A stretch of 64,000 nucleotides of DNA from an uncultured bacterium. GTDB taxonomy: Bacteria > Bacillota_I > Bacilli_A > RFN20 > CAG-826. The stretch is taken from NCBI GenBank assembly GCA_949285665.1, contig CASDYC010000001.1:5376-69375 (forward strand), given 5' to 3'. Below are positions 1 through 64,000 of this stretch, piece after piece. Below the pieces are notes generated by a model that saw only the letters and a list, made by a program, of their open reading frames with translations, was not told the origin of the DNA and searched no databases. The translations under genes were made by a program, and so were the position numbers. How positions within the stretch are numbered: the first letter of the stretch is position 1; every line of letters begins with the position of its first letter.

Positions 1-14
1 ATGGCGACACGGCT

Positions 15-1949
15 ATGGGTACAATGTTAAAGTATGGTTCTGAATCAGCTAAAGCATTTTATGTAAATCAAGTTATTAATCCTAAATTTGCTCAAGCTCA
101 TATTAATGGTGATATTCATATCCATGATATGGATTTTTACACTTTAACAATGACTTGTTGTCAAATTGATTTATTAAAATTATTTGATGGTGGATTTTCA
201 ACTGGTAATGGTTTTATTAGAGAACCAGGAAGTATTAGATCATACGCATCTTTAGCTTGCATTGCTATTCAAGCAAACCAAAATGATCAACATGGTGGTC
301 AATCAATTCCTAATTTTGATTATTTTATGGCACCAGGTGTAAGAAAATCATATAGAAAAAATGTCATTTCTTATCTTTTAACTTTATTAAACTTTTTAGA
401 TGAAAACTTAAAAAGAGAAGATTGTAAACAAATCGTTCAAGATATTGAAGATAGTGGCGTTAAATGTCAAATGAATAGTGAGGAATTTAAAACTGCTCTT
501 GAAAAATATTTAGCTAAAAAATATACAGATATTAATATTAATAAAGTTGTAAGTAATGTTTTAACTGATGCTTATAATCAAACTCGGGATGATACTTATC
601 AAGCGATGGAAGCATTAATTCATAATTTAAATACAATGCATTCTAGAGCTGGTGCTCAAGTTCCATTTTCTTCTTTAAATTATGGTACTGATACAAGTGA
701 TGAAGGAAGAATGGTAATGGATTGTTTACTAGATGCAACTGAAGCTGGTTTAGGAAATGGTGAAACTCCAATTTTCCCAATTCAAATCTTTAAGCTAAAA
801 GAAGGTGTATCTTATAATAAAGAAGATAGAAACTACGATTTATTTAGAAAAGCTTGTAAAGTTAGTGGTAAAAGATTATTCCCTAACTTCTCATTTATAG
901 ATGCTCCATTTAATTTACAATACTATAAAAAAGGTGACTATCGTACAGAAGTTGCTTACATGGGTTGTAGAACAAGAGTTATTTCAAATGTTATAAAAGA
1001 TAAAGAAATTACAACTGGTAGAGGTAACCTATCATTTACATCAATTAATTTGCCAAGATTAGGTTTACTTGCAAATCATGATATTGATAAATTTTTCAAG
1101 ATGTTAGACGAAAAAATTGAATTAGTAAAAGATCAATTACTTGAAAGATATGAAATTCAAGGACATAGAAGAGTTTATAATTTCCCATTCTTAATGGGAC
1201 AACATGTCTGGCTTGATAGCGAAAAATTAAAAAGAGATGATGAAGTAAAACCAGTTTTAGTACATGGTACATTAACAGTTGGTTTTATTGGATTGGCTGA
1301 ATGTTTAAAGGCTTTAATTGGAAAACATCACGGTGAAAGTGAAGAAGCTCAAAAATTAGGTTTAAAAATTATCGGTCATATGAGAGATAAAACTGATGAA
1401 TACACTAAAAAATATAATCTTAATTTTTCATTAATTGCAACTCCAGCAGAAGGATTAAGTGGAAGATTTACAAAACTTGATAAAGAAAAATTTGGAATTA
1501 TTGAAGGAATTACAGATCGTGCATTTTATACAAATTCATTCCACATTCCAGTTTATTATAATATAAGTATTTTTGACAAAATTAGATTAGAAGCTCCATA
1601 TAATGCTTTAACAAATGGCGGACATATCACTTATGTTGAAGTTGATGGTGATGTTGCAAAAAATGTCGACGCTTTTGAAAGAATAATTCGTTGTATGCAT
1701 GACGAAGGTATTGGATATGGTAGTGTAAACCATCCAGTAGATAGAGATCCAGTTTGTGGATATAATGGAATTATTGATAATGTCTGTCCAAAATGTGGTA
1801 GACATGAAGAAGATGTTAAATTTGAAAGAATTAGAAGAATCACTGGTTATTTAGTTGGTACTCTTGATAGATTTAATGATGGAAAAAGAGCCGAAGAAGC
1901 CGCAAGAGTAAAACATTCTTATAAAGTAGAAGATGGAAAACAAGATTAG
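15..1949 (+). CDS. nrdD: anaerobic ribonucleoside-triphosphate reductase (class III RNR); ORF open to the window start, so the N-terminus may be incomplete
   Basis: 644-aa ORF. C-terminal zinc ribbon CGYNGIIDNVCPKCG and glycyl-radical motif RRITGYLVG. Immediately followed by a radical-SAM activase gene that overlaps it. Confidence 0.85.
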   Translation: MGTMLKYGSESAKAFYVNQVINPKFAQAHINGDIHIHDMDFYTLTMTCCQIDLLKLFDGGFSTGNGFIREPGSIRSYASLACIAIQANQNDQHGGQSIPNFDYFMAPGVRKSYRKNVISYLLTLLNFLDENLKREDCKQIVQDIEDSGVKCQMNSEEFKTALEKYLAKKYTDININKVVSNVLTDAYNQTRDDTYQAMEALIHNLNTMHSRAGAQVPFSSLNYGTDTSDEGRMVMDCLLDATEAGLGNGETPIFPIQIFKLKEGVSYNKEDRNYDLFRKACKVSGKRLFPNFSFIDAPFNLQYYKKGDYRTEVAYMGCRTRVISNVIKDKEITTGRGNLSFTSINLPRLGLLANHDIDKFFKMLDEKIELVKDQLLERYEIQGHRRVYNFPFLMGQHVWLDSEKLKRDDEVKPVLVHGTLTVGFIGLAECLKALIGKHHGESEEAQKLGLKIIGHMRDKTDEYTKKYNLNFSLIATPAEGLSGRFTKLDKEKFGIIEGITDRAFYTNSFHIPVYYNISIFDKIRLEAPYNALTNGGHITYVEVDGDVAKNVDAFERIIRCMHDEGIGYGSVNHPVDRDPVCGYNGIIDNVCPKCGRHEEDVKFERIRRITGYLVGTLDRFNDGKRAEEAARVKHSYKVEDGKQD

Positions 1950-2451
1950 AATTGCCGGATATATTGATGATTCTATTGTTGATGGTCCAGGAATAAGATT
2001 TACAATTTTTACTCAAGGCTGTTTACATCATTGTTTTAAATGTCATAATCCTGAAACTTGGCCAATGGATAAAGGATCTTTAGTTGATATTGATACATTA
2101 ATTGAAAAAATTAAAAAAAATCCATTATTACAAGGAGTTACTTTATCAGGCGGGGATCCGTTATATCAAATTAAACCATGTCTTGAATTAGTAAAAAAAA
2201 TAAAAGAATTTGAAAATAATTTAAACATAATTATTTATACTGGATTTGTTTTTGAAGACTTAGAAAAAAGATTTTCAAATGAATCAGAGCTTTTAGAACT
2301 TTTAAAGTTATCTGATTATTTAATTGACGGTCCATACATTGATTCTTTAAGAGATTTAACTCTTCTTTTTAGAGGATCAAAAAATCAAAGAATTATTGAT
2401 TTAAAAAAGACTTTTATTGAAAATAAAGTTATCGAAGCGGATTTTGAATAA
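1933..2451 (+). CDS. nrdG: anaerobic RNR activating enzyme (radical SAM)
   Basis: 172 aa. CX3CX2C radical-SAM cluster motif (CLHHCFKC) near the N-terminus. Overlaps the nrdD stop codon. Confidence 0.8.
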   Translation: MENKIRIAGYIDDSIVDGPGIRFTIFTQGCLHHCFKCHNPETWPMDKGSLVDIDTLIEKIKKNPLLQGVTLSGGDPLYQIKPCLELVKKIKEFENNLNIIIYTGFVFEDLEKRFSNESELLELLKLSDYLIDGPYIDSLRDLTLLFRGSKNQRIIDLKKTFIENKVIEADFE

Positions 2452-2519
2452 AAATTAGAAGTGTTGATTATTAAAGTTTTATGTTATAATTTTTCTAGTT
2501 TATTTAAAGGAGTTTTTTA

Positions 2520-3584
2520 ATGGGACCGAGTTTTCTTACTGATGCTACGGGGACAAGTTCAAATGCTGATCCCTATGGGTTGATTAATCTATGGTGGATT
2601 TTAATTCTTGTTCTAACAATTTTAACTGCATTCTTTAGTGGCGCTGAAACTGCTATTGAATCTTGTAATCAATTTAAGTTTAAAGTTAAAGCTGGCGAGG
2701 GAAGTCGTACTGCTAAATTGGTAATAAAGATAATTAATAAATTTGATGAACAGATTATTTCTGTTTTAGTTGGTTATAATATTGTTACAACTATAATTTC
2801 TACAGTTGCAACAATTGTTTTTTCAGCATATTTAAAAGCTGAATGGATTGTTAACTTAGTTTCAACTATTGTAATTACAATATTAATTTATATTTTTGGT
2901 GATACTTTACCAAAAATTGTTGCAAAACGTGCTCCAGATACATATTTAACATTATTTGCTTATCCATTAATGTTCTTTTATTATGTGTTTTACATAGTAA
3001 ATAAATTATTTTATTATTTATCTTTAGGCGTAAAAAAATTATTCAAAATTAAAAAAGACGTCACTTTAACAGAAGAAGATTTTTCAAATTTCGTTGATGA
3101 AGTTGAAGAAGATGGAAAATTAGATGAAGATGAAACTGATATTATTTTAAATTCACTAGATTTTCTTGAAACAGATGTCAAACAATGTTTTACACCTGCA
3201 AATAAAATGGAAATGATAGATATTGATAACATTACAAATGAAATGTTAAACGAAAAGCTTTTAAATTCAAACTTTTCAAGAATACCGGTGTATAAAAAAC
3301 ATAAAAATAATATTATTGGAATTTTAACAGTTAAAAAGTATTTTAATGAATACATGAAAGATAAACATGTTAGTATTTCTTCAATTTTATCTAAACCTTA
3401 TTTTGTTGATCCAAACACAAAATTAGATGATTTATTTGAAGGTTTTAATAAATTTCATACTCATATTGCAATTGTGAAAAATAAAAATATTGTCGTTGGT
3501 ATGGTCACAATGGATGATTTATTAGAAGAACTTGTTGGTCAAAATGAAAATGTTTCAAATGTTGAAAATAAGGAGGCTATTTAA
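2520..3584 (+). CDS. CNNM/CorC-HlyC family membrane protein (DUF21 TM domain plus CBS pair)
   Basis: N-terminal DUF21-like hydrophobic region with the FSGAETA motif, followed by CBS-like repeats. Tandem paralog of the next gene. Confidence 0.65.
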   Translation: MGPSFLTDATGTSSNADPYGLINLWWILILVLTILTAFFSGAETAIESCNQFKFKVKAGEGSRTAKLVIKIINKFDEQIISVLVGYNIVTTIISTVATIVFSAYLKAEWIVNLVSTIVITILIYIFGDTLPKIVAKRAPDTYLTLFAYPLMFFYYVFYIVNKLFYYLSLGVKKLFKIKKDVTLTEEDFSNFVDEVEEDGKLDEDETDIILNSLDFLETDVKQCFTPANKMEMIDIDNITNEMLNEKLLNSNFSRIPVYKKHKNNIIGILTVKKYFNEYMKDKHVSISSILSKPYFVDPNTKLDDLFEGFNKFHTHIAIVKNKNIVVGMVTMDDLLEELVGQNENVSNVENKEAI

Positions 3585-3586
3585 TT

Positions 3587-4885
3587 ATGCCTTATTACAT
3601 ATCGCTTCCAATAATCGCTGTTTTAATTGTATTATCAACAATGTTTTCAATGTCAGATATGGCTCTTTCAAGTGTCAATATTTTAAGAATTAAAAAAGAT
3701 GCCGAAAATAATAAAAGAAGTGCTAAAATTGCTTATAAATTAATTACTAATTATGAAGATACAATTTCTACAATTTTATTTTGTAACAATTTAACAAATA
3801 TTGGTATATCTTCAATAATGGTTTTTGTTGTTCAAAATTTAGCTGGTACAAACGAGACAATTGAAAATGTAATTTCAATTTTAATTTCTACATTTATTTT
3901 ACTTTTATGTGGAGAAGTTATTCCAAAGCAAATTGCAAAAATTTACAATTATAGACTTAGTTTATTCTTTTCTTATTTTGTTGTAACTTGTAAATACATT
4001 TTTTATCCATTTACATTTATATTTACAAAAATTGCTTATTTCTTTTCAAAATTATTCCTTAAAGGTACTAAAAAAGTTGAAGAAAATATTCAAACAGAAG
4101 TTGGTGATGAACTTCAAGAGATGGTTCAAACAATTGAAGATGAAGGAATTATAAATGAAGATAAAGCTGATTTAATTAGAAGCGCTATTGAATTTAACTC
4201 AACGGAAGCTTATGAAATAATGACTCCAAGAGTGGATGTTTTAATGTTTGATATTAATGATGATATTGAAAATTTAATTAATGATAGTGAATATTTTAGA
4301 TATTCAAGAATCCCAATTTATGAAGAAGATAAGGATAATATTGTTGGAATTTTACCAATAAAATTATTACAAAGAAAAATATTAACCAATTCTGACATTA
4401 ATTTAAAAGAATTAATTTATAAACCAACATTTGTCCCAAGAAGTATTAAAATAACAGATATTTTATCTTTATTTAAAAAGAACGGTCACCATATGGTTGT
4501 TGTTTTGGATGAATATGGTGGAGTAGAAGGTATTGTAACAATTGAAGATATTATAGAAGAATTAGTTGGTCCAATTTTTGATGAAACAGATAAAATTGAA
4601 AAAGAATATTCTGAAACAAAAGATGGTTATATTGTTTCTGGTAGCATGAATATTGATGATTTCTTTGAACTTGTTGAAATTGAACCAGAATTTGATGATC
4701 CAAGTTTTAATACTGTTTCTGGTTGGGTTATTGATAATCTTGAAAGATTCGCCAAAGAAAATGATGAATTTGATTTTGATAATTTACATATTAAAGTTTT
4801 AAGTGTTGATGAATACACTGTTGAGCGTATTCAAGTTACAATTAATAAAAAACAAGACGAAGAAGAAAATAAAAGTGAAGATTAG
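3587..4885 (+). CDS. CNNM/CorC-HlyC family membrane protein (DUF21, CBS pair and C-terminal CorC_HlyC domain)
   Basis: Same architecture as the upstream paralog, with an extra C-terminal CorC_HlyC-like transporter-associated domain (motif VVLDEYGG). Confidence 0.7.
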   Translation: MPYYISLPIIAVLIVLSTMFSMSDMALSSVNILRIKKDAENNKRSAKIAYKLITNYEDTISTILFCNNLTNIGISSIMVFVVQNLAGTNETIENVISILISTFILLLCGEVIPKQIAKIYNYRLSLFFSYFVVTCKYIFYPFTFIFTKIAYFFSKLFLKGTKKVEENIQTEVGDELQEMVQTIEDEGIINEDKADLIRSAIEFNSTEAYEIMTPRVDVLMFDINDDIENLINDSEYFRYSRIPIYEEDKDNIVGILPIKLLQRKILTNSDINLKELIYKPTFVPRSIKITDILSLFKKNGHHMVVVLDEYGGVEGIVTIEDIIEELVGPIFDETDKIEKEYSETKDGYIVSGSMNIDDFFELVEIEPEFDDPSFNTVSGWVIDNLERFAKENDEFDFDNLHIKVLSVDEYTVERIQVTINKKQDEEENKSED

Positions 4886-5418
4886 AACTTCACTTTACTA
4901 GAATATTTATAATAAATTTCTTGTGCCATCTCGGTAATTGTTTTGTTGTCGCCGTCAATAACAAAGTCAGTTTTACCAATATTTTTATATGCAAAATCTT
5001 TTTTATCGTTTTGAATTCTTTTTTCTATTTCTTCTTTAGAATCTCCGCGTTGTTCCATTCTTTTTCTTCTATTTTCTTCACTTCCAGTTATATAAAAAGT
5101 AATAATAGAAGGATTTTTTAATTTTTTAAAAATTTTTAGACCTTTTGGATCAACGATTAAAACTTTATTTACATCTATTTCATTTAATGGAGTCCCATAA
5201 TAATTACCATTGTATAAAGTTGTTTCTAAAAAGAAATTTTCTTCTTTTAATTTTAAGAATTTATTTTCGGTAATGAAGTGATAATCAATATTGTTGACTT
5301 CATTTTCACGTTTTTTTCTTGTTGTATAAGTTACAACTTTAACAAAACCGTAATTTTTTATTAATTTTTTAGCGACTTCAGTTTTTCCTGAAGCAGACGC
5401 CCCAACCAAAATAATCAT
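4882..5418 (-). CDS. gmk: guanylate kinase
   Basis: P-loop GASASGKT. TTRKKRENEVNNIDYHF and YNGNYYGT match the Gmk signatures TTRxPRxGExxGxxYxF and GNYYGT. Confidence 0.75.
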   Translation of the reverse strand: MIILVGASASGKTEVAKKLIKNYGFVKVVTYTTRKKRENEVNNIDYHFITENKFLKLKEENFFLETTLYNGNYYGTPLNEIDVNKVLIVDPKGLKIFKKLKNPSIITFYITGSEENRRKRMEQRGDSKEEIEKRIQNDKKDFAYKNIGKTDFVIDGDNKTITEMAQEIYYKYSSKVKF

Positions 5419-5524
5419 GTAAAATATTATATCACAATAATTAATAAAAAAATTTTCAAAAAATTTTAAAAATTTTGGAAAAAATTATTTTTTACTACGA
5501 CTTATTAAGTAGGGAGGTAAAAAA

Positions 5525-5830
5525 GTGGAAAAACAAAAATTAAAAGAAATTGAAAATTTAAAAAACGAATACCTAATATGCCAATACAAAATAATAAAAA
5601 GAATTGATACACAACAAGATCATAGAAAAATTATTAAATTTGAATTGGCATTAAATAAATTAAATACTGAAGAGAAAAAATTATTTAATAATATTTATTT
5701 TACTTTAGATAATACTTGGTGGAAAAAATATTATACAAACAAACAATATGGCAATTTTAAAAATATTACATTAAATAAATTTTATTATTTTTATTTAATA
5801 GGGAGTAAACATGAAAGTATCAAAGGGTAG
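5525..5830 (+). CDS. hypothetical protein
   Basis: 101-aa ORF with a GGAGG-like RBS (agggaggtaaaaaaGTG). No recognisable motif. Confidence 0.3.
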   Translation: MEKQKLKEIENLKNEYLICQYKIIKRIDTQQDHRKIIKFELALNKLNTEEKKLFNNIYFTLDNTWWKKYYTNKQYGNFKNITLNKFYYFYLIGSKHESIKG

Positions 5831-7022
5831 TTTAGTTTTATTTTCAGTTTTATCATTTTCATTTTTAACAAGTGCTGGTATAAATAATAATAAAATAGAA
5901 GATGGAACCTATATCTATCAAGATGAATACAAAATAGAAGATTTTGTAATGGAATATGATAGAACTGAAATTGTTTATCATGAGCATGGACAACCAAGTA
6001 GAGATCAGCCTCATTATTATTATAAAATAAAATTTAATTATACACCTTTAGTTAAAAATGCTATTAAAGCATCTTTTGAAGTTGAAACAAAAGGTGGAGT
6101 TTTTAAAGTTGATTTACCTTCAAGAATGTCTTCTATAAGTCGAAAATATCAAGCAACTTGCGAATTTTATTTTGATAAAAGTGAAGATTTCATTGATTTT
6201 AGATTTAATTATGGTGTTAATGATACATTTATAAGTTTATATAATTCTGAATTTAAAGCCTCAACAACAACACTAAATATTAATCAAGATGATTTATTAA
6301 CACAAAAAATATTTGAATTCGAACAAGGAGTCCCGGTAATTTTAAATGGAAGATTTACAAATTTAATTCAAGTATATGATTTTTCAACATTAAGGTATAA
6401 TGACATACATGATTTATATTATGGTAAAGTTGATTATAGTTGTTATAAGTATAGATACACAGACAACGATCCTGAAAATCCTATACTAGATTCAAATCTT
6501 AATTCAAAACGTGTGAGATGCTCACATTATAGAGATGTTAATACATCTTTAAAAATGTGCCTAAATATTAAATTTAACGAAGATACAATTAGTTGTCATT
6601 TTACTGGTTATGATGCTCAATGCGGTAGCACTGATAGAGGCGGACATTACGATTATAGCTATATTTATAAAGATGGATACATGGTTTTAGAAGATGTAGT
6701 CACTGATGGTAAAGTAAAAATGCATTATAGCGACAACCCATCTTATATGGTTAATGTATTAGAAAAAGATGTAAATAGATATTTAAAAACTGGATATAAA
6801 ATGTCAGATGCAATATATTTTGCAAATAATTTAGATTCTTACAAAGGGTTTAGATCGATGTATTGTAGACCAACTTTTTCTTTAGACAAACTTTATATAT
6901 CTTGCTCAAATGAAAAAATTGGTTTTAGAAAAGAATTATATTTTAATCACCAAAATGATTATTATCTAAATGGACAATTTAATACTGGTGATAATAAGTA
7001 TAATGAGGTGTTTATTGTTTAA
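5811..7022 (+). CDS. secreted hypothetical protein (signal peptide)
   Basis: N-terminal hydrophobic signal MKVSKGSLVLFSVLSFSFLTSAG. First gene of a pilus/secretion-like cluster. Confidence 0.4.
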   Translation: MKVSKGSLVLFSVLSFSFLTSAGINNNKIEDGTYIYQDEYKIEDFVMEYDRTEIVYHEHGQPSRDQPHYYYKIKFNYTPLVKNAIKASFEVETKGGVFKVDLPSRMSSISRKYQATCEFYFDKSEDFIDFRFNYGVNDTFISLYNSEFKASTTTLNINQDDLLTQKIFEFEQGVPVILNGRFTNLIQVYDFSTLRYNDIHDLYYGKVDYSCYKYRYTDNDPENPILDSNLNSKRVRCSHYRDVNTSLKMCLNIKFNEDTISCHFTGYDAQCGSTDRGGHYDYSYIYKDGYMVLEDVVTDGKVKMHYSDNPSYMVNVLEKDVNRYLKTGYKMSDAIYFANNLDSYKGFRSMYCRPTFSLDKLYISCSNEKIGFRKELYFNHQNDYYLNGQFNTGDNKYNEVFIV

Positions 7023-7024
7023 TT

Positions 7025-7399
7025 ATGTGGGGCGTTTTACTTGGTGGTTTATCATTAATTCTTGGAATTAATTTTTCAATTACTTCTGTATCTTTTGCAT
7101 CGTTAAATAATGCATTTAATGAAATAACAAGCAATTTTATTACTAATTCTTGTCATTATTCAATGAATGATGTTTATATTGATAAAGATTTATTAAAAGA
7201 AAATTTAAAAAATCATTTTCAAAGTAATGTTAATAATCTTGTTAAAACAATTAAGATATATTTAGAATATTACAACGAAAATAAAATAATGACATTTGAT
7301 GATAAGCCAAAAGGAGTAACAATTGTTGTTACATCAGATTTTGTTTATGGAAAATTTAAGAAAGGAATAACTTATTTTATAGAAGATGGAAATGATTGA
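7025..7399 (+). CDS. small N-terminally membrane-anchored protein, possibly a pseudopilin-like component
   Basis: Single N-terminal TM segment (GVLLGGLSLILGINFSI). Adjacent to the secretion ATPase gene. Confidence 0.3.
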   Translation: MWGVLLGGLSLILGINFSITSVSFASLNNAFNEITSNFITNSCHYSMNDVYIDKDLLKENLKNHFQSNVNNLVKTIKIYLEYYNENKIMTFDDKPKGVTIVVTSDFVYGKFKKGITYFIEDGND

Positions 7400-8396
7400 A
7401 AAAGTAATTGATCGATTAAATAATAGTTGTTTTGCAGAGCTTTTAAATGTTGATTCAATAACTGATATATCTTATAATGGCGAAAAAATTTATTATTTAG
7501 ATAACTTTAAAGGCAGACAATTATATGATAAAAAGATCGAATACGATGAAATAAGAAATTTAATTAAAGATATAACAAATTTTTTAGATATTAATTTTTC
7601 AATTTCAAATCCAATAGTTGATGTTTCCTTTTTAAATATTAGATTAAACGTTGTTCATGAATCAATTTCTAAAAAATATGGAAATAAAAGATTAATTTTC
7701 TCAATCCGTAAATTTTCAAAAAAAATTAGAATTACCAATAATAATGACTTTTTTGATGAAAAATTGTTTGAATTTTTTAAATTTATTTTAAAAAATAAAC
7801 TTTCAATTATTATTTATGGAGAGCCTTCAAGTGGAAAAACTGAATTTCAAAAATATTTATTAAAAATGTTTGAAAATAATGAGAGACTTGTGATTATTGA
7901 TACTATTAATGAACTTGATCTTGATTATAAGAATTCTGATATATCAATAATGATTCCAGAAAAATCACGATTTTGTAATGTTAATAACTTAATTAAAACA
8001 AGCTTAAGACTTAATCCAGATTATCTAATTTTAGCAGAAGCAAGAGGTGATGAATTTTTAGATGTTTATAATTCTCTTTTAACGGGTATTTCTACAATAA
8101 CTACCATGCATGCAAAAACTGGTTTAAGTTTAATATCAAGAATCAAATTTTTACTTCAAAAAAATGATATTAACATGAATATTTTTGAACAAGATATTTA
8201 CGAAAATATAAATGTTTTAATTGGTGTAAAAAAAGAATTTACAAATGGTAGAGTTAAAAGATATATAAATGAAATTTTAATATCAGATGGAAAAGATTAT
8301 AAAAAAATATACAAAGAAGAAAAAGGTGTAAGAAAATTTTTTAAACTTCCAGAGGCATATTCTGCGTTTAAAGGATTTCAATTACAGGTTAATTAG
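7386..8396 (+). CDS. type II/IV secretion-system ATPase (GspE/VirB11/TadA-CpaF superfamily)
   Basis: Walker A GEPSSGKTE. Aspartate-box/Walker B region DYLILAEARGDE (compare GEVRGxE of CpaF/VirB11). His-box TTMHA. Confidence 0.6.
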   Translation: MEMIEKVIDRLNNSCFAELLNVDSITDISYNGEKIYYLDNFKGRQLYDKKIEYDEIRNLIKDITNFLDINFSISNPIVDVSFLNIRLNVVHESISKKYGNKRLIFSIRKFSKKIRITNNNDFFDEKLFEFFKFILKNKLSIIIYGEPSSGKTEFQKYLLKMFENNERLVIIDTINELDLDYKNSDISIMIPEKSRFCNVNNLIKTSLRLNPDYLILAEARGDEFLDVYNSLLTGISTITTMHAKTGLSLISRIKFLLQKNDINMNIFEQDIYENINVLIGVKKEFTNGRVKRYINEILISDGKDYKKIYKEEKGVRKFFKLPEAYSAFKGFQLQVN

Positions 8397-8404
8397 GAGT
8401 TAAT

Positions 8405-9103
8405 ATGAGTAAAAATTTTATACTAAATTTAATGTCAATTTTAATATCGACATTAATTATGTGTTATATAATTCCAGATCTTATTTTTGTTATCTTGTTT
8501 TGTGTAATTAGTTTATCCTATCTAATATTTATTTACTTTATTGATAAAAAATACACATATAAAATAAGTAGATTTTCTGAATGCTGTAATTTTATTGAGA
8601 ATACAATAATTAGCTTTAATTTTGTTGATTCAACAACAGCAGCATTAGATAATGCAAAGAAAAAACTAAATAAAAAGACATTAGAAAATTTTGATGAAAA
8701 TAATAAAAATAGTGAAGATCTGCTGTACTTTTTAGATAAGCATTACACTTTTAATATATTTAATATTTTTAAACAATGCTTAAAAATATTTGAAGATGTT
8801 GGTGGAAATTTCTTAAATATTTCAAAAAATTTATTAAATGAAACAAAAAGACTTTCATATTTAAATATAAAAACTGAAAAAGAATCTGTGAGTTATTTAT
8901 TTTCGTTTATATCAATGTGGTTATTTGCGTTTTTAATTTTACTGGTTGCTAAATTATCATTAGGTAATTTTACAAGTGAGATTATTGAAAGCTTGTATTT
9001 TAAAATAGTTAGTTTTTGTGGATTTTTATTCTATATTGTCAGTTTGTATTTATATATGAAAAGACTTTATAAAACAGATTATATATTGGAGTATAAATTA
9101 TAA
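8405..9103 (+). CDS. polytopic membrane protein, TadB/GspF-like platform candidate
   Basis: Multiple TM segments at both ends, with a cytoplasmic middle domain. Lies directly after the secretion ATPase gene. Confidence 0.4.
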   Translation: MSKNFILNLMSILISTLIMCYIIPDLIFVILFCVISLSYLIFIYFIDKKYTYKISRFSECCNFIENTIISFNFVDSTTAALDNAKKKLNKKTLENFDENNKNSEDLLYFLDKHYTFNIFNIFKQCLKIFEDVGGNFLNISKNLLNETKRLSYLNIKTEKESVSYLFSFISMWLFAFLILLVAKLSLGNFTSEIIESLYFKIVSFCGFLFYIVSLYLYMKRLYKTDYILEYKL

Positions 9104-9771
9104 TGGAAAAAATTAAAGATTATTTTGAAGTGATAGGAAAAAATTATAAAAAAGAAATCATAAAAATATTACTTATTGAATTAATTCTTCTAATACCTGG
9201 AGTAGGATTATCTTTTCTATATAAAAAAATAATATATATAATTGTCAGTTTGGTTTTATTATTAATTACTCCAGTTATAATGTATTTTTTATATGAATCA
9301 TCTAAAAAAGCAAAAGAGAATCGATTATTTAATGATTTTATCAATTCTTTGATATATTTTAGAATTTATTTAGAAGCAGGATTTAATATATATCAAGCTT
9401 TTAATGAAATATTGAAATATTCTTCAAATGAATTATCTGAAAAAATAAAAATAATGTTATCACAAATTGATAATGATAAATCAGTTGTCCCATATTTAAA
9501 TTTTGCAAAAAATTTTAATAGAGAAATAATTGATCAATTAATGTTATCGATTTATGAAATGAATGATTCATTATCAGATACAAAACATATTAATTCTTTT
9601 ATCTATTTATTTGACAAAATTTTAGAAAACTCTCAAAAAGAGCAAGAAGAAAGAAAAAAACAAAATCTTTTATCAAAGGCAAATTATTCTTTAGTTGGCG
9701 GAGCTATTTTTATATTAGCAATTATAGTTGGTGTTATTAATTTAATGGGGAGTGTTATAAGTGGGTTCTAA
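9103..9771 (+). CDS. polytopic membrane protein, TadC/GspF-like platform candidate
   Basis: T2SSF-like cytoplasmic domain flanked by TM segments. Translationally coupled to its neighbours. Confidence 0.4.
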   Translation: MEKIKDYFEVIGKNYKKEIIKILLIELILLIPGVGLSFLYKKIIYIIVSLVLLLITPVIMYFLYESSKKAKENRLFNDFINSLIYFRIYLEAGFNIYQAFNEILKYSSNELSEKIKIMLSQIDNDKSVVPYLNFAKNFNREIIDQLMLSIYEMNDSLSDTKHINSFIYLFDKILENSQKEQEERKKQNLLSKANYSLVGGAIFILAIIVGVINLMGSVISGF

Positions 9772-10120
9772 ATTAGGTAGTTTACTTTCATTATTTATTT
9801 TCTTTATTTGTGCATTATTTTTTATAGATTTAATTGTTATACAAGCCGACTATGTTAATTTAGATGCAATTTCGTCAACAATTTGTAATATATTTTCAAT
9901 GAGAGGAGGGACAAGAGCGCTAGATGAAGTAAATCAATACATTGAAAAACAAAGTTCATTAATTCATATAAATATAATTAATGATACATCAATCGTAGGA
10001 GAAAAACTTGAGTTCGAATTGGTTAGTGAAATTAAACCATTATTTTTCTTAAATAATTTGAACTCACTGTCAATAAAAAGATCAGTAATTGTAGGTCTTT
10101 ATAATGGAGAATTTAAATAA
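9761..10120 (+). CDS. small TM protein (TadE/minor-pilin-like candidate)
   Basis: N-terminal TM helix LLSLFIFFICALFFIDLIVI. Sits between the platform genes and the pilin-like gene. Confidence 0.3.
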   Translation: MGSKLGSLLSLFIFFICALFFIDLIVIQADYVNLDAISSTICNIFSMRGGTRALDEVNQYIEKQSSLIHINIINDTSIVGEKLEFELVSEIKPLFFLNNLNSLSIKRSVIVGLYNGEFK

Positions 10121-10133
10121 AAAGGAGAAAAAA

Positions 10134-10322
10134 ATGTCAGAAATTAAAGGTCAAATTTTAGGAGTTTTATTAGTATTAGCTATTTTTGGTTCAGTTGCAG
10201 GTGTTATGATATCGATGTTTAATAACACAACAAATGAAATTGAAAATAAATTAAGTGAAGAAATTAGTAGTTTCAATGAAAGCACTACTCAAGCACTAGG
10301 TTTTGGTGAATTAGTATTTTAA
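10134..10322 (+). CDS. pilin-like small protein (class III/prepilin-like leader)
   Basis: AAAGGAG RBS 6 nt upstream of the ATG at 10134. MSEIKG-QILGVLLVLAIFGSVAGV: a short charged leader ending in G, followed by a hydrophobic helix. Last gene of the cluster. Confidence 0.35.
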   Translation: MSEIKGQILGVLLVLAIFGSVAGVMISMFNNTTNEIENKLSEEISSFNESTTQALGFGELVF

Positions 10323-10328
10323 TAAAAA

Positions 10329-10349
10329 AAGTGCGTAATTAACGCACTT
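10329..10349. terminator. bidirectional intrinsic terminator hairpin
   Basis: gtgcgtaattaacgcac is a perfect 6-bp stem, preceded by an A-run and followed by ttattaag. It separates convergent transcription units. Confidence 0.5.
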
Positions 10350-10365
10350 ATTAAGACAAAATCAA

Positions 10366-10439
10366 TGGCGGGGAATATAGGAATCGAACCCATATCAACG
10401 GTTTTGGAGACCGCTGCTCTACCATTAAACTAATTCCCC
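10366..10439 (-). tRNA. tRNA-Trp (anticodon CCA)
   Basis: 74-nt cloverleaf on the minus strand: GGGGAAT acceptor stem, anticodon loop CTCCAAA, T-arm ATGGG-TTCGATT-CCTAT, 3' GCCA. The CCA anticodon reads only UGG, consistent with the standard code. Confidence 0.85.
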
Positions 10440-10495
10440 AAAGAAAACAAGCCTAATAATTATACTACAATATTAGGCTTTTTTAATTAAAAAAA

Positions 10496-10921
10496 TTATT
10501 TTTTGATTAATTCAGAAACTTTTTTCATATCGACTCTTCCAGCATAATGAATTTTGAGATATTTCATCACAGAAGGTAGCGATTTATCTTCTAAAGAATC
10601 AATAATTTTTAAAATTTCACCATCTGTTAACATTTTTGGTAAAAAAGTTGAAATAATATTAATTTGATATTGAATGTCATCAACTTTTTGAGTGTTGTTA
10701 ACAGATAAATAACCTTGTTTTTCTTCTTCTAATTCTTTAATTGTTTTTTGAATTATTGATATAACTTCATTATCAGTAGGTTTATTTTCTACATGATTTT
10801 TATCAGAGGATAAAATCATGTATTTGTTTATGATAATACTCATTATACCTTTTTTTACATGATCTCTTTGTTTTATAGCATTTACATTTTCTCTTTTAAT
10901 TTCATCGATTAGCATAATCAA
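10496..10921 (-). CDS. GatB/YqeY domain protein
   Basis: 141 aa with an overall GatB_Yqey-like helical pattern. This call is from memory and has low specificity. Confidence 0.5.
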   Translation of the reverse strand: MIMLIDEIKRENVNAIKQRDHVKKGIMSIIINKYMILSSDKNHVENKPTDNEVISIIQKTIKELEEEKQGYLSVNNTQKVDDIQYQINIISTFLPKMLTDGEILKIIDSLEDKSLPSVMKYLKIHYAGRVDMKKVSELIKK

Positions 10922-10963
10922 TCCTCCGAAATAGTAAAGTTTTTTAATTTAATTTTTTAGTTA

Positions 10964-11317
10964 TTATAAAACTGTTTTCCAAAGTCCATGTAAATTACAA
11001 TATTCATAGACTTCAATAGCAACTTCACTTTCTGAAAGTTCAAAAACAGCTTTTGGTTCATCACCTGGATTTAATTCTTTTATATGAATTTCTTTATTTG
11101 TTTTTAATAAAATAAATTCAATATAGTGATTATCTAACATTGGATGTAATACTTCTCCAACATCAACAAGAATCTTATTTCCTTCTTTTTTAACAAATGG
11201 AACATGTTTTTCTAAAGCACCATCTGTTGTGTTTGCTGTGATTTCTTTTAAACAATCTAAATTTTGTTCGACAGAACTTAATACAATTTTATTGTCTTTT
11301 GTTTTATAAAATTTCAT
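10964..11317 (-). CDS. superoxide reductase (desulfoferrodoxin/neelaredoxin family, class III-like without an N-terminal Cys4 site)
   Basis: Centre-II ligand motifs EKHVP, HPM and NHYIE, and the highly diagnostic C-terminal CNLHGLW. Confidence 0.75.
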   Translation of the reverse strand: MKFYKTKDNKIVLSSVEQNLDCLKEITANTTDGALEKHVPFVKKEGNKILVDVGEVLHPMLDNHYIEFILLKTNKEIHIKELNPGDEPKAVFELSESEVAIEVYEYCNLHGLWKTVL

Positions 11318-11376
11318 AAATAACCTCCCATTACATTTATTATTACATAATTATTTTTTATTATTCAATAATATGC

Positions 11377-13293
11377 TTATTTATTTAATGATTTTAACAT
11401 TAATTCAGTTAATAATTTAGAAAAATTCTCTGGATCTTTAATTTGGAAACCTTGAATTAACATTGCTTGATCATATAACAAATTAGAATAGAAACTAATA
11501 TCTTCATCGTTCAATAATGTTGATAAATTTTTAAATAATTCATGATTTGGATTAATTTCTAATACTTTAATAGCTTTATGTTTTTCATCACTTCCAGGCA
11601 TGTTATTTAAAGTGTTTTCCATTTCAAGAGTTAAACCTTCTTTATTAGAAAGGCAAACAGGAGCAGTTGTTAATTTTGAAGAAATAACAACGTCATCGAC
11701 TTTATCTTTTAAAGAATTTTTAATTTTATCTAATAATTGTTTGTTTTGATTGTTTAAATCTTCGATTTTCTTTTTTTCTTCATCATTTAAAATGTCAATT
11801 TCTTCATTTGTAATAGATTTAAATTCTTTTCCATTATAATCTTTCATCATCATGAAACAGAATTCATCTACTGGTTGAGTTAAGAATAAAACATCATAAC
11901 CTTTTTTCTTAAATATATCGATCTGTGGCATTAAATTTATTGCTTCGTTTGTTGAGCCAGCAGCATAGTATATATATTTTTGATCCTTTTGCATTTTATC
12001 GATATATTCTTTTAAAGATATTGATTTTTCTTGATTATTTAATGATTTATAAATTAACAAATCTTGTAATTCATCTTTCTTAGAGCCATAACTTGTATAA
12101 ATACCGTATTTTAAGTGACTTCCATAAAGATCGAAGAATTTATTATATTTATCAAAGTTATTATCCTTTAATTTTTTCAATTCAGTAATAACTTTTGATT
12201 CAATACTATCTTTAATTCTTCTTAATTGAGCAGTTTGTTGTAAAATTTCTCTCGAGATATTTAAAGAAAGATCATCTGAATCTACTAAACCTTTAATAAA
12301 TTTTAAATAATCAGGAACCAATTCTTTAACTTTATCTTTAATAAATACACCTTTGACATATAAAGTTAATCCTTTTTCATAATTTTCGCTGTATAAATCA
12401 TAAGGAGCATGTGATGGAATAAAAATTAAAGATTTATAAGACATCATGCCTTCAACATTTATATTTAGTGATAAAAGAGGATCTTCAAAATCATAAAATT
12501 TATTCTTATAAAATTCATTTAATTCTTGTTCAGTGACTTCTTTTTTGTTTTTCTTCCAAAGAGGTATCATTGAATTTAATGTCTTGATTTCTTTTTCATC
12601 ATGATATTTATTTTCGATTGGTTTTCCATCTTTATCTAAATCTTGTTTGGATACAGTGACTTCCATTTTAATTGGATATCTGATGTAATCAGAGTATTTT
12701 TTAACTAAATCCTCAAGTTCGTATTGTTCTAAATATTGTGAATAATTTTCTTCTTTTGTATCATCTTTTAAATAAATGTTTACTTTAGTTCCAAAATTTT
12801 CTGTTTCAAATTCATCAATAGTGTATGAATCTTCGCCATCAGACTCAAAAGTATAACCTTTCTCATCTTTATATGATCTAGTTATAACTTGAATCTTTTT
12901 AGCAACCATAAAAGCACTATAAAAACCAACACCAAATTGACCAATAATATCAATATTATTTGAATCTTTCAATTGAGCTAATTTTTCTAAAAATTCCTTA
13001 GAACCAGATTTAGCAATAGTACCTAAATTTTCAATTAATTCATTTTTAGTCATACCAATTCCATTATCAGAAATTGTTAAGACTCTATTCTTTTTATCAA
13101 CTGAAATATCGATTTCATAATTTCTATCTTTAAGTTTTGAATTACTCATTAAGACATCATAGTGATATTTATCTATTGCATCGGATGCATTAGAGATAAT
13201 TTCTCTTAGAAATATATCTTTATTACTATAAATTGAGTTTATCATTAAATTTAATAATTGTTTTGATTCTGCTTGAAATTTCATTTTTTCCAT
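11377..13293 (-). CDS. htpG: molecular chaperone HtpG (Hsp90)
   Basis: 638 aa. GHKL ATPase N-terminus with NKDIFLREIISNASDAIDK and the IGQFGVGFYSAFMVA glycine-rich box. CIRCE element upstream. Confidence 0.9.
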   Translation of the reverse strand: MEKMKFQAESKQLLNLMINSIYSNKDIFLREIISNASDAIDKYHYDVLMSNSKLKDRNYEIDISVDKKNRVLTISDNGIGMTKNELIENLGTIAKSGSKEFLEKLAQLKDSNNIDIIGQFGVGFYSAFMVAKKIQVITRSYKDEKGYTFESDGEDSYTIDEFETENFGTKVNIYLKDDTKEENYSQYLEQYELEDLVKKYSDYIRYPIKMEVTVSKQDLDKDGKPIENKYHDEKEIKTLNSMIPLWKKNKKEVTEQELNEFYKNKFYDFEDPLLSLNINVEGMMSYKSLIFIPSHAPYDLYSENYEKGLTLYVKGVFIKDKVKELVPDYLKFIKGLVDSDDLSLNISREILQQTAQLRRIKDSIESKVITELKKLKDNNFDKYNKFFDLYGSHLKYGIYTSYGSKKDELQDLLIYKSLNNQEKSISLKEYIDKMQKDQKYIYYAAGSTNEAINLMPQIDIFKKKGYDVLFLTQPVDEFCFMMMKDYNGKEFKSITNEEIDILNDEEKKKIEDLNNQNKQLLDKIKNSLKDKVDDVVISSKLTTAPVCLSNKEGLTLEMENTLNNMPGSDEKHKAIKVLEINPNHELFKNLSTLLNDEDISFYSNLLYDQAMLIQGFQIKDPENFSKLLTELMLKSLNK

Positions 13294-13338
13294 AAAAATT
13301 TCCTCCTAAATAAATAACATAATTATTATAGTCCCTTT

Positions 13339-13365
13339 TTAGCACTTGTCAATAAAGAGTGCTAA
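13339..13365. promoter_or_regulatory. CIRCE (HrcA operator) upstream of htpG
   Basis: TTAGCACTT-N9-GAGTGCTAA matches the CIRCE consensus TTAGCACTC-N9-GAGTGCTAA. It lies about 45 bp upstream of the htpG start. Confidence 0.8.
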
Positions 13366-13453
13366 AAATAAAACTTTTTATTTCTTATTAAAAAAATGTT
13401 AATATATTTAAGATTAAATTTATGCGTTTAATTTGTTTTTAGGGAGAAAATTT

Positions 13454-13684
13454 ATGGAAAAAATTGATCAAATAGTTAATGAAATGAAAGAAAAATTTGA
13501 AATTAAAGATTTAAATTTAAATGCATCTTTAACTGATTTACAAATTGATTCATTAGATGTTGTAGAATTTTTATTAGGATTAGAAGAAAAATATAATATT
13601 AATTTAGATCTTTCTTCTGAAGAAATGAACAATCTCAAAACGGCAGGAGATTTAATTAATTTAATTAAAGAAAAAATCAAATAA
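13454..13684 (+). CDS. acyl carrier protein
   Basis: 76 aa. AGGGAGA RBS 7 nt before the ATG at 13454. Phosphopantetheine attachment motif QIDSLDVVEF. Confidence 0.7.
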   Translation: MEKIDQIVNEMKEKFEIKDLNLNASLTDLQIDSLDVVEFLLGLEEKYNINLDLSSEEMNNLKTAGDLINLIKEKIK

Positions 13685-13687
13685 TTC

Positions 13688-13716
13688 TTGCAATTAATGT
13701 GCTTGTAAAATATAAT
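13688..13716 (+). promoter_or_regulatory. sigma70-type promoter for the tRNA cluster
   Basis: TTGCAA, a 17-nt spacer, then TATAAT. It ends about 20 nt upstream of tRNA-Asn. Confidence 0.55.
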
Positions 13717-13734
13717 AATTAAGCACGTTTGGAT

Positions 13735-13810
13735 GCCTACTTAGCTCAGTCGGTAGAGCAATCGGCTGTTAACCGATCGGTCGTGGGTTCGAGTCCCTCA
13801 GTAGGCGCCA
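13735..13810 (+). tRNA. tRNA-Asn (anticodon GTT)
   Basis: 76 nt. Acceptor GCCTACT/AGTAGGC, anticodon stem ATCGG/CCGAT, loop CTGTTAA, T-loop TTCGAGT, 3' GCCA. Confidence 0.85.
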
Positions 13811-13818
13811 TTCTTTGC

Positions 13819-13895
13819 GGCCCGTTGGAGAAGTGACTTAACTCACATGCCTTTCACGCATGCATTCATGGGTTTGAATCCCGTACGGGTCACCA
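13819..13895 (+). tRNA. tRNA-Glu (anticodon TTC)
   Basis: 77 nt. Acceptor GGCCCGT/ACGGGTC and the T-arm/3' end (GGGTTTGAATCCCGTACGGGTCACCA) closely resemble Bacillus-type tRNA-Glu. Anticodon stem CATGC/GCATG, loop CTTTCAC. 3-bp D-stem with an A13-A22 mismatch. Confidence 0.75.
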
Positions 13896-13960
13896 ATTTA
13901 AAAATTACAACGCCATTATTGCAAAATAATGGCGTTTTATATTTATTAATGTAATAAAAT

Positions 13961-14036
13961 GCCTACTTAGCTCAGCTGGTAGAGCAACTCATTCGTAATG
14001 AGTAGGTCAATGGTTCGAAACCGTTAGTAGGCACCA
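13961..14036 (+). tRNA. tRNA-Thr (anticodon CGT)
   Basis: 76 nt. The same acceptor and D arm as the tRNA-Asn copy. Anticodon stem ACTCA/TGAGT, loop TTCGTAA, T-loop TTCGAAA, 3' ACCA. Confidence 0.8.
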
Positions 14037-14047
14037 TAAAATATATC

Positions 14048-14075
14048 AATATCGGTTTTAAATCGATATTTTTTA
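14048..14075 (+). terminator. intrinsic terminator after the tRNA cluster
   Basis: AATATCG / CGATATT 7-bp stem with a 9-nt loop, followed by a T-run. Confidence 0.6.
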
Positions 14076-14119
14076 ATTTAAAATATTCTATGTGAAAAAC
14101 TTAAGAAAGAAGAAGTAAT

Positions 14120-14878
14120 ATGGCGCGTTTAGATATTTGTTTTTATAGTTGTATTTTAAAAAGAGATGTTAATTTTATTCTTATTTATCCAAGTCTTGCA
14201 TGTGGTAATGCCGGTGATTATAGAGAAAATTTTTATCAAGACAATAAAGAAAATAAATTTCCTTTATTGTTATTATTTCATGGATATGGTGGCAATTATA
14301 TGGCATATGAAAGATTTAGTAAAATAGATATGTACGCCGAAGAAAATAATATTGCTGTATGTATGATATCTGGAGAAAATAAATCATATTTAAATAAAGG
14401 AAGTAGTGATAACTTTTATGATTTTATTGAAACAGAATTAAAAGATTATTTATATGGTAACTTTAATATATCACCAAAGAAAGAAGATAATTTTATTGCT
14501 GGTTTATCAATGGGAGGATTCGGAGCATTATATCATGGCCTTTCAAATCCAGATGCGTATGCAGAAATTGGTGCTTTTTCTCCAGGAATTACTATGAGAA
14601 GAATAAATAAAAATAAAGAATCTACTTTAAAATCTTTAGTAATTAAAAATAAAAACAACTTACCTAGAATTTATATTTCTTGTGGAGAAAAAGATAATAT
14701 TGTAAAAGATGAAGTAGAAGATTTTATTTTATTTTTAAAAAAGAAGTATATTCATTTTGATTATAAGTGGTATAAAAATTATGATCATGAATGGAGATTA
14801 TGGGATAAAGAAATCGAAAATTTCATTAAAAAAATAAAAAGAACCGATTATTATAAAAATTCAAAAAAGAATGTTTAA
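14120..14878 (+). CDS. alpha/beta-hydrolase esterase
   Basis: LLLLFHGYGG oxyanion-region motif and the nucleophile elbow GLSMGGFGA (GxSxG). Confidence 0.6.
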   Translation: MARLDICFYSCILKRDVNFILIYPSLACGNAGDYRENFYQDNKENKFPLLLLFHGYGGNYMAYERFSKIDMYAEENNIAVCMISGENKSYLNKGSSDNFYDFIETELKDYLYGNFNISPKKEDNFIAGLSMGGFGALYHGLSNPDAYAEIGAFSPGITMRRINKNKESTLKSLVIKNKNNLPRIYISCGEKDNIVKDEVEDFILFLKKKYIHFDYKWYKNYDHEWRLWDKEIENFIKKIKRTDYYKNSKKNV

Positions 14879-14901
14879 TTTAAAAAATATTGAGGTTTTG
14901 C

Positions 14902-15534
14902 TTAGTTTTTTGAACTTAAACTCACAATTTTATTATTAAAAATAATTAAATAAACTAAATTATAAATTATAAAAACTAAGTTTAAACACATTAAAACGAG
15001 TGTTAATAATTTATAATTGATTAATGAAAATAAACTAATTAATACAATATTTGAAATTAATAATAATGGTAATAGTATAAATGAGGTAATATTAAACTTT
15101 TTATTTGAAACCTTTTTTAAATCAAGAAATTTTCCACATACTAATATAATATTAAATAAGAAACATAATATTGGAACTTGATACAATAAATCATTATTAT
15201 TAAATGCATAAGTAGCTATTAAAGAATAAATAGATAATATAAAAATGAGTAACAAATATGATATGTTATAAAATTTTAAAAAATTATAAGATAATATAAC
15301 TAACAAACATGAAACAATAAATAAACACATACTTACTTTTACAAAATTATCTAAATAAATTGTGCCAATAGCTACACCTAGTAAAATTATAATTACAAAC
15401 ATTAAAATAAGAGAACCATTAGGGTGAACTTTATTTGCAAAACGTTGCTTCCTTGTTAATTCAATTCTATCATCAATTTCTTTATCGCTATTTTCAGTTT
15501 CTTTTAAAATTTTATCTTTATTATTTTCTTCCAT
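14902..15534 (-). CDS. polytopic membrane protein, hypothetical
   Basis: 210 aa. Acidic N-terminus followed by 5-6 hydrophobic helices. Confidence 0.4.
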   Translation of the reverse strand: MEENNKDKILKETENSDKEIDDRIELTRKQRFANKVHPNGSLILMFVIIILLGVAIGTIYLDNFVKVSMCLFIVSCLLVILSYNFLKFYNISYLLLIFILSIYSLIATYAFNNNDLLYQVPILCFLFNIILVCGKFLDLKKVSNKKFNITSFILLPLLLISNIVLISLFSLINYKLLTLVLMCLNLVFIIYNLVYLIIFNNKIVSLSSKN

Positions 15535-15614
15535 ATGTAAAATTATAGTTTAAAATTGTTATCTTATAAATAAAAACTTTTATGAATTAAAGTTATATAG
15601 TAAAATAGTTTCGT

Positions 15615-15688
15615 GCATCATTAGTTCAATGGTAGAACCTTGGCTTCCCAAGCCAATGATACGAGTTCGATTCTCGCATGGTGCTCCA
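15615..15688 (+). tRNA. tRNA-Gly (anticodon CCC), the prophage integration target
   Basis: 74 nt. Acceptor GCATCAT/ATGGTGC (one G-U pair), D-stem GTTC/GAAC, anticodon stem TTGGC/GCCAA, loop TTCCCAA, T-loop TTCGATT with an A49-C65 mismatch, discriminator U, CCA. The 3' 18 nt are duplicated at attR. Confidence 0.75.
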
Positions 15689-15780
15689 AATGATATAAAA
15701 TGCCGATTTTATCGGCTTTTTTTGTTGCTTGGGGGTTATTTGGGGGTTATTTTGGGGGTTATTTGTTTTTTACGTTGACA
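15671..15780. repeat. attL: 110-bp direct repeat (tRNA-Gly 3' end, terminator, 3x GGGGGTTATTT and ACGTTGACA)
   Basis: Near-identical (about 95%) to 61226-61334. The differences are one 5-6-nt block (gttgct versus attct) and one T indel. Confidence 0.85.
15698..15723 (+). terminator. intrinsic terminator after tRNA-Gly (inside the att repeat)
   Basis: GCCGAT ttt ATCGGC stem-loop followed by T7. A copy lies in attR at 61253-61278. Confidence 0.6.
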
Positions 15781-15810
15781 GTAGTGTCAACATTTAAAAT
15801 AATTTAAAAT

Positions 15811-16113
15811 ATGTCAACTTTAATTTATAATTATTACATGAATAATTATTTAACACTTGAAGAATTTGAAAAAGAATTGCTAAAAGATGATGATTTTAAA
15901 GTTGTTTATAAATCAAGTCAAATGGTCGCTAAAATAATTTATTCTTTATCAAATTTTAGAAAAAGTAATGGAATAAGCCAAGAACAATTATCTTCTAAAA
16001 TAGGCATTTCACAAAAAGTAATTAGTAATATCGAACGTTTAAAAGTATCTCCTAATCTTGATACATTATGCAAAATGAAGATTGGTTTAGAAATATTGGT
16101 AAAAGAAAAATAA
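15811..16113 (+). CDS. XRE-family HTH protein (prophage left-end cargo)
   Basis: C-terminal HTH_XRE-like region (ISQEQLSSKIGISQKVISNIERLKVSPNLDTL). Confidence 0.45.
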   Translation: MSTLIYNYYMNNYLTLEEFEKELLKDDDFKVVYKSSQMVAKIIYSLSNFRKSNGISQEQLSSKIGISQKVISNIERLKVSPNLDTLCKMKIGLEILVKEK

Positions 16114-16131
16114 TTATATTAAAATATTTAC

Positions 16132-17130
16132 ATGAAAAATGTGAATAAAACCATTAATTTAATGATTAATAAATCCAAAGCTAATTTTCTTTACGCTATC
16201 GAAACTTTTAATAAACCTAAATTAGAGACTAAATTAGAAATATTTTTATTTTTAATTTGTAATGCTTGGGAGCTGTTATTAAAATCAAAATTATTAAAAG
16301 AAAATAAAAGTATATTTTATAAAGATAAAAAACATAAAAGCAGAACCATTTCATTAAAAGAAGCGCTTTGTAAAGTAATTCCAGATGAAAGAGACAAAAT
16401 TAGAATAAATTTAGAAACAATAATTGGTTTTAGAAATTCTGCACAACATTTCATTATTCCAGAATATGCAAATTTTTTAAATGATATAATTATAGCCAAT
16501 GTTCTAAATTTTATTGATAAGTTTAAAGATTTTAATGGTGATAATTTAGTCGATTATTTTGACAATAATTTTATTAATATCTTTGTTCCTCATGAATATT
16601 CTAAAATTGAAATAGTTTCTAAATACGGGAAAGATGTTTACGACAATTTTATTAAAAAAGAAAAATATATAAATAACTTATTAGATAAAAGTTTAGATGT
16701 GGAAAATAACGTAGATAAAAGAATAGCTATTACTTACAATTTTAAAGCACAATTAGTTAAGCGAAATGCCGATTTAACAATTTCAAATAAATATGCAAAA
16801 GGGAAGAGCCTTTTCAATGCCGTTATGATTTCTAATGAAAACTATAAATCGGTATACCCTTATACTTGTAGTAAAATAATAAAATTGGTGAATGAACGAT
16901 GCCAAGAAGAAAATATTAGTTTTACTCCAGTGAGTGATAAAGCATCTAAAAATTTTAATAAACATACACTCCAAATTTATTTAAAAAAATATAACATTAA
17001 AAATAATAGAGAATTCAGTTTTGAATTATCGACTAATGATAAAAATAAAAGTTATTTATATTCAGTAAATCTTTTAGAGAAAATAATTTCTGATTTAAAA
17101 AGCGATCCAGATATTTTTATCAAAAAGTAG
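16132..17130 (+). CDS. hypothetical cargo protein (DUF3644-like N-terminal region; possible Abi/defence-type)
   Basis: 332 aa. N-terminal FLYAIETFNKPK...NAWELLLKSKLL...IIGFRNSAQH pattern, recalled as DUF3644-like. The gene sits between attL and int, the classic accessory-gene location. Confidence 0.35.
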   Translation: MKNVNKTINLMINKSKANFLYAIETFNKPKLETKLEIFLFLICNAWELLLKSKLLKENKSIFYKDKKHKSRTISLKEALCKVIPDERDKIRINLETIIGFRNSAQHFIIPEYANFLNDIIIANVLNFIDKFKDFNGDNLVDYFDNNFINIFVPHEYSKIEIVSKYGKDVYDNFIKKEKYINNLLDKSLDVENNVDKRIAITYNFKAQLVKRNADLTISNKYAKGKSLFNAVMISNENYKSVYPYTCSKIIKLVNERCQEENISFTPVSDKASKNFNKHTLQIYLKKYNIKNNREFSFELSTNDKNKSYLYSVNLLEKIISDLKSDPDIFIKK

Positions 17131-17253
17131 TTGAATAATCACAAATATATAGTATTATAATAATAGATTAACTTGTTGAAAGAGAATGCTGAAGTTGGCG
17201 GTGCCAGTAGTCGCAAGATTAGAATTCTTCTCGCACTTGGGGTTAATCTTTTT

Positions 17254-18360
17254 TTATACTAACTTATCAATTATGTCTTTATTTATATTTGGAAATAAAT
17301 GAGAATAAGTATCAAGAGTTTGTTGAGTTGAAGCATGTCTTAAGTGCTTTGATACAACTAAAATATTAACACCCTGGTTAATCATACGTGATGCCATTGA
17401 ATGCCGTAAACCGTGTTTTGTAATATGAGGAACTCCGGCAAGTTCAATATGAGCATCCATAACTCTTTTAATTGAAGTTCTTGAAGTGTGCTTAATAAAG
17501 AAAATATAATCATCTGGATTAGGGCAATTTTCTTCCTCATATATTTTTAACTCATCCATTAAGAAAGTTGGAAGTGTGACAGAGTTTGAAGAAGATGAGT
17601 TTTTAGTAGTTGCATCATGCCCATGCTTATCTAATTGGCGTTTAATAGAGATAGTTTTGTTTGCATAGTTTATATCTTTAAATTTAAGACCTAAAAGCTC
17701 TCCAATTCTTAAAGCGCCCCAGTAAGTAACTTCAAAAAGTAGTTTCCATTTTTTCTCATCTTCAGCAAAACTATTAATAAATTTGTTATATTCTTCCACA
17801 GTCCAAAATTGTAATTCTTTTTTAGGCTTTTTAGCTTCTTTAATTGGTTTTAAAAGAAGTTTGATTTTTCCACCCATTTCAAAAGAAAACATATCAAGAC
17901 TACAAGCATAGTCAATTACTGCTCTTAAAATAGCATAACCAAAATTAATCATTTTAGGGCATAAATCAACGCCTTGCATACTGACTTTATATTTATTTAC
18001 ACTTATTATAGATATCGCTTTATCAATAGGCTGTTTGATTTTAAAGTTAGGTTTTATATATTTGTTTATGAATAACTTTTGACTATATGCTGTTCCTTCT
18101 TTATTTGTTAGGTATTTTTCTTTAATATAGTCATTTAAGACATTATCAAGAGAATTTGCAACTCGACCATGGTAGTTTATTATTCTTTTCTTTTTATCTT
18201 CTTCAACAATTTCATCTTCAAGAAGTTTAAGTCTTTTTTTGCCAAACTCCGTAGTCCAGTTTTTATTTCTTATTTTAACTTTGGTAGTAGAACCATCGTA
18301 ATTATTAATATAGTATTGAATATAATATTGTTTTCTTTTTTTATCTAATATAATTGCCAT
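17254..18360 (-). CDS. int: tyrosine integrase (phage integrase family)
   Basis: 368 aa. C-terminal catalytic region HGLRHSMASRM...LRHASTQQTLDTYSHL with the R...HxxR...Y signature, plus ALRIGELLGL. Adjacent to attL. Confidence 0.85.
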   Translation of the reverse strand: MAIILDKKRKQYYIQYYINNYDGSTTKVKIRNKNWTTEFGKKRLKLLEDEIVEEDKKKRIINYHGRVANSLDNVLNDYIKEKYLTNKEGTAYSQKLFINKYIKPNFKIKQPIDKAISIISVNKYKVSMQGVDLCPKMINFGYAILRAVIDYACSLDMFSFEMGGKIKLLLKPIKEAKKPKKELQFWTVEEYNKFINSFAEDEKKWKLLFEVTYWGALRIGELLGLKFKDINYANKTISIKRQLDKHGHDATTKNSSSSNSVTLPTFLMDELKIYEEENCPNPDDYIFFIKHTSRTSIKRVMDAHIELAGVPHITKHGLRHSMASRMINQGVNILVVSKHLRHASTQQTLDTYSHLFPNINKDIIDKLV

Positions 18361-18508
18361 ATACCTTTTCTCCTAAAAATTTGATATAATGACAATGGAC
18401 ATTTAATTTCCATTGTCTTGTTGTGTATGAATTAAATTGTCTAATCCGCTTACTTGTTCAGGGTGTGGCGGATTTTTTATTTTTTAAATATATTTTGTTT
18501 TACCTCCT

Positions 18509-18853
18509 TTAACTATCATTAATTATAAAATCATTAATGAATTTACTAATTTTATTCAGTTCTTTTAAATCATCGATTTTTTCAATTAATTTATTAATTT
18601 CTTGTCTTTTTAAAATAACTTCTGAATCAATAATTCGTTCTCTTGTCTTAATACCTAAAATTGTTTCAATAGGCAAATGTAATGCTTGCGACAATAAGTA
18701 TATTGAGCCTCTTTTTATATTATCAATTTCTCCTGTTTCCCATCGTGAAACTGTGCTCTCACTTACATAACACATTTGAGCAACTTCTTTCATTGTTAAT
18801 TTTAATGAAATTCTTCGTTCTCTTAATATTTTTCCAACTTCGTTATTTTTCAT
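18509..18853 (-). CDS. CI-like repressor (HTH_XRE)
   Basis: 114 aa. N-terminal HTH (LTMKEVAQMCYVSESTVSRWETG). Divergent from a Cro-like gene, with operator repeats in between. Confidence 0.7.
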   Translation of the reverse strand: MKNNEVGKILRERRISLKLTMKEVAQMCYVSESTVSRWETGEIDNIKRGSIYLLSQALHLPIETILGIKTRERIIDSEVILKRQEINKLIEKIDDLKELNKISKFINDFIINDS

Positions 18854-18929
18854 TTTGCTTTTCCTTCATTTATATATTACTTAAATATTTGCGATTATGC
18901 AAGATATTTATATAAACTTTTTAAAAAAA

Positions 18930-18998
18930 CTTGCATTTTGATATTTACAACTAAAATTTAAAATGCTTTAATATTAGTAAGAACTTGCAAAATGCAAG
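18930..18998. promoter_or_regulatory. CI/Cro switch region: a half-site plus a full TTGCA-N3-TGCAA operator
   Basis: CTTGCATTTTG at 18930-18940 and the palindromic 15-mer CTTGCAAAATGCAAG at 18984-18998, in the divergent intergenic region. Confidence 0.55.
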
Positions 18999-19013
18999 AG
19001 TTGGGAGGTTAAA

Positions 19014-19235
19014 ATGAACTTTAACAAACAAAAATTTAATGCAACTTTAGCTGAAAATGGAATGACAAAAAAAGATTTATGTAAAATTTTAAATTTAAAT
19101 CAAGCAACTATTTATAGAAAAATAAATAGAAATGGTGATTTTAATAGAAAAGAAATTAATAAACTTGTAGAAATTTTTGGTTTAGAGAAAACAGAATCCT
19201 TTTTATTTGATGAAAACTTGCAAAATGCAAGATAA
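19014..19235 (+). CDS. Cro-like small HTH regulator
   Basis: 73 aa. HTH MTKKDLCKILNLNQATIYRKI. GGGAGG RBS. Confidence 0.55.
   Translation: MNFNKQKFNATLAENGMTKKDLCKILNLNQATIYRKINRNGDFNRKEINKLVEIFGLEKTESFLFDENLQNAR
19217..19231. promoter_or_regulatory. third operator copy (identical 15-mer) at the 3' end of the cro-like gene
   Basis: CTTGCAAAATGCAAG is identical to 18984-18998 and lies 233 bp downstream of it. Confidence 0.45.
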
Positions 19236-19240
19236 AACTT

Positions 19241-19516
19241 ATGACCATACACACACGCATAGAATTACTTCTTAAAAAATCTTATGAAACAAAAGACATC
19301 ATGATTTTAGAAGATTGCTCTTATTCAACAGCTAATCGTATTAAAAAAGTATGTAGGAAGTGTTTTGATGGATTAATTAAAGGTGAAGTAAATAGAAACA
19401 GAATTAAAGCAGAGAGTTATTGGAAGTATTTAGGAACAAGCTCTGAAGAAGAACTTATGAAAATTAAAAAGTTATTAAAGGAGAAAGATTATGAGGACTT
19501 ACTTGAAAGAAAATGA
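19241..19516 (+). CDS. hypothetical early protein
   Basis: 91-aa ORF in the co-directional early operon. Confidence 0.35.
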   Translation: MTIHTRIELLLKKSYETKDIMILEDCSYSTANRIKKVCRKCFDGLIKGEVNRNRIKAESYWKYLGTSSEEELMKIKKLLKEKDYEDLLERK

Positions 19517-19766
19517 AAAGGAGTTAATTGAAAGAGAATTATCAAATGAATGGGCTGAATTAGTTTGTAAAATAGTAGTTTTTTATAAAGAAAAACTTGA
19601 AAAAACAGATAAACGATTAAGCACTGATATGCTTGATGGTTGTCAGACTTTAATCGATATAGCGACTCTTTTATTAAGTAAGGAAAACTTAGAATACGTA
19701 TTTTCTTTGTATTCTAAAGAAAGGAAAACAATAAGATTTAGCCGAGCAAAATTGCCACCATTATAG
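19491..19766 (+). CDS. hypothetical early protein
   Basis: 91-aa ORF overlapping its neighbours. Confidence 0.35.
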   Translation: MRTYLKENEKELIERELSNEWAELVCKIVVFYKEKLEKTDKRLSTDMLDGCQTLIDIATLLLSKENLEYVFSLYSKERKTIRFSRAKLPPL

Positions 19767-19777
19767 AAAGGAGCATC

Positions 19778-20452
19778 ATGAAAAAACTTTATAAAAAAGA
19801 AACTTTCAATTCTAAAACTGAATGGCTTAATGCAAGAGGTATAGGCGGAAGTTCAGCATCTGTAATTCTGGGTTTAAATCCATATAAAAATAAACTTCAA
19901 CTCTATAACGAAATTAATTATCAAGGTGAATTCAAAGAGATAGAGCCAAACGAAAGTATGGAGTATGGAGTCAAGCTAGAGCCGTTAATTAGAAAAGAGT
20001 TTAAGTTAGATTTTCTAAACGATTATAAGGTTCATACACCTAAAAATAATGAGATGTATAGGCGAATTGATAAACCTTATCTAACTGCAACTTTGGATGG
20101 AATACTTACAAGAATTGAAGATAAGAAAAAAGGAGTTTTAGAAATTAAGACTCACGATATTAGAAATTATAAAGATGAAGAACTTTGGAAGAACGGACTT
20201 CCATATAACTACTATATTCAAGTTTGCCATTATTTATCAGTTATGAACGATTTTGAATTTGCAGTAGTAGTTGGGAGATTAAGATATATCAATTTTAAGA
20301 CTAATCAAGTTGAAAAAGTTGAATATGTATTTCACAAAATTTCAAGAAAGGAGCGTGAGAAAGATATAGAAACAGTAGAAAAATTAATTACAAATTTCTA
20401 TGAAAATAACATAGAAAAACACATCATTCCTAAAGTAGAAATTAAGTTTTAA
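19778..20452 (+). CDS. YqaJ-like viral recombinase exonuclease (PD-(D/E)XK)
   Basis: N-terminal WLNARGIGGSSASVILGLNPYKNKLQLYNE matches the YqaJ signature. Followed by RecT. Confidence 0.75.
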   Translation: MKKLYKKETFNSKTEWLNARGIGGSSASVILGLNPYKNKLQLYNEINYQGEFKEIEPNESMEYGVKLEPLIRKEFKLDFLNDYKVHTPKNNEMYRRIDKPYLTATLDGILTRIEDKKKGVLEIKTHDIRNYKDEELWKNGLPYNYYIQVCHYLSVMNDFEFAVVVGRLRYINFKTNQVEKVEYVFHKISRKEREKDIETVEKLITNFYENNIEKHIIPKVEIKF

Positions 20453-20471
20453 AGAAAGGAGAAAAATAAAA

Positions 20472-20888
20472 ATGATAGAAACTTATGATGTAGTTAATGG
20501 ACAATACAGTGTTCAAAAATTTGATGAACAATTAGAGCTTGCTAGAAACTTTATTAAAGAAAACGCAAAAACTAATTTAGTAATTCAGAGTGAAGATGAT
20601 TTAAAAAGCGTTAAGAAATCAAGAACAGTTATTAATGCAAAACTTAAAGAGATAGAAGATAAAAGAAAAGCATTAAATGAAGCTGTTATGGGTAGATATA
20701 ACGATGAATCTAAGATTATTGAAAAACTATTCAAAGAAACATCAGAAAATCTAACTAACAAAATTAACGAATATGAAGAGAAGCTAGGAAAACCAAAAAT
20801 ACTTACTCTAATTATTAAAAGCTATGACCTAAAAGTCATAGACAAAATTAGAAAGTATGCAAGCGGACTAGACTGTGAAATTAAATAA
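20472..20888 (+). CDS. hypothetical protein (possibly Gp157-like)
   Basis: 138 aa, helical. Positioned between the exonuclease and RecT as in siphovirus recombination modules. Confidence 0.3.
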   Translation: MIETYDVVNGQYSVQKFDEQLELARNFIKENAKTNLVIQSEDDLKSVKKSRTVINAKLKEIEDKRKALNEAVMGRYNDESKIIEKLFKETSENLTNKINEYEEKLGKPKILTLIIKSYDLKVIDKIRKYASGLDCEIK

Positions 20889-20897
20889 AACAAGACA

Positions 20898-21239
20898 ATG
20901 GAATACGAAGAAGTAAAACAAGAATACATTAAGTATTTAAACCAAAGAAATGCGTTCTCTGACAAAAGAAAAATAAATATCATCAACGAACTTGAGCCAT
21001 CGTGTGTAAATATCAATTTTGAAAAGGATGCAACTGGATTTGGAGCAGGGATGTTATTTGAAAGAAAGATTGATTTTAAAACATACAAAGCGTGGTGGAG
21101 CATGTGTCAAGGTTGGTTTTGTCAAAGAGCAACAAAAGAAGATAAAGAATTTATAAATCAAAATAGAGTTAAACATGGATTAAAACCATTAAAAATTAAA
21201 AATGAAAAGGAGAAAGAAGATGAACGAAACAACAATTAA
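20898..21239 (+). CDS. hypothetical protein
   Basis: 113-aa ORF with a Cys/Trp-rich middle region. Confidence 0.3.
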   Translation: MEYEEVKQEYIKYLNQRNAFSDKRKINIINELEPSCVNINFEKDATGFGAGMLFERKIDFKTYKAWWSMCQGWFCQRATKEDKEFINQNRVKHGLKPLKIKNEKEKEDERNNN

Positions 21240-22032
21240 AAACGAAGTAGCAACAGCAATTAGTAATTCAACAATTGCAGATAAGATTTTAGATAACTTT
21301 AATAAGTTAGTTTTGCAAAATCAAATTAAATTCCCAGAGAATTACAACGTTGGGAATCAATTAAAATTGGCCTATTTAAACATCATCCAAAAGCCAGATT
21401 TAAAATTATGCACTGCAAACTCAATTGGTCAAGCATTAACTGAAATGGCACTTCAAGGTTTAGAAATTGACCATAACCAATGCTATTTTATCAAGTTTGG
21501 AAATGAGCTTAAACTATTTAGATCATATTTTGGAGATATGGCTGTTGCTTTAAGAACTGGACTTGTAAAAGATATTAAAGCAGTCGTAATTCATAAAGAT
21601 GATGAGTTTGAAATGGATGTAATTAATGATGAAGAAGTCGTTACAAAACATAAAACCAGATTTGAAAATAAAGATAAAGAAATCATAGGTGCATATGCAG
21701 TAGCAACTCTTCCAGATGGAAACAAAAGATATTGCATTATGACAAAGGCAGAAATCAATAAAAACTGGTCTAAATCTAAAATGAAAGAAAATAGCGTTCA
21801 AGCAGATTTCCCTCAAGAAATGGCTAAAAGAACAGTTATTAGAAGGCTTGTAAAAACTTTATTCAATTCTGCAAATACAAAAGACAATTATGTATCAAGT
21901 GTTATCTCATCATATAACAGAACAACCGAAGATGAATACGATAATTCAATAGTTGAAAATACCGAAGAGACAACAGTTTCTAATTCCTTGGATGAAGTTT
22001 TAGAAGAAGAAAATACCAAGGAATTGCAGTAG
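21220..22032 (+). CDS. recT: RecT-family single-strand annealing protein
   Basis: AAAAGGAG RBS 7 nt before the ATG at 21220. RecT-like core (QALTEMALQGLEID...CYFIKFGNELKLFRSYFGDMAVALRTG). Confidence 0.75.
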   Translation: MNETTIKNEVATAISNSTIADKILDNFNKLVLQNQIKFPENYNVGNQLKLAYLNIIQKPDLKLCTANSIGQALTEMALQGLEIDHNQCYFIKFGNELKLFRSYFGDMAVALRTGLVKDIKAVVIHKDDEFEMDVINDEEVVTKHKTRFENKDKEIIGAYAVATLPDGNKRYCIMTKAEINKNWSKSKMKENSVQADFPQEMAKRTVIRRLVKTLFNSANTKDNYVSSVISSYNRTTEDEYDNSIVENTEETTVSNSLDEVLEEENTKELQ

Positions 22033-22317
22033 TTTTTTTAAAAAATATTAAGGTTTTGCAACATTAAAAATATTGAGGTTCTGATATGGTTTTAGGGAAA
22101 AAAGAAAGAAAGAAAAAGTTATTAGAGATAAAGGGATTTTCTTTTATTATTAATTTTCTTTTGGTATCAGAGTTAATTAAAAGAAAGTTAGTTAAAAGAG
22201 ACTATATTACTTTCTTGGATTACGGAAGATAAATCTTCCTTGAGCTATATTTAGAACTATAAATATCTAGCTCTCATGAGCTGATTATATTATCAAAGTA
22301 ACTAGGAGACATAAATA

Positions 22318-22755
22318 ATGCAAGAGTTGGATTTACTAGCAGAGATTGAAGAATTGCTAGAAACTTACACCAAAGAAAGCGTTAGAGCATTCTTAAAAGA
22401 ATACACAACAAAAGCCTATCGAGTTACTCAAAAGTCATTTACTACTTTTCTAAAAAATACAAGGCTGTTAGTAAAAACTGCCATTAACAATAAAAATTCT
22501 TCCTTAAACCTAGCAGTCTTGTATGAAGAAATAGTTCCTCAAATGGAAGTTAAAGGAGACAATCAAAAAATAAATCTACTAAATGTCTGGTTTAGGAAAA
22601 AAATTAGTGAAAATTTAACAAAAGAGGAAATTTTAAAAAAAGTAAAAGAAGCAAATAAAGACTTTAATAGGCTTATAAAAAACGATTTCGCACAAGATGA
22701 AATCAAAAAAATAAACGAAGATTATTTAAAATTTCAAAAGGAGATAAACGGATGA
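22318..22755 (+). CDS. hypothetical protein
   Basis: 145-aa ORF after a structured intergenic region. Confidence 0.35.
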   Translation: MQELDLLAEIEELLETYTKESVRAFLKEYTTKAYRVTQKSFTTFLKNTRLLVKTAINNKNSSLNLAVLYEEIVPQMEVKGDNQKINLLNVWFRKKISENLTKEEILKKVKEANKDFNRLIKNDFAQDEIKKINEDYLKFQKEING

Positions 22756-23162
22756 CAACAAGACAATGGAAATTATACAACTTACTAAAATCTGATCCAG
22801 ATAAATGGTTCAGTCAAAAAGAAATAGCAGATGCAATTGATGGCTATGAATACAAAGAAAGAGCTAATGACAGATGTTCAGCAATTCGAGAAGATAAAAA
22901 CGAAATCAATGCATCTTTAGAAGTCGATAAAATCATCGTTATGAAAAATTACAAGTTTAAAATTGGCACTAAAGAAGAGTATTTAGAAGAACGTAGAAAG
23001 CATGTATCAAGATTGAAAAAACAAGTCAAAATTATTCAAGATTTTGATTATAAAGTTAATCGAGATGGTTATGGGAAACTACTTTCAAACCAAGGAGAAG
23101 TAATCGATGAAAAATCAAAAGCAAGACGATTCTTTGAGACCTTCCTATCTTCAGAGTATTAA
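22752..23162 (+). CDS. hypothetical protein
   Basis: 136-aa ORF. Confidence 0.35.
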   Translation: MTTRQWKLYNLLKSDPDKWFSQKEIADAIDGYEYKERANDRCSAIREDKNEINASLEVDKIIVMKNYKFKIGTKEEYLEERRKHVSRLKKQVKIIQDFDYKVNRDGYGKLLSNQGEVIDEKSKARRFFETFLSSEY

Positions 23163-23475
23163 TTTAGTCGTAGTCACTGGAAAAGTTGTTCCAGTTGTAG
23201 ATTTTAAAAATATCGGCAAAAGGTTAATTCTAATAAGCAAAATCGAATTGCTAAACGCTAAAGGCAAATTTGCTTTAAAAGTCATAGCTTATGATGAAAT
23301 AGCAAAACAAGTAAATCTAGTTTGGAAAGATGGGAATTACGTTTACTTAATAGGCAAATTACTGCTTATAGACTATGAAATTCGCTTAATGATTACAAAA
23401 GTTGAATTATTAAGGGTGAGTAAAAAACAACAAGATTTAGGAATAGTTGGTGAATTAAATCCAGATAATTACTGA
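23107..23475 (+). CDS. hypothetical protein
   Basis: 122-aa ORF that overlaps the previous ORF out of frame. The start is uncertain. Confidence 0.25.
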   Translation: MKNQKQDDSLRPSYLQSINLVVVTGKVVPVVDFKNIGKRLILISKIELLNAKGKFALKVIAYDEIAKQVNLVWKDGNYVYLIGKLLLIDYEIRLMITKVELLRVSKKQQDLGIVGELNPDNY

Positions 23476-23488
23476 AAGGAGAATTTAT

Positions 23489-23803
23489 ATGGGAGTTTTT
23501 AATTTAAGAGGTAAAGTTATTCAAGATCCAAGATTAGTTAATTTTCAAAACGGATCTACTGCAACAATTGTAAGAATTGAGGAAGCAGTAAATACAAAAA
23601 ATCCAAGTTACATCGATGTTTATTTTAACGGTGATGCTCAAAATTGTATTCCAAAAGATATTGCGCTTTTTAAAAAGGATGTTGCAATTTCTGGGTATTT
23701 CTATGGAAGACTTAGTGAAAATGACAGTTGGAAAATGCCAATTGCAACTTTTAGAGGTTTTTCTCTTGTTATAACCGGGGGTTTAGATAATTACGATGAC
23801 TAA
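23489..23803 (+). CDS. SSB-like OB-fold protein (short, no acidic tail)
   Basis: MGVFNLRGKVIQDPRLVNFQNGSTATIVRIEEAVN...YIDVYFNG follows the SSB N-terminal pattern (N.V.L.G.L..DPEL....G.A...). Confidence 0.4.
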   Translation: MGVFNLRGKVIQDPRLVNFQNGSTATIVRIEEAVNTKNPSYIDVYFNGDAQNCIPKDIALFKKDVAISGYFYGRLSENDSWKMPIATFRGFSLVITGGLDNYDD

Positions 23804-24188
23804 TGCAAAAGAAACACTACTACTTCTTGATAGCGAGATTGCTTCTGCAAATGCAAAATATGAGTTTTATAAATCTAAGTTTGAATTATTATCAGCTCAA
23901 GATTCTAAGGCGATGCAAAGAAGAGCCTTAATGGCAAAAATCAAAATGGAAGAATATTTAAGTTATGTTGGTAATTTAATGGCAGTTAAAGGAGCGTTTA
24001 GAAAAAGAATTAATACTATACTTTCAAATTATAGCATTAAAGAACAAACAACGATTTTTGGTTATTACTTCCAAAATAAAACAATTAAAGAACTCTCAAA
24101 AGAATTAAACATCCCAGAGAATTTAATTTATCAAAGAATTAAGGAGTTAGAAGAGAATAATTTATGGCAAAAGAAAAATCACAAATAA
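23796..24188 (+). CDS. sigma-70 region-4-like/ArpU-like phage transcriptional regulator
   Basis: C-terminal HTH FGYYFQNKTIKELSKELNIPENLIYQRIKELEE. Confidence 0.4.
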   Translation: MTNAKETLLLLDSEIASANAKYEFYKSKFELLSAQDSKAMQRRALMAKIKMEEYLSYVGNLMAVKGAFRKRINTILSNYSIKEQTTIFGYYFQNKTIKELSKELNIPENLIYQRIKELEENNLWQKKNHK

Positions 24189-24466
24189 CAAGAAAGATAT
24201 TTAAAATCCAAGATAAAATCGCTTGGTTAAATCGTGAACTTAACATAATTGAGCGAGAAAAAACTGAATTTGTTAATAAGCTTAAAAAACAGCATGACCT
24301 TGATGATGTAAACATATGCAGAGTTTATAGATATGGAAGTCAAGAAGAATTAAAAAAATACAAATTTTTGATTAAAGAAGAAGATAACTTACTTAAAAAA
24401 ATCACAAAGCAAAACAAGAAAAAGAGATTATTGGAGGAGAAATATGGAAATAACTCAAAAAATTAA
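24164..24466 (+). CDS. hypothetical coiled-coil protein
   Basis: 100-aa ORF. Confidence 0.3.
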   Translation: MAKEKSQITRKIFKIQDKIAWLNRELNIIEREKTEFVNKLKKQHDLDDVNICRVYRYGSQEELKKYKFLIKEEDNLLKKITKQNKKKRLLEEKYGNNSKN

Positions 24467-24947
24467 TGAGCTTGGTTATGAATTTTTTCAAAAAGATATT
24501 TTTGTTAAAAAGATGTTTGATTTTATAAGAATTGAACTTTACTTAAACATACTAAACAAAGTCGCATTTGGAAATATTACAGTTTTTGGAAATATAGCTG
24601 ATGAATCAAGAATTAGTGAGATACAAACTGCATTTAACACATTAAAAAGCGATGTAAAGGAGATTAAAGATTTTATGAAAGTTAGCGCTTTATTAATAAC
24701 AACAGATAACAAAATAAAACAAATTGCACCTGAGAGTAAATATTTTACACTTGAAGAATTACAAGCGTGCGTAGACGGGTATATTGAAGAAGTTGAAAGT
24801 GAAATATATCAAAACTCACTTGAAATTGTAAATGAAGAAGGACTGATTAAAGGTTTGAAATTTAATAAACTTGCTAAACGATTACTTGGTCGAGATTATG
24901 TAGGTAATGTTCTTATCTGCCCAAAAGAATTATTGGAGTGTGAATAA
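24444..24947 (+). CDS. hypothetical protein
   Basis: 167-aa ORF. Confidence 0.3.
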   Translation: MEITQKINELGYEFFQKDIFVKKMFDFIRIELYLNILNKVAFGNITVFGNIADESRISEIQTAFNTLKSDVKEIKDFMKVSALLITTDNKIKQIAPESKYFTLEELQACVDGYIEEVESEIYQNSLEIVNEEGLIKGLKFNKLAKRLLGRDYVGNVLICPKELLECE

Positions 24948-24949
24948 TT

Positions 24950-25333
24950 ATGACTGCATTTTATTGTTCTAATTGCGGGTGCGTGTTTGATAATGACACC
25001 TTTGATTATTCAAAATCAGAGTTTAAAGATGATGGTGGATGTCCAATTTGTGGAGCAGATGAAATAAACGAAGTAAGTTTAATCTCTGACTTATATGAAT
25101 TATGTAATCTGTCAGATGAAGAATTTATACACGCATTATGGGAAATCTTAAACAAAAATAATAAAAAAGTAGAAGTCACATATCTTGGATGGATTGATAC
25201 AAGAAATCAAAAAGATTTAACAGTTGAAGGTAGATTAATTAAAGAAACCAAAAATGAGATTAAAGTTAAAGAAAATACTGGCGAAGTAATAACTATTAAC
25301 AAAAAGAAAATTAAAAAAATAAGGGAGTTTTAA
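24950..25333 (+). CDS. zinc-ribbon protein
   Basis: CSNCGC...GGCPICG, that is CxxC...CxxC. Confidence 0.4.
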   Translation: MTAFYCSNCGCVFDNDTFDYSKSEFKDDGGCPICGADEINEVSLISDLYELCNLSDEEFIHALWEILNKNNKKVEVTYLGWIDTRNQKDLTVEGRLIKETKNEIKVKENTGEVITINKKKIKKIREF

Positions 25334-25335
25334 AT

Positions 25336-25617
25336 ATGGAAGTTAGATTAAAAGACTTTAAGCCAAAATATAACATGATAGAACCAGTTCTTACCGATGT
25401 TAAATGTTCTCATATGTTACCTATTTGGAAAACACGATTTAGTGACTTAATTAAAAAATATGGTGAGTGTTATGTTTATTCTGTAAGAGATTATAAAGAT
25501 ACAAAAACAACAAGTATCTGTTTTGGAAAAGATAAACCAGAAAAAGATATGCCTTATTTAAGCCATACAGAACCATTTAAGGACGGAAGTGGTTATTCAA
25601 TAGTGAGTGATAATTAG
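25336..25617 (+). CDS. hypothetical protein
   Basis: 93-aa ORF. Confidence 0.3.
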   Translation: MEVRLKDFKPKYNMIEPVLTDVKCSHMLPIWKTRFSDLIKKYGECYVYSVRDYKDTKTTSICFGKDKPEKDMPYLSHTEPFKDGSGYSIVSDN

Positions 25618-25709
25618 ATATGAAAATACATGATTTAAAGATTAAATATGAGTATTTTATTGATATCTTATCGGGTAGAAAAAGTTAAATTATTTTAGAG
25701 GAAAAGTTA

Positions 25710-26414
25710 ATGGACAAAAGATTTAATTTTATTCATTCAAACGCTAGAAAGATTTGGTATATAAATGGCCAAAAATTTGAAAGTGATAAAGGAAGTAATA
25801 ATGGCAAACAAAAAGCCATTACATACGCACGTGAGCATTTACTGGATGAAAAAGACATTAAGAAATTTGATAGTCTTATGGAATTTAATCGTTATTTATT
25901 TTTAAAATCCAGGGAAGAAAAGGGAGAGATTAGTTATTTTAAAGATCATTTTGTTTTTCCGCTTTTAAAAGCATTTAAAAACGCAGATGGAATAGAGCAT
26001 GATGAATTACTTTATGAAGCTGATTTTTACTATTATGACAAAGTTTTAAAGAAGTTTATCGTAGAAGATGTTAAAGGTAATTTAGAGGATGTTTTTAGAG
26101 TTAAATGGAAGATATTTGATTTAATATACCTAAAAAGAAATTTAGCAATTAAATGCGTGCGCATGCGTGCACGTAAAGATCCATTAGATTCTGATAGTTG
26201 GTATTATTTTAATGAATTTGAAAAGCCTCAAAAAAATGTGGAAAAGTTAAGAGAAAAAAATAAGAAGTTAGAAAGTGAATTAAAGAAACTTGAAGCAGAG
26301 AAAAAGAAAGAAATGCGTGAGCGTGCACGCATGAAGGAACTTAAAAACAAAGAAAAACTAACAAGCTCTGAAAAGAAAAGATTAGAGGAATTAAAAAAGA
26401 AATATGAAAGTTAA
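25710..26414 (+). CDS. hypothetical protein with a C-terminal K/E-rich coiled coil
   Basis: 234-aa ORF. Contains the first alternating GC-rich tracts (KCVRMRARK, MRERARMKE). Confidence 0.35.
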   Translation: MDKRFNFIHSNARKIWYINGQKFESDKGSNNGKQKAITYAREHLLDEKDIKKFDSLMEFNRYLFLKSREEKGEISYFKDHFVFPLLKAFKNADGIEHDELLYEADFYYYDKVLKKFIVEDVKGNLEDVFRVKWKIFDLIYLKRNLAIKCVRMRARKDPLDSDSWYYFNEFEKPQKNVEKLREKNKKLESELKKLEAEKKKEMRERARMKELKNKEKLTSSEKKRLEELKKKYES

Positions 26415-27198
26415 AGAATATGTTGAAAAAAATAAACTAACAACTTTGTATTTAATTGAGGATGATTATTTAGATATATTATCATCAAAGGACATTTATG
26501 ATGCATATAAAGAGAGAGAAATTACACGTTTTAGGACATATGGAGATTGTGGAATTGCAATAAGTTGTTTAAAAACTTATGATAAAATTACTAATATGTC
26601 ATATGTTTTAATGTATAAAAATAAAGATGGAATTGTTGCAGTTGGAGATAAAGCAGTAGCTAGAGTATTAAATTATGAACCTTATAAATACGAAGTTTTA
26701 AATTTAGATGCTGTTAAAGTGATGAATAATAAAAAGTTTGTAATAGGAATACTAGGAACTGGTGTAATTGATTATAAAAATAAATGCGCCTATATATCAG
26801 AGTTAGTAAATAAATTAATTAAAAAATGTAAAAGTGTTAAGTTATTTATTAAATCTTTTAATGCAATTTATAAAAAAGCATGTCTTCCAAAATGTGTTGA
26901 AAGTGTGGAATATCGTTTTTTTATAGCAGATAAAAACTTGATGTATGATGTTAGATTTAAAGATTTAAAATGCACGATCTATACAAAAGAAGAAGGGCTT
27001 TTATGTAATGTTCCAAGTTGTTATCAAGATGTAGATGTTTTTGAATTTGATCCTCTTTATATTATTTCAAGAAAATTTCAATATGCAATCGCACGCACGC
27101 ATGAGAAACAAAAATTAGAATTTGATAATACATTTTGTGTTAGTAAAGAAAGTGACTGCATTATTTTGAGGTTTGAAGGTGAAAAGTATGAAAGTTAA
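26404..27198 (+). CDS. hypothetical protein, paralog A (internal HslV/Ntn-hydrolase-like segment)
   Basis: Shares MSY(V/I)L...KDGIVAVGDK, FV(I/V)G(I/F)(L/V)GT and ...THE(K/N)QK...NTF(C/S)VSKESD blocks with the next ORF. Confidence 0.4.
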   Translation: MKVKEYVEKNKLTTLYLIEDDYLDILSSKDIYDAYKEREITRFRTYGDCGIAISCLKTYDKITNMSYVLMYKNKDGIVAVGDKAVARVLNYEPYKYEVLNLDAVKVMNNKKFVIGILGTGVIDYKNKCAYISELVNKLIKKCKSVKLFIKSFNAIYKKACLPKCVESVEYRFFIADKNLMYDVRFKDLKCTIYTKEEGLLCNVPSCYQDVDVFEFDPLYIISRKFQYAIARTHEKQKLEFDNTFCVSKESDCIILRFEGEKYES

Positions 27199-28006
27199 AG
27201 AAATAGTTGAAGAATGTAAATCAATGAAGGCTGAAGTATTTTTAATAGAAGGCAATATTGACGTTTTAAAAAATAAAAAATTGTATGAAAGAATAAAAAA
27301 TAAAGAAATTTTATATATAGATGCCGATATTCTTTATGATAATAAATTTTACATAAGCATTTCTTATGACTATGGTAAAATGTATAAAATGTCTTATATT
27401 TTAATTAAAAGAACGAAAGATGGTATTGTTGCAGTTGGTGATAAGGTGATGTCTTGTGTATCAAGTTTTTACCCGTTAAGAAGATATAAAACACTTTCAT
27501 TAGATGCTACTAAGGTTTTTAAAAATGAATATTTTGTAGTTGGTTTTGTAGGAACTGCTTTTGTTGATATTGACAACAAAGATATAAGTATTGAAGACGT
27601 CATTAAAAAATTATTAAAAGAGATAATAACAATTAAAGATTTTGTTGAAGAATTTAAAAAAATTTATAACAATATGAAGAGGTTTATCTATTTCAAAAAT
27701 GTTGAATATTCATTTTATTTAGTTGACAAAAATAGTGCGTGTGTATATGAGTTTAAACAACAAAAAAGCGATGAAAACACAAAGGCTATTGAAGATGGTT
27801 TTTTATTTAATACACCACTTTATCGTGAAGAACCAAAAATTAATGATACTGACAATTTAGAAGAAGTTGCTGAAAAGTTTAAAAACGCAATCTCACATAC
27901 ACATGAAAACCAAAAAAGAGAATTAGGGAATACTTTTAGTGTAAGTAAAGAATCTGATGTTGTAATTTTAAAGTTTAAAGGAGAAAAAAATGATAAAACA
28001 AATTAA
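27173..28006 (+). CDS. hypothetical protein, paralog B (internal HslV/Ntn-hydrolase-like segment)
   Basis: Tandem paralog of 26404-27198 (MSYILIKRTKDGIVAVGDK, KVFKNEYFVVGFVGTAFVD). Confidence 0.4.
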   Translation: MKVKSMKVKEIVEECKSMKAEVFLIEGNIDVLKNKKLYERIKNKEILYIDADILYDNKFYISISYDYGKMYKMSYILIKRTKDGIVAVGDKVMSCVSSFYPLRRYKTLSLDATKVFKNEYFVVGFVGTAFVDIDNKDISIEDVIKKLLKEIITIKDFVEEFKKIYNNMKRFIYFKNVEYSFYLVDKNSACVYEFKQQKSDENTKAIEDGFLFNTPLYREEPKINDTDNLEEVAEKFKNAISHTHENQKRELGNTFSVSKESDVVILKFKGEKNDKTN

Positions 28007-28763
28007 AGATTTAAGTTTTAATGAAGATGAAGTTAAGGTCAATGATTATATTAACTTGATTTTAGATGGCGAAAATAAGGGCATTTATGAGCTTAAAAAC
28101 CTAATGAGAGAACGCCCTGGGTTATATGTCAAAGAAATAATAAATTATTACAATGAACTAACTAAATGTTATGTTTCAAGTCTCATACATGCGTGCGTAA
28201 GCACATGTGAGTTTAACGGTGTTAAAAAAGAAGTAATTGTTAAAGAAATTTATAAACAAGTTAAGGATTTAACAAAAGATGATGTTAGATCTGATTCAAT
28301 TTATGTTGTGGTTTTTGATAATTTAAAAAATAGACAAATAAAAGACTTGTATATGTTTAAAAGTATTGATGAATTAAAAGAGATTAACAAATTGTATGTT
28401 TATAGCATTATGAATTATCAATACGATGAAGAAAAAGTTATTTCTTCTAGTATTGTTGCTAGTATTGATAAAACGCCATATCATGAAATATCAAAAGAGG
28501 AAGCTTTTGTTTTAGAAGTTAAAGAGTTATTAAAAAAAGCTATTGGACAAGGCTATAAAGAAATAATTAAACCAGAGTATTCATATTACTTTAACGATTT
28601 AGGAATGTATTTTATAATATCTGACATGTTAAACTCAATTGTTGGTGGTATTAAAGATACCGATAGAAAACTTATTTTAAACGATTTTAAAAGTAAAGAG
28701 TTTTATGAAATTAGAACGTTTATAAATCAAGTTGTTGATGAAATATTCTCGCTTTATGCGTGA
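27990..28763 (+). CDS. hypothetical protein
   Basis: 257-aa ORF. Confidence 0.3.
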   Translation: MIKQIKDLSFNEDEVKVNDYINLILDGENKGIYELKNLMRERPGLYVKEIINYYNELTKCYVSSLIHACVSTCEFNGVKKEVIVKEIYKQVKDLTKDDVRSDSIYVVVFDNLKNRQIKDLYMFKSIDELKEINKLYVYSIMNYQYDEEKVISSSIVASIDKTPYHEISKEEAFVLEVKELLKKAIGQGYKEIIKPEYSYYFNDLGMYFIISDMLNSIVGGIKDTDRKLILNDFKSKEFYEIRTFINQVVDEIFSLYA

Positions 28764-28783
28764 GTAGGTAGGCACACACGTAT

Positions 28784-29053
28784 ATGCGTATGCACGTATG
28801 TAAGACTGTTAGTCTTGTTGTATTGTTAATAGTTGGCATTGTTGGTTTAGTATTAACTTTTGTCATACCTTACAAAGACTTAATTTATTTAACTTTTTCA
28901 TGTTCGTTTTTTGGATTTATAGTTTATCTTTCTACTTTAACTGATAAATTAAAATACAATGAAAAATTAATCGTTAGTTTATTTATATGCCACATAATTT
29001 TTGTAATTTTGTCTATTGTGTTAATCTTACTTTTAGAAAATGGCGTTATTTAA
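28784..29053 (+). CDS. small membrane protein
   Basis: 89 aa, 3 TM helices. The start lies within a 31-nt perfectly alternating Pu/Py tract. Confidence 0.35.
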   Translation: MRMHVCKTVSLVVLLIVGIVGLVLTFVIPYKDLIYLTFSCSFFGFIVYLSTLTDKLKYNEKLIVSLFICHIIFVILSIVLILLLENGVI

Positions 29054-29159
29054 AACAGAAACAGGCTAAAATTAAACAAAATAAAAAAAGTAGTATGATT
29101 TATCTACTTTTCTAAAACGCTTGAAATTACCCCGTTTATTTAATTATTTTCAATGTATT

Positions 29160-29190
29160 AAAAAAGCACTCAACTAAGAGTGCTTTTTCT
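29160..29190. terminator. bidirectional intrinsic terminator between convergent operons
   Basis: A-run, then GCACTC aactaa GAGTGC, then T5. A second hairpin lies at about 29090-29115. Confidence 0.6.
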
Positions 29191-29322
29191 AATTATTGTT
29201 TTTCATAATGCATTACTTGATTATTTATAATTACATATATTTCTTTTTGTTTTATAAATATTTTAAGTAAATACAAAGTATAAGTAATTGAATATTTATG
29301 ATGTAATAATTTTTTAAGTAAT

Positions 29323-29994
29323 TTATAAGTTGTCATATGCTTGATCCATTTCTTTAAAGTTAAATAATTTAGTATTTAACATAACTGGTTGTTGTAAGTA
29401 ATTTAAGTTTGAATAATAGCAACCGCCAACTTTATAAAACTTGTTAATTAGTGATACGTAACCATCTTTTGTCATAATTGCTAACTTGTTATATTCGCCA
29501 ATTAAGTTTTTTATTAGTTGCATTTTGTTATATCGTTTATCAAAGTATAAATCATTACCGATAATCAAAGACAAGTAATCTTTAATAAAAGTCATTGTAT
29601 CGTTATAATTTACTTTTTGATTATAGCTACTTGTTAAATGAATGATTCCATTATGAGCTATTCCAATATTAGCCGTTGTTTTTAACTCACGCATACGTGC
29701 GTAATCGCTACAAAGTGGGTATGGATGGCACAACTCTTTTTTTGTTCCGCCCTGGGTTGATATTCTAAAGTGTAAGACAAGTGGTATTTCTTTAATTTTT
29801 AAGTTGTTATCACTTAATAACTTTTTAATATCTTTAAGTAAATCATCTAGCTTATCAAATCCCTTGTGGATGATTACTTGATTATTTACTGGGGCCATAT
29901 AGCCGGCCCCATCCCCGTTTCTTTCAATACATTTTTTTAATGTTTCAATACTTGGTAAATCTTGGTTTACTGGTTTATAGATAATTACACACAT
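29323..29994 (-). CDS. class-II glutamine amidotransferase-like Ntn hydrolase (YafJ/GATase_4-like)
   Basis: Starts MCVIIY, the Cys2 N-terminal nucleophile typical of GAT-II. 223 aa. Translationally coupled to the upstream amidoligase-like gene (ATG/TAA overlap at 29994). Confidence 0.55.
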   Translation of the reverse strand: MCVIIYKPVNQDLPSIETLKKCIERNGDGAGYMAPVNNQVIIHKGFDKLDDLLKDIKKLLSDNNLKIKEIPLVLHFRISTQGGTKKELCHPYPLCSDYARMRELKTTANIGIAHNGIIHLTSSYNQKVNYNDTMTFIKDYLSLIIGNDLYFDKRYNKMQLIKNLIGEYNKLAIMTKDGYVSLINKFYKVGGCYYSNLNYLQQPVMLNTKLFNFKEMDQAYDNL

Positions 29995-31244
29995 TATAAT
30001 TGTTCCCCTTCCTTTTCGCTTGCGTATGTGCGCATGAATAAGCCTTGTTTTCTAAAATAATTAATTACTTTTAAATCTACATTTTTAAGCATTTTTGATA
30101 AGCAATAAATCTTGTTAAATGGCACATTTTTAAGATTTTCAGCAATACCAGCGAATAAAAGAAAGCAGTTTTTCATCCATTGAGCATCTGCAACGCTTCT
30201 AAATATTCTTATTTCAAAAGTTGCTTTTGAGTTAATTAAACAACGATTGTGGTCTGAGTTTAAATAATCGGTTGCATTACAAGATAAATCAAGTCTTTTT
30301 ATTGCTTCGTGGTAGTCTTTAATTTCATCGTATGTATAAAACTTACAATAACGCATTGAGTTTTCATCTCTTTTTGAAAGTTTTATAAAGTCTTCCTTGT
30401 ATATAGTCATAAAGTAAGCAAGTTTTAAAAAGTTTATCGCTTGTTCTTTTGAGTTATCACCAAAGACAAGTTTTGATATGTGTAAATGAATACCAGCGCT
30501 TTTAACGTTGTCATCATGACCGGTTTTTTTCATAAAATCAGCGATGATATTAAAATCTAATTGCTCTAAATATTTTCTTGAAAATACTTGACTAATCATC
30601 TCAAAGCCATAAGTTAAAGAGCCATCCATTTCAAATTTAAAATGTGTTTTTCTAGTTTTTCCATTTAAGTTATAAAAATCATCGGTTACTCTTGCATAAT
30701 AGCGGTTGTCTTTTCTAACTCTTAAACGGCTATTGTTAAAATTATCGATTTCAATTTCAAAGCCGTAGCCCTTAAAGTTGCTTTCATCCATTGTCTCGTT
30801 GTCTAGTTTAAAATATCTAACCTTGCTATCTCTTGCATCATTGCCCCAACCGTTATAATCAGAGTGATAACCGTTAATTACATACAAGTTTTTATATTCT
30901 TGTTCAAAGCAAGTATTGCAATATCTTGTGTCATTGCCCATGTAATGAGATTGAGTTTGTAAGTCTTGTGGTGCAATCCATTTTCCGCATTTATCACATT
31001 TTCTAAAACCAATATCACGCATTGCACGCTCAAGCGTGTCTATATTATCGCTTGCGTATATAAGCGTTTCAGTCTCTAATGTAAGTCTTTCATGTTGGTT
31101 TGTGTAAGTAGTAGTATCTAAATCAATAACTATTGTGTTGCTATTAACAAATAAGCTTATTAATGCTTCTTGGTCGCTTGTTACTAATTGAGCAACGTAT
31201 GATGCGTAAGTTTTTTTAATAGTAATAACATTGTATTTTTTCAT
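29994..31244 (-). CDS. amidoligase-like protein (PF12224-like GS-fold) with an N-terminal Cys4 zinc ribbon
   Basis: Motifs GYGFEIEI (E.E strand), DGSLTYGFE (DGS) and SAGIHLHIS (GxHxH), recalled from the putative-amidoligase family. CDKCGKW...CNTCF zinc ribbon. AAGGGGA RBS. Confidence 0.45.
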   Translation of the reverse strand: MKKYNVITIKKTYASYVAQLVTSDQEALISLFVNSNTIVIDLDTTTYTNQHERLTLETETLIYASDNIDTLERAMRDIGFRKCDKCGKWIAPQDLQTQSHYMGNDTRYCNTCFEQEYKNLYVINGYHSDYNGWGNDARDSKVRYFKLDNETMDESNFKGYGFEIEIDNFNNSRLRVRKDNRYYARVTDDFYNLNGKTRKTHFKFEMDGSLTYGFEMISQVFSRKYLEQLDFNIIADFMKKTGHDDNVKSAGIHLHISKLVFGDNSKEQAINFLKLAYFMTIYKEDFIKLSKRDENSMRYCKFYTYDEIKDYHEAIKRLDLSCNATDYLNSDHNRCLINSKATFEIRIFRSVADAQWMKNCFLLFAGIAENLKNVPFNKIYCLSKMLKNVDLKVINYFRKQGLFMRTYASEKEGEQL

Positions 31245-31371
31245 AGTATTTTATTTTCCCCTTAATTTTCTGCTCATTTTGCTTTATAATTAAGAGTGCA
31301 AAAGGGCTTAAAAACTCTTGTGTAATCGCTTGTTTTTTCTAGTTTGCCGACTTGTTAAACGGGCGATTTTT

Positions 31372-31554
31372 TTATTGCTTATTGACGTCACCTTCGATTA
31401 ATTTAGCCAAATAAGCACTTTTTGATGGTTGACTTTCAATTTTATCTATTAAGTGTTGTTGTGTATCTTTTCTAAGCATTAATCGATAATATTTATAAGT
31501 CTTTTTCTTGTATTTATAATTGCTTTTATTATCTTTTCTTGGCGTTGTTTTCAC
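31372..31554 (-). CDS. small basic ribbon-helix-helix-like protein (paralog 1 of 3), GTG start
   Basis: KTYKYYRLMLRKD (beta strand), TQQHLIDKIES (helix) and SKSAYLAKLIEGD (helix) follow the Arc/MetJ/CopG pattern. Preceded by GGAAGGGGG. Directly upstream of the amidoligase gene. Confidence 0.4.
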   Translation of the reverse strand: MKTTPRKDNKSNYKYKKKTYKYYRLMLRKDTQQHLIDKIESQPSKSAYLAKLIEGDVNKQ

Positions 31555-31584
31555 CCCCTTCCTTAAGTTGTAGGGCTTCCGCCC

Positions 31585-31680
31585 TTGACTTATACGTTTT
31601 AGTTTCTTATAATAATTGTGAACTTGGTAATCCAGAGATTAATTGTGATTCTAAACTCATAATTAACTCTGGTTTTTTTA
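31585..31680 (+). promoter_or_regulatory. promoter-like site plus intrinsic terminator mini transcription unit (unit 1), antisense to the minus-strand operon
   Basis: TTGACT, a 17-nt spacer and TATAAT at 31585-31613. CCAGAG...CTCTGG hairpin at 31632-31672 followed by T7. Confidence 0.4.
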
Positions 31681-31776
31681 TTTTTCTTTACCTTAAGTCT
31701 CACATTTATAATTAAACGCTTTCGTCAAGGGTTGCCCTATTAGTAAGTAAGTCATATTTAACAACCCCTTACACGT

Positions 31777-31822
31777 ATGTATGCAAGCGTGTTTCCTTGC
31801 TTGCAATAATAATTTAACATAG
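31777..31822. repeat. conserved hairpin block (copy 1): TGCAAGC gtgtttcctt GCTTGCA plus AATAATAATTTAACAT
   Basis: 33 nt identical to 32278-32310. A diverged third copy lies at about 32793-32835. Confidence 0.5.
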
Positions 31823-31856
31823 GCGTTCACCTAATGCAACATATATTTTTATTTTT

Positions 31857-32035
31857 TTATTGTTGCATGTCTTTTTTGATTAAGTTTACTAGATAATCAT
31901 TTTTGCTTTTTTGTTTTTCTATTTTCTCTATTAAGTCTTTTTGATTATCGATTCTTAATCTTAGAGTGTAAGATTTATAAGTCTTTTTGTTGTATCGATT
32001 TTGTCTTATCGTTGATTTTTTGGCGATATTTTCAC
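31857..32035 (-). pseudogene. RHH-like paralog 2; apparent frameshift at an A6 tract near the 5' end
   Basis: The GTG frame gives VKISPKNQR-stop. The +1 frame continues KKSTIRQNRYNKKTYKSYTLRLRIDNQKDLIEKIEKQKSKNDYLVNLIKKDMQQ, which is homologous to paralog 1. One extra A would restore the frame. Confidence 0.3.
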
Positions 32036-32045
32036 CCCCTTCCTA

Positions 32046-32119
32046 TTGATTTTTAAAACTCTCACTGCTATAATGATGCTGAGATATTTGAGATGACTAA
32101 TGTTTAGTCATCTTTTTTT
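32046..32119 (+). promoter_or_regulatory. promoter-like site plus intrinsic terminator mini transcription unit (unit 2)
   Basis: TTGATT, a 17-nt spacer and TATAAT at 32046-32074. 9-bp hairpin AGATGACTA/TAGTCATCT at 32091-32113 followed by T7. Confidence 0.4.
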
Positions 32120-32277
32120 ATCTCATGGATTAATAAAATTAACAAGATTAATGTAATAATTAAATCCATATAATTTATTAACCTTTCTACTATTAAGCAT
32201 TAAACCGGTGTAAGTTTTTTAAGTATGTTTAATAGCAGTGAGAGAAACTTTACACTTTATTAATGTAATAGTCTCAT

Positions 32278-32323
32278 GCGTATGCAAGCGTGTTTCCTTG
32301 CTTGCAATAATAGTTTAGCATAA
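32278..32323. repeat. conserved hairpin block (copy 2)
   Basis: GTATGCAAGCGTGTTTCCTTGCTTGCAATAATA is identical to copy 1. Confidence 0.5.
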
Positions 32324-32396
32324 TGAAACATTATTGCAATACCTTTTTTAAAAATATTTTAATTTTTATTTTTTATTACTGAAGTAATAAGATTTT

Positions 32397-32567
32397 TTAT
32401 TTTTTTAAATCGTTTTGAATTAGCGATAAAATATAAGCGTTTTTTGATTTAACACTTTCTAATTTTTCTATTATATCGCTCTGGGTATCTTTTCTAACTT
32501 GTAATAAATAACGCTTGTATGTCTTTTTTTTATATTTATTACTTGCGATTGTTTGCCTTGTTCCCAT
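32397..32567 (-). CDS. small basic RHH-like protein (paralog 3), ATG start with AAGGGGGA RBS
   Basis: 56 aa: MGTRQTIASNKYKKKTYKRYLLQVRKDTQSDIIEKLESVKSKNAYILSLIQNDLKK. Below the 60-aa cutoff of the ORF track. Same beta-alpha-alpha pattern as the other two. Confidence 0.4.
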   Translation of the reverse strand: MGTRQTIASNKYKKKTYKRYLLQVRKDTQSDIIEKLESVKSKNAYILSLIQNDLKK

Positions 32568-32583
32568 GATTTTATATTCCCCC

Positions 32584-32662
32584 TTGACAAAATAAAAACC
32601 CGTGCCATATAATATTAATGAAAGATTTAGATATTAGAGTTTAGTCATCTAATATCTTTTTT
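32584..32662 (+). promoter_or_regulatory. promoter-like site plus intrinsic terminator mini transcription unit (unit 3)
   Basis: TTGACA, an 18-nt spacer and TATAAT at 32584-32613. GATATTAG/CTAATATC hairpin at 32630-32656 followed by T6. The loop shares GTTTAGTCATCT with unit 2. Confidence 0.4.
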
Positions 32663-32935
32663 ATTTCAATTAATATCTTACGTATTAGAATTAAAAGTAA
32701 AATCTTTTTCATTCTAACGCATCCCCCTTTCTAGTTTTAATCCTAGCTCAAGATTACTAACTAGCGGTTGCCTTATGATGCTATGACACGGGTGCAAGTA
32801 AGCTTTTTCCTTACATGCATTAATAGTATGACATAAGTATATACACATTACAATATATTTTTAATTATTTTTTTATTTTTTTATGCGTGTTTGCGTATGC
32901 TTTCGCGTGCGTGTGTGCGTATGCGTGATTATGTA

Positions 32936-33020
32936 TATATTCTTTTAGATTTATATTATTCTTTCAGATTTATATTATTCTTTGAGATTTATATATATTC
33001 TTTCATATTTATATTTTTAT
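32936..33020. repeat. four tandem ~20-bp iterons (tattctttNagatttata-like)
   Basis: attcttttagatttat / attctttcagatttat / attctttgagatttat / attctttcatatttat in a non-coding stretch. Confidence 0.5.
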
Positions 33021-33316
33021 ATTGTATTTTCTATATCTATTTTTCTTTTTATTTATATGGCAATTTCAAAAATCTTAATTTTTAAAGATGAAAAAGATTA
33101 GAATAAAAAAAGATAATTTGATTAGATTATAAAAGAGGCGATTATTAATTTTTCTATATCATATATCACAATCAAGGTGTTTGATTTTCTTATTTCTTTT
33201 CATCCATCCAGAGCGTTAAAAATTGGCTTAAAATCTTATATTTTTATGTGGTGTCTTTTTCTTGTATTGCTCACATATCTATAAAACACCGATAAAACCG
33301 ATATTTTATAAAGTTT

Positions 33317-33340
33317 GGGGGTTAATTTGGGGGTTAATTT
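33317..33340. repeat. 2x GGGGGTTAATTT, related to the att-site GGGGGTTATTT triplets
   Basis: gggggttaatttgggggttaattt. The same G5TTA(A)TTT motif occurs 3 times in attL, 3 times in attR and once at 61089-61100. Confidence 0.5.
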
Positions 33341-33416
33341 TAGATGATTTATTGGATGTTGCTTCCTCTGGAAGCAAAACAACAACAAAAAAATTTTTAA
33401 ATTTTCTATATATTGG

Positions 33417-33453
33417 AACCCCCACCCGGAAGGCAAATTCACCCCGGGGCGGC
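33417..33453. other. GC-rich palindromic island upstream of the terminase genes (candidate cos/pac region)
   Basis: aacccccacccggaaggcaaattcaccccggggcggc in otherwise about 20%-GC DNA, including the CCCCGGGG palindrome. Preceded by the GCTTCC tct GGAAGC hairpin at 33361-33375. Confidence 0.3.
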
Positions 33454-33658
33454 TAAAATGCAATTATTGTTCTTTTTAAAATTTTCCTTATTTTTTCCTA
33501 TTTTTTTAAATTTTATTATTTTTTTTATATTTTTTTAATGTAAACTTTTCTTGCATTTTTGTCAATAAATGTTGATATTTGTAAACTTTTATGTTTAAAA
33601 TGCAACATTTTATTTACTTTTTGCAAGTCATAATAAAAACTTGCTATTTTTAGTATAC

Positions 33659-33688
33659 TTGACATTAAGTTAGTTAATGATTATATTG
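33659..33688 (+). promoter_or_regulatory. late-operon promoter candidate
   Basis: TTGACA, an 18-nt spacer, then TATATT. The -10 element overlaps the first ATG of the ORF at 33677, so the transcript may be leaderless or start at the ATG at 33695. Confidence 0.35.
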
Positions 33689-33694
33689 TATTTA

Positions 33695-34039
33695 ATGAAA
33701 GATATTGGCGTAGTTATTTTATCAACTTACGAAAAAAACATCCTTAATAAAAAACAAAATTCTAAGGCTGATTTAATTGTCCGTGATGAGAAGACTTTAA
33801 CTGTTCTTCAAAATATGCTTAATCAAAAAGTAACTCAAAAATTAGAAGATGGCACAAGTCTTAATGCAACTGCCAAAGAGTTAATTATCGCTTCAGCAAT
33901 TCGAGATGCGATAAACAAAGGAAGTTTTGAAAAGTTAAAAGTTTTATTAGAAATAACCGGTGAGTTTAAAAAAGAAGAAACCCATAATCTTAATATTTCA
34001 CTTGTTGACCAATCTTTAAGAGAAAGGGCCCTAGATTAA
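33695..34039 (+). CDS. small terminase subunit candidate (by position)
   Basis: About 115 aa, immediately upstream of TerL. The ORF track starts it at 33677. Confidence 0.3.
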   Translation: MKDIGVVILSTYEKNILNKKQNSKADLIVRDEKTLTVLQNMLNQKVTQKLEDGTSLNATAKELIIASAIRDAINKGSFEKLKVLLEITGEFKKEETHNLNISLVDQSLRERALD

Positions 34040-34040
34040 T

Positions 34041-35843
34041 ATGTCGCTTGCAGATGAAAGACTTAAAGAATACGATAATGTCTTAACAGTTAATTTTCTA
34101 GGCAAAAAATACCCAGTTTATGTTTTAATGGAACATCTTTTAAAAGTGACTGATAAGGATGCTAGATGTGTTAAGTTTGTTTTATGGGATGAACAAATCG
34201 AACTATATAAAGAGATATGTAAGCAAAGACTAGAACATAAACCAGTTAGAATAAATATTTTAAAAGCTCGACAAATTGGCTATTCGACTTTTATTGCTGG
34301 TCTTTTATTTATTATTACTCTTTTCACTCCAAATATAAGAACTGGTGTTATTGCCGATACTGAAGCCCATGCTAAGAATTTATTTTCAAAGTATGAATAT
34401 TTTTATAGACACCTAGATGATAATAACCCAAATATTCAAAATAAGGACATTCCAGAAAACGACTTACTTACATATAAGCCAAAACTTGATTATGCAAGAA
34501 ATCAAACTTATATGAAAACAAAATATTCAAACTCTGAAATAGAAGTCTTAACAGCCGGAGATAATGCTGGTAGATCTAATAACTTCCATCTTCTTCATTG
34601 TAGTGAATGTGCATTTTATCAAAATCTAAAACTAACACTTAATTCACTTTTAGAGACAGTTTCAAATAACAATCTAAATTCTATGATATTTTTAGAAACT
34701 ACGGGCAATGGTTTTAACGAATATAAAGAGCGTTGGGACAAGGATTTAAGTGGTAAGACTTCATATAAGGCGTTCTTTTCTCCTTGGTGGAAGCATAAAG
34801 AATATAAAACAAAAGGACAACTTCCAAGATTAGAAGAATGGCTTTATCAAAAACAAAGCGAGTTAAATTTATCTGATGAACAGATGAATTGGATTTGGAA
34901 TAAATATTTAGATAAGGGTGATAAAGCACTCACTTTACAAGAATACCCATTTACTCCAGTTGATGCGTTCTTATCTACTGGTAATTGTCTATTTAATGCA
35001 GAAATAGTAGCAAAAAGAAAAGAAGAAATAATTAAAGAGATAGAAAATGTTAAAACTGGACAATTTATATATGAACCACATTATTCTCAAAACGGAGATA
35101 GAATTGAACTTTTAAATACAGAATTTGTAGAAAGTAGAAATGGACTTATTAAGATTTATAAAGAACCAATAGATGATCATCCTTATGTTGGAGTATGCGA
35201 TCCAAATGACGAAGGAAGTGATTATAACGCAGTTGTAATTATTGATAACTTTACCGGAGAACAAGTAGCAAGTTTTATAACTCGTGAATTAACTCATGAT
35301 AAAATTGCTTATCAGTTTTATTTACTTGGAAAAAAATATAACGATGCACTTTTATCTAATGAAATGAATAGAGGTGGTGCGATTATGGATTATTTAATTA
35401 AACTCGGCTACCCAAGACTTTATGTTAGACAAGACCAAAGTTATGAAAATTATAAACAATCCGTTAAATCAGAATTTGGTCATAAAATCACAAAGACAAA
35501 TAGAAATCCAGCAATTGAAAGTTTTAAAATCGCATTTAAAGAAAATCCAAAAATGATAAATGACTTTGATACGATTTGTCAAATGGAAACTTTTTCAAAT
35601 GTAGAACACGTTTCAAAAGATGGCCGTGTTACTTATAAAATTGAAGCAAGTGGCGGAAATCACGATGACTTAGTTATGGCTATGGCTGGTTATTACATTG
35701 TAAGAAATCAACAAAGTTTCTTGCCAAAAAGAGACGCAAGTAGAATTAAAGAAGCTTCAAAATTAGCGATGTTTGAAGATAACAAACATAAAAAAAGTCA
35801 AAAGAATATTTTATTTACAACATTTTCAGGGATTAGGTTTTAA
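34041..35843 (+). CDS. terL: terminase large subunit
   Basis: 600 aa. N-terminal ATPase with KARQIGYSTFIAG (Walker A-like) and a C-terminal nuclease region. Followed by the portal gene. Confidence 0.75.
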   Translation: MSLADERLKEYDNVLTVNFLGKKYPVYVLMEHLLKVTDKDARCVKFVLWDEQIELYKEICKQRLEHKPVRINILKARQIGYSTFIAGLLFIITLFTPNIRTGVIADTEAHAKNLFSKYEYFYRHLDDNNPNIQNKDIPENDLLTYKPKLDYARNQTYMKTKYSNSEIEVLTAGDNAGRSNNFHLLHCSECAFYQNLKLTLNSLLETVSNNNLNSMIFLETTGNGFNEYKERWDKDLSGKTSYKAFFSPWWKHKEYKTKGQLPRLEEWLYQKQSELNLSDEQMNWIWNKYLDKGDKALTLQEYPFTPVDAFLSTGNCLFNAEIVAKRKEEIIKEIENVKTGQFIYEPHYSQNGDRIELLNTEFVESRNGLIKIYKEPIDDHPYVGVCDPNDEGSDYNAVVIIDNFTGEQVASFITRELTHDKIAYQFYLLGKKYNDALLSNEMNRGGAIMDYLIKLGYPRLYVRQDQSYENYKQSVKSEFGHKITKTNRNPAIESFKIAFKENPKMINDFDTICQMETFSNVEHVSKDGRVTYKIEASGGNHDDLVMAMAGYYIVRNQQSFLPKRDASRIKEASKLAMFEDNKHKKSQKNILFTTFSGIRF

Positions 35844-35845
35844 AT

Positions 35846-36199
35846 ATGGTTAAAGAAATTGCAAGTTTATCACGAAGAAAACAAAAATTAGCACTAGATA
35901 TAGTAAATGTTTTAACTTATGCAAATATCGAAATGGATGTTTTAGAAATTATATCAAAAATTAATCCTAAAACACTTAAAACTCTTTGTGATTTTATCTC
36001 TTCAAAATCTAGTAAAGAGATTGAAGAGTTAATTATTAACTTAAATCACTTATCAAAATTAATTGATGTAGTTAATGCTCATAGTCAAGATCTAATTGAT
36101 ATCAAAACAAAAATAAGTGAAGCACCTTATAAAGAAGATAGCGCAGAAAAAATGATTAAAAGTTTAAGTAAAGGAGTTGAAACTCTAAATGTCAGATAA
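35846..36199 (+). CDS. hypothetical protein
   Basis: 117-aa ORF between terL and the portal gene. Confidence 0.3.
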   Translation: MVKEIASLSRRKQKLALDIVNVLTYANIEMDVLEIISKINPKTLKTLCDFISSKSSKEIEELIINLNHLSKLIDVVNAHSQDLIDIKTKISEAPYKEDSAEKMIKSLSKGVETLNVR

Positions 36200-38288
36200 G
36201 AAAACTACAAAAAGTTATGAAGCATATCGCTTTTATAGAGATAATTATTTTCTAAATTCAAACCTAGAAAATGTTTTAAAACAAGCACGAGATTTTTATT
36301 TAGGAAAACACTATGAAGGTAATGAAGAAGTAATTAACATGCCAAAACCAGTCTTTAATCTTTGTAGAGAAGCGGCTGAAAAAGTAACAAGTAAGTTATT
36401 ATCTAGCAATCCTTATTTCGCTTTTGTTGCAGATACCACAGAAGAAAATTGTAATTCAATAAGTCACTACTATGATTATTTACTTTCAAAAATGGGCAAT
36501 AAGAAAATAAGAGCTCAAATAGTAAGAAGAGCCTTAATAGATGGAGTTGGCGTATCAGTAACAAGTTTTGATAGTGATGAAATTGGAAGAGCAAAATTAA
36601 AAGGTTTCTTAAAAAGAAAAGTAATTTTAATTGAAGACTGTTTCTTTGCAAATCCATACTGTGAAGATATACAAGAGCAAGAATATGTTGGTTTTGTTGT
36701 TCCAATGCAAATTAAAGCCGCAAAAGAAATATTAGAAGAAACTAATAAGAAAAAAAGAAAAGAGAAATTAGATCTCATAGTTCCAGAAGATTATTTTGAA
36801 AATGAAAGTGCATATAAAGACTACGATGCAAATAAAATTAATGCTCAAACTATTAATGTTTATTTTAGATTTATGAGATTTAATGGTGATGTATTTTATG
36901 ATATTGAAACAAAATATGTAAGTCTTTTAAATAATCCACATTCGCTACAACCTTATGTAAATGAAGAAATTGCAAAATCTAAACTAAAAGATTTAGAAGA
37001 ACGTGAAAAAGATAATGACACTCTTAATAAACAATTTATCGATTATGATATGGACACTCAATCTTATTTAGTTCCAAGTAAAATCAAACAAGAAGAAGTT
37101 GATAAAGATTTTAATACTAAGAAAAAGAAGTTCAATTTATACCCAATTTCAATGTTTAAACCATTTCCAATTGAAGGAAGTATTTTAGGTCAAAGTTATG
37201 TATCTTTACTTGTTGCGAATAATAAAATAATTGACTATACAGCCTTATTAGTAATCTTAATCATGCAAAGTTCTGCATCTCCAAAATTAGTTGTTAAACC
37301 AGATGCTTTAAGAGGACAAATTATTACTAATGAACCAGGGCAAGTATTAATCGATTATACACTTGCTGGAAATGGTATTCAAAGAATGGAAGGAAGTGCA
37401 ATTAATAATTCTGTCTTCCAAGTTTTAAATTCTTTTATTGCTTTAACAAAAGATAATTATGGTTTTGCAAATATTGAAAATAATAGTGGTGCTAAATCAG
37501 GTTATGCTTATGAACAAGAAGTAAAACAAGGGAATTTAATGTGGGAACAACCACTTCAAGCACTTTATGAATATGACAAAGATGTTGCTTATATTGATTT
37601 ACTTTATATGCAATTCTATATCGATAATGCTTACTATATTGAGACTCATACGAGCGGTGAACTTCAAATGAACGAAGCATATAGACTTCAATATCAAGAT
37701 ATGGTTGATAGTGGAAATGCAAGTTTACCACAAGGGACAATACTTCCAAAAATGCATAAATCCGAAAGAAAAGAAGTTGATAAAGAAGTTTTCACTTTTG
37801 ATTATGACATTGTAATTGAAGTTGAAAATGGAATTAACGATAGTCAAGTCAGCGAAGCACAATATTTTGGTGAAGTATTTAGTCAAATTATGAGTGGTAA
37901 TATGGCAGCCGATAAAATTAGAGCTTTTGTTGATAATGATCCTAGATTTTCAAATAAGTTAAGACAAAGTATTAGCGATAGCTTAAAAGCTCTTGAAGTT
38001 AGCCAATTATCTTATAAAGATAAACAAATTCAAGCACTTCAAGCACAACTTCAAAATATCGTATCTCAAAGTTCTCAAGCAATGGAAGTTTATAAGAAAA
38101 CAAATCAACTTATGAAAGATAGATATGATGCTTTAACTAAATCTTATCAAGAAAACGTAAAGATGAATGAAGCAATTGCAAAATCTGCTCAAAATTCAAA
38201 GAATGCGGGACAAAAATTATCAGAAAGTGAAGTTAAAAGCATGAATGCAAAAGGGATTAGCGGTTATTCATTTGATACGACTACTTAA
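36189..38288 (+). CDS. portal protein candidate with a C-terminal coiled coil
   Basis: 699 aa. Lies between TerL and the scaffold/capsid genes. Confidence 0.5.
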   Translation: MSDKKTTKSYEAYRFYRDNYFLNSNLENVLKQARDFYLGKHYEGNEEVINMPKPVFNLCREAAEKVTSKLLSSNPYFAFVADTTEENCNSISHYYDYLLSKMGNKKIRAQIVRRALIDGVGVSVTSFDSDEIGRAKLKGFLKRKVILIEDCFFANPYCEDIQEQEYVGFVVPMQIKAAKEILEETNKKKRKEKLDLIVPEDYFENESAYKDYDANKINAQTINVYFRFMRFNGDVFYDIETKYVSLLNNPHSLQPYVNEEIAKSKLKDLEEREKDNDTLNKQFIDYDMDTQSYLVPSKIKQEEVDKDFNTKKKKFNLYPISMFKPFPIEGSILGQSYVSLLVANNKIIDYTALLVILIMQSSASPKLVVKPDALRGQIITNEPGQVLIDYTLAGNGIQRMEGSAINNSVFQVLNSFIALTKDNYGFANIENNSGAKSGYAYEQEVKQGNLMWEQPLQALYEYDKDVAYIDLLYMQFYIDNAYYIETHTSGELQMNEAYRLQYQDMVDSGNASLPQGTILPKMHKSERKEVDKEVFTFDYDIVIEVENGINDSQVSEAQYFGEVFSQIMSGNMAADKIRAFVDNDPRFSNKLRQSISDSLKALEVSQLSYKDKQIQALQAQLQNIVSQSSQAMEVYKKTNQLMKDRYDALTKSYQENVKMNEAIAKSAQNSKNAGQKLSESEVKSMNAKGISGYSFDTTT

Positions 38289-38390
38289 TTAGTTCAATTA
38301 TCTCATTTGAGATTTTGATATATATTCGCATGTAAATAGCGTAAAAATTACAATTCGGGTAATTCTAGACCTGTGCAAAGGAGCAAAAAC

Positions 38391-39098
38391 ATGGATGAAG
38401 AAAATAAATTAAACGAGCAACAAGAAGAAACTTCTCAAGAAAATGAAGTTCAAAATAAAGAACAACAAACTCGAGAAGAAAACAAAAAATTCGCTGCTCT
38501 TCGCCGACAACACGAAGAGGATGTGAAAAAAGTTAAATATGAGACTTTAACAAAAGCAACTGATGAAAATGTATTCAAAGAATTAGGTATTGATAGTATT
38601 TCTGATGAATATAGCGAAAAGTTAGTTAACTTTTATAAAGAAGGTCAAAAAAAGGAAGTGGAAAATCCACAAACTTATGCTTATAAGAAAGCAAACGAAT
38701 GGAAAAAAGAAGAAGAAAATAAGCAAAAAAGTTTAAAAGAAGAAGAAGCTAAAGACAAAGAGAAAATTGCTGAAGAAGTTAAAAGTGTTAAATCTAAATA
38801 TAAAAAAGATTTAGAAACAATCTTAAAAGAAGAACCTTTATATGAAAAATACTTCGGTAATTTTGTAGATAGTAAAAAGCATAATCTTTTAAATACACTT
38901 GATACTTATTACTCGCTTAAAGATGCCATAATTGCTGAATATAAAGCAAAATTGGAACAAGATAAGCAAAAAGAAATGGCTAAAAAACAAGGCGATTTCT
39001 TAAAAGGCGAACCAAGTAAGTTTGAAGATAAACCATATACCTCTTTAAGTAAAGAAGAAAGAATCTCATATTTAAGAAGTAAAGGACTTATAGATTAA
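38391..39098 (+). CDS. scaffold protein candidate (K/E-rich)
   Basis: AAAGGAG RBS before the ATG at 38391. The ORF track starts at a GTG at 38373. Highly charged and helical. Immediately upstream of the capsid gene. Confidence 0.45.
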   Translation: MDEENKLNEQQEETSQENEVQNKEQQTREENKKFAALRRQHEEDVKKVKYETLTKATDENVFKELGIDSISDEYSEKLVNFYKEGQKKEVENPQTYAYKKANEWKKEEENKQKSLKEEEAKDKEKIAEEVKSVKSKYKKDLETILKEEPLYEKYFGNFVDSKKHNLLNTLDTYYSLKDAIIAEYKAKLEQDKQKEMAKKQGDFLKGEPSKFEDKPYTSLSKEERISYLRSKGLID

Positions 39099-39118
39099 AT
39101 AAAAAGGAGATTTTAAAA

Positions 39119-40384
39119 ATGGCTGATACATTACTTTCAAATTTAGTTAAATTAGGCGATATGCCTGTCGAACAACAAGCAGAATTCTGGGATGCAATCT
39201 TATATTCTGCTGAACATCAAAGTGAAATGAATAATTTCGTTAATAAAAAAGCAATTGACGCAAATAAAACTTCGATTACTTATTTTAGAACAATTTTACC
39301 TGTTATTGATAAATCAAGTGATAGATATAAAAACGGTTTAATTGAAGGTGTTACACCAGCACCAGAGAAAATGGAAATCATGGAATTAACTGCTGATTTA
39401 ATTCAAAATGGTTGGTTCTATGGATTTACTGATAAAGCGTTGCAACATTCTTATCATGATTTAACAAAAGTTGCAAAAGATTCATTAGCAAACACAATGA
39501 GAAGTTATAACGATGAAAAAATCGCTGATACTTACTTCTCAAGTTTAAATGTCGCTGATGGTATCGATATTACAACTTATGAAGGACTTTTAAAATTAAA
39601 AGGCTATTTATTCACTGCAAGAGCCCAAACAATTAATGGAAATTATATCTTAATGGCACCTCTTGAAGTATTAGATTTATTACTTGCTAAATATAGTGAT
39701 AGATTAACTCATACTACTGAAAAGAACGCTTTAATTCAAGGTGAATTAGGTGAACTTGCTGGATTTAGATTAGTTCCTTCAAGACTTCAAGCATTCCATA
39801 CTTCTGATAATAAATTAAGATATTTAGCATTTGGTAAAAATACAAGAGGAGAATACCCAGTAACTATTGCTGCTTATAAACTTAATGAAAATGGTCAAAT
39901 TATCGTTAAAGGTTTAGGTGAATTAGGCAATGGTGATGCTTTAAATCAACGTGGTTCTATCGGTTTAAAAATCGATGGTGAAGCATTCATTATGTCCGAT
40001 GATAGTTGTGCAATTCACGGTGTCATTGATGCTGCTAGAGTTTATAACGAATATGATTATGACAATAAGACAAGCAATAAAGTAAGAACTAGTGTAAGCG
40101 GTGTTGGTTTTACTGCTAATGCTTCATATATTGAACTTGAAGTTGGCAAAACATTTACACTTGCTGTAACAAGTGCTGATGGCACAGATATTACTACAAC
40201 CGCAACAATTGCTGTTGATAATACTGCAATTGCAACATATGCAACAAAAGTTGTAACTGCTGTTAAAGCTGGTATGACAATGTTGACAATTAAGAGTGGT
40301 GATGTAACAACTTACATTCCTGTAAAAGTTACTCCAAAAACTCCAACTGCTGTAACACCAGCAACTGAAACTATTGGTTCATAA
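39119..40384 (+). CDS. major capsid protein candidate with a C-terminal Ig-like (Big_2-type) domain
   Basis: 421 aa. C-terminal TLAVTSADGTDITTTATIAVDNTAIATYATKVVTAVKAGMTMLTIKSG. AAAGGAG RBS. Confidence 0.5.
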   Translation: MADTLLSNLVKLGDMPVEQQAEFWDAILYSAEHQSEMNNFVNKKAIDANKTSITYFRTILPVIDKSSDRYKNGLIEGVTPAPEKMEIMELTADLIQNGWFYGFTDKALQHSYHDLTKVAKDSLANTMRSYNDEKIADTYFSSLNVADGIDITTYEGLLKLKGYLFTARAQTINGNYILMAPLEVLDLLLAKYSDRLTHTTEKNALIQGELGELAGFRLVPSRLQAFHTSDNKLRYLAFGKNTRGEYPVTIAAYKLNENGQIIVKGLGELGNGDALNQRGSIGLKIDGEAFIMSDDSCAIHGVIDAARVYNEYDYDNKTSNKVRTSVSGVGFTANASYIELEVGKTFTLAVTSADGTDITTTATIAVDNTAIATYATKVVTAVKAGMTMLTIKSGDVTTYIPVKVTPKTPTAVTPATETIGS

Positions 40385-40468
40385 TTTGATGATTCTGATA
40401 GTGGTAAATAATTAGTTTTAAAAAATGACTAGGAGCCTAAAAACTCCTAGTCGGAAGGAGAAAAGAGA

Positions 40469-40678
40469 ATGATACAAGATGAAAAAGTTAGAAATCCAAA
40501 AGCCTATTTAGATAAACAAAAAAAGGTTGAAATTAAGATTTTAAAAGTTGGTGAAGCTAAAAAATTAAATACAGTTGGTGTAACTTATAATGGCTATACA
40601 ATTCAAATTCCAGTTGGCGATACTGTAAAAGTTCCAGAACCAATTGCTGAAATTTTAAGAAATAGAGGATTAATTTAG
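40469..40678 (+). CDS. small structural-module protein
   Basis: 69-aa ORF. Confidence 0.3.
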   Translation: MIQDEKVRNPKAYLDKQKKVEIKILKVGEAKKLNTVGVTYNGYTIQIPVGDTVKVPEPIAEILRNRGLI

Positions 40679-40683
40679 TTTGT

Positions 40684-41421
40684 ATGAAATTGAGTGAAGT
40701 TAAGTTAATTAGTTTAAAGAATTTTGCTAATTTTGATGATAATTATTCATTAACGCAAGACCAAGTAAGACAATCAAGAAGTGATAAAGTATTAGATAGC
40801 AAATACAATATCGCTGATAGTAACTTTTGGACTGCTTTTAATACATTTATCTCTCAAATATCATCAAGAGACAAACTTCACCCAATTCTTGCATACTTTA
40901 TCGTAAGTGAGGTTTCCTCCAATAAATATGATATGCATTTCTTCACTTATGATAGAGAATATAAAAAAGGTATTCAAGTTGGGCGTATATATACAGTTTT
41001 TATTAAACGAGATAATAAAACATTGTTCCCTTCTTTTAGACAAGTTAGTAATGAAAAGTTTGTTTTATATAATTTTCAAGTTAAAGTTGGCGATATTATA
41101 TACGTTCAATTTAGACCTATTTTACCATTATTTAATCAAGAAGATATTTTGCTTGTTAAAAATGATATGACTGATGATAGTTCAAATCTTGTAGATAATG
41201 ACATTGATTTATATTTAGATTATGGAATTGATGACAATATTTTAGATATTGGAATTAACTACTATATACCAGCTCTTTTAAATAAAGATACTGATAGAGA
41301 TAGATATACAAATGACTTATCTATTGCTCAATCTTTAATCAATAATTTAGAAGCATATAGTGGTGATGCTTTAATTAAAGAAAACAAAATTGAAAGAAGT
41401 AATTTAGGTTTCAGGTGGTAA
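40684..41421 (+). CDS. structural-module protein, hypothetical
   Basis: 245-aa ORF. Confidence 0.35.
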   Translation: MKLSEVKLISLKNFANFDDNYSLTQDQVRQSRSDKVLDSKYNIADSNFWTAFNTFISQISSRDKLHPILAYFIVSEVSSNKYDMHFFTYDREYKKGIQVGRIYTVFIKRDNKTLFPSFRQVSNEKFVLYNFQVKVGDIIYVQFRPILPLFNQEDILLVKNDMTDDSSNLVDNDIDLYLDYGIDDNILDIGINYYIPALLNKDTDRDRYTNDLSIAQSLINNLEAYSGDALIKENKIERSNLGFRW

Positions 41422-43121
41422 AAATGGGATTTATTAATAGAAATTATCAACCTCCATTATTAAGTAATGAAGAAGAAAAAAGATTAAAAGTTAATCAATT
41501 TAAAGGTGTTGATTATACAACATCTCCTTTAGATATGTCTGATAATCGTTCTATTGATATGCTAAATTATGTAAGAAAAAATAACGTATTAGAAAAAAGA
41601 AACGGTATAAATGGTATCTTGAATTTTGAAAACCCAATATACGATCTATGGCGTTTTTTAGATTGTTTAATAATTCATACTGGAAGTGATATATACGTTT
41701 ATAAATTGGAAACTTTTGAGTTTTTAAAGTCATTTAAAGATTGCGTATTACCTAAAAAAATAATGGCTTTTGTAAGTGGTGAAAGACTTTATATATTAGG
41801 TGGTGTTAATTATTTAGTTTTACAAAAGAAAAAAAATAAAATAAGTTTAATTGGTCAAGATAGTGAGTTTGAATTATTAAAAGCATCTGATATTGCTTAT
41901 ATTCCAACTACAACTATTGGAATTAATCAAGAAAATTATGAAGGAATAACTTCAAGAACCACATTAGATGACCAAAATTTATTAGTTGATAGAGTTGTTA
42001 ACGAATTAATCGGTGGAAGTAGTATTAAAACTTACTATTTAAAAGATAACACTCCAAGTCAAGAAGTAGTAGAAGATAGCGATAAATTTGAAACACCAAA
42101 TATCATAACTACTTATAAACTTGATAGAACAATTGAAATTAATGATGAAACCTTGTCTTATAAACAACTTCCAAAAATTAATATTCGTTATAACTGGGAA
42201 GATATTATTAAAATTATGCTCAAATATAACGGAAGTGATAAAGATTTATATGAATTTGAAGAAGGTGCTACAATTTACCCAGTTACTACAATTTCTTTTG
42301 CAATTATATGTTATTTTGTAAATAACTATAAAAATTATAATCCAGAGCAAATTAAATTAATTGTTAATAAAAATGGAGTTAGTAATACATATACGCCTTT
42401 TATTAATTCAATGAATTATATAGTTCCAATTGACTTATTAACTGAATTAGGAACAGATAGAAAAAAGACATTAAGTTATACATTTAAAGCACGATATTTA
42501 AAAGAAGATGCAACTGCCGGTGATGAACCATTATCTGAAAGTAATACAATTACAAAAGATATAACACTAAGAAAATATAAACAAAGATATTATTTGAATT
42601 ATGGGGACACAGTGTTTTATTACCCAAGTAATGAATCTTTATTTTTAAATGGTTCCATTATTTTTTTAAATCTTGCTACGTCAAAATATAATGATTTTGA
42701 ATTAAAAAATATTGAGATTTATTACAAAGGAAAACAAATAAAGAATATTTCAGAAACTGGTTTAAATGCTAATGATTTTATATGGTCCAATGGAATTAAA
42801 AATGACGACCTTGAAAATGAAAGACATTTCCCATCAAATAATGTTTTTTGGATTTTTAATAAAAAAGAAAACTACGATATTGGTTATAAAAAAACTACGA
42901 TATTGCTCAAAATTTTTATTTCTTTTGCTGAAAACGATCCAAGACCTTACACAAATTTTTTTGACCAGTCAAATCCAAATACTTATATAAAAGTTAATGG
43001 TAAAAGAATTACATTTAAAACAAACTATCTTGGGAAAGATTTTGAGGAAAATTTAGATAATAAAAACTTTGAATGGTTAGTAAACGCCAATAAAGGCATA
43101 GGAGTTGAATACGATGACTAG
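41415..43121 (+). CDS. structural-module protein, hypothetical
   Basis: 568-aa ORF. Confidence 0.4.
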   Translation: MVKMGFINRNYQPPLLSNEEEKRLKVNQFKGVDYTTSPLDMSDNRSIDMLNYVRKNNVLEKRNGINGILNFENPIYDLWRFLDCLIIHTGSDIYVYKLETFEFLKSFKDCVLPKKIMAFVSGERLYILGGVNYLVLQKKKNKISLIGQDSEFELLKASDIAYIPTTTIGINQENYEGITSRTTLDDQNLLVDRVVNELIGGSSIKTYYLKDNTPSQEVVEDSDKFETPNIITTYKLDRTIEINDETLSYKQLPKINIRYNWEDIIKIMLKYNGSDKDLYEFEEGATIYPVTTISFAIICYFVNNYKNYNPEQIKLIVNKNGVSNTYTPFINSMNYIVPIDLLTELGTDRKKTLSYTFKARYLKEDATAGDEPLSESNTITKDITLRKYKQRYYLNYGDTVFYYPSNESLFLNGSIIFLNLATSKYNDFELKNIEIYYKGKQIKNISETGLNANDFIWSNGIKNDDLENERHFPSNNVFWIFNKKENYDIGYKKTTILLKIFISFAENDPRPYTNFFDQSNPNTYIKVNGKRITFKTNYLGKDFEENLDNKNFEWLVNANKGIGVEYDD

Positions 43122-45276
43122 TTTAAATTTAGATCTTGTTGGTATTCGACTTGATAGTCTTGATATTTCAATAATTTCTAATGGAATTAAACTTTTTAAT
43201 GTATTTGTTTTTATTAAAAAAGAAGATGCAATTAAAATAACTGGTGATAGTGAAAATTTACAAATAAAAACTCATGAATTAACTAGTAGTAATTTAATTT
43301 TAAAGAAAAAAACAACTAGTGAAATTGATAATATCTTTAATGATGTAAGAGATTTATATAACACATACGATTATTTTTATATTGAAGAAATGATAAGACC
43401 TATAAATTCAAGTTCATCCGTTAAAGGAACCGATATTGATGTTTATGGCTATATAATTAATGGAACTAATCAACTTGTTTTATTTAATGATTATAGAAGT
43501 GATGATATAAGTGATAAAGGAAATATAGAAATAGAATTTCCATTTATTCAATATGATGAAAATAACAACAAATTAGATAATCAAGGAAGAATTAATAATT
43601 GTTATTTTGGTGCATTATACGGCATTAGTAATTTAAAAAATAGACTATTTATTGGTGGAGATAATAATATTATTTATCACACAGATACAATAAATATGAG
43701 TGCATTAAGCGATAATAAAACAAACCTTAACGAAGATGATTTATTATATTTCCCAGCACTTTCATATCAATATGTTGGAAGAAATGAAAATAAGATTGTT
43801 GGTTTTGATGTATCAAGCAACAATAAATTAATAGTCTTTAAAGATAAATCATTCCAAGAAAGCACTATTTACTATATAGAAGGTCAATTAAGCGAAATTG
43901 ATGATTTAGGTGTTTCAAGAGAAGTTTATACAATTAAACAAGGAAATAATGGTTTAACTGCTTATAATCATTCAAATATAGTTAATTACAATGGTTATAC
44001 ATTGTTCTTATCAACGAATAAAACAATTCAAAGATTACTAAACCAAGAAAATTTAATTGGTGATACAAAATATTCAACCGAAATATCTTATTATATTGAT
44101 AATTATTTACTTAATTTAGAAAACGAAAATTATAAAAATGGAAGACTTATTATAACTAGTAAATATTTATTTACTTGTTTTGATGATGTTTGTTTTGTTT
44201 CATCAATTGAAGAAGTAAATAATGGTAATTTTGAATATTACCCTCTTAATATTAAGGGTGTTAATGACATTATTGAAATTGATAATGATAATTATTTACT
44301 TGGATTAAGCGATGGAAAATTAGTCTCATATAGTTCTAGAAATGAATATCAAGATGTTTATTTTGATTTAATTAACGATACTACAATTGAAGATGATTAC
44401 AACATTGTTTTAAGTGAAAGTGACATATCTAATTATAAAGTTGGACAAGAAGTTATTTTAGATGGAGTTGGTTATATTTCTTTTGGAACATTTGATAATT
44501 TAGTAGGAACAAGTCAAGGAAGTATAAAGAGTGAATATGAGTTTTTAATTAGTGAAAATAGAACAATTTATACATATATGACAAGAATTAGCACTGAGAC
44601 TAAAAAAGAAGAAATTGTCATAAGCGAATATAAATTAGAAAGAATTGATGATGTTGTTTATCTTAAAGGTAAAGTGTTAGGAAATGAAACAAACGAAATT
44701 TTAGGAAGTGATACAAACATAACTTCAAAAATATACATTAAATACTACAACGATAATTTAACAATCAATTCAATTGATAATGAAAATTCAACAATTACTT
44801 TATCATTTAAAGGCGTTAATATTTTAGATTATGAAGGAATTAATTTAGGTGATATAAATATAGATCTTTCAATTAGAAAATATACTAATACACCGGTTAA
44901 TGCGTTTTTCATTACAAAACCATTTTCAATGGGAACAACAACATATTACAAAAATATAATTTCTTTTACAGTGTCAAATCCTACTTTAAAAAATAGTAAT
45001 TTAAACGTTGGTATGATTGGAAATAAAACAACAAGTAGAGAGAGTAAATATGTATCAAGTGTTTCAACTTCTAGACTTGGTTTAGATTTAGCAAAGATTT
45101 ATTTTGGCGCTGTTGATTTCGAAGAAACTAATATTCCATTAAGGGTTTATACAAAGTTTCAACCATTCTTAAATCAAGTATTTACTAATTTTATTTTATA
45201 TAGTGAAACAAATGAAAATAGTATTTTAAACGATTTAGAAGTCGTTTATCGTATAGGACAAAAAGTAAGGGGGTAA
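43114..45276 (+). CDS. structural-module protein, hypothetical
   Basis: About 720 aa. AGGAG RBS before the ATG at 43114. The ORF track starts at a TTG at 43105. Confidence 0.4.
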   Translation: MTSLNLDLVGIRLDSLDISIISNGIKLFNVFVFIKKEDAIKITGDSENLQIKTHELTSSNLILKKKTTSEIDNIFNDVRDLYNTYDYFYIEEMIRPINSSSSVKGTDIDVYGYIINGTNQLVLFNDYRSDDISDKGNIEIEFPFIQYDENNNKLDNQGRINNCYFGALYGISNLKNRLFIGGDNNIIYHTDTINMSALSDNKTNLNEDDLLYFPALSYQYVGRNENKIVGFDVSSNNKLIVFKDKSFQESTIYYIEGQLSEIDDLGVSREVYTIKQGNNGLTAYNHSNIVNYNGYTLFLSTNKTIQRLLNQENLIGDTKYSTEISYYIDNYLLNLENENYKNGRLIITSKYLFTCFDDVCFVSSIEEVNNGNFEYYPLNIKGVNDIIEIDNDNYLLGLSDGKLVSYSSRNEYQDVYFDLINDTTIEDDYNIVLSESDISNYKVGQEVILDGVGYISFGTFDNLVGTSQGSIKSEYEFLISENRTIYTYMTRISTETKKEEIVISEYKLERIDDVVYLKGKVLGNETNEILGSDTNITSKIYIKYYNDNLTINSIDNENSTITLSFKGVNILDYEGINLGDINIDLSIRKYTNTPVNAFFITKPFSMGTTTYYKNIISFTVSNPTLKNSNLNVGMIGNKTTSRESKYVSSVSTSRLGLDLAKIYFGAVDFEETNIPLRVYTKFQPFLNQVFTNFILYSETNENSILNDLEVVYRIGQKVRG

Positions 45277-45279
45277 TTT

Positions 45280-45894
45280 ATGAAGATTAAAAAGTTATTA
45301 TTTGTTCCAATTCTAGCAAGTTCAATTTTGTTTTGTTCTAGTTTTAATTATGCCGACAATCAAGTCTTAAAAGCAGAAGAAACTACAACAAGTCAAGAAG
45401 TAGTTTATGAAGATAAAAACAACAATGGACTACCAGATGAATGGGAAGACTATTGGAGTGAAAATATATCAAAATCTTTCACGCTTGGAATGGTTATTAC
45501 TCTTGCTGTTAATATTTTATATGTTGCAGTTTCAAGTGCTTTAATGTTTTCAAAAACTAATAAATTCTCAAAAGGAACTAAATTATTTTCAAGCGAAACT
45601 CAAAAATTGCAAGATATAGCAAATAGTCAAAAAGAAGTAATTGAAAGTCAAAAATTACTCATTGAAAAACAATTAGAAACTATTAAAACATCACAAGAAA
45701 AATATGAAAAGCAATTAAAAAGTCAAACCGCCGAAAATGAAAGACTTAATCAACGTTTACAAATGATTACAAGTCAACTTAATTCTTATTCGACAACGAT
45801 GAAATCAATTGAAAAAATCGCTGAAAACCAACAAATAATCGCTAATAATTTGCCTTCTATGATTAGAAATGGAAGTTCCAAGGAGATTAAATAA
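45280..45894 (+). CDS. secreted/membrane-anchored coiled-coil protein
   Basis: Signal peptide, one TM segment and a Q/E-rich coiled coil. Confidence 0.35.
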   Translation: MKIKKLLFVPILASSILFCSSFNYADNQVLKAEETTTSQEVVYEDKNNNGLPDEWEDYWSENISKSFTLGMVITLAVNILYVAVSSALMFSKTNKFSKGTKLFSSETQKLQDIANSQKEVIESQKLLIEKQLETIKTSQEKYEKQLKSQTAENERLNQRLQMITSQLNSYSTTMKSIEKIAENQQIIANNLPSMIRNGSSKEIK

Positions 45895-46418
45895 TGACGA
45901 AAGAAGAAAAGAAAGAATATAAAAAGACTAATGAATATAAATTTAAACGTTCAAAAGTAATGAAGATTCTTTCAATATGCGAAGAATGGATTTCCATTTT
46001 ATCTCCATTTTGTGTAATGCTTGGCATCAATTGGAATAATTGGATTAAGACAAATGAAGATAAATATTCAATTGCGTTAGGTTTAGTATTAGCTCTTATT
46101 ATGACTGCTTTTGCAATTTATAAGAAGTTCAAATCCGAAATGAAACTTGGTTATTTATTTTGGATTGTTGGTTGGTGGGTTGCAACTTTATGTTTGTTAT
46201 TTTTGAACAAATTAATTCAAGATTTAGTTTATATCATGATTTACACGGGAATTGGCTTATTAGTTAGTTTAATTGGTAAATATGGAGAAAATTATTACAC
46301 GGCGTTAATGAAGCAATACGCACCAGAGGCTAAAAACAAAAATACAAATTCAAAATTAAGAAGTGAAGCATTTAAAGACTTATTAAGAAAGAAAGGAAAA
46401 GATGATGAAGAAATTTAA
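45894..46418 (+). CDS. polytopic membrane protein
   Basis: 174 aa with 3-4 TM helices. Confidence 0.35.
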   Translation: MTKEEKKEYKKTNEYKFKRSKVMKILSICEEWISILSPFCVMLGINWNNWIKTNEDKYSIALGLVLALIMTAFAIYKKFKSEMKLGYLFWIVGWWVATLCLLFLNKLIQDLVYIMIYTGIGLLVSLIGKYGENYYTALMKQYAPEAKNKNTNSKLRSEAFKDLLRKKGKDDEEI

Positions 46419-46620
46419 TAAAAAAGGACTAGCAATAGGAATTGGAACAATTTTATTTATCATAGTTGCTTTGATTTCTTTTGTAGTTGGAAGTTATTTA
46501 GTTGGCTGGGACATATTTTCTTGGTTTATTTCTCCAACTGCATATTTTGTGTATGGATTATTAGCAATAATCTTAATTGTTCTTATATATTTTTATGTAA
46601 TTAAAAGGAATAACGAATAA
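46402..46620 (+). CDS. holin-like small 2-TM protein
   Basis: 72 aa. Two hydrophobic helices and a charged C-terminus. Confidence 0.3.
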   Translation: MMKKFNKKGLAIGIGTILFIIVALISFVVGSYLVGWDIFSWFISPTAYFVYGLLAIILIVLIYFYVIKRNNE

Positions 46621-47717
46621 TGGCATTTAGTAAGTTAAAACAGTGGTTATTTAAACTAAATCTTAAAGTAGTCATAAATATGGCTGTCTTTGGTTTTGTC
46701 GTTATTTTAATTGTTATTTGCACGATTATTCAAGTAGGTTTAGACTTCACTAAAATCAATTGGGCTACTTGGGCTGCTAATTCACTTTTATTAATTGGAA
46801 TTACGATGATTGGACAAATTTCTTTTGAAGGAATTTTTACAAGTTATTTATATCAAAAAGATGGTTGGAAATATCAAAGGGCTAAAGATAAATATAAAGA
46901 AGTATTAGAAAGAGTAGGGGATTTTAGAATTTATTTATGGCAATATTTAGAATATTTTCAAAAACAAGAATTAAGAAAAGCAAGAATTGATATTTTATCT
47001 CGTTGTGGAATCGATAATCCTACTTTATTTGTTGATAATTTCAAACTTAATGAAATTAAAGAATTAGCAGAACATCCTATTTATAAAAAAGAAATAGATT
47101 ATACTTGGGACAAATTAACTGACTATCAAAAAGAAAGAGTTTATTATGCTTATTCAATTGAAACCGAAACAAAGAAAATAACTCACAGAGAAATGGGATT
47201 AATTATTGATAACCCAGGTGCTGATTATTATTTAAGTTTAGACAGTGAAATTGTAATGACTTCAATATTAAATGAACCAAAAATATTAAATAAAAAGATT
47301 AAATCAAATCAATTTTTTGGAAGAACTTTGAAAATTATAAGTTATGTAATTGTTTCAATTATCTGGTCTAGTTTTACAATCAGTGAAATAGCAAGTGGGA
47401 ATGATCCTGTTGTCTATATGAACTTATTTGCTCGTTTATTTGCCTTATTTGGGGGAGCATTAGGGGGAATTATGACTTCAATGGGGACTGTTAGTATTAT
47501 TGCAAGAAAGATTAATTCCAAAACTGAAGTTCTTAAAAACTTCCTTACTGCAATGGACTTAGAAGAATTCACACCTCAAAGTCAAAGTGATATAGCAAAA
47601 AGGCACTATGAAGATTATGTTAAAAAACAAAAAGAAGCAGTTGATAGCGTTGTTGATATAAAAGAAGAAGATAAACATAAATATTTAGAAGGAGGTGTAA
47701 TTAATGGCAGAAATTAA
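46620..47717 (+). CDS. polytopic membrane protein
   Basis: 365 aa with several TM helices. Confidence 0.35.
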   Translation: MAFSKLKQWLFKLNLKVVINMAVFGFVVILIVICTIIQVGLDFTKINWATWAANSLLLIGITMIGQISFEGIFTSYLYQKDGWKYQRAKDKYKEVLERVGDFRIYLWQYLEYFQKQELRKARIDILSRCGIDNPTLFVDNFKLNEIKELAEHPIYKKEIDYTWDKLTDYQKERVYYAYSIETETKKITHREMGLIIDNPGADYYLSLDSEIVMTSILNEPKILNKKIKSNQFFGRTLKIISYVIVSIIWSSFTISEIASGNDPVVYMNLFARLFALFGGALGGIMTSMGTVSIIARKINSKTEVLKNFLTAMDLEEFTPQSQSDIAKRHYEDYVKKQKEAVDSVVDIKEEDKHKYLEGGVINGRN

Positions 47718-48429
47718 CGAATTAATCCAAGAAATTAAAGGTTATTTTACTGGTGGAACTCAAAGAGAAACATTTGTTAATAATACATTTCTTGGATTGA
47801 GCGATAGACCTAGTGCTGAAGGTATTTCGCCTAGACAAATTAAGTTATATGGTTCTCAAACTCAAATTCAGTTATATGATTGGATGAATAAATATAACTT
47901 ATCACTCGCTGCTTTATTAGATTTAATAAAACAACAAATTGATTTTGTAGTAAGTGGTGCTGTTTATAGACTATATATCGCATTTAACTTTACTTTTAAT
48001 AGAGATGAATATGGAAGCACGACATTAAATGGAAATGCTACTCCATCACAATTAAGTCAAATTGAAAAATTTATTAATTATCAAAATCCAAAATTACTCT
48101 ATGTAATGATTAATGGAGATAACTATTTAGCAAACGATATTCAATATCTTGAAGATACAAACGAATATTTAATCTCTTGTCTTGGAATTACAAGCAATGC
48201 AAGAGTTCAAAGTGCAAGTATAAGAATTGATGCTGACATTAATTCAAGCACTTATTCATTAATTACTGGTTATCATTTCAAAGAAATATATAAAAGTCAA
48301 ATTGTAGCAATAAAAAGCGAAATTGACACTATAAACGAAAGAATTGATAACGAATGTCTTAAATATTATGACGTTAAAGAAAACAACAGCCAAGGAATTG
48401 TAACAATTACATTGAAAGGAGAAAAATAA
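47704..48429 (+). CDS. tail-module protein, hypothetical
   Basis: 241-aa ORF. Confidence 0.35.
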   Translation: MAEINELIQEIKGYFTGGTQRETFVNNTFLGLSDRPSAEGISPRQIKLYGSQTQIQLYDWMNKYNLSLAALLDLIKQQIDFVVSGAVYRLYIAFNFTFNRDEYGSTTLNGNATPSQLSQIEKFINYQNPKLLYVMINGDNYLANDIQYLEDTNEYLISCLGITSNARVQSASIRIDADINSSTYSLITGYHFKEIYKSQIVAIKSEIDTINERIDNECLKYYDVKENNSQGIVTITLKGEK

Positions 48430-49202
48430 TGGCGACAAAAGAAATTCAATTTTATACTGTATCACAAGTTGATACCTTATTAGCAGCAATTAAGGGAAAT
48501 GGAAGTGGAGATACTATCTCTGGTTTAAAGGCTCTTATAACAACAAACACAAACAATATAACAGCAATTAATAATTCAAAAGGAAAAGCAAATGGTATTG
48601 CTACTCTTGATAGTGGCGGCAAAGTCCCATGTTCACAGCTTCCAAGTTATGTTGATGATGTTATAGAATATGACAATAAATCATCATTCCCAGCATCTGG
48701 AGAAAGTGGAAAGATCTATATTGCAAAAGATACAAACTTACAATATAGATGGAGTGGTAGTGATTATGTTGAAATCTCATCATCTCTTGCATTAGGTGAA
48801 ACTTCTTCAACTGCATTTGCTGGGAATAGAGGTAAAGCATTAGAAGATAAAGTCGCAAGTATTGAAGCAACTATTGGTAGTGAAGATGAAAGCGGAGATA
48901 CTTTATTAAATAGAGTTAGCGAATTAGAAGTTGATGTAAATACTCTTAATACTACATTAACAAGTTTACAAAACACTGTGTCTTCTAATAAAACAGAATT
49001 AGATGGAAAAATTAATACAATTACAACGAATTATAATGCTATTCTAACTCGATTAACAAATATTGAAAGTAAAAATACAACACAAGATACAACTCTTGGA
49101 GAACATACTAATTCAATTCAAATGCTAGAAGCAAGAGCAATTGCAATGTCAGTTAATGAGCAAACTGGTGTTGTTACGTTTACTTATGATGATGGTAATT
49201 AA
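48429..49202 (+). CDS. fibre-like protein with a coiled coil
   Basis: 257 aa. T/N/S-rich heptad segment TLNTTLTSLQNTVSSNKTELDGKINTITTNYNAILTRLTNIESKNT. Confidence 0.4.
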   Translation: MATKEIQFYTVSQVDTLLAAIKGNGSGDTISGLKALITTNTNNITAINNSKGKANGIATLDSGGKVPCSQLPSYVDDVIEYDNKSSFPASGESGKIYIAKDTNLQYRWSGSDYVEISSSLALGETSSTAFAGNRGKALEDKVASIEATIGSEDESGDTLLNRVSELEVDVNTLNTTLTSLQNTVSSNKTELDGKINTITTNYNAILTRLTNIESKNTTQDTTLGEHTNSIQMLEARAIAMSVNEQTGVVTFTYDDGN

Positions 49203-49204
49203 TT

Positions 49205-49714
49205 ATGGCAATAAGCGGAGATAAAGTTTTTATGGTCTATCGACCTGCAAATTTAAATATCAATAATGTTACTCTTTCAAATTATAACAACCCAATTGGT
49301 GATAATAAGATTAAATATTCTTATCAAGGAAGTTACATAAATATCGCAATAGGTGATATTTATATTGATGTATCAAAGTATACGCAATTCACTGATGCAA
49401 ATCTTAAGAAAATTAAATTATATGATAGAGGAAGTAATCATATGATTGTTGATAGAGATTCAAGCGATATTGATGTAACTGTAATAAGTAATCCTTTAGA
49501 AGCACCAACTATGAAAGCAGGGACTGTTATAGCAACATTATCGGCTGATGCTCTAGGCTATGATTTAGAACAAAATTATAGAGTTTTAGATTTAGTTTTA
49601 GAGTTTAATTTAGATGATGGAAAAGCACATATTGGTGAACTTCCTAAATATATTCAAGTTTTTAGAGTGAAATTAGGAGCAATGACACTAGATCCTAGTG
49701 TTCCAATTAACTAA
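49205..49714 (+). CDS. tail-module protein, hypothetical
   Basis: 169-aa ORF. Confidence 0.3.
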   Translation: MAISGDKVFMVYRPANLNINNVTLSNYNNPIGDNKIKYSYQGSYINIAIGDIYIDVSKYTQFTDANLKKIKLYDRGSNHMIVDRDSSDIDVTVISNPLEAPTMKAGTVIATLSADALGYDLEQNYRVLDLVLEFNLDDGKAHIGELPKYIQVFRVKLGAMTLDPSVPIN

Positions 49715-49725
49715 AAGGAGAATTT

Positions 49726-50607
49726 ATGGCAACAAAGACAGTGGAAATACCAACTAAATTTAAAACTATAAATAATCAAGAAATTACTGGAGAAGGTAAT
49801 ATTACAATTGAAGCAACTGGCGGAATGACACAAGGTGCATCTTTTTGGGGTGGTAGTTTTTATCAAACAAGTGCTAGTTATAGAATTTATACAATTACTT
49901 GTAGTGAAGAAAAAAGACCTTTAATTAATGATTTAGTGTTAGATCAATCAAGTGGTAATGTTTATAAAATAACTTCCAGTTCCTATTATGCTACTGCTAC
50001 AACTTATGTAAGAGTTAGATGTTCAACAACTTCTTCATTTTCTTTAAAAGGAGCAACTGGAAGCACGCCTACAATTAGTGCAACTGCAACTGTTAGTAAT
50101 ACTACCGGGACTCCAAGTGTTACAGTTACAAAATCAGGGACAACTACAAATCCAAGTTTTAAATTTGCATTTAGCGGATTAAAAGGAGAACCAGGAGAAG
50201 GGGGTAGTTCAGAAGATATAATTACAATTAAGAAAACTAATTTTTCTATATATGGAGGAGAAACAACTTATGTCGCTCTTCCTGATGACTTTTCAGTTTG
50301 TAAGATTTATTCAGACTATAATTTTAACTTAACTTATGAAGGAGAACAATTTCAAGGTTCTGTAAGACTTGCTTCTTCGACTACTAGTGGGACTGTTAGT
50401 AATCTCATTGACTTAAGTGGTGCAATATATTTTGAAATAACGATTATCGAAAATGGTGGTGTAAGACTTACCATTGGTAAAAAAGTAAATAATCAAATAA
50501 GTGTTTATGAAGAAATCATTGCAAATTCAAGAGGTTTTAAATATTTAGAATTTAATTTTACTTTTACATCCAGTAATCAATGTGGAGGTTATATGTTTTA
50601 TGTATAA
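49726..50607 (+). CDS. fibre/receptor-binding-like protein with a short collagen-like GxY stretch
   Basis: S/T-rich, with GLKGEPGEGG. AAAGGAG RBS. Confidence 0.4.
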   Translation: MATKTVEIPTKFKTINNQEITGEGNITIEATGGMTQGASFWGGSFYQTSASYRIYTITCSEEKRPLINDLVLDQSSGNVYKITSSSYYATATTYVRVRCSTTSSFSLKGATGSTPTISATATVSNTTGTPSVTVTKSGTTTNPSFKFAFSGLKGEPGEGGSSEDIITIKKTNFSIYGGETTYVALPDDFSVCKIYSDYNFNLTYEGEQFQGSVRLASSTTSGTVSNLIDLSGAIYFEITIIENGGVRLTIGKKVNNQISVYEEIIANSRGFKYLEFNFTFTSSNQCGGYMFYV

Positions 50608-51127
50608 GTTTTTAGTAGGTTCACAATTATTAGGTTTAACAAATTCAAAAGATATTGATTATTATGTAATTTTAGAAGAAGGCGAAACATTAAATAAAGA
50701 AACCGGGGTTGATTATCACGTTGTTGATTGGGAAAAGAGATTAAAAGTTTTAACTTTTCAAGACACTAATCCTAATTATTGTATTTTTTGTTATCAACAT
50801 GATAAACAAATTAATCCAAGTTTCGCAGAGTTTTTCGAATATAATTTATTAGATTATAAAAAAGAATTAATAGATTTAATTGATAATATTATTAAAAATA
50901 AATTACTTAATTTTAATAATAAAATCACAACAACAAATAACTGTTGTTGCAAGATTATTTATCATATTGCTTACAATATTTTCATTTTAGAAAATAATTC
51001 TCCAATAATTACAGCTGAACAAAAAGAAATAATTCAACAAATTCATGACAGAGTTATGCCAATTGAATATTTAGATACACTTAAAAATAAATTTTATCAA
51101 ATAAAGGAGGCGTATTATGGCAATTGA
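50600..51127 (+). CDS. minimal nucleotidyltransferase-fold protein (pol-beta superfamily motif)
   Basis: VGSQLLGLTNSKDIDYYV matches GS, 10 residues, then DID. The probable start is the ATG at 50600 after GGAGG. The ORF track starts at 50582. Confidence 0.4.
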   Translation: MYKFLVGSQLLGLTNSKDIDYYVILEEGETLNKETGVDYHVVDWEKRLKVLTFQDTNPNYCIFCYQHDKQINPSFAEFFEYNLLDYKKELIDLIDNIIKNKLLNFNNKITTTNNCCCKIIYHIAYNIFILENNSPIITAEQKEIIQQIHDRVMPIEYLDTLKNKFYQIKEAYYGN

Positions 51128-52073
51128 TGAATACAAAAATACTAACAATAAATCAACTTCAAATCCTTATGATGATCAACTTGAAGAATTATTAAAAAAT
51201 AAGGATTATGCTGGTGCTTTAAATCTTGAAAAATATAACTATAGATTGAAGCAAGGTGAAGCAAATAATTTATCTTCTATGAGCGAAGAAAGTCAAATGG
51301 CTTTAAGTGAAAATAAACAAAATTATCAAGATACAACTAATCAAAATTATGTAAATAATGAAATTAGAAATAAATATCTTGGTGATAATTTAAAATACCA
51401 GGGAATTACGCAAGGTGGAGAAGAAGCGTATTTAAAAGCAAATCAAACCAACGCTTATGAAACTGCTCAAAATAATGCTTATTTAGATTATTTAAATAGC
51501 GAAAAAGAAATTAGACAAGGTGAGATAGATGCTCAAAACGAACAATTAACTTCTTTAATTGGCGCTGCAACTTCAATGGATGAAGTTTATAGTTATTTAA
51601 AAAATTATGGTTATGTTGATGAAAATAATAACTATACTGCAAAATGGCTTAATATGAGTGAAGCAGATAAGGCTTATTTTTCAAGTATTGTAACTAATGC
51701 TGAAGCAAGAATTAATAGTGCTGCAACTCCATACGCTGATTTAGTGGATGGCAAACAACAATTTAATTCTGAAGCAGTTGGAAATCTTGGTTATATGCTC
51801 AAAAATGGAAATTATTCAAGCGAATCAATATCTGTAGGTATGGCTTCTGAATATCAAGCAATGGTTAGATATCAAGGTAATTTTAGAAATGGAACTGCTA
51901 TTAAATTATCAAGTGGCGGTGCTAATGCTGGAACTGCTTATTTAATTTATATTGATGGAGCATACTATCAAATAAGTGAAGATGAATATAACCAATTTGG
52001 AGGCGATAGATATAGTTTCTCATATGGTAGTGGTAGCGGAGATACATCTAGTGTAAGAATACAAAAACAATAA
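51117..52073 (+). CDS. N/Q/Y-rich tail-module protein, hypothetical
   Basis: 318-aa ORF. Confidence 0.35.
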   Translation: MAIDEYKNTNNKSTSNPYDDQLEELLKNKDYAGALNLEKYNYRLKQGEANNLSSMSEESQMALSENKQNYQDTTNQNYVNNEIRNKYLGDNLKYQGITQGGEEAYLKANQTNAYETAQNNAYLDYLNSEKEIRQGEIDAQNEQLTSLIGAATSMDEVYSYLKNYGYVDENNNYTAKWLNMSEADKAYFSSIVTNAEARINSAATPYADLVDGKQQFNSEAVGNLGYMLKNGNYSSESISVGMASEYQAMVRYQGNFRNGTAIKLSSGGANAGTAYLIYIDGAYYQISEDEYNQFGGDRYSFSYGSGSGDTSSVRIQKQ

Positions 52074-52093
52074 TAAAAAAAGGAGTTGTTGTA

Positions 52094-55000
52094 ATGGCTG
52101 ATAGAAATACTTATTTAAAAATGATGCTTAATAATGGAAAAACTCAAAATTCGAGCATTCCATATGTTAAGGATTATGTTGCAAATTTGGGCTTAAACGA
52201 TGAAGATATCGCTGATTTTCTTATTAAAAATAATGAAATAAACGCAAAACAAATATTAACTGAAAGTCAACAACAACTCCAAACACAAGATCAATCATTT
52301 AATCAAGAAAAAGAAGAAGATAAAAACTGGTGGCAAAATATCGTTGATGGTATGGCTTCAATTGGTAATTCTGTTATTGATGGCATTATGAACTTTGCAG
52401 ATGATATTGGAGACTTCTTTATATCAGTTGGCGATTGGATGATGGGTGGCAATAATGAATGGGCTGATGAAGCAATAAATTATGATTGGCAAGCACAAGT
52501 GACAAATGCTTTAAATTTTATGCAACCATTACTTCAAGTAGTAGATGTTGTTCAAAACTATAATGATTGGGCACAAAGTATTTGGCAAGGTGGAGATACT
52601 TCAAGAGATTATTTAAATGGTATTGTAGAAGGAACTTGGACAGATAATGATTTTGGTAAATTTTTAAGAGATGCTGCAAATTCAATTGGTTATATGCTTC
52701 CTACAATTGCAGTTGGTGTATTAACTGGTGGATCTAGTGCCGCAGCACTTTCAACTATGGGAGTAGTTGCTGGTATGGGACAAACTTCTGATGCTTATCA
52801 AGAAAATAATAATATGGGACTTGCTTTATTAAGTGGTATTGTAGCAGGTGGAATTGAAGCTGGAACTGAAGCAATAGGTGGCTTTATTCCAGGCAGTAAA
52901 ACAATAACAAAAACAACAATTAAAGCTCTTGGAAAACAAATGTTAGAAGAAGGTGCTGAAGAAGTTGTAAGTGGATTTTTACAACCAGTTGTCGATAGTA
53001 TTGCAAAAGGAAATGCAGAACCTTGGTTTGATGAAAATGGACAATTTGTATATTTTTCTCCAGAATTTTGGTTTACTGGGGAAGATAGCGTTGCGAGACA
53101 AGGAGCGTTAGGTGCTTTTACTGGTGGAGTTTTTGGTGGTGCAAATATTGTTCAAAATAGAATTAAATATGGGAAAGCTGGACAACAATTTGGTCAAGCA
53201 TATCAAGAATTTATCGAAACTAGAAATGAAGCCAGAGAATTAAAAAGTAAAAACAAAAGCACAGAAGCAATAGAACAAAAATTAGGAGAAGCAAGTGTTT
53301 ATTTAGCAGAAAAAGCAAATGAGTTAAAAACAGCAATTGAAAACGGAACTATTAGCAATAGACAAGTTAAAAACCTTGGAGAAATGTTACATAATCCAAC
53401 TTCTAATAGAAATTTATTAGCAGAAAATTTAAACGAAAATATAAATAAATTAAATAATATTACAAATTTAAATGAACATATATTAAGAGATTTAGTAAGT
53501 GATTTTAATATTTCAAATAATTCAAACTTTAAATTAGATGTAGTTGATGATTTAAAAGATGTAAATGGTAATAGTGTAAATGCTCAATTTAATGAAAATA
53601 CAAATACTATAAGTCTTAATTCATCTATTTTAGATAATAATGCATATTCAGTATTAGGTCACGAATTATTAGCTCATGGTGTTTTAGATAATATATTAAC
53701 TAACTCAAATACAAGAAGTATAGTTTTTAATTTGGTTAATAATGACACTGAATGGGTTAATCAAAATAAACAAACAATTTTAAAAGAATATAACACAACT
53801 GAAAACTCTGAAATATATAAAAGTGAATTAGTTGCTAATTATTTACAAGAAAAATTAATTAATAATAATTCTTTAAGTGATTTAGAGCTATTAGCAAGCA
53901 ATAAAGGTGTTTTTAAAGAATTTATAAATTCTGCTAAATTAATTATGGAAAACACTAATTCTAGTAAATTAAAACAACAAATTAGAAAAGCAGTTAGACA
54001 ATTTGGAAAAAGCAATTATAGAGTTAATTCGATTGTTTTAAAAATGCTTAATGATAAAAAATTAAACAACAAAGAACAAGAATATTACGACCAAAATAAA
54101 ACATTATTTGATACATATTTTAGCATTATTAATGGTGGATTACTTCAAGAAACAAATGGTGAACTAAAAATTGCTTATAGTAAAGATTTAAACGATGTAG
54201 TAGATGAATTAATTGAAAATAGCGATAAAATTGAAACACGTATCGAAAGTGATAATCAAGGTGAATATGTTGTTTATCAAAATCTAGATTTAAACAACTT
54301 TAATAGAAACGAAAGAAGAATAATATTAAGAAATTATTTAAAACAAAAATTCACAAGTGATTATATTTTCCATATTTCAAGCGATAATACAGAAGCAACC
54401 TTAACAAGTGATGGTCGAGGTAAAATGTCAGATCATGGTTCAAGTGCAGCTGCAAGCGCTAAAATTGAGTTAGAAAATATTTTAAAAATCGCTAAAAAAA
54501 TAAAAGTAGAAGATAGTTATAAATCTAATGAAGATTATACTTATACAACATATAATTCAAGAATATTAATTGGCGAAACAATGTATTCTTTTGATATTGA
54601 TTTAAAAAATTTAAAAGATGGTAATAGAATATATGATATTAAAAATGAAAAAAGCACTCCTGTCAATGGCAGTCTTACAAATGCAGACCTACACCCATCA
54701 GGCAGTGCTTTTCTTAATGATAGTATCTCACAAGAAAATAATTCTGTCAATAGTATTGATAATTTAAACGAAAGGGGTAATAATAATTTATATGAAAGAA
54801 CAGATGAGTTTAGAAGATTACAAGAAGAAAGTAGAAAATTACTTGAAAAATTCCAAAGTGGAGAACAAACTTATAAACAATTGGATGAAAGTATACGAGA
54901 AAGATATACAAGATGCATTCAACAAGCACTGGAAAGCGGAAGAAATAGCAATTCCTATGATTTTAGGTTATTAAAATCTTCTAAAAATACCAAATTTAAC

Positions 55001-58000
55001 ATAACAAATAATATAAATAATAATTTATTTCATGATGCATTTGAAACTATAAAACCTTATATACAACAAAATGAATTAGTTGATTTACACGATGATTATA
55101 CTAATTGTCAATGTTTTTTAAGTTCCGATGGATTACAAGGTTTTGCTATTGAACCAAATGGAAATTTAATTAGTGTTTTTAATGCTGATACAAATAAGAG
55201 AGGATTTGTTGAAGCAATAAGTAATTATGTAAAAGAACATGGTGCTACACATTTAGATTGTTATGGCTATTTAGCAAATTATTATAATAAAGTTTTAGGT
55301 TTTAAAACTGCATCTATAATGGATTATAACATGGAGTATGACCATCACAATATTGCAAGTAATTATAACAATCCACAAGTTGCATTTATGGTTAATACAA
55401 ATGAAAATGTTGAAACAAAACACTTTAATAAAGACCAATATGATGAAGCAGTAGAGTATCAACAATCATTTATTAATAAAGAAAAAATTAAATATTCTAG
55501 GAAATTGAATAATTCACAATTATCTAATGAAGAAAAAGAAAATTTAGCAAAAAAATCATATAATAATTTAAAGAAATTTTCAGTAAACGAAAAGAGAATA
55601 TTGAATAATAATTATAATACAACGTTGAATTCTTTTGACGAAGTAAAACAATATATTAAAGACGCAATTAATGGGAAAGATATTTCAAGGTATGGATTAT
55701 TAGGCAAAATAAGTAAAAATTTGAGCGATAAAATCTTTGAATATACAAATTTAAATTTAAAAGATTATAATTTAGCATTTAATAAAGATAATTTAAAACA
55801 TATATATAAAAGACATGTCGAAAATTTAGCTAATCAAATAAAAATTAATATAGATGACATATATTTATTACCATACTTATTAGAAAATTCAAATGATATA
55901 ACAATTGAAAAAATGAAAAATGGTGATAAATATATTAAATTTATTACAAATTTTAGTGATGAATATATAATTTTTACTTTAAGTTCTAATAAGAATAAAA
56001 GATTAACATTAAAAACTATTTATATAAGAAAAAAAGGAGCTGGCTTCCCAACGGGCAATGCTGATTACCTTAGTAATCCCCCAGCCCTTACGTCCAAAAC
56101 GGATGATGGGGCTTCGTCTCCTTTTACTACTATTAGTTTTACACAAAAAAGTTTTGGTGTCAATAATTTAGATAAAAATACTGCAGTTCAAAAACACAAT
56201 AATAAGTCAAATAATAATACTAAAAACGAAGTTGACATTAATGTTTTAGAAACCAATAAAGCAAATAAAGTTAAAGAAAATGCTAATAAACAATTATGGC
56301 AAAAAGTTATTAGTTTTAAAGATGCAAAAATTGCTTATAATTCTTTAATTGATTTTATTAATAATTCACTTAACATAGATTTAACAGTTAAAAATAAAGA
56401 AACAAAAATTAGAGCCTTATTTGATAGTTATAATGTAAATGAAATAAATAATACTTTAAACGATTTTTCAAAAGACTTATTAAATTCAAAAGTTTATCAA
56501 GGCGTTGAAACGACTTTAAGAGATGTTTTTGAAGCAAACGATTTTGACACTGTCAAACTTGAAAATGCTATGACTAAATCTCTTAAACATGTTTTAGATA
56601 ATAAAGCAAAAACAAGTGAAACAACAAAAATATTTGATAATTTACAATCTCAATTACTTAAAGCAGTTGATTTAATTAATAGATATAAAAATAGAGCAAG
56701 ACAATTTGCTAGTCTTTATAAAAAAGTTGAAAACATTAAAAAGCAATTAAAAATAGAAAATAATAACACCAAATTAACAGATATTAAACTTGATGAAGTT
56801 AACTTACTTAAATATTTAGTAAGCGGAAGAGTATTTACAAAAGATGGTGGAATATCTGGAACTTGGAGAACTAGATTTAATGATCTAATGAAAGAAGATG
56901 TTAATTATTTTTCATCTTTAAGAAATAGTGTTTTTAATGAAAATGGTGAACTTAATAAAGCAATTGAAACTTTTGAATATTTAGGAAATTCATTTGATTT
57001 AAGAAGAAAACAACAAAGAACTTTAAATATAGAAGAAGCTGATGCTTTAATTCAAGCATTTAATAGTGTTTTAAGTGCAATGAACGACTATAAAAACGGC
57101 TATTATGAAAAAGTAGAAAAATTATCAAATGATTTATATTCAGAGCAAAGCGAAATTATAGAAGCAAATAAAAATAAAAGTTTTACATTGTCAAAAATTA
57201 ATCAAATAATATCAAGAGTATCAAGCCCACTTACTAATTTAGCTCTTTATTTTGGTGGTGAAAACACGCACATGTATAAAGAATTAATTGGTAATATTGA
57301 AAATAATTATGAAAGATATTTATTTGACCAATCCGCTTTAAATACTTCGTTAATTAAGAAATTAGAAGGTATTTCTAAAAAAGGTATATTAACTAATCAA
57401 ACTAAGGTTATAAAGAATTTTAAGGGTTTAAAACGCTTAAATAAATGGCATTTATATTCGATGTGGTTAAACTTAAAGGCTGAAAGTAATTTAGCAAGAG
57501 TTAGCGAAAAAGGATTTACACTAAAAGATAAAGTTGGCCAAGTTCAACATATTAATTATGATACAGATTTATTAAGCGATATTGAAAGTCATTTAGATGG
57601 AGTAGAAATTGAGCAACTTCAAGCTTTACTTGATTTTTATAATGTTGAAATTAAAGACTATATTAAAAAGGCTCAAACTAAAATTGATGGATTTAGTAAT
57701 GTTTTAAGTTCAACATATTACCCACAAATTACAAGTAAGAGTGAACTTAAAGGAAATTTAACTGGTGATGAACCATTATTTTTAAGAGATAATGGACAAT
57801 TTAAAAACTTAAAAGCTAGAACAGGAGTTATTACAAGTTTAGATTTAGTAAATCCTCTTGAGCTAGTGAGAAGTTATATTGATAGTGCATCAAGATATTC
57901 AAATCTTACACAAGCTGAAAGATTACTTAATAGAACATTAAATAAAAATATTATTGTAAATAAAGAAACTACATCACTAAGAAAATTATTTAAAGAAAGA

Positions 58001-59851
58001 TATGGAAATGAATTTGAAAAGCAACTTACTTCTTTCTTTAATAAATTAACTGGGAACTTGAATATAGTCAGTGATTCATTAATTGCAAAAATTGGTGGTA
58101 TGAGTTCTGTTGCAATGCTTGGTTTTAATGTCTCAACTGTCTTTAAACAACTTGGTTCTTTACCAATGGCTGGAAATGTTATTGGTTTTAGAAATTTAAT
58201 AAGTGGTTTAAGAGGCAATTTGAGAATTAAAAAACTTCATAATCAATTATATGAAAGTAATGGTTATTATCGTAATAGAGTTGATGAAAATGGCTACGTT
58301 TTTGCAAATACAATGGCTAGTGATGTTGTTTCAAAAGCATCAAATATTAAGAAAAAAATAATTGATTTTTCACTTAAAGGCATGCAAGTCATGGACCAAT
58401 ATGTTGTTCTTCTTTCATATCAAGGAGCGCAAGATTATGTCTATAGACTTCATAATAAAGATATTAATTATAAGCCTGGTAGTGAACTTAATATTAAAGA
58501 AGCAAGCAAAGTTATGAATAAGATTTTACTACAAACTCAATCTAATGCTTATGCCATTTCAACTTCAATGTTAAGAAGTGGCGAAATGGGAGATTTGATG
58601 CGTTATACTTTTGGTGTTTTTGGAAGTGATAATCAAAATAAAATTAGTGAATTATATCAACAATTTGGAACAATAATTAAACAAAGTAATTATATAAAAG
58701 CATTAAAAAAGAAACTTGCAAGTGAATTATCTCAAAGTGATAAAACGCTTTATGGAGCAAGATTAAAAGAAGCTCAATCTAATTATAGGAATGCTGTTAA
58801 AAGATTAACAATGCATAGTATTCCTAATCTTGCAATAGGTGGAGTTATTACATCACTTGTAGCAGTAGTAATGAAATACTTACTTGGTAGAGATAAAGGC
58901 GAAGAATGGGATGATTATTTAATGGAATTTAGTATGGATGCTTTTGTTGATTGGATTCCATTTGTTGGAACTATTTATAATGCATTCCAATATGATGATG
59001 GTAATTTCTCTCCAATTCCATTTGAGCAATTTATTACTTTATTTGAAGTAATTTCTAATTGTTTAACTAAACTATCAAGTGGTAATTTAACTCAAAGAGA
59101 AATAATAACTCAAATTACAAAACTATTTACAGCATTGAGTATGACAGCTGGTATTCCAACTAAAAATGTAACTAACTTAATAATTGGTATTACTGATAAA
59201 TTTTCTGCTCAAACTGCTTTAAATATGCAAAGTTTATTATATGGGTATTCTCAATCTTATTACACTAGACTTATGAAAGAAAGTTTAGAAAGAAAAGATT
59301 ATACAAATTATGCTATATATTACAAAACTAATGCTGAATTATTCAAAGTTAACAAATTAAGTGACAAAGTTTTAAATAAGATAATTAATTTAAAAAAGAT
59401 TGGCTATGATGTAACCTTAAAAAATGTTCCAGATACATTAAAAGATGAAAATGGTGAAGAATTTGTGCTAACTGACAAACAAATTACTGAATTTAGAGAA
59501 GTATATTCACTTGCAAATCAAAGTGCTGTAAATGTTTTAGAAGGTGTTAGATTTAATAAGTTATCAAGTCAAGACCAAGCAGCAGTTTTAAGAAAAGTTT
59601 TTGATGCATATTATGATTATGCAAAAAGTGTAGTTAGTAAAACGGATCCAACAAGTAGAACAGCAAAAGTAATTGCTATGACTGATGGAAAAATTAATAT
59701 ATCTAAATACATTTCTTATGCTCAGGATTTATTAAATATCGATGGCAAAGACAAAAAAGAACAAATAATGAAAAAAATGAAACAATATTATTTAAGTGAT
59801 TTTGAAAAAGATATTGTCTTATATTTAGTTGGTTATGATGTAGAATTGTAA
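52094..59851 (+). CDS. giant virion-associated multidomain protein (polyvalent-protein or tape-measure-like), 2585 aa
   Basis: AAGGAG RBS. Glycine-zipper hydrophobic segment near residues 200-270. A mid-protein segment NLKHIYKRHVENLANQI...YIIFTLSSNKNKRLTLKTIYIRK resembles PBECR/LPD-type toxin modules. C-terminal TM-like helices. Confidence 0.45.
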   Translation: MADRNTYLKMMLNNGKTQNSSIPYVKDYVANLGLNDEDIADFLIKNNEINAKQILTESQQQLQTQDQSFNQEKEEDKNWWQNIVDGMASIGNSVIDGIMNFADDIGDFFISVGDWMMGGNNEWADEAINYDWQAQVTNALNFMQPLLQVVDVVQNYNDWAQSIWQGGDTSRDYLNGIVEGTWTDNDFGKFLRDAANSIGYMLPTIAVGVLTGGSSAAALSTMGVVAGMGQTSDAYQENNNMGLALLSGIVAGGIEAGTEAIGGFIPGSKTITKTTIKALGKQMLEEGAEEVVSGFLQPVVDSIAKGNAEPWFDENGQFVYFSPEFWFTGEDSVARQGALGAFTGGVFGGANIVQNRIKYGKAGQQFGQAYQEFIETRNEARELKSKNKSTEAIEQKLGEASVYLAEKANELKTAIENGTISNRQVKNLGEMLHNPTSNRNLLAENLNENINKLNNITNLNEHILRDLVSDFNISNNSNFKLDVVDDLKDVNGNSVNAQFNENTNTISLNSSILDNNAYSVLGHELLAHGVLDNILTNSNTRSIVFNLVNNDTEWVNQNKQTILKEYNTTENSEIYKSELVANYLQEKLINNNSLSDLELLASNKGVFKEFINSAKLIMENTNSSKLKQQIRKAVRQFGKSNYRVNSIVLKMLNDKKLNNKEQEYYDQNKTLFDTYFSIINGGLLQETNGELKIAYSKDLNDVVDELIENSDKIETRIESDNQGEYVVYQNLDLNNFNRNERRIILRNYLKQKFTSDYIFHISSDNTEATLTSDGRGKMSDHGSSAAASAKIELENILKIAKKIKVEDSYKSNEDYTYTTYNSRILIGETMYSFDIDLKNLKDGNRIYDIKNEKSTPVNGSLTNADLHPSGSAFLNDSISQENNSVNSIDNLNERGNNNLYERTDEFRRLQEESRKLLEKFQSGEQTYKQLDESIRERYTRCIQQALESGRNSNSYDFRLLKSSKNTKFNITNNINNNLFHDAFETIKPYIQQNELVDLHDDYTNCQCFLSSDGLQGFAIEPNGNLISVFNADTNKRGFVEAISNYVKEHGATHLDCYGYLANYYNKVLGFKTASIMDYNMEYDHHNIASNYNNPQVAFMVNTNENVETKHFNKDQYDEAVEYQQSFINKEKIKYSRKLNNSQLSNEEKENLAKKSYNNLKKFSVNEKRILNNNYNTTLNSFDEVKQYIKDAINGKDISRYGLLGKISKNLSDKIFEYTNLNLKDYNLAFNKDNLKHIYKRHVENLANQIKINIDDIYLLPYLLENSNDITIEKMKNGDKYIKFITNFSDEYIIFTLSSNKNKRLTLKTIYIRKKGAGFPTGNADYLSNPPALTSKTDDGASSPFTTISFTQKSFGVNNLDKNTAVQKHNNKSNNNTKNEVDINVLETNKANKVKENANKQLWQKVISFKDAKIAYNSLIDFINNSLNIDLTVKNKETKIRALFDSYNVNEINNTLNDFSKDLLNSKVYQGVETTLRDVFEANDFDTVKLENAMTKSLKHVLDNKAKTSETTKIFDNLQSQLLKAVDLINRYKNRARQFASLYKKVENIKKQLKIENNNTKLTDIKLDEVNLLKYLVSGRVFTKDGGISGTWRTRFNDLMKEDVNYFSSLRNSVFNENGELNKAIETFEYLGNSFDLRRKQQRTLNIEEADALIQAFNSVLSAMNDYKNGYYEKVEKLSNDLYSEQSEIIEANKNKSFTLSKINQIISRVSSPLTNLALYFGGENTHMYKELIGNIENNYERYLFDQSALNTSLIKKLEGISKKGILTNQTKVIKNFKGLKRLNKWHLYSMWLNLKAESNLARVSEKGFTLKDKVGQVQHINYDTDLLSDIESHLDGVEIEQLQALLDFYNVEIKDYIKKAQTKIDGFSNVLSSTYYPQITSKSELKGNLTGDEPLFLRDNGQFKNLKARTGVITSLDLVNPLELVRSYIDSASRYSNLTQAERLLNRTLNKNIIVNKETTSLRKLFKERYGNEFEKQLTSFFNKLTGNLNIVSDSLIAKIGGMSSVAMLGFNVSTVFKQLGSLPMAGNVIGFRNLISGLRGNLRIKKLHNQLYESNGYYRNRVDENGYVFANTMASDVVSKASNIKKKIIDFSLKGMQVMDQYVVLLSYQGAQDYVYRLHNKDINYKPGSELNIKEASKVMNKILLQTQSNAYAISTSMLRSGEMGDLMRYTFGVFGSDNQNKISELYQQFGTIIKQSNYIKALKKKLASELSQSDKTLYGARLKEAQSNYRNAVKRLTMHSIPNLAIGGVITSLVAVVMKYLLGRDKGEEWDDYLMEFSMDAFVDWIPFVGTIYNAFQYDDGNFSPIPFEQFITLFEVISNCLTKLSSGNLTQREIITQITKLFTALSMTAGIPTKNVTNLIIGITDKFSAQTALNMQSLLYGYSQSYYTRLMKESLERKDYTNYAIYYKTNAELFKVNKLSDKVLNKIINLKKIGYDVTLKNVPDTLKDENGEEFVLTDKQITEFREVYSLANQSAVNVLEGVRFNKLSSQDQAAVLRKVFDAYYDYAKSVVSKTDPTSRTAKVIAMTDGKINISKYISYAQDLLNIDGKDKKEQIMKKMKQYYLSDFEKDIVLYLVGYDVEL
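54647..54716. repeat. 70-nt palindromic element inside the giant ORF, about 92% identical to 61649-61718
   Basis: GAAAAAAGCACTCCTGTCAATGGCAGTCTTACAA is identical in both copies. Terminal inverted repeats AAAAGCACTCCTG / CAGGCAGTGCTTTT. Confidence 0.6.
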
Positions 59852-59920
59852 ATTTTTAGGAAAAATAAATTTTTTGATACGACTTATTTAATGTATGATA
59901 AAATAAAACAGTAGGAGAAA

Positions 59921-60475
59921 ATGATGTTAGATAAAATTACAAGAGATAAAGTCGATTATTTAGTTAGTAACATTTATCAATTATATAATTTAAATATTAA
60001 CGAGCCTTTAAATATCTATTCTTTTGCACAACAACTTGATTTTGTTTTTGCAAATTTAAAAGAAGAGGTATTAAAAGATGTTAAAGGTATTATTTTAATT
60101 GTTCCTGGAGATAAAAAAATAAAAAAAGAATTCGGCTCAGACAAATTAATAGGTTTAAATACTAATTTATCTATGGAAGATAATAACTTAATTATCGCTC
60201 ATGAATTAGGACATTATTTTTTAGATTCAAAAAGAGGGAATGTTTATTTTGCTCATAAATTTACAGATAATAGTGTAGAAGTAAGTAAAAGAAGCGAATT
60301 AGTTGCCAATTACTTTGCTGCCGCATTGTTATTACCTAAAGAAACTTTCATTAATTTATACAATAGTTCAATTGATAAAAAGAATTTTGTTTCCGTTATT
60401 TCAAATAAATATATTGTTCCAAAAAAATGTGTAGAAAGAAGAATTGAAGAATTAATAACAGATGAAACAAAATAA
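59921..60475 (+). CDS. ImmA/IrrE-family zinc metallopeptidase
   Basis: HEXXH motif in IIAHELGHYFLD. 184 aa. At the prophage right end, so it would be adjacent to int/cI in the circular form. Confidence 0.65.
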   Translation: MMLDKITRDKVDYLVSNIYQLYNLNINEPLNIYSFAQQLDFVFANLKEEVLKDVKGIILIVPGDKKIKKEFGSDKLIGLNTNLSMEDNNLIIAHELGHYFLDSKRGNVYFAHKFTDNSVEVSKRSELVANYFAAALLLPKETFINLYNSSIDKKNFVSVISNKYIVPKKCVERRIEELITDETK

Positions 60476-60935
60476 TTTAGATAATTACCTTAATCTTTTT
60501 GTTGAACCAGAAGAAAAAGATTTTGATAAGAAATTGGAAGATTATATAGAGGTCTTTTATAATTATTACAATAAAACATCTAAGTCAAAGATATTTTTCC
60601 AAATGGCTTTTGGTATTTTTATTCCATTATTAATGATATTATTAACGATTTGTTTAATCGTTTTAATGTATTTTCTTTTTGTTAGCGAATTAGATTATGC
60701 TGAAACTATTACAATTTGTATCTCGTCAATTACTGGCTATGTGGTCTCAATAGTTAGTTTATTTAAAATTATTGTTAATTATATTTTTAATAAAAATGAT
60801 TTGAAAGATTCAAATAAAATTTTGAACAATATTATTAAACATAAAGAACGAGATAAAGTGATTGACGATAATATTTCGCAAATCTTAAATTCTATAAATT
60901 TAAAAGATAGCGAAGAAAATAACATTAAAAAATAA
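60462..60935 (+). CDS. small membrane protein, hypothetical
   Basis: 157 aa with 2 TM helices. Confidence 0.3.
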   Translation: MKQNNLDNYLNLFVEPEEKDFDKKLEDYIEVFYNYYNKTSKSKIFFQMAFGIFIPLLMILLTICLIVLMYFLFVSELDYAETITICISSITGYVVSIVSLFKIIVNYIFNKNDLKDSNKILNNIIKHKERDKVIDDNISQILNSINLKDSEENNIKK

Positions 60936-61112
60936 CTTTTTTATTCAATTTTTGCAAAATTTGTGTAAAAAACATAAAAATATGATAAAAACATACCATA
61001 TTTAACAAATTTAAGTTATATAAAAAAGCAAAATAAATTTCTTTTGTTAATGATTTTTTATGAGATTTAAATTTTAGATTAAAAAATTTGGGGGTTATTT
61101 TTTGATAAAACC

Positions 61113-61142
61113 TGACAAAATATGACAAAATATGACAAAAAT
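61113..61142. repeat. 3 tandem TGACAAAATA repeats (candidate integrase/Xis arm-type sites)
   Basis: tgacaaaatatgacaaaatatgacaaaaat lies about 85 bp inside attR. A G5TTATTT copy lies at 61089-61100. Confidence 0.5.
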
Positions 61143-61225
61143 AGTAAAAGTTATGTATTTATAAAAGTGCGTATTTATCGTAGTTTTAGATAAAATTAAA
61201 TATTTTGTGAATATTAAATCGGGGC

Positions 61226-61334
61226 TTCTCGCATGGTGCTCCAAATGATATAAAATGCCGATTTTATCGGCTTTTTTTATTCTTTGGGGGTTATTTGGGG
61301 GTTATTTGGGGGTTATTTGTTTTTTACGTTGACA
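61226..61334. repeat. attR: 109-bp direct repeat containing the 3' 18 nt of tRNA-Gly
   Basis: See attL. ttctcgcatggtgctcca, then the terminator, 3x GGGGGTTATTT and gttttttacgttgaca. Confidence 0.85.
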
Positions 61335-61648
61335 TATGTGTAATATAACTTAGTCGAATAAAACTGTCAATATTAATCATTTTAAGAAAGACAATTTAAG
61401 ATACTCTAATATTAAAGCGTTACCTATAACATATTTAATATTAGGTTATGAACAATTAAATGCATCAAACATAGACTAATTTAATGTATATATAATGTTT
61501 AGGAGCAATTATAAATGCAAAATTAAAATAATTAACTAAGGGTGTTAAATAATAATAGAATTTTTGTAATAAAAAATTAATATCAAATATTGTAATTATA
61601 AAGAGTTAATTAAAATAATTTTATTATTATAATGAGTTAATGAGCATA

Positions 61649-61718
61649 GAAAAAAGCACTCCTGTCAATGGCAGTCTTACAATTGCAAACCCACACCCAT
61701 CAGGTAGTGCTTTTCTTA
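61649..61718. repeat. second copy of the 70-nt palindromic element, in the non-coding region right of attR
   Basis: About 92% identical to 54647-54716. Flanked by an A-run and a T-run, so it could act as a terminator. Confidence 0.6.
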
Positions 61719-62165
61719 GTTTCAGTATTGCATACGTAAATAGTGCCGTCAATATAAAAGATTGAAATATAGATAAAAAAATATAAAAAAACTTATCTTT
61801 AGAAATGATTTTATATAAATTATTATTATCAAAAAAATATAAAATGATAAAAAATTAGTTTTGAATATGTTTAAAACATAAGAATTGTTAAATAAAAATT
61901 TTGGATAAATTTAATAAATAGTAACGTTTACACAAAATTATAATTTATTATAAATTTTTTATATTTTATTCCCTAAATTTTTAAAAAATGAATTAATGAT
62001 TGATTTTAAAAAAGTAAAGAAAGAAAAAAATATAGTTAAAAATCTCATTGTTTTTAGATTAATTGTTATTTTTTTGTAAGCGTTTACATTTTTTTCTTTA
62101 CTTAATTTTTAAAAAAATATAAACTATTAATGAAAGTTATGACAACGTTATCATAAGGAGGACTT

Positions 62166-64000
62166 ATGTTTAAAAAATATTTAAAAAAATTATTTATCCT
62201 TATTGTTGGATTTTTGACGTTAACATCTTGTAATGGAGTTCAAGAAGGTTATGAAGGATATTTAACAAATAGTGGCAAAAATGCAGATAAAGTACTAAGA
62301 ACCTTTGGTTCTTGGACAAGAACTGGGATTGGAACACATTATCATGCAGGTCCGGATGCTGGTCCATTAGTTATTTTTGGACTTGAAGGATTAGCACAAT
62401 ACGTTAGAACAACAGATGAAATTGTAATGCTTTTAGCAGAAAAGTTTGAACATAATGGAAATAAAACAACTGTTACTTTAAGAGAAGATGCATATTGGCA
62501 AGATGGTTATCCTGTTATTTCCATGGACTTTTTATCATATTATTATTTAAATCATAACGAAACTGCTGGTTACATGGAAAAAATTGAAGAAATAGATGAT
62601 AAGCATTTTGTTATTACATGGAAAGATTTTTTAACTCCAAGTGATGAAGCAAAAACTTTATTATTAGCACAAGACACAAAAAGTGCATCTGTTCCTTATC
62701 ATATTTTTAAAGATTTTGCAGACCAAGCTATTGAATTAACTAATTCATTAGAAGAATGTCCTGTTACCAATCCATCAAGGAATGCAATGTATTTTAATAA
62801 AAATTGGAACGGAGAAGCTTCTGATAAATATGGGCAAATTTATACTGCATTTAGAGCATATGAGGTTGATGGAACATATCCTTGTACAGGACCATATAAA
62901 TTAGAAGATTATAATGAAACAGTAATGACTTTAGTTAAAAATGAAGATTATTATTTTGCTGATACAATTGGCTTTGATAAGATTGAAGTAACAATGAATC
63001 CAACAGAATCTGTAACACTACAAATGCTCTCAAGTGGTCAAATAGATTATATGGATGGTACACCAATGAAAAGCAAACTAGAAACTGTTTTAGCTCAAAA
63101 TGGTTCTATGGTACATTATAAAATTTTAGATCAAGGAACAATTGGTTTATTATTCAATTTAGAAAAAGAAGTTTGGGAAGATGATAAAGTTAGAGAAGCA
63201 TTCCAATATATTTTTGATAGAGATATGATTAAAAATGTAGCTAATCCTTATGCAGAAACTTCATTTTATTCTATGAGTGGAATGGCTGATTATGAAGCAG
63301 AAAAATACTTAAATCCTGATGATTTTAATAAAATGACCCTTTATGAATATAATCAAAATACTGCTTCAACATTATTACAAGATGCTGGATGGGAAAAGAA
63401 ATCAGACGGATGGTATGATTCAAATAATGAAAAAGTTTCATTAACCTTAGGTTATATTGGTGGTGATCCACATATCGCAATTGCAACAACAGTTCAAGCT
63501 CAATTACAAGATTTTGGAATTGAATTAACGTTAAAATCAACAGAATCTCCAACATCATTACTTGCAAACGCAAGAGTTACTGATAGTGAATATGATTTTA
63601 TGATTTATTTTACTGCATTAAATCCTTGGGGATCTCATCCAGGAGGTGCTATGAAACACTTATGGGCACAAATGGATGCTGCAATGATGCATATTCCAAC
63701 AAATCAAGACACTGGAAGATATCAATTAATATTAGATAAAGCAAATGGTGAAGGGACAATTAACGCTTTTGATACTTATGAAATTATTTATACATTAGAA
63801 GGTAATGAATTAAGAGAAGCAACAGCTGACTTAATTGTTGGATTTTCAAAGAAGAATTATGGAATTAATTTTTATAATAACGTAACAGGTTCATTCTTTA
63901 ATTTAGATACTGTTGGTAACTTACCATTAGTTGATATGTTTAGCGAAAATAGAAATATTACCAAAATATTCTATTATGATGATGCAGAATTTAATTCATT
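62166..64000 (+). CDS. lipoprotein, ABC-transporter substrate-binding-protein-like (OppA/family-5-like); 3' end beyond the window
   Basis: AAGGAGG RBS. Signal peptide with lipobox LTLTSC. The reading frame stays open to the window end in a manual translation. Not in the ORF track because it has no stop codon inside the window. Confidence 0.5.
   Translation, partial: MFKKYLKKLFILIVGFLTLTSCNGVQEGYEGYLTNSGKNADKVLRTFGSWTRTGIGTHYHAGPDAGPLVIFGLEGLAQYVRTTDEIVMLLAEKFEHNGNKTTVTLREDAYWQDGYPVISMDFLSYYYLNHNETAGYMEKIEEIDDKHFVITWKDFLTPSDEAKTLLLAQDTKSASVPYHIFKDFADQAIELTNSLEECPVTNPSRNAMYFNKNWNGEASDKYGQIYTAFRAYEVDGTYPCTGPYKLEDYNETVMTLVKNEDYYFADTIGFDKIEVTMNPTESVTLQMLSSGQIDYMDGTPMKSKLETVLAQNGSMVHYKILDQGTIGLLFNLEKEVWEDDKVREAFQYIFDRDMIKNVANPYAETSFYSMSGMADYEAEKYLNPDDFNKMTLYEYNQNTASTLLQDAGWEKKSDGWYDSNNEKVSLTLGYIGGDPHIAIATTVQAQLQDFGIELTLKSTESPTSLLANARVTDSEYDFMIYFTALNPWGSHPGGAMKHLWAQMDAAMMHIPTNQDTGRYQLILDKANGEGTINAFDTYEIIYTLEGNELREATADLIVGFSKKNYGINFYNNVTGSFFNLDTVGNLPLVDMFSENRNITKIFYYDDAEFNS

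Follow-up and report, generated by a model that had tools for sequence, protein, structure and literature searches.

A prophage at the 3' end of tRNA-Gly(CCC), flanked by a composite 110-nt direct repeat that was probably lengthened by the scar of an earlier related prophage

A prophage occupies the 3' end of a tRNA-Gly(CCC) gene in the window, i.e. the whole stretch of 64,000 nt of DNA that was analysed, and is flanked there by an imperfect direct repeat of 110 nt. We consider it probable, with good though not full confidence, that this arrangement arose by integration at tRNA-Gly(CCC) of a phage bringing its own core and P' arm, next to the scar of an older, related prophage. A temperate phage of an uncultured, low-GC Bacilli bacterium would integrate by tyrosine-integrase recombination into the 3' end of this tRNA gene, using an attP that would carry the last 18 nt of tRNA-Gly and a short trailer. 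Strand exchange would take place within a block of about 29 nt, by which the tRNA would be rebuilt at attL from phage DNA, while a fragment would be left at attR. The P' arm of the phage would bring in the tRNA terminator hairpin, a helically phased set of three GGGGGTTATTT units and, overlapping with a palindrome, a TTGACA promoter. The bacterial site would not have been naive: the decayed left end of an older prophage from this phage family, with the same module in the same order, would already have been present there. B' would for this reason resemble P', and only thereby would the repeat reach 110 nt. Such long flanking repeats would also allow prophage loss by ordinary homologous recombination, and we propose that an earlier prophage was lost in this way, so that a refreshed, phage-like module would have been joined to the old flank and the scar thereby renewed.

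The integration site and the prophage

The tRNA-Gly(CCC) gene is intact in the lysogen (15615-15688, + strand; ARAGORN; Rfam RF00005, 61.6 bits), and a search of the whole window with Rfam returned nothing beyond five tRNAs. Repeat comparison places the left copy of the direct repeat, on the attL side, at 15671-15780 (110 nt, + strand) and the right copy, on the attR side, at 61226-61334 (109 nt, + strand), 45,555 nt apart from start to start. The repeat begins at 15671 with the last two T-loop bases of tRNA-Gly(CCC), and its first 53 nt, which are identical between the copies, consist of 18 nt of the tRNA 3' end, 13 nt and the hairpin GCCGATTTTATCGGC with T7. The variable hexamer that follows (15724-15729, + strand) reads GTTGCT in the left copy and ATTCTT in attR, which amounts to three substitutions. 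Both copies end with ACGTTGACA, and one T past the second GGGGGTTATTT unit is missing from the right copy, which is composed of the tRNA 3' fragment, the trailer, the hairpin (61257-61271), ATTCTT, three GGGGGTTATTT units (at 61286, 61297 and 61308) and ACGTTGACA. Allowing up to three mismatches, the 18-mer TTCTCGCATGGTGCTCCA of the tRNA end occurs in two places only (0 expected), and at this threshold no third, decayed copy of the tRNA end was found that would mark the attR of an old prophage. GGGGGTTATTT is strongly overrepresented, with 11 matches at up to one mismatch against 0.72 expected, and six of its seven exact matches lie within the two repeats. A sequence-only reading of this DNA had already described an imperfect 110-nt direct repeat at the 3' end of tRNA-Gly(CCC), which repeat comparison, ARAGORN and Rfam confirm. 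Of the mismatches that it had given, the T indel holds, while the right-hand variant 'attct' had lost one T.

A complete phage gene set with an integrase sits between the repeats. The prophage body (15781-61225) makes up 45,555 nt (45.6 kb) together with the left repeat copy; the DNA has about 25% GC and uses translation table 11. It comprises genes for a tyrosine integrase of 368 aa (17254-18360, - strand; PF00589 with E = 1e-22 for residues 187-356; PHROG 1 integrase with E = 1.5e-49), two HTH proteins, one cI-like (18509-18853) and one Cro-like (19014-19235), YqaJ/RecT genes, and genes for the large terminase subunit (34041-35843), the portal (36189-38288), the major head (capsid) protein (39119-40384), a polyvalent protein of 2,585 aa with a PBECR3 nuclease domain (52094-59851) and an M78 peptidase (59921-60475). 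The whole tRNA stands at one junction and a 3' partial copy in direct orientation at the other, as is typical of a prophage in a tRNA gene. The integrase has the R..H-x-x-R..Y catalytic set, to which R218 (ALRIGE), H316 and R319 (KHGLRHS) and Y352 (LDTYSHL) are putatively assigned by position; these residues are invariant in an alignment of 16 members. Its N-terminus gave a weak SAM-like match and no Pfam arm-binding family at E <= 0.01, and two distant homologues, P0104 and P0107, carry PF14657. Within the prophage, no gene for an excisionase was recognised.

The best integrase match in the phage database, from Clostridium phage phi3626, is just 32% identical. IMG/VR held no matches to the 37-mer of tRNA end and terminator, the hairpin, the triple repeat of the P arm or the relatives of the integrase, the phage family being absent there, and neither an excised or free phage nor a phage contig carrying attP was found in that collection. 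A scan of JGI metagenomes for the 38-mer of CCA and terminator gave no match.

The junction was reconstructed by joining window positions 14000-15670 to 61226-64000 and was compared with contigs bearing the same flanking protein. Two contigs of the same species, L046 and L047, are free of the prophage and colinear with the window across the reconstructed junction, with 89% identity over 2,228 nt, and the alignment extends 509 nt beyond the join, to about window position 61734. From this colinearity we conclude that integration at tRNA-Gly(CCC) is shown to the extent that a comparison of sequences allows. The sequence-only reading had proposed integration into the 3' end of this tRNA gene, to be checked by comparing an attB joined from 15615-15670 and 61226 onwards with prophage-free relatives. 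Indeed, this junction matches L046 and L047, and the proposal is supported by the prophage between the repeats together with the colinear empty sites. One relative's contig holds a copy of the window's left-flank protein with 98% identity; contigs that encode precisely this protein end within the repeat and yielded no information.

To the right of the tRNA-Gly scar, genes vary among strains of one species, with a substrate-binding lipoprotein in the window (62167-64000), a truncated GH38 gene followed by LacI and PfkB genes in L020 (7923-9286) and directly a PfkB gene in L046 (4076-5089), which describes a variable sugar-utilisation region beside an integration hot spot.

Two further regions of the prophage deserve description. 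Between attL and the integrase gene lie two cargo genes assigned by Pfam, which encode an HTH_3 protein (15811-16113, + strand) and a DUF3644 and EC042_2821 nuclease-like protein (16132-17130, + strand); the latter falls into the PADLOC candidate defence family PDC-S19 (2.5e-70). This slot is a variable cargo site, the contents of which differ among sister phages: an AbiLi-like AAA_21 ATPase and a 165-aa protein in L016 (5169-6766), L018 and L048, an HTH protein alone in L017 (5435-5713), and nothing in L022 (6101-6200). The interval between the convergent cargo gene and the integrase gene (17160-17250) contains a GATTAAC...GTTAATC stem followed by T7, which is kept in L017 despite the different cargo. 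It is probably a shared terminator, a grading that we adopt because the z-score of the RNA fold is just -2.2. The second region is an ORF-poor stretch of 2.4 kb (31244-33677) with three repeated modules, two of which carry small ORFs on the - strand (31372-31554 and 32397-32567), both with a KKKTYK motif. It also holds a conserved element GTATGCAAGCGTGTTTCCTTGCTTGCAATAATA at 31779 and 32280 and a pair of GGGGGTTAATT units (33317-33339). With a further, GC-rich patch at 33415-33455, which precedes the packaging genes, this stretch may be a cos/pac or regulatory RNA region.

Composition of the direct repeat

Integrases of the same 90% cluster, which are 97-99% identical to that of the window, were traced to their own contigs. 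The left end of the prophage adjoins tRNA-Leu(CAA) in L009, L016, L018 and L048 and tRNA-Leu(UAA) in L017, so that, with tRNA-Gly(CCC), the same module stands behind three tRNAs. Everywhere the junction has the same order, namely the CCA of the tRNA, an 11-nt trailer (AATGATATAAA, ATTAATAAATA or TCTTATAAATA), the hairpin and T run, a variable hexamer, three GGGGGTTATTT units, the palindrome, a third TGTCAAC and the phage genes, and every trailer is followed by an invariant ATGCCGATTTTATCGGC and then a T run. The sole part of the repeat that varies with the occupied tRNA is a target-specific block (15671-15699, + strand) of 18 nt of tRNA 3' end and the 11-nt trailer AATGATATAAA. By comparison, the hairpin with its T7 (15702-15723) is invariant in attL of all five sister elements (L009, L016, L017, L018, L048) and in the remnants L007 and L020. 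The three GGGGGTTATTT units of the P' arm (15731-15764, + strand), spaced 11 and 12 nt, are constant in number and spacing in every attL seen, i.e. in the window and the same five elements, and deviate in the two remnants.

The inverted repeat GTTGACA-gtag-TGTCAAC (15774-15791) and the third TGTCAAC (15812-15818, + strand) were found as the sequence-only reading had described them. In eight elements the palindrome takes the form GTTGACA-N4-TGTCAAC, with invariant arms and a variable spacer (GTAG, GTGT, GCAG). TGTCAAC is not enriched across the window (7 found, 5.5 expected); three of its copies lie within 45 nt near attL, and all three are conserved in the sister elements.

We attribute the hairpin and everything to its right to the P' arm of the phage, because this module is common to sister prophages at tRNA-Leu genes. 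As judged from these alignments, the repeat is a composite of about 29 nt of target-specific sequence (15671-15699) and about 81 nt of phage P' arm. The earlier list of what the 110 nt contain thus stands, but its treatment as a single long common core does not, since about 29 nt are matched to the target and about 81 nt are a P' arm, which the empty site holds as an older scar. An integrase with 63% identity, located at tRNA-Leu(UAA), is accompanied by a variant module (GCCGATTTAATCGGC, then GGGGGTTATTTT, GGGGGTGATTTT twice and TTGACAAAATTGTC). The integrase with 44% identity (L024) has neither a tRNA nor the array nearby, from which we conclude that the module is confined to the closer integrase subfamily.

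Roles of the att motifs

The hairpin and T run score as an intrinsic terminator on both strands in a terminator scan, and the phage-supplied hairpin is predicted to terminate the rebuilt tRNA gene. A sigma-70-like promoter, TTGACA-17-AATAAT, which agrees with the consensus at 11 of the 12 positions and points into the prophage, is predicted at 15775-15803 (+ strand), with the palindrome lying across its -35 hexamer. Each arm (P and P') has three TGACA-type sites, about 95-140 nt from the core, and the GGGGGTTATTT (G5) units, one on P and three on P', are placed between the core and these distal sites. By analogy we infer that this layout may correspond to the arm-type sites and the architectural element of a lambda-type attP. 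The inverted repeat and the third TGTCAAC had been put forward as candidate core or arm-type integrase sites. We discard the first of these roles because they lie 95-140 nt from the tRNA end; the second is possible, and so is that of an operator of the overlapping promoter.

The latter possibility touches on nothing but these sub-features and can hold alongside the main explanation. A phage or cargo HTH protein would bind the inverted repeat and the third TGTCAAC as operators of the promoter TTGACA-17-AATAAT, and GGGGGTTATTT would be a promoter-upstream element, so that neither would be an integrase site. We give this reading an appreciable probability, although one clearly below even. The near-consensus promoter, the position of the palindrome over both the -35 hexamer and the spacer, and the HTH_3 gene directly downstream agree with it, as does the combination of tandem GGGGGTTATTT and (C)TTGACA in unrelated mobile elements. 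However, the module is kept even where the cargo behind it has the reverse orientation (L016, L018 and L048) and where the module itself abuts the end of the integrase gene (L022). Moreover, the TGACA-type sites are distributed over both arms, three in P and three in P', at similar distances to the core, as would be expected of arm-type sites, and the intergenic region of cI and Cro uses another palindrome, CTTGCAAAATGCAAG. Because of this different palindrome in the immunity region, the att-side palindrome was rejected as a cI operator.

Arrays of 2-4 tandem GGGGGTTATTT units with a period of 11-12 nt, followed within a few bases by (C)TTGACA (15731-15780 in the window), recur in unrelated mobile elements with 24-59% GC (L003-L006 and L027-L045; e.g. 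L034 166-260, L042 1319-1380 and L040 644-720). They are located in lambda-type head modules, between HTH_17-like and gpW-like genes, in a Mob_Pre-type element, upstream of a perfect TTGACA-17-TATAAT, and in an AlpA/integrase island, between the AlpA-like gene and an integrase fragment. This recurrence argues for a general promoter-upstream or architectural role over an integrase-specific site, and the conserved GGGGGTTATTT-TTGACA module may represent a portable promoter or architectural element. An HTH_17 homologue, which accompanies the array in other phages, was looked for within the window and not found, and among the papers searched none mentioned the 11-mer GGGGGTTATTT, on either strand, in a bacterial or phage context.

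The attP core and the exchange point

The P arm, on the other side of the prophage, carries a single GGGGGTTATTT unit (61090-61100, + strand), which is conserved in L011-L015, and three tandem (C/A)TGACAAAA(T/A) units with a period of 10 nt (61112-61141, + strand), which are identical in L011-L015 and are candidate arm-type or excisionase sites. The core-proximal 36 nt of the arm (61190-61225, + strand) are homologous to those of the tRNA-Leu(CAA) phage but about 30% diverged from them, in contrast to the remainder of the arm, where the two are nearly identical. L011 and L016 are the right and the left end of one tRNA-Leu(CAA) prophage (scaffold_95). The P arm of L011 is built as in the window, with one GGGGGTTATTT unit and three tandem TGACAAAATA, and past the diverged 36 nt it continues with 17 nt of the 3' end of tRNA-Leu(CAA), the trailer and the hairpin. 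The same arrangement is present in L012, which stems from another sample, whereas attR of the window, L013 and L014 has the P arm joined to 18 nt of tRNA-Gly. The sequences used for comparison all come from metagenome assemblies, where the module is a repeat; the joins of P arm and tRNA fragment, however, are unique sequences that recur in independent samples and are therefore not assembly chimeras.

On the P side, divergence sets in directly left of the 18 nt of tRNA, and on these alignments the left limit of the exchange zone is 15671/61226. Its right limit is most probably the trailer, since a naive site would share no further sequence, and the most probable position of strand exchange is 15671-15699. 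The crossover had previously been confined to the first 53 nt on the grounds of the mismatches between attL and attR. We retain this location as the best reading, because the sequence from the hairpin rightwards is common to sister prophages and the P side diverges to the left of the tRNA block; the argument from the mismatches fails, since they cannot tell on which side the exchange occurred.

In L018 (about 5875-5965, - strand), a 22-nt deletion runs from the variable arm as far as the T loop of the tRNA-Leu(CAA) at attL, where ARAGORN called no tRNA. It stops exactly where the attP/attB identity block has its left edge, and may be an aberrant product of recombination, which would fit strand exchange near that edge, or equally an assembly error.

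The scar of an older prophage

Beyond the right repeat copy, the bacterial side carries an older prophage scar (61335-61856, + strand), in which a decayed P' arm (TATGTGTAATAT ... CTGTCAAT) is accompanied by part of a phage gene. This fragment (61608-61856) is homologous to 54608-54852 in the gene of the polyvalent protein, over about 250 nt with a core of 106 nt at 85% identity. The same scar is present in the empty sites L046 and L047. Behind tRNA-Gly, L046 shows the hairpin with one base changed, GTTATT, the decayed units GGGTGTTATTT, GGGGGTTATTTT and GGGGTTATTT, a decayed palindrome GGTGACACAGGTGTCAAAG and GTGTCAATATTAATCATTTT, and further on the polyvalent-gene fragment. The scar is older than the present prophage, because the empty site already holds both the module and this fragment.

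Fresher remnants were found at tRNA-Gly in L020 and L021 and at tRNA-Leu(CAA) in L007. They consist of an attL-type module, the 3' part of a phage cargo gene of the L016 type and then host DNA, which in L020 begins inside the truncated GH38 gene. L007 and L020 had been candidates for empty sites and were rejected as such, being prophage remnants that run on into the cargo gene. Inside the L007 remnant (3780-4200, - strand), about 330 nt separate the arms of a long-range inverted repeat (GCTTGAGAGCCATACCC / GGGTATGGCTCACAAGC), which may represent a small element that was inserted.

The B' side of the tRNA-Leu lysogen (L011) likewise holds a decayed module, with two units of which one is GAGGG, and in both lysogens with both ends known the attL module is the canonical one with three units and the attR module deviates. 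Past the end of the repeat, the similarity between B' and P' is weak: it reaches z = 4.3 at best, with some P' variants, and falls short of significance with the P' arm of the window itself. The attR module of the window has four differences in 81 nt to the phage P' arm and about 10 in 81 to the empty site L046, and its closeness to the phage arm needs an extra assumption, either a renewed scar or strain variation. Among the sites compared, no naive tRNA-Gly site without the module was seen.

This closeness is one of the points that agree with a different placement of the core, inside the conserved module, i.e. in the hairpin or in GTTGACA-N4-TGTCAAC. The phage would then target copies of the module at several tRNAs, and the tRNA fragments in attP would be relics. 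The module is indeed already present at all sites seen, whether occupied or empty, the identity of the repeat stops exactly at GTTGACA, beside a palindrome shaped like a recombinase core, and three tRNAs are served by one integrase. We nevertheless regard this placement as improbable. The tRNA fragment in attP matches the occupied tRNA in both of the two lysogens with both ends known, while a relic would not follow the target. In its canonical form (three units, spaced 11 and 12 nt), the module lies throughout on the attL side, contiguous with the phage genes, and the attR copies deviate differently in each lysogen, as exchange to the left of the module predicts. The first integration at a naive tRNA would, moreover, be left unexplained.

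That the 110 nt represent a long native common core, captured from the region downstream of tRNA-Gly with no older scar involved, is very improbable. Long attP/attB identity blocks do exist in other tRNA-targeting elements such as HP1 and SLP1, but here the same downstream module stands behind two different tRNA-Leu genes, a fragment of the phage polyvalent gene lies on the bacterial side in the lysogen and the empty sites, and the remnants in L020 and L007 continue into a phage cargo gene.

Integrase and choice of tRNA

Over the 368 residues of the integrase, no column separates the window protein (tRNA-Gly) from those of four tRNA-Leu(CAA) phages (P0001, P0113, P0115, P0119), and the pairwise differences are 3-6, scattered and mostly conservative. 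The integrase of the tRNA-Leu(UAA) type (P0108) has four private residues (I61T, S127F, C134S, E306D). Residue 233 (A/S) was rejected as a marker of target choice, because P0115 has A233 and yet sits at tRNA-Leu(CAA).

The core-proximal part of attP, by comparison, does differ between tRNA-Gly and tRNA-Leu(CAA) phages, and wherever the P side is readable, the tRNA 3' end in attP is that of the tRNA occupied (two attP types, Gly-CCC and Leu-CAA). As no residue separates the integrases, yet each attP carries the 3' end of its own tRNA, targeting looks as if it were set by the attP core. We therefore put forward, tentatively and at nearly even chances, that the tRNA target may be programmed in cis by the short attP core and not by the integrase protein.

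Discussion

The feature described here belongs to an ordinary class, being a prophage att pair at a tRNA gene with a textbook junction, and the junction alone would just fix the boundaries of the prophage. The most interesting lead is the apparent choice of the tRNA in cis. If true, the tyrosine integrase of this phage family could be re-targeted naturally, the exchangeable address being the core-proximal 65 nt or so of attP, and such a system would be a candidate for programmable integration tools. Near-identical integrases with differing attP cores also constitute a natural experiment on the acquisition of new sites, which is an old question. The composite repeat further indicates that repeat length says little about the att core at sites that are used more than once; about three quarters of it are inherited scar here, by which automated callers of att sites and inferences on the crossover would be misled.

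In lambda-type attP, arm-type sites are combined with architectural bends, and tandem sites are represented by P'1-P'3 and the Xis sites. The attP described here is similar in that its roughly 280 nt carry short motifs on both arms (3+3 of the TGACA type and 1+3 of GGGGGTTATTT), its tandem triplets recall P'1-P'3 and the Xis sites, and the phased T-tracts between the core and the distal sites could by analogy act as a bend. It is different in that the P' arm also holds a terminator and a promoter, and in that no gene for an excisionase was recognised.

Prophage remnants and the serial use of integration hot spots at tRNA genes are known as well, and the decayed phage DNA beside the tRNA, the strain-variable neighbours and the repeated occupation are shared with them. 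What differs is that the remnant here keeps the attL-proximal arm in register, and therefore every new integration would create an extended imperfect direct repeat.

With phage integration at tRNA 3' ends according to the Campbell model, e.g. of Ms6 at tRNA-Ala (PMC1762012), the window has in common that the tRNA is intact at one junction with a 3' fragment at the other, that the identity block starts within or beside the T loop and extends past the CCA, that the integrase gene lies near the attL side, and that relatives show the empty site. Unlike in that model, the identity in the lysogen (110 nt) is inflated by the older scar, and a variable slot for defence genes separates the integrase gene from attL.

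The closest precedent for the apparent choice of target is mycobacteriophage Ms6 itself, in which editing of the attP core moved integration between tRNA-Ala genes (PMC1762012). In both cases one integrase would find its target by the identity of the attP core to the tRNA 3' region. In Ms6, however, single-base changes were engineered among near-identical tRNA-Ala genes, and efficiency was lost, whereas the phages compared here are natural, show no fixed difference in the integrase and carry cores for the unrelated tRNAs Gly-CCC and Leu-CAA.

What the first reader, a model, noticed from the sequence alone, without database searches (positions are those of the whole stretch)
25821..32929. Cluster of GC-rich alternating purine/pyrimidine (Z-DNA-prone) tracts sharing a CATGCGTG/CACGCATG core
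At least 11 perfectly or nearly alternating Pu/Py tracts of 13-31 nt occur in about 7 kb of roughly 27%-GC DNA:
- 25821-25833
- 26153-26175 (ATGCGTGCGCATGCGTGCACGTA, 23 nt perfect)
- 26313-26333
- 27090-27103
- 28187-28209
- 28772-28802 (GCACACACGTATATGCGTATGCACGTATGTA, 31 nt perfect)
- 29688-29703
- 30022-30036
- 31771-31785
- 32275-32286
- 32905-32929
The core heptamer ATGCGTG/CACGCAT is expected about 0.2 times by chance in 7 kb but is seen at least 8 times. It is rare elsewhere in the window. The tracts fall in coding and non-coding DNA alike, where they encode R/M/H/C-rich peptides. Possible roles are Z-DNA or recombination hotspots, a recognition motif for a phage-encoded protein, or the trace of a GC-richer donor.
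Basis: seen in the sequence. Interest (0 to 1): 0.6.

Follow-up and report, generated by a model that had tools for sequence, protein, structure and literature searches.

The report
Selected ATGCGT-type tracts in prophage early genes
A prophage of a very AT-rich gut or rumen bacterium carries about 15 short GC-rich purine/pyrimidine-alternating tracts built on ATGCGT/ACGCAT in its non-structural half. Related phages have them too, and they are kept by selection on the DNA rather than on the proteins, but what reads them is unknown.

Summary
Of the 19 purine/pyrimidine (RY) runs of at least 12 nt in the window, 15 lie in 25.82-32.93 kb. ATGCGTR occurs 19 times against 5 expected, 14 of them in this stretch.

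The window is a prophage of a 26%-GC Bacilli host. The cluster fills the distal early operon, a minus-strand accessory module and the region upstream of the small terminase gene (terS).

Five further related phage lineages show the same pattern. Together they have 61 GC-rich RY tracts in 81 kb of non-structural DNA (4 expected), 3 in 58 kb of structural genes, and 0 in 17 kb of host DNA.

The signal is at the DNA level:
- Resampling codons while keeping the proteins gives 1.6 tracts where 9 are seen.
- Lineages gain tracts through clustered substitutions, including non-conservative ones (E to T or M) and Arg CGY codons where AGA is the norm.
- The tracts are imperfect (ACGCAT)n arrays with no strand polarity.

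Tested and not supported: a conserved protein motif, a GC-rich donor, Chi-like polarity, mosaic junctions, promoters at fixed spacing, and hairpins.

My best guess, at low confidence, is that these are multi-copy sites for an unidentified DNA-binding factor. Z-DNA formation is possible on paper (|sigma| of 0.041 or more) and is the main rival.

The parts
19246..19261 (.). Outlying RY tract CATACACACACGCATA at the start of the first early ORF after the cro-like gene. It is the only tract in the proximal early region.
25820..25833 (.). RY tract TACATACGCACGTG in the DUF1064 gene, encoding the peptide TYAREH. This position carries a tract in all seven lineages compared. L138 and L141 extend it by changing E to T or M.
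26153..26175 (.). 23-nt perfect RY tract ATGCGTGCGCATGCGTGCACGTA in the DUF1064 gene, encoding CVRMRAR with every Arg as CGY.
26313..26333 (.). ATGCGTG-N7-CACGCAT inverted pair in the DUF1064 gene (MRERARM). It is specific to the window/L005 lineage; L007 has LKEKARL there, with AAA and CTA codons. It is the only tract with significant hairpin potential.
27090..27103 (.). RY tract CGCACGCACGCATG near the 3' end of ORF 26404-27198 (peptide ARTHE).
27735..27749 (.). RY tract GTGCGTGTGTATATG in the paralogous ORF 27188-28006. It is absent at the homologous site in L005, with 6 differences in 15 nt.
27894..27905 (.). AT-richer RY tract CACATACACATG, at the position paralogous to 27090-27103 (peptide SHTHE).
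28184..28209 (.). RY tract CATACATGCGTGCGTA plus an imperfect extension, in ORF 27990-28763 (peptide IHACVSTC).
28756..28802 (.). Array at the end of the early operon: ATGCGTG, then a gap, then a 31-nt perfect RY run. It spans the stop codon of ORF 27990-28763 and the start of a small membrane ORF.
29688..29703 (.). RY tract CACGCATACGTGCGTA in the minus-strand class-II amidotransferase-like gene. It is identical in L005.
30021..30036 (.). RY tract TGCGTATGTGCGCATG at the 3' end of the amidoligase gene (FMRTYAS). L007 keeps the alternation with H (CAT) in place of R (CGC). L005 breaks it with CGA.
31016..31040 (.). Imperfect tract CACGCATTGCACGCTCAAGCGTGTC in the amidoligase gene. It holds core copies in both orientations.
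31770..31797 (.). RY tract and GCAAGCGTG in the 5' leader of small-ORF unit 1, part of the 43-nt repeat.
32275..32292 (.). RY tract CATGCGTATGCA and AGCGTG in the 5' leader of small-ORF unit 2, in the second copy of the 43-nt repeat.
32883..32929 (.). The largest non-coding array, with 5 TGCGT cores spaced 8, 16, 8 and 6 nt apart. It lies upstream of the unit-3 promoter, next to a 19-nt direct-repeat array (32934-33015). Equivalent arrays sit upstream of terS in L007, L010, L138 and L141, and their length is hypervariable.

Best explanation
The tracts are a dispersed cis-element that acts on double-stranded DNA. Each tract is an imperfect short tandem array of the hexamer ATGCGT/ACGCAT (RTGCGTR). 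Because the unit has an even length and alternates, the array alternates purine and pyrimidine automatically.

Shown:
- The element has been selected at the DNA level in the non-structural half of a family of temperate phages of very AT-rich Bacilli. This half comprises the early operon, the minus-strand accessory module and the region upstream of terS.
- In coding DNA it is written using rare RY-compatible codons (Arg CGY, Thr ACG, Ala GCR, His CAY, Met ATG), and sometimes by changing the amino acid.
- It is 2.2 times denser in non-coding DNA, where it forms arrays of up to 135 nt.

Inferred:
- The tracts are multi-copy arrays of sub-sites for a sequence-reading DNA-binding factor that does not depend on orientation. 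The factor is probably phage-encoded and was not identified.
- Longer arrays would bind it more strongly or cooperatively.
- Binding would mark, organise or co-regulate the non-structural half of the genome.
- Z-DNA proneness is a real property of the sequences on paper. It may contribute to the mechanism or be a side effect.
For: Context:
- The window is a prophage: integrase, cI/cro-like genes, RecE/RecT, DUF1064, an amidoligase plus amidotransferase pair, terS and the large terminase gene (TerL).

Recurrence:
- Five further lineages (L007, L010, L138, L141, L142), with proteins 40-70% identical to the window's, show the same pattern. The close relative L005, about 90% identical in DNA, shows it too.
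- Pooled over the window and those five lineages, there are 61 GC-rich RY runs in 81 kb of non-structural DNA (4.0 expected), 3 in 58 kb of late genes (1.9 expected) and 0 in 17 kb of host DNA.

DNA-level selection:
- With the proteins kept and codons resampled, 1.57 runs are expected (maximum 5 in 500 trials) where 9 are seen. Control genes show 5 against 2.9 expected.
- In DUF1064 the Arg codons are CGY at the tract sites, although AGA makes up 79% of Arg codons genome-wide.
- GAG (E) becomes ACG (T) in L138 and ATG (M) in L141, which extends the tract.
- K/L positions become R (CGT) and M (ATG) in the window's lineage only.
- L005 gained ACGCATACGCAT in the amidoligase gene through about 6 clustered changes, including the synonymous ACT to ACG. 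The outgroups have no tract there.

Sequence specificity beyond alternation:
- Within the tracts, TGCGT/ACGCA occurs 73 times against 38.5 +/- 4.9 expected, and TACGCA/TGCGTA 52 times against 17.8 +/- 4.0. The null model keeps the alternation, the base composition and the avoidance of GTAC, GCGC and CGCG.
- The four commonest shared 8-mers are all frames of (ACGCAT)n. TGCGTATG occurs 26 times in early regions and 0 times in late regions, and is present in all six lineages.
- RY runs of only 7-11 nt that contain the core are also enriched, 56 against 6.

Growth with length:
- Enrichment rises with run length, from about 1x at 6-8 nt to 8x at 12 nt or more.

Strand symmetry:
- Orientation relative to transcription is 18 sense to 15 antisense.
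- The tracts show no consistent strand bias in base composition (G+T against A+C).
Against: - No binding protein was found. The small basic proteins that co-occur with the clusters and lie next to the largest arrays have no Pfam match. AlphaFold predicts two helices for the monomer, and that model has no match among solved structures.
- A position matrix centred on TGCGT shows only RY phasing out to +/-12 nt. There are no further specified bases and no fixed site width.
- Some tracts lack the core altogether, for example CACATACACATG and GTATACATACGTGCATA.
- Spacing between cores is 6, 8, 10 or 16 nt rather than a single period.
- About 70% of the tracts lie inside genes, which is unusual for regulatory sites.
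- Co-occurrence of the clusters with any particular gene is confounded by shared ancestry.
- Individual tracts turn over at roughly the rate expected without selection between the window and L005.
Confidence: 0.35

Rival explanations
1. The selected property is the non-B DNA structure. Under this reading the tracts are Z-DNA-forming elements. They flip under the negative supercoiling generated by transcription, for example between the divergent terS and small-ORF promoters. There they would act as supercoil sinks or switches for the early half of an extremely AT-rich genome. The ATGCGT core would simply be the best CpG-containing RY word that remains once GCGC, CGCG and GTAC are excluded by restriction avoidance.
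For: - RY phasing is the only feature that extends beyond the core, out to +/-12 nt.
- Enrichment rises steeply with uninterrupted run length.
- A B-Z model gives 11 segments that flip at |sigma| < 0.05, against 0.5 in Markov simulations. Nine of the 11 are in the cluster.
- Amino-acid changes go to any RY-compatible codon (ACG or ATG), not to one particular word.
- The tracts are strand-symmetric.
- Simple dinucleotide repeats are under-used (identity at lag 2 is 0.456 against 0.50) and palindromic tetramers are under-used, as expected for stable sequences that do not slip or form cruciforms.
- GTAC, GCGC and CGCG are avoided genome-wide.
- The largest array lies between divergent transcription units. 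From my own knowledge, Rahmouni and Wells (1989) showed Z-DNA forming in vivo in that kind of position.
Against: - The predicted thresholds (|sigma| 0.041-0.050 in a 5-kb domain) exceed the usual unconstrained superhelicity. Most tracts are only 12-16 bp. The dinucleotide energies were taken from memory of Ho et al. 1986.
- TpA steps, which are poor Z-formers, make up 29% of the pyrimidine-purine steps in the tracts.
- After allowing for palindrome avoidance, the core words are still 2-3 times over-represented within the RY tracts.
- The core is enriched even in 7-11-nt runs, which are too short to form Z-DNA.
- No Z-alpha-like protein was found.
Confidence: 0.2
2. The tracts are selfish or mutational sequence. 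Under this reading an (ACGCAT)n microsatellite-like element spreads and turns over by slippage, template switching or RecT-mediated patch conversion. It would accumulate where constraint is weakest, in non-coding DNA and fast-evolving early genes, and would have no function for the phage.
For: - Array length is hypervariable between phages that are about 85% identical, with a 60-nt indel.
- A tract was gained through a burst of clustered substitutions.
- Tracts are 2.2 times denser in non-coding DNA.
- They occupy no fixed positions, apart from those in DUF1064.
- The phages where the region is visible encode RecT.
- Retention of tracts between the window and L005 is close to the neutral expectation.
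Against: - Gains inside genes are substitutions that preserve length, not insertions.
- They include non-conservative amino-acid changes at sites that are otherwise conserved.
- The two DUF1064 positions have kept tracts across lineages only 55-70% identical.
- Simple-repeat character is avoided, not favoured.
- Late genes replicate and recombine in the same molecule, yet show 3 tracts against 1.9 expected.
Confidence: 0.12
3. The tracts are preferred sites for a type II topoisomerase (gyrase or topoisomerase IV). They would maintain the supercoiling of the early region, in the way the strong gyrase site of phage Mu does.
For: - From my own knowledge only: gyrase and eukaryotic topoisomerase II cleave preferentially at TG steps in alternating RY sequence, and phage Mu carries a selected strong gyrase site.
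- The tracts are strand-symmetric and restricted to one region.
Against: - This was not testable here.
- Strong gyrase sites need about 130 bp of phased flanking DNA, and no conserved flanking signal exists.
- There are about 15 sites per genome rather than one.
Confidence: 0.07
4. The tracts are Chi-like or recombinase-loading hotspots that protect the DNA end next to the packaging site from AddAB/RecBCD, or direct recombination there.
For: - The cluster abuts the terS-proximal end of the genome.
- GCGTG resembles part of the Lactococcus Chi sequence GCGCGTG (from my own knowledge).
- TGCGT shows a 34:17 strand bias within 4 kb of terS when five lineages are pooled.
Against: - The bias disappears beyond 4 kb (30:28).
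- The terS-proximal array is GT-rich on the plus strand in the window and L007 but AC-rich in L138 and L141.
- The motif is not enriched in the 17 kb of host DNA: 0 tracts, and 3 ATGCGTR, one of them inside a tRNA gene.
- Tracts are not associated with homology-block boundaries.
Confidence: 0.04
5. The tracts are ordinary signals or coding artefacts. The candidates are conserved codons of a protein motif, promoters or activator boxes, terminators or RNA hairpins, and remnants of a GC-richer donor.
For: - Two DUF1064 tracts and the amidoligase C-terminal tract sit at conserved peptides.
- Six of the eight terminator-like hits in the region are RY tracts.
Against: - Codon resampling argues against conserved codons.
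- Tracts lie at non-homologous positions in orthologues, and amino acids change to fit the alternation.
- There are non-coding arrays.
- No -10 or other element lies at a fixed distance from the tracts.
- Only 1 of 7 tracts folds better than shuffled versions.
- Orientation is unrelated to transcription.
- Rfam has no real match.
Confidence: 0.04

Closest known systems
Dispersed parS/centromere-like sites (ParB-parS of Bacillus subtilis; the scattered centromere sites of prophage N15). From my own knowledge.
   Same: Both are multiple copies of a short GC-containing DNA site, independent of orientation, confined to one region of a replicon. Most copies lie inside coding sequences, and what appears to matter is their number in the region rather than their exact position.
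   Different: parS is a defined 16-bp palindrome of fixed width, with a cognate ParB encoded nearby. Here the sites are tandem hexamer-type arrays of variable length (12-135 nt), no ParA or ParB was seen, and the phage integrates through a tyrosine integrase.
Arrays of short sub-sites bound by small repressors (omega heptads of pSM19035, ParG tetramer boxes, MetJ met-boxes). From my own knowledge.
   Same: In both, arrays of 4-8-bp units vary in number and orientation, arrays differ in length between loci, and small basic proteins are encoded next to the largest arrays.
   Different: The small proteins here could not be shown to have a ribbon-helix-helix fold. The spacing between units is not constant. 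Most copies lie inside genes rather than at promoters.
Z-DNA-forming alternating purine/pyrimidine sequences, (CG)n and (CA/TG)n. From my own knowledge.
   Same: These are perfect RY alternation of 12-36 bp rich in CpG and TpG/CpA steps, with a predicted B-Z transition under negative supercoiling.
   Different: They are not simple dinucleotide repeats. They have a preferred hexamer word. Most are short and need |sigma| above 0.04. No function for Z-DNA in a phage is known, and no Z-DNA-binding protein was found.
Over-represented genomic words under selection for their number (Chi, uptake sequences USS/DUS, KOPS). From my own knowledge.
   Same: In both, a short word is enriched many-fold, written into coding sequence through codon choice, with individual copies turning over.
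   Different: Those words are genome-wide in the host and, for Chi and KOPS, strongly polar. This word is absent from the adjacent host DNA, restricted to half of the prophage, and not polar.
T4 MotA boxes and the promoter-stem-loop cassettes (PeSLs) of T4-type phages. From my own knowledge.
   Same: Both are a short conserved motif repeated many times through the early or non-structural region of a phage, often within the 3' ends of upstream genes.
   Different: No promoter element lies at a fixed distance from the tracts. Orientation is unrelated to transcription. Tracts are not associated with mosaic junctions.

Membership tests
Z-DNA-forming sequence | Uninterrupted purine/pyrimidine alternation of about 12 bp or more, rich in CG and CA/TG steps | tested here: met
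   15 runs of 12-31 nt in 25.8-32.9 kb, mostly 38-71% GC (one AT-rich run at 25%). Pyrimidine-purine steps in the tracts: CG 25%, CA/TG 46%, TA 29%.
Z-DNA-forming sequence | B-to-Z transition at physiological negative superhelicity | tested here: inconclusive
   A simple thermodynamic model, with energies recalled from Ho et al. 1986, gives thresholds of sigma -0.041 to -0.050 for 11 segments. That is above the typical unconstrained level but within reach behind a transcribing polymerase.
Z-DNA-forming sequence | Adoption of the left-handed form in vitro or in vivo | not testable with these tools
   Needs two-dimensional gels, chemical probing, or Z-alpha/antibody binding.
Conserved codons of a protein family | The DNA motif is explained by a conserved peptide and normal codon usage | tested here: not met
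   9 runs are seen against 1.57 expected when the proteins are kept and codons resampled. Tracts lie at non-homologous positions in L010. E changes to T or M, K to R (CGT), and ACT to ACG, each creating or extending a tract. Non-coding arrays exist.
Chi-like recombination hotspot | Strand polarity relative to the DNA end or to replication | tested here: not met
   Of the tracts within 4 kb of terS, 8 are GT-rich and 6 AC-rich. The terS-proximal arrays have opposite polarity in the window/L007 and in L138/L141.
Chi-like recombination hotspot | Over-representation in the host chromosome | tested here: not met
   0 GC-rich RY tracts in 17.2 kb of host DNA. 3 ATGCGTR there, one of them in a tRNA gene. 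Only 17 kb of host DNA was available.
Mosaic-junction linker / PeSL-like shuffling cassette | Location at the boundaries of homology blocks between related phages | tested here: not met
   In six pairwise comparisons, 0-2 tracts lie within 60 nt of a boundary against 1.2-2.9 expected (P 0.71-1.0).
Promoter or activator box | A fixed distance to a -10 element and orientation with transcription | tested here: not met
   No positional signal within 60 nt on either side of 70 tracts. Orientation is 18 sense to 15 antisense.
Hairpin, cruciform or intrinsic terminator | Self-complementarity beyond what composition gives | tested here: not met
   Only 1 of 7 tracts has a z-score below -2. Palindromic tetramers are under-represented, 163 against 236 +/- 11. 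The dominant (ACGCAT)n direct repeats are not self-complementary. The summed folding energy is modestly lower than the RY-permuted null (-190 against -159 +/- 10), so a minor contribution cannot be excluded.
Microsatellite or simple tandem repeat | Head-to-tail copies of one unit, detectable as a tandem array | tested here: inconclusive
   Tandem Repeats Finder reports only the 32882-32927 array (period 14, 66% matches). Within tracts, identity is slightly raised at lags of 4, 6 and 8 nt and lowered at 2 nt. The top 8-mers are frames of (ACGCAT)n.
Operator array of a ribbon-helix-helix repressor | A cognate ribbon-helix-helix protein encoded nearby | tested here: not met
   The small basic ORFs co-occur with the clusters. 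They have no Pfam match and no sequence match to solved structures. The AlphaFold monomer model is two helices, with no Foldseek match. A dimer model was not run.

The most novel reading that the evidence does not exclude
The tracts could be a previously undescribed class of phage cis-element. Purine/pyrimidine-alternating (ATGCGT)n tracts would be driven into the non-structural half of the genome by positive selection strong enough to override amino-acid conservation. They would work through a left-handed or otherwise non-B conformation, possibly read by a dedicated structure-specific protein. That would make them the first naturally selected Z-DNA-type elements with a function in a bacteriophage.
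Probability: 0.15. Interest if true: 0.85.

Novelty: new variant of a known kind. Interest (0 to 1): 0.55.

Why it matters
If the tracts are binding sites, they define a new dispersed cis-element, and by implication an unknown factor. That factor would distinguish the early or accessory half of a temperate phage genome from its structural half, in a poorly known group of phages of uncultured AT-rich Bacilli.

If they work through DNA structure, they would be rare evidence that Z-DNA-prone sequence is positively selected in a prokaryotic virus.

In either case they are a clean example of selection on DNA overriding codon usage, and even amino-acid identity, in several genes at once. They are also easy to test, because synonymous recoding of a few hundred bases would remove them.

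For annotation, they are a recognisable marker of this phage family.

Tried and rejected
Searches that found nothing useful:
- Near and distant BLAST of the region and of an array against 50,697 phage records gave no match.
- The closest TerL in cultured phages is at most 27% identical.
- Scanning viral contigs for ACGCAYACGCAYACGCA returned over 100 unrelated contigs with microsatellite-like repeats.
- A DUF1064 profile found nothing in JGI metagenome contigs.
- The amidoligase profile found one genome locus, a rumen Bacilli MAG (metagenome-assembled genome) at 37% GC, with no cluster.
- The viral-contig relatives at 38-41% GC (L013-L018) show no enrichment either.
- Rfam gave only tRNAs at gathering thresholds. 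At permissive thresholds the only match was mir-297, which I take to be a chance match to the TG/CA-rich RY sequence.
- Four literature searches found no description of such tracts in phages.

Ideas tested and dropped:
- Conserved codons.
- A GC-richer donor.
- Chi-like polarity.
- Mosaic-junction linkers.
- Promoter boxes.
- Hairpins or terminators.
- Lineage-specific core variants. The preference seen in three lineages was not significant across six, P = 0.24 and 0.08.
- Enrichment at the 3' ends of genes. It was 12 of 25 in the first three lineages but 19 of 52 against 28% expected, P = 0.12, in six.

Attempts to find a binding protein:
- My guess that the small basic proteins are ribbon-helix-helix repressors was not confirmed.
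- Pfam, PHROGs, NCBIfam and PDB sequence searches of the unknown ORFs in the cluster gave nothing informative.

Full report
**1. The observation**

Of the 19 perfectly alternating purine/pyrimidine (RY) runs of at least 12 nt in the 64-kb window, 15 lie between 25,820 and 32,927.

The heptamer ATGCGTG/CACGCAT occurs 14 times, 11 of them in that stretch. ATGCGTR occurs 19 times against 5.0 +/- 2.3 in dinucleotide-preserving shuffles, and 14 of the 19 are in the stretch. GCGTG occurs 14 of 18 times inside it. A first-order Markov model of the non-structural part of the prophage predicts 0.4 GC-rich runs where 13 are seen.

**2. Context**

The window is not uniform phage DNA.
- Positions 1 to about 17.2 kb look like host DNA: the anaerobic ribonucleotide reductase gene nrdD and five tRNA genes.
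- A prophage follows: integrase (17254-18360, minus strand), a cI-like and a cro-like gene with the palindrome CTTGCAAAATGCAAG, RecE- and RecT-like genes, and a DUF1064 protein resembling a Holliday-junction resolvase (25710-26414).
- Next come two paralogous ORFs (26404-28006) and a bidirectional terminator (29161-29188).
- A minus-strand module holds an Ntn-type amidotransferase-like gene and an Amidoligase_2 gene (29323-31244) and three tandem units of about 500 bp, each with a small basic ORF.
- Then come the small and large terminase genes, terS (33677) and TerL (34041), and the structural genes.

The cluster therefore covers the distal early operon, the accessory module and the region upstream of terS. 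The closest cultured phage has a TerL at most 27% identical. One relative lies in a rumen Bacilli MAG (metagenome-assembled genome).

**3. The pattern recurs in related phages**

Homologues of the amidoligase and of DUF1064 led to contigs from independent metagenomes.

L005 is about 90% identical in DNA to the window. Five more distant lineages (L007, L010, L138, L141, L142; 29-36% GC; proteins 40-70% identical) show the same thing. Pooled over the window and these five lineages:
- 61 GC-rich RY runs in 81 kb of non-structural DNA, where 4.0 are expected.
- 3 in 58 kb of structural genes, where 1.9 are expected.
- 0 in 17 kb of host DNA.

More distant relatives at 37-41% GC (L001-L003, L012-L018) show no clear enrichment. 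Some carry one or two tracts upstream of terS.

The largest arrays are non-coding and variable in length:
- Window 32883-32929.
- L138 14839-14887.
- L142 12396-12530, about 135 nt.
- A 60-nt indel separates L138 from L141.

**4. The signal is in the DNA, not the protein**

- Keeping the six protein sequences and resampling codons from the window's own usage gives 1.57 runs of at least 12 nt (maximum 5 in 500 trials), against 9 observed. The other 56 ORFs show 5 against 2.9.
- AGA makes up 79% of Arg codons genome-wide, but the Arg codons in the tracts are CGY.
- In DUF1064, YAREH (TAC GCA CGT GAG CAT) becomes YARTHM (ACG) in L138 and YARMHM (ATG) in L141. These non-conservative changes turn a GAG that breaks the alternation into a codon that extends it.
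- The third DUF1064 tract (MRERARM) exists only in the window/L005 lineage. L007 has LKEKARL there, with AAA and CTA codons.
- L010 carries tracts at positions not homologous to those of the other lineages.
- In the amidoligase, L005 has AGC ACG CAT ACG CAT where the window has caa act caa tct cat and the outgroups have no tract. That is about six clustered changes in sequences that are 90% identical, including the synonymous ACT to ACG.

A GC-richer donor is excluded for the same reasons.

**5. What the tracts are made of**

The dominant hexamers and the top shared 8-, 9- and 10-mers are all frames of (ACGCAT)n/(ATGCGT)n. TGCGTATG occurs 26 times in the early regions of all six lineages and never in their late regions.

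These phages avoid GTAC almost completely: 0 against 20-35 expected in four lineages. GATC, AGCT and GGCC are depleted in every lineage, and GCGC and CGCG in some. This narrows the choice of CpG-containing RY words.

A null model that keeps the alternation, the composition and that avoidance still leaves two words over-represented:
- TGCGT/ACGCA, 73 against 38.5 +/- 4.9.
- TACGCA/TGCGTA, 52 against 17.8 +/- 4.0.

RY runs of 7-11 nt that contain the core are also enriched, 56 against 6.

On the other hand, a matrix centred on TGCGT shows only RY phasing out to +/-12 nt, with no other specified base. Enrichment also rises steeply with run length, from 1x to 8x. Both a preferred word and the alternation itself therefore seem to matter.

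**6. Properties that constrain the mechanism**

- Orientation is unrelated to transcription: 18 sense to 15 antisense.
- There is no consistent polarity relative to terS. The 2:1 TGCGT bias within 4 kb does not persist further out. The terS-proximal arrays have opposite polarity in different lineages.
- Tracts are 2.2 times denser in non-coding DNA (P = 3e-4), yet 70% are intragenic. An apparent excess at the 3' ends of genes did not hold up in the larger set.
- No conserved element flanks the tracts at a fixed distance.
- Only one of seven tracts folds better than shuffled versions, and palindromic tetramers are under-used.
- Tracts are no closer to homology-block boundaries than chance.
- A simple B-Z model, using dinucleotide energies from my memory of Ho et al. 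1986, predicts transitions at sigma -0.041 to -0.050 for 11 segments, 9 of them in the cluster, against 0.5 segments in simulations.

**7. Interpretation**

What is shown is a strand-symmetric element in double-stranded DNA. It is under recurrent positive selection in the non-structural half of a phage family, and it is built from ATGCGT-type units.

What reads it is inferred. I favour multi-copy arrays of sub-sites for an unidentified DNA-binding factor (confidence 0.35), for three reasons:
- The word preference persists within RY sequence and in runs too short for Z-DNA.
- Most tracts would need unusually high superhelicity to flip.
- Enrichment that grows with array length fits cooperative binding to arrays.

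The nearest analogies are dispersed parS sites and arrays of repressor sub-sites. These come from my own knowledge and are not membership claims.

The main rival is selection for the Z-prone structure itself (0.20). It explains the long-range RY phasing, the length dependence and the acceptance of any RY-compatible codon. A selfish, microsatellite-like origin (0.12) explains the hypervariable arrays and the turnover. It does not explain the length-preserving non-conservative gains inside genes, or the sparing of the late genes. Topoisomerase sites (0.07) could not be tested. Chi-like, promoter, hairpin, conserved-codon and donor explanations were tested and are not supported.

**8. Candidate reader proteins**

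Small basic ORFs of 55-69 aa co-occur with the clusters and lie next to the largest arrays. I guessed from their sequence pattern that they are ribbon-helix-helix proteins. That was not confirmed:
- No Pfam match.
- No sequence match to solved structures.
- AlphaFold predicts two helices for the monomer, with mean pLDDT 83.
- That model has no Foldseek match.

The co-occurrence is also confounded by shared ancestry.

**9. Novelty and verdict**

I found no description of such tracts in phages. I file this as a new variant of a known kind, namely a dispersed short DNA word whose number is under selection. Its reader and function are unknown.

Interest is moderate to high. The evidence for selection is unusually clear and the element is easy to test. 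The mechanism remains a low-confidence inference.

Noticed in passing
window 31300-32900 (minus-strand ORFs 31375-31554, 31863-32027, 32400-32567; plus-strand promoters 31585-31613, 32046-32074, 32584-32613; plus-strand terminators about 31633-31690, 32090-32121, 32628-32672): There are three tandem units of about 500 bp. Each has a minus-strand promoter, a 5' hairpin leader and a small basic ORF. On the opposite strand each has a near-consensus promoter (one is TTGACA-18-TATAAT, 12 of 12) followed 45-65 nt later by an intrinsic terminator. These are candidate antisense small RNAs against the leaders. The layout recalls the arc/ant/sar arrangement of P22 immI, or plasmid copy control (from my own knowledge).
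   Followed up: partly
window 32027 and 31554; L007 9698; L010 9683: The small basic ORFs seem to start at non-ATG codons placed 5-8 nt after a strong Shine-Dalgarno sequence: ATC in window unit 2 and in L007, ATA or GTG in L010, GTG in window unit 1. Only unit 3 uses ATG.
   Followed up: partly
whole window and loci L007, L010, L138, L141, L142: GTAC is avoided to an extreme degree: 0 against 20-35 expected in four lineages, and 17 against 73 in the window. GATC, AGCT and GGCC are depleted in every lineage, and GCGC and CGCG in some. This points to heavy restriction pressure in the hosts, and it shapes which RY words the tracts can use.
   Followed up: yes
window 32934-33460; L007 8700-9210: The region upstream of terS has a conserved order of elements: the RY array, pyrimidine-rich direct repeats (19 nt, 4.3 copies, at 32934-33015), an AT-rich stretch, TTTGGGGGTTAA in 2.2 copies (33314-33340), and a GC-rich block at about 33405-33455. 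It could be a packaging (cos/pac) site or a replication origin.
   Followed up: partly
window 18986-19000 and 19217-19231: The palindrome CTTGCAAAATGCAAG flanks a 73-aa cro-like gene (19015-19236), next to the cI-like gene (18509-18853, minus strand). These are probably the immunity operators. TTGCAA-type words also lie next to several RY arrays, for example four copies after the L142 array.
   Followed up: no
window 29323-31244 (minus strand): An Amidoligase_2 gene is paired with a gene whose product begins MC..., like a class-II (Ntn) glutamine amidotransferase. The pair is conserved in relatives, with a bidirectional terminator downstream in the window. It looks like a moron (an accessory prophage gene cassette) of unknown product.
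   Followed up: partly
window 26404-27198 and 27188-28006: A tandem duplication has produced two paralogous ORFs of unknown function, with DNA blocks about 73% identical. L005 has a single copy. Both paralogues carry an RY tract at the same position, GC-rich (ARTHE) in one and AT-richer (SHTHE) in the other.
   Followed up: partly
L013-L018, just downstream of the amidoligase gene (for example L015 11067-11082): An AT-rich RY tract, ACATATATATGTGTAT, is conserved at the same intergenic position in the relatives at 38-41% GC, which otherwise show no RY enrichment.
   Followed up: no
window 32283; locus L004: An independent Logan assembly of the same phage (100% identical over 13.5 kb) breaks exactly at the second copy of the 43-nt repeat. 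The tandem units evidently cause assembly breaks.
   Followed up: no
window 32879-32947: At a permissive threshold Rfam matches mir-297 here (E = 0.27, 25.8 bits against a gathering score of 90). I take this to be a chance match to TG/CA-rich RY sequence, not an RNA gene.
   Followed up: yes

Follow-up and report, generated by a model that had tools for sequence, protein, structure and literature searches.

Two neighbouring prophage genes, ORF A and ORF B, code for members of a family that is rare and lacks a name, and the reading that best accounts for them is that they encode divergent proteasome-like Ntn hydrolases. On this reading, which we hold to be probable while leaving considerable room for doubt, both proteins would be peptidases whose Ser nucleophile is freed by removal of an N-terminal extension, and they would have a role in the conflict between phage and host. 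The proteasome-like branch of the Ntn hydrolases includes HslV, the 20S β subunits, Anbu, BPH and connectase. The genes were found in a 64,000-nucleotide stretch of DNA from an uncultured bacterium, referred to here as the window, and the positions of all features discussed are given in Table 1.

Paralogous genes in a variable prophage slot

ORF A and ORF B share 40% sequence identity over their full length (E = 8e-54) and are therefore paralogs, as the first-pass annotation had proposed for this tandem pair on the plus strand. The motifs it quoted are found exactly in both proteins: MSYVLMYKNKDGIVAVGDK is followed after a gap of 21 residues by KVMNNKKFVIGILGTG in ORF A, and MSYILIKRTKDGIVAVGDK after a gap of 22 residues by KVFKNEYFVVGFVGTA in ORF B. 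The stretch preceding the conserved Met-Ser junction, estimated there at roughly 70 aa, measures 64 aa in ORF A and 67 aa in ORF B. The longest reading of ORF B, from a TTG at 27173, yields 277 aa. Its real start, however, is almost certainly the ATG at 27188 rather than this TTG, since the ATG is preceded by the Shine-Dalgarno sequence GAAGGTGA, which scores −8.5 kcal/mol, and its position is the start in all database homologs.

The DUF1064 gene forms the upstream edge of a variable slot and is the same neighbour in the related prophage loci L003–L006 and L015. The content of this slot differs between related prophages: L003–L006 have only ORF B, and elsewhere there is either a hybrid of A and B or both genes. 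At locus L002, three paralogs are arranged in tandem.

Table 1. Positions of genes, predicted catalytic residues and the terminator in the window.
Feature	Position	Strand	Remarks
DUF1064 / Holliday-junction-resolvase-like gene	25710..26414	+	Pfam PF06356 E=3e-10; phrog_190 E=2e-17
ORF A	26404..27198	+	264 aa: extension (residues 1-64) and predicted proteasome-like Ntn domain (residues 65-264)
ORF A N-terminal extension	26404..26595	+	64 aa; candidate propeptide or extra domain
ORF A Met65-Ser66 junction (ATG TCA)	26596..26601	+	Ser66: predicted nucleophile, Thr1 equivalent
ORF A Asp82 (GAT)	26647..26649	+	predicted equivalent of proteasome Asp17; position 17 from Ser66; invariant column
ORF A Lys105	26716..26718	+	predicted equivalent of proteasome Lys33, offset by 7-residue S3/S4 insertion; invariant column
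ORF B	27188..28006	+	272 aa: extension (residues 1-67) and predicted proteasome-like Ntn domain
ORF B Met68-Ser69 junction (ATG TCT)	27389..27394	+	Ser69: predicted nucleophile
ORF B Asp85 (GAT)	27440..27442	+	predicted Asp17 equivalent; invariant column
ORF B Lys109	27512..27514	+	predicted Lys33 equivalent; invariant column
ORF C	27990..28763	+	257 aa; no detectable family
Terminator, 11-bp stem	29161..29188	.	terminator scan; between plus-strand operon and convergent GAT-II/amidoligase unit
GAT-II-like gene	29323-29994	-	Pfam GATase_4 E=0.056, weak
Amidoligase_2 gene	29994-31244	-	Pfam Amidoligase_2 E=1e-6

Family membership and conserved residues

A family profile run exhaustively against 1.84 billion representative proteins yielded 16 proteins. 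In the 12 distant relatives found in this way, the matching region begins at Met-Ser, and nothing upstream of it matches. We aligned 20 sequences, in which the identity of the aligned relatives to ORF A is 16–26%, and only four columns proved to be invariant, namely Ser66, Gly76, Asp82 and Lys105 (ORF A numbering). Because the Ser, Gly, Asp and Lys within the motifs are the sole invariant columns, the motifs are not due to chance. The Ser of the Met-Ser junction is present in 20 of 20 sequences and the preceding Met in 19, P0015 having a GTG-encoded Val instead. When Ser is counted as position 1, the Gly falls on position 11 and the Asp on position 17, the same positions as in yeast β5.

The family is borne by mobile elements, is seen almost only in metagenomes and lacks coverage in domain libraries. 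Nine of ten members looked up occur only in metagenome assemblies; the tenth, P0001, is also present in an NCBI record that is probably a metagenome-assembled genome. None of the ten bears a name or a listed accession. ORF A, ORF B and the profile of the close family gave nothing significant against Pfam, PHROGs, NCBIfam and PADLOC, and no significant match in the PDB by phmmer or hmmsearch. PF00227 was hit by neither ORF A nor ORF B, and among 14 family members the best result was a single match at E = 0.045, short of the gathering score. One distant member matched phrog_1040, "peptidase HslV family", at 8e-4. Searches with blastn and tblastn against 50,697 GenBank phage records gave no match. 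Scanning species-representative genomes and IMG/VR viral contigs with patterns from the family revealed no relative; the wider alignment is too divergent to yield search patterns.

The likeness to E. coli HslV on which the first-pass annotation relied is not significant in raw sequence: the PDB searches were empty, and an hhalign comparison of E. coli HslV with the close family had a probability of 0.2% over 14 columns. Judged without deeper sampling, this by-eye alignment would have been rejected. It was upheld by structure prediction, described below, and by a deeper family profile, which aligned by hhalign with a proteasome reference over 59 columns (P = 3.2e-5); this reference alignment may contain errors. 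We use the result only because it has the same register as a HMMER alignment to a real PDB chain, that of yeast β5, which the family profile retrieved in an hmmsearch of the PDB at an E-value of about 1, below significance.

Predicted fold and catalytic register

An AlphaFold model of ORF A residues 65–264 has a pLDDT of 91.5 and a pTM of 0.88. Foldseek comparison of this domain model with the PDB gave as best matches the 20S β subunits 8adn_J (2.8e-5) and 5cz8_K (TM-score 0.58) and the connectase structures 6zw0_A (6.8e-5), 8wkd_A and 6zvz; lower down were PurO, bile-salt hydrolase and isopenicillin-N acyltransferase, all of which are Ntn folds. A second, independent AlphaFold model, of the full-length protein and built with close relatives only, had 98 proteasome-family matches at E ≤ 1e-3, with HslV (4hnz_A, 2.7e-5) as the top match in the PDB. 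The best match among viral models (BFVD) is annotated as "Proteasome beta type-2 subunit [Siphoviridae]" (3.7e-6). The TM-scores are modest (0.5–0.62), and all significant matches are to proteasome-family or other Ntn folds.

The order of elements in the domain model, β-β-β-β-β(-β-β)-α-α-β-β-β-β-α-β, is that of an αββα sandwich of the type found in proteasome-like Ntn hydrolases, and the invariant Ser directly precedes the first strand. Two helices span residues 67–77 and 81–94, the S3/S4 insertion forms a short β-hairpin (residues 21–36), and an extra hairpin follows S5. The H3/H4 pair is represented by a single long helix, one helix being missing or merged. These models support the proposal that the segment from the conserved Met-Ser is an Ntn-hydrolase domain of the proteasome/HslV type; what the first-pass annotation had named as evidence against it, the lack of an Ntn match and of an αββα sandwich, is the opposite of what Foldseek and AlphaFold show.

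In the HMMER alignment, profile positions 6–60 align with residues 5–52 of yeast β5, placing GiVavgDsks opposite GIIVAVDSRAT and kKVF opposite KKVI. Both this alignment and, independently, that obtained by hhalign against the proteasome reference put Ser, Asp and Lys in register with Thr1, Asp17 and Lys33. The Asp lies 16 residues past the Ser, and the Lys matches Lys33 across a 7-residue insertion, which supports the prediction that the three residues are equivalent to the proteasomal catalytic triad. A candidate equivalent of Gly47, the oxyanion-hole residue, is G118 (ORF A), which is invariant in 13 close-family sequences and mostly kept in the wider family, three distant members having another residue there. 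No alignment with proteasome sequences was obtained for the C-terminal half, and the Ser129/Asp166/Ser169 network, which in proteasomes supports Thr1, could therefore not be identified. Some distant members display a GSG-like motif, FGGDSKYF, which is absent from ORF A and ORF B.

The N-terminal extension and proposed exposure of the serine

Across the family, the extension before Met-Ser is 0–109 aa long. Translation of P0018 begins precisely at its Met-Ser (ATG-AGC), seven bases 3′ of AGGAGG, a perfect ribosome-binding site, and P0027 is called from Met-Ser. In the window, the extension is conserved between ORF A and ORF B. Its ω values of 0.09–0.46 in the window genes, including 0.09 for ORF A compared with its L015 ortholog, indicate purifying selection. 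It is modelled, with low confidence, as a small α/β unit. No Shine-Dalgarno sequence was found before the internal ATG of either ORF A or ORF B, which score +0.6 and −2.9 kcal/mol, respectively, against a median of −8.25 for gene starts in the prophage. As its downstream ATG has no such sequence, the extension of ORF A must be translated.

In all Ntn hydrolases, the free α-amino group of the nucleophile takes part in catalysis, and the Ser would hence be active only as the first residue; the variable extensions and the start of P0018 support the view that it must become N-terminal. Given that the extension is translated and under purifying selection, post-translational removal appears to be the likeliest route of activation, and for the window genes the sequences make it a better guess than an internal start. 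In the mechanism that we infer, the catalytic domain of about 200 aa would begin at the invariant Ser (Ser66 in ORF A, Ser69 in ORF B), which would take the place of Thr1, with the invariant residues that correspond to Asp17 and Lys33 in support. The translated extension of 64–67 aa would then be removed, most likely by intramolecular autolysis at the Met-Ser bond, employing the Ser/Lys/Asp machinery as in the maturation of β subunits. In some relatives, translation would start at Met-Ser and methionine aminopeptidase would take off the Met, leading to the same end state. The mature enzyme would most likely hydrolyse peptide bonds, with proteins or peptides as its substrates, at an early stage of the phage cycle.

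Precedents exist for parts of this scheme. The S. aureus HslV is activated when an N-terminal extension is cleaved (PMC7468587), and a Thr1Ser mutant of yeast β5 retains autoprocessing and is active (PMC4792962). However, residue −1 is a nearly invariant Met (19/20) and not Gly as in β subunits, so the autolysis chemistry is not simply to be assumed. A propeptide would moreover be unusual here, since propeptides have been reported only in β subunits and HslV (Fuchs et al., PMC8665760).

Gene neighbourhood

The plus-strand operon upstream of the terminator consists of A, B, ORF C and a membrane ORF. Searches of Pfam, PHROG, NCBIfam and PADLOC with ORF C gave no match. In the close relatives (L003–L006, L015), it always lies 3′ of the Ntn gene; at L013, the gene after the Ntn gene has no kinship to ORF C, and no relationship was found between the genes 3′ of P0018 and P0024, or between either of these and ORF C. 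ORF C is at most a candidate partner of the Ntn gene. Neighbours of the AAA+, KAP NTPase and NERD types were seen at one locus each, the AAA gene lying two genes downstream of the Ntn gene at the distant locus L013. No AAA+ gene, and thus no adjacent hslU, was found in the surrounding prophage region of the window.

The slot is diversifying: related prophages carry one copy, a hybrid formed by recombination or two copies in tandem, and tandem arrays are seen elsewhere. Together with the KAP-NTPase and NERD neighbours of distant members, this suggests that the proteins may act in phage–host conflict.

Alternative explanations

The exposure of the Ser could be explained differently if the active enzyme arose from internal initiation at the conserved Met codon, followed by action of methionine aminopeptidase to expose Ser1. 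The full-length protein would then be a second isoform, which might be regulatory or inactive. The codon preceding the Ser is ATG in all members except P0015, which has GTG, a codon that can likewise start translation and is seldom used for Val in AT-rich DNA; the Met at −1 has no other explanation, and the starts of P0018 and P0027 described above agree with this idea. Ahead of this codon, distant members also have modest purine-rich tracts with scores between −5.3 and −6.4 kcal/mol, which is near the 10th percentile of the background, although these may merely reflect the coding of a linker rich in Lys, Glu, Gly and Arg. For the window genes, the missing Shine-Dalgarno sequence and the selection acting on the extension speak against the internal start put forward in the first-pass annotation, and we regard it as unlikely. 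Somewhat less probable still is that the proteins are never processed and are non-catalytic scaffolds like the proteasome α subunits, or that the Ser acts in a non-Ntn manner. The length and conservation of the extension and the selection on it would fit such a role, as would the absence of the Gly(−1) of autoprocessing β subunits and of an identifiable Ser129/Asp166/Ser169 network in the window proteins. Yet the four columns that stay invariant at 16–26% identity comprise the full triad and a turn Gly, the pattern of an active enzyme, and some homologs do without any extension.

If the domain is indeed catalytic, it might join or remodel specific proteins as connectase does, with the same N-terminal nucleophile but with the acyl-enzyme being resolved by an amine and not by water. 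Connectases rank with the best matches in the PDB, the S3/S4 insertion of the family is at the place of the specificity element of connectase (PMC8665760), and the absence of a conserved AAA+ partner would suit a non-degradative enzyme. The scores of 20S β subunits and HslV are equal or better, however, and in connectase the first helix pair is missing and the S3/S4 insertion consists of two helices (PMC8665760), whereas our model contains that helix pair and only a short hairpin; fold similarity as such cannot tell hydrolysis from ligation. This possibility, too, we consider rather remote, about on a par with that of an unprocessed scaffold. Far less probable is a system of peptide tagging and tag-dependent proteolysis formed by the Ntn pair and the GAT-II and amidoligase genes, which had been suggested as a "tagging and proteolysis theme". 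The two sets of genes are less than 3 kb apart in the window and in its close relatives L003, L004 and L015, and the Pfam match of the amidoligase is a real one. However, the GAT-II/amidoligase unit is convergent to the Ntn operon and separated from the pair by ORF C, the membrane ORF and the strong terminator, and the match behind the GAT-II assignment is weak. At five distant loci (L002, L007, L008, L012 and L013), the surroundings of the Ntn gene, covered to a distance of about 1.5–10 kb, contain neither an amidoligase nor a GAT-II gene. As the co-occurrence is confined to closely related prophages, it carries little information.

Our preferred reading, that of peptidases activated by loss of their extension, can be carried further, to serine Ntn proteases of the zymogen type. 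Met-Ser would then be both the autoprocessing site and an alternative start, and the extensions, 0–109 aa long and unrelated between lineages, would be swappable sensor or inhibitor modules; we give this elaboration a small chance of being right, comparable to that of an internal start. If true, the extensions would hold the enzyme inactive until a trigger in phage–host conflict releases it, the tandem arrays (two copies here, three in L002) and hybrids would reflect arms-race diversification of specificity, and the family would be a natural proteasome-like lineage with Ser, not Thr, fixed as the nucleophile.

Significance

To our knowledge, proteasome-like proteins beyond the classical proteasome and HslV are many and almost none has a known function, the phage-borne ones being especially obscure; when we searched the literature for functional studies of proteasome homologs in phages, nothing specific emerged. 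On current evidence, ORF A and ORF B add one more uncharacterised family to a known class. Three unusual traits are fixed in it, namely the Ser nucleophile, the Met at −1 and real N-terminal extensions of variable length. Engineered proteasomes in which Thr is replaced by Ser have lower efficiency. The family could be used to address how Ntn autoprocessing proceeds in the absence of Gly(−1), what favours Thr over Ser, and how a phage benefits from having a proteasome-like enzyme. With their small size, their defined slot in the prophage and their natural single, hybrid and tandem variants, the genes make for a tractable system. Should the enzyme cut host defence or regulatory proteins, it would represent a new type of phage counter-measure.

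Relation to known proteasome homologs

With HslV (ClpQ), the proteins share the predicted αββα Ntn fold, a nucleophile that follows a Met, and the equivalents of Asp17 and Lys33; activation of the S. aureus enzyme by cleavage of its extension (PMC7468587) would have its counterpart in the removal proposed here. They differ in having Ser instead of Thr and an extension of 64–67 aa compared with 0–8 aa in HslV, and in the modelled 7-residue S3/S4 insertion, the hairpin after S5 and the single long helix in place of H3/H4; the window proteins also lack the GSG motif. According to PMC7468587, which cites Kang 2001, B. subtilis CodW is reported to use Ser. Assignment of the window proteins to HslV itself was considered and rejected: none of the HslV, Pfam and NCBIfam models matches them, and the neighbouring genes include no HslU-like partner.

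The 20S β subunits include the best structural matches of the domain model (8adn_J, 5cz8_K) and agree with it in the positions of Ser (as Thr1), Gly11, Asp17 and Lys33, as well as in having a stretch of variable length ahead of the nucleophile, which is a propeptide in β subunits and a candidate propeptide here. In contrast, residue −1 is Met here and Gly in β subunits, identity amounts to only 10–16%, PF00227 is not reached, and there is no α-subunit partner. Threonine is used strictly by all proteasomes (PMC4792962), while the ORF A/B family has Ser. Connectase (MJ0548), also among the best PDB matches, is proteasome-like and has an S3/S4 insertion as well, but it uses Thr1, lacks H1/H2, carries a two-helix lid and is restricted to archaeal methanogens (PMC8665760); the domain model shows neither the loss of H1/H2 nor a two-helix S3/S4 lid.

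The proteins are of the same kind as the phage-borne and Firmicute homologs described by Fuchs, Alva and Lupas in 2021 (PPH, AAH, CPH and FC1–FC5; PMC8665760), which are likewise small, divergent, proteasome-like and spread by phages, with a Thr1/Ser1-Asp17-Lys33 triad and without a dedicated AAA+ partner. PPH, however, has about 140 aa and lacks H2 (PMC8665760), whereas the domain here has 190–205 aa and contains H2; in addition, no propeptides were found there outside β subunits and HslV (PMC8665760), while extensions of 0–109 aa occur here. As nine of the ten members looked up are known from metagenomes only, the family is unlikely to have been within the nr set of that study. The ORF A/B proteins probably form a family that is new and divergent, in a class already known, that of the proteasome homologs borne by phages. 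As a side observation, BFVD holds many phage proteins with a proteasome-like fold.

The gene pair and its family

The window, with a G+C content of about 26%, carries a prophage whose early region includes two tandem genes, ORF A and ORF B. Although the ORF listing starts ORF B at TTG 27173, its true start is almost certainly the ATG at 27188, because GAAGGTGA precedes it and every database homolog begins there. The two proteins share 40% sequence identity over their full length (E=8e-54), and the motifs quoted in the first-pass annotation match exactly as written, bearing out its description of the pair as tandem paralogs.

Features of the prophage and of related loci
Feature	Locus	Position	Strand	Remark
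tRNA cluster (Asn, Glu, Thr, Gly)	window	13735-15688		
DUF3644 gene	window	16132-17130	+	
Integrase	window	17254-18360	-	prophage
YqaJ exonuclease	window	19778	+	early region, after integrase
RecT	window	21202	+	early region
DUF3846	window	24444	+	early region
DUF1064 resolvase-like gene	window	25710-26414	+	early region, directly upstream of ORF A
ORF A	window	26404-27198	+	264 aa
ORF B	window	from 27188	+	272 aa
Terminator	window	29161-29188		11-bp stem
GAT-II-like ORF	window	29323-29994	-	223 aa
Amidoligase_2 gene	window	29994-31244	-	
Small ORF	window	31372-31554	-	60 aa
Small ORF	window	32397-32567	-	56 aa
Late genes	window	from ~33.7 kb		large, unannotated
Very large ORF	window	52094-59851	+	2585 aa, late region
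Hybrid gene	L015	6001-6801		related prophage
Three tandem paralogs	L002	10001-12759		unrelated element
Neighbor region	L012	2243-4790		distant locus
Neighbor region	L007	1371-2739		distant locus
Neighbor region	L013	8001-11028		distant locus

Neither protein matched Pfam, PHROGs, NCBIfam or PADLOC, and nothing was found in the PDB by phmmer or with the close-family profile. The close family is tiny, comprising 12 clusters among 5.8 billion proteins. An exhaustive HMMER search of 1.84 billion cluster representatives with the family profile returned 16 proteins; 12 of these are distant (E 5e-9 to 5e-4), and all 12 begin to match only at about profile position 57-68, the Met-Ser region. The distant sequences, 16-26% identical to ORF A in a 20-sequence alignment, all share the order (N)M-S, hydrophobic strand, x-DG(I/L)V-x-x-(G/A/S)D(S/K)(K/R), (Q)KVF. 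Exactly four columns of that alignment are invariant: Ser66, Gly76, Asp82 and Lys105 (ORF A numbering). One family member matches phrog_1040 'peptidase HslV family' (8e-4), and one weakly reaches PF00227 (0.045). Nine of the ten members looked up are known only from metagenome assemblies, the exception, P0001, being also in an NCBI record that is probably a MAG; none of the ten has a name or listed accession, and among isolate phage genomes (50,697 GenBank phage records) not one was found to carry a relative.

Fold and predicted active site

An AlphaFold2 model of the domain from Met-Ser onward, built from a diverse domain-only alignment, reached a pLDDT of 91.5 and a pTM of 0.88, with all five models at 89.8 or higher. 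Foldseek matched it in the PDB to Ntn hydrolases only: 20S beta subunits (8adn_J, 2.8e-5; yeast beta5 5cz8_K, 8.5e-5, TM 0.58) and archaeal connectase (6zw0_A, 6.8e-5), followed by PurO, bile-salt hydrolases and isopenicillin-N acyltransferase. A replicate search with an earlier full-length model, made from close relatives only (pLDDT 67), gave 98 matches at E<=1e-3, all to the proteasome family, with T. brucei HslV (4hnz_A, 2.7e-5), 20S subunits and Anbu at the top. Among viral models, the best match was 'Proteasome beta type-2 subunit [Siphoviridae sp.]' (3.7e-6, TM 0.62), ahead of uncharacterised proteins from jumbo phages and from phages of Gordonia, Vibrio and Erwinia. Taken together, the matches of both models and those to viral models establish the predicted Ntn/proteasome-like fold of the domain, and TM-scores of 0.5-0.62 place it on a divergent branch. 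Relative to proteasome beta subunits, the modelled S3/S4 hairpin is extended and H1 is short; a further hairpin follows S5, and a single long helix takes the place of H3 and H4.

With the Ser as residue 1, the invariant Gly and Asp fall at positions 11 and 17, as in yeast beta5. HMMER aligned positions 6-60 of the family profile with residues 5-52 of yeast beta5 chain 4qv0_K, pairing GiVavgDsks with GIIVAVDSRAT and kKVF with KKVI, in a register that equates Ser with Thr1, Asp with Asp17 and Lys with Lys33 across a 7-residue insertion; at an E of about 1, this alignment shows the register but taken alone does not argue for homology. The same register was obtained when the family alignment was compared by hhalign with a five-sequence proteasome/HslV alignment that may contain errors (72.7% probability, P=3.2e-5). 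We infer that the Ser/Asp/Lys triad is adjacent in space. The C-terminal half of the family did not align to proteasomes, so the Ser129/Asp166/Ser169 network was not located in it. A GSG-like motif, FGGDSKYF, is kept in some distant members and absent from ORF A and ORF B.

The structural matches and invariant residues thus support the first-pass proposal that an Ntn/proteasome-like domain starts from the conserved Met-Ser. Its by-eye parallel with E. coli HslV fared less well: hhalign of the close family against HslV recovered the 14-residue segment of that parallel, but at 0.2% probability, which carries no significance alone.

Exposure of the putative nucleophile

The regions preceding Met-Ser are 0, 7, 14, 17, 21, 22, 30, 35, 41, 64, 67, 87, 94 or 109 residues long and unrelated between lineages, and the domain that follows is constant at 190-205 aa in full-length members. 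Ntn chemistry requires the free alpha-amine of the nucleophile itself (PMC4792962). The homolog P0018 starts at ATG-AGC, with AGGAGG seven bases before, and methionine aminopeptidase would remove the Met and expose the Ser. The Met of the Met-Thr in HslV is removed likewise by this enzyme. P0027 is also called from the Met-Ser point; in P0015, the residue preceding Ser is Val (GTG), with AAGGA upstream.

In the window, neither internal ATG (26596 and 27389) is preceded by a Shine-Dalgarno sequence (+0.6 and -2.9 kcal/mol; 18 gene starts of this region have a median of -8.25 kcal/mol). Since, moreover, the extension is conserved between ORF A and ORF B and under purifying selection (omega 0.09-0.46, versus 0.27-0.38 for the domain), the window proteins are made as precursors. 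At the distant loci L002 and L013, the upstream starts have Shine-Dalgarno sequences that score very strongly (-10 to -14.5), so the extensions there are real as well. Removal of the extension after translation would plausibly be the most economical activation route for the window proteins. Precedents exist: a yeast beta5 Thr1Ser mutant autoprocesses and is active, albeit less efficient (PMC4792962), and the N-terminal extension of S. aureus HslV is cleaved to give active protein (PMC7468587). Residue -1 is an invariant Met in this family and Gly in proteasomes; Met(-1) may be required for autolysis, or its codon may double as an alternative start.

Relation to known proteasome-like families

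Fuchs, Alva and Lupas described more than 20 proteasome-like families with a Thr1/Ser1-Asp17-Lys33 triad, among them the phage-spread PPH, AAH and CPH and the Firmicute clusters FC1-FC5, with functions that are not known (PMC8665760). The ORF A/B family is of this kind. Identity with PPH is rejected, as PPH is about 140 aa long and without H2, and so is identity with connectase, which is without H1/H2 and has a helical lid (PMC8665760). HslV proper is likewise rejected, since no HslV model matched and no HslU lies nearby. Distinctive of ORF A/B relatives are the fixed Ser nucleophile, the Met that never varies at position -1 and N-terminal extensions that are real, such extensions having been reported only for beta subunits and HslV (PMC8665760). 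ORF A and ORF B represent a family that is divergent and probably new, inside a class already known.

Genomic context

Related prophages have the same slot, from the DUF1064 gene to the 257-aa ORF C, with different contents: ORF A and ORF B in the window, a B-type gene alone in L003-L006, and in L015 a single hybrid gene, about 690 nt of which are A-like (0.83-1.0 identity) and the last ~130 nt B-like (0.92-0.98). The hybrid is consistent with the product expected of unequal recombination in an A-B tandem. The three paralogs of L002 (246, 248 and 291 aa, with 41-, 45- and 94-aa extensions) lie in an unrelated element of 41% G+C, and a very strong Shine-Dalgarno sequence precedes every upstream start; tandem arrays therefore arose more than once in the family.

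No neighbor gene is common to the loci of distant members. P0023 immediately follows a KAP-family P-loop NTPase, P0015 adjoins NERD and RNase T genes, P0024 comes after a 2864-aa protein and has an AAA/AAA_5 ATPase two genes downstream, and P0018 precedes a membrane protein. The lack of a common neighbor echoes the families of Fuchs et al., which are without a dedicated AAA+ partner (PMC8665760). KAP NTPase, NERD/RNase T and AAA ATPase neighbors are characteristic of conflict systems or defence islands. The variable slot and the mobile-element or defence-island-like setting would suggest a role in phage-host conflict. The host belongs to an uncultured Bacilli lineage. In the MAG that represents its species (L009; MAG CALVNF01 for HtpG), the flanking HtpG is 98% identical, but a pattern scan of the species-representative genome collection detected nothing related to the Ntn gene; it therefore seems that the prophage as a whole (window 17254-61000 in this comparison), or this gene at any rate, is variable within the species.

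The first-pass annotation had also proposed a tagging and proteolysis theme shared with the GAT-II and amidoligase genes. Pfam backs the Amidoligase_2 assignment (E=1e-6) but the GAT-II one only weakly (GATase_4, E=0.056), and the two abutting genes are kept as a pair in related prophages. They are, however, on the opposite strand and convergent with the Ntn operon, from which ORF C, a small membrane ORF and the terminator separate them; their co-occurrence with the Ntn gene is confined to closely related prophages, and they are absent around all five distant loci, so a shared system finds no support. The GAT-II-like ORF starts Met-Cys (MCVIIYK...), as would be expected of a class-II glutamine amidotransferase; such enzymes are Ntn enzymes too, with Cys1.

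Four late genes tested (34041, 36189, 38373 and 39119) had zero Pfam matches, indicating that the virion module is thinly covered by current families. The 60- and 56-aa ORFs in the gene-poor 31.3-33.6 kb stretch separating early and late modules are clearly alike (...KYKKKTYK.Y.L..RKDTQ...I.K.ES..SK.AY...LI..D...); neither matches Pfam, and they might be duplicated small regulators. Adjoining the integrase, between it and the tRNA cluster, the DUF3644 gene encodes an EC042_2821-like restriction-endonuclease-like protein and could be a defence or island gene sited at the edge of the attachment site.
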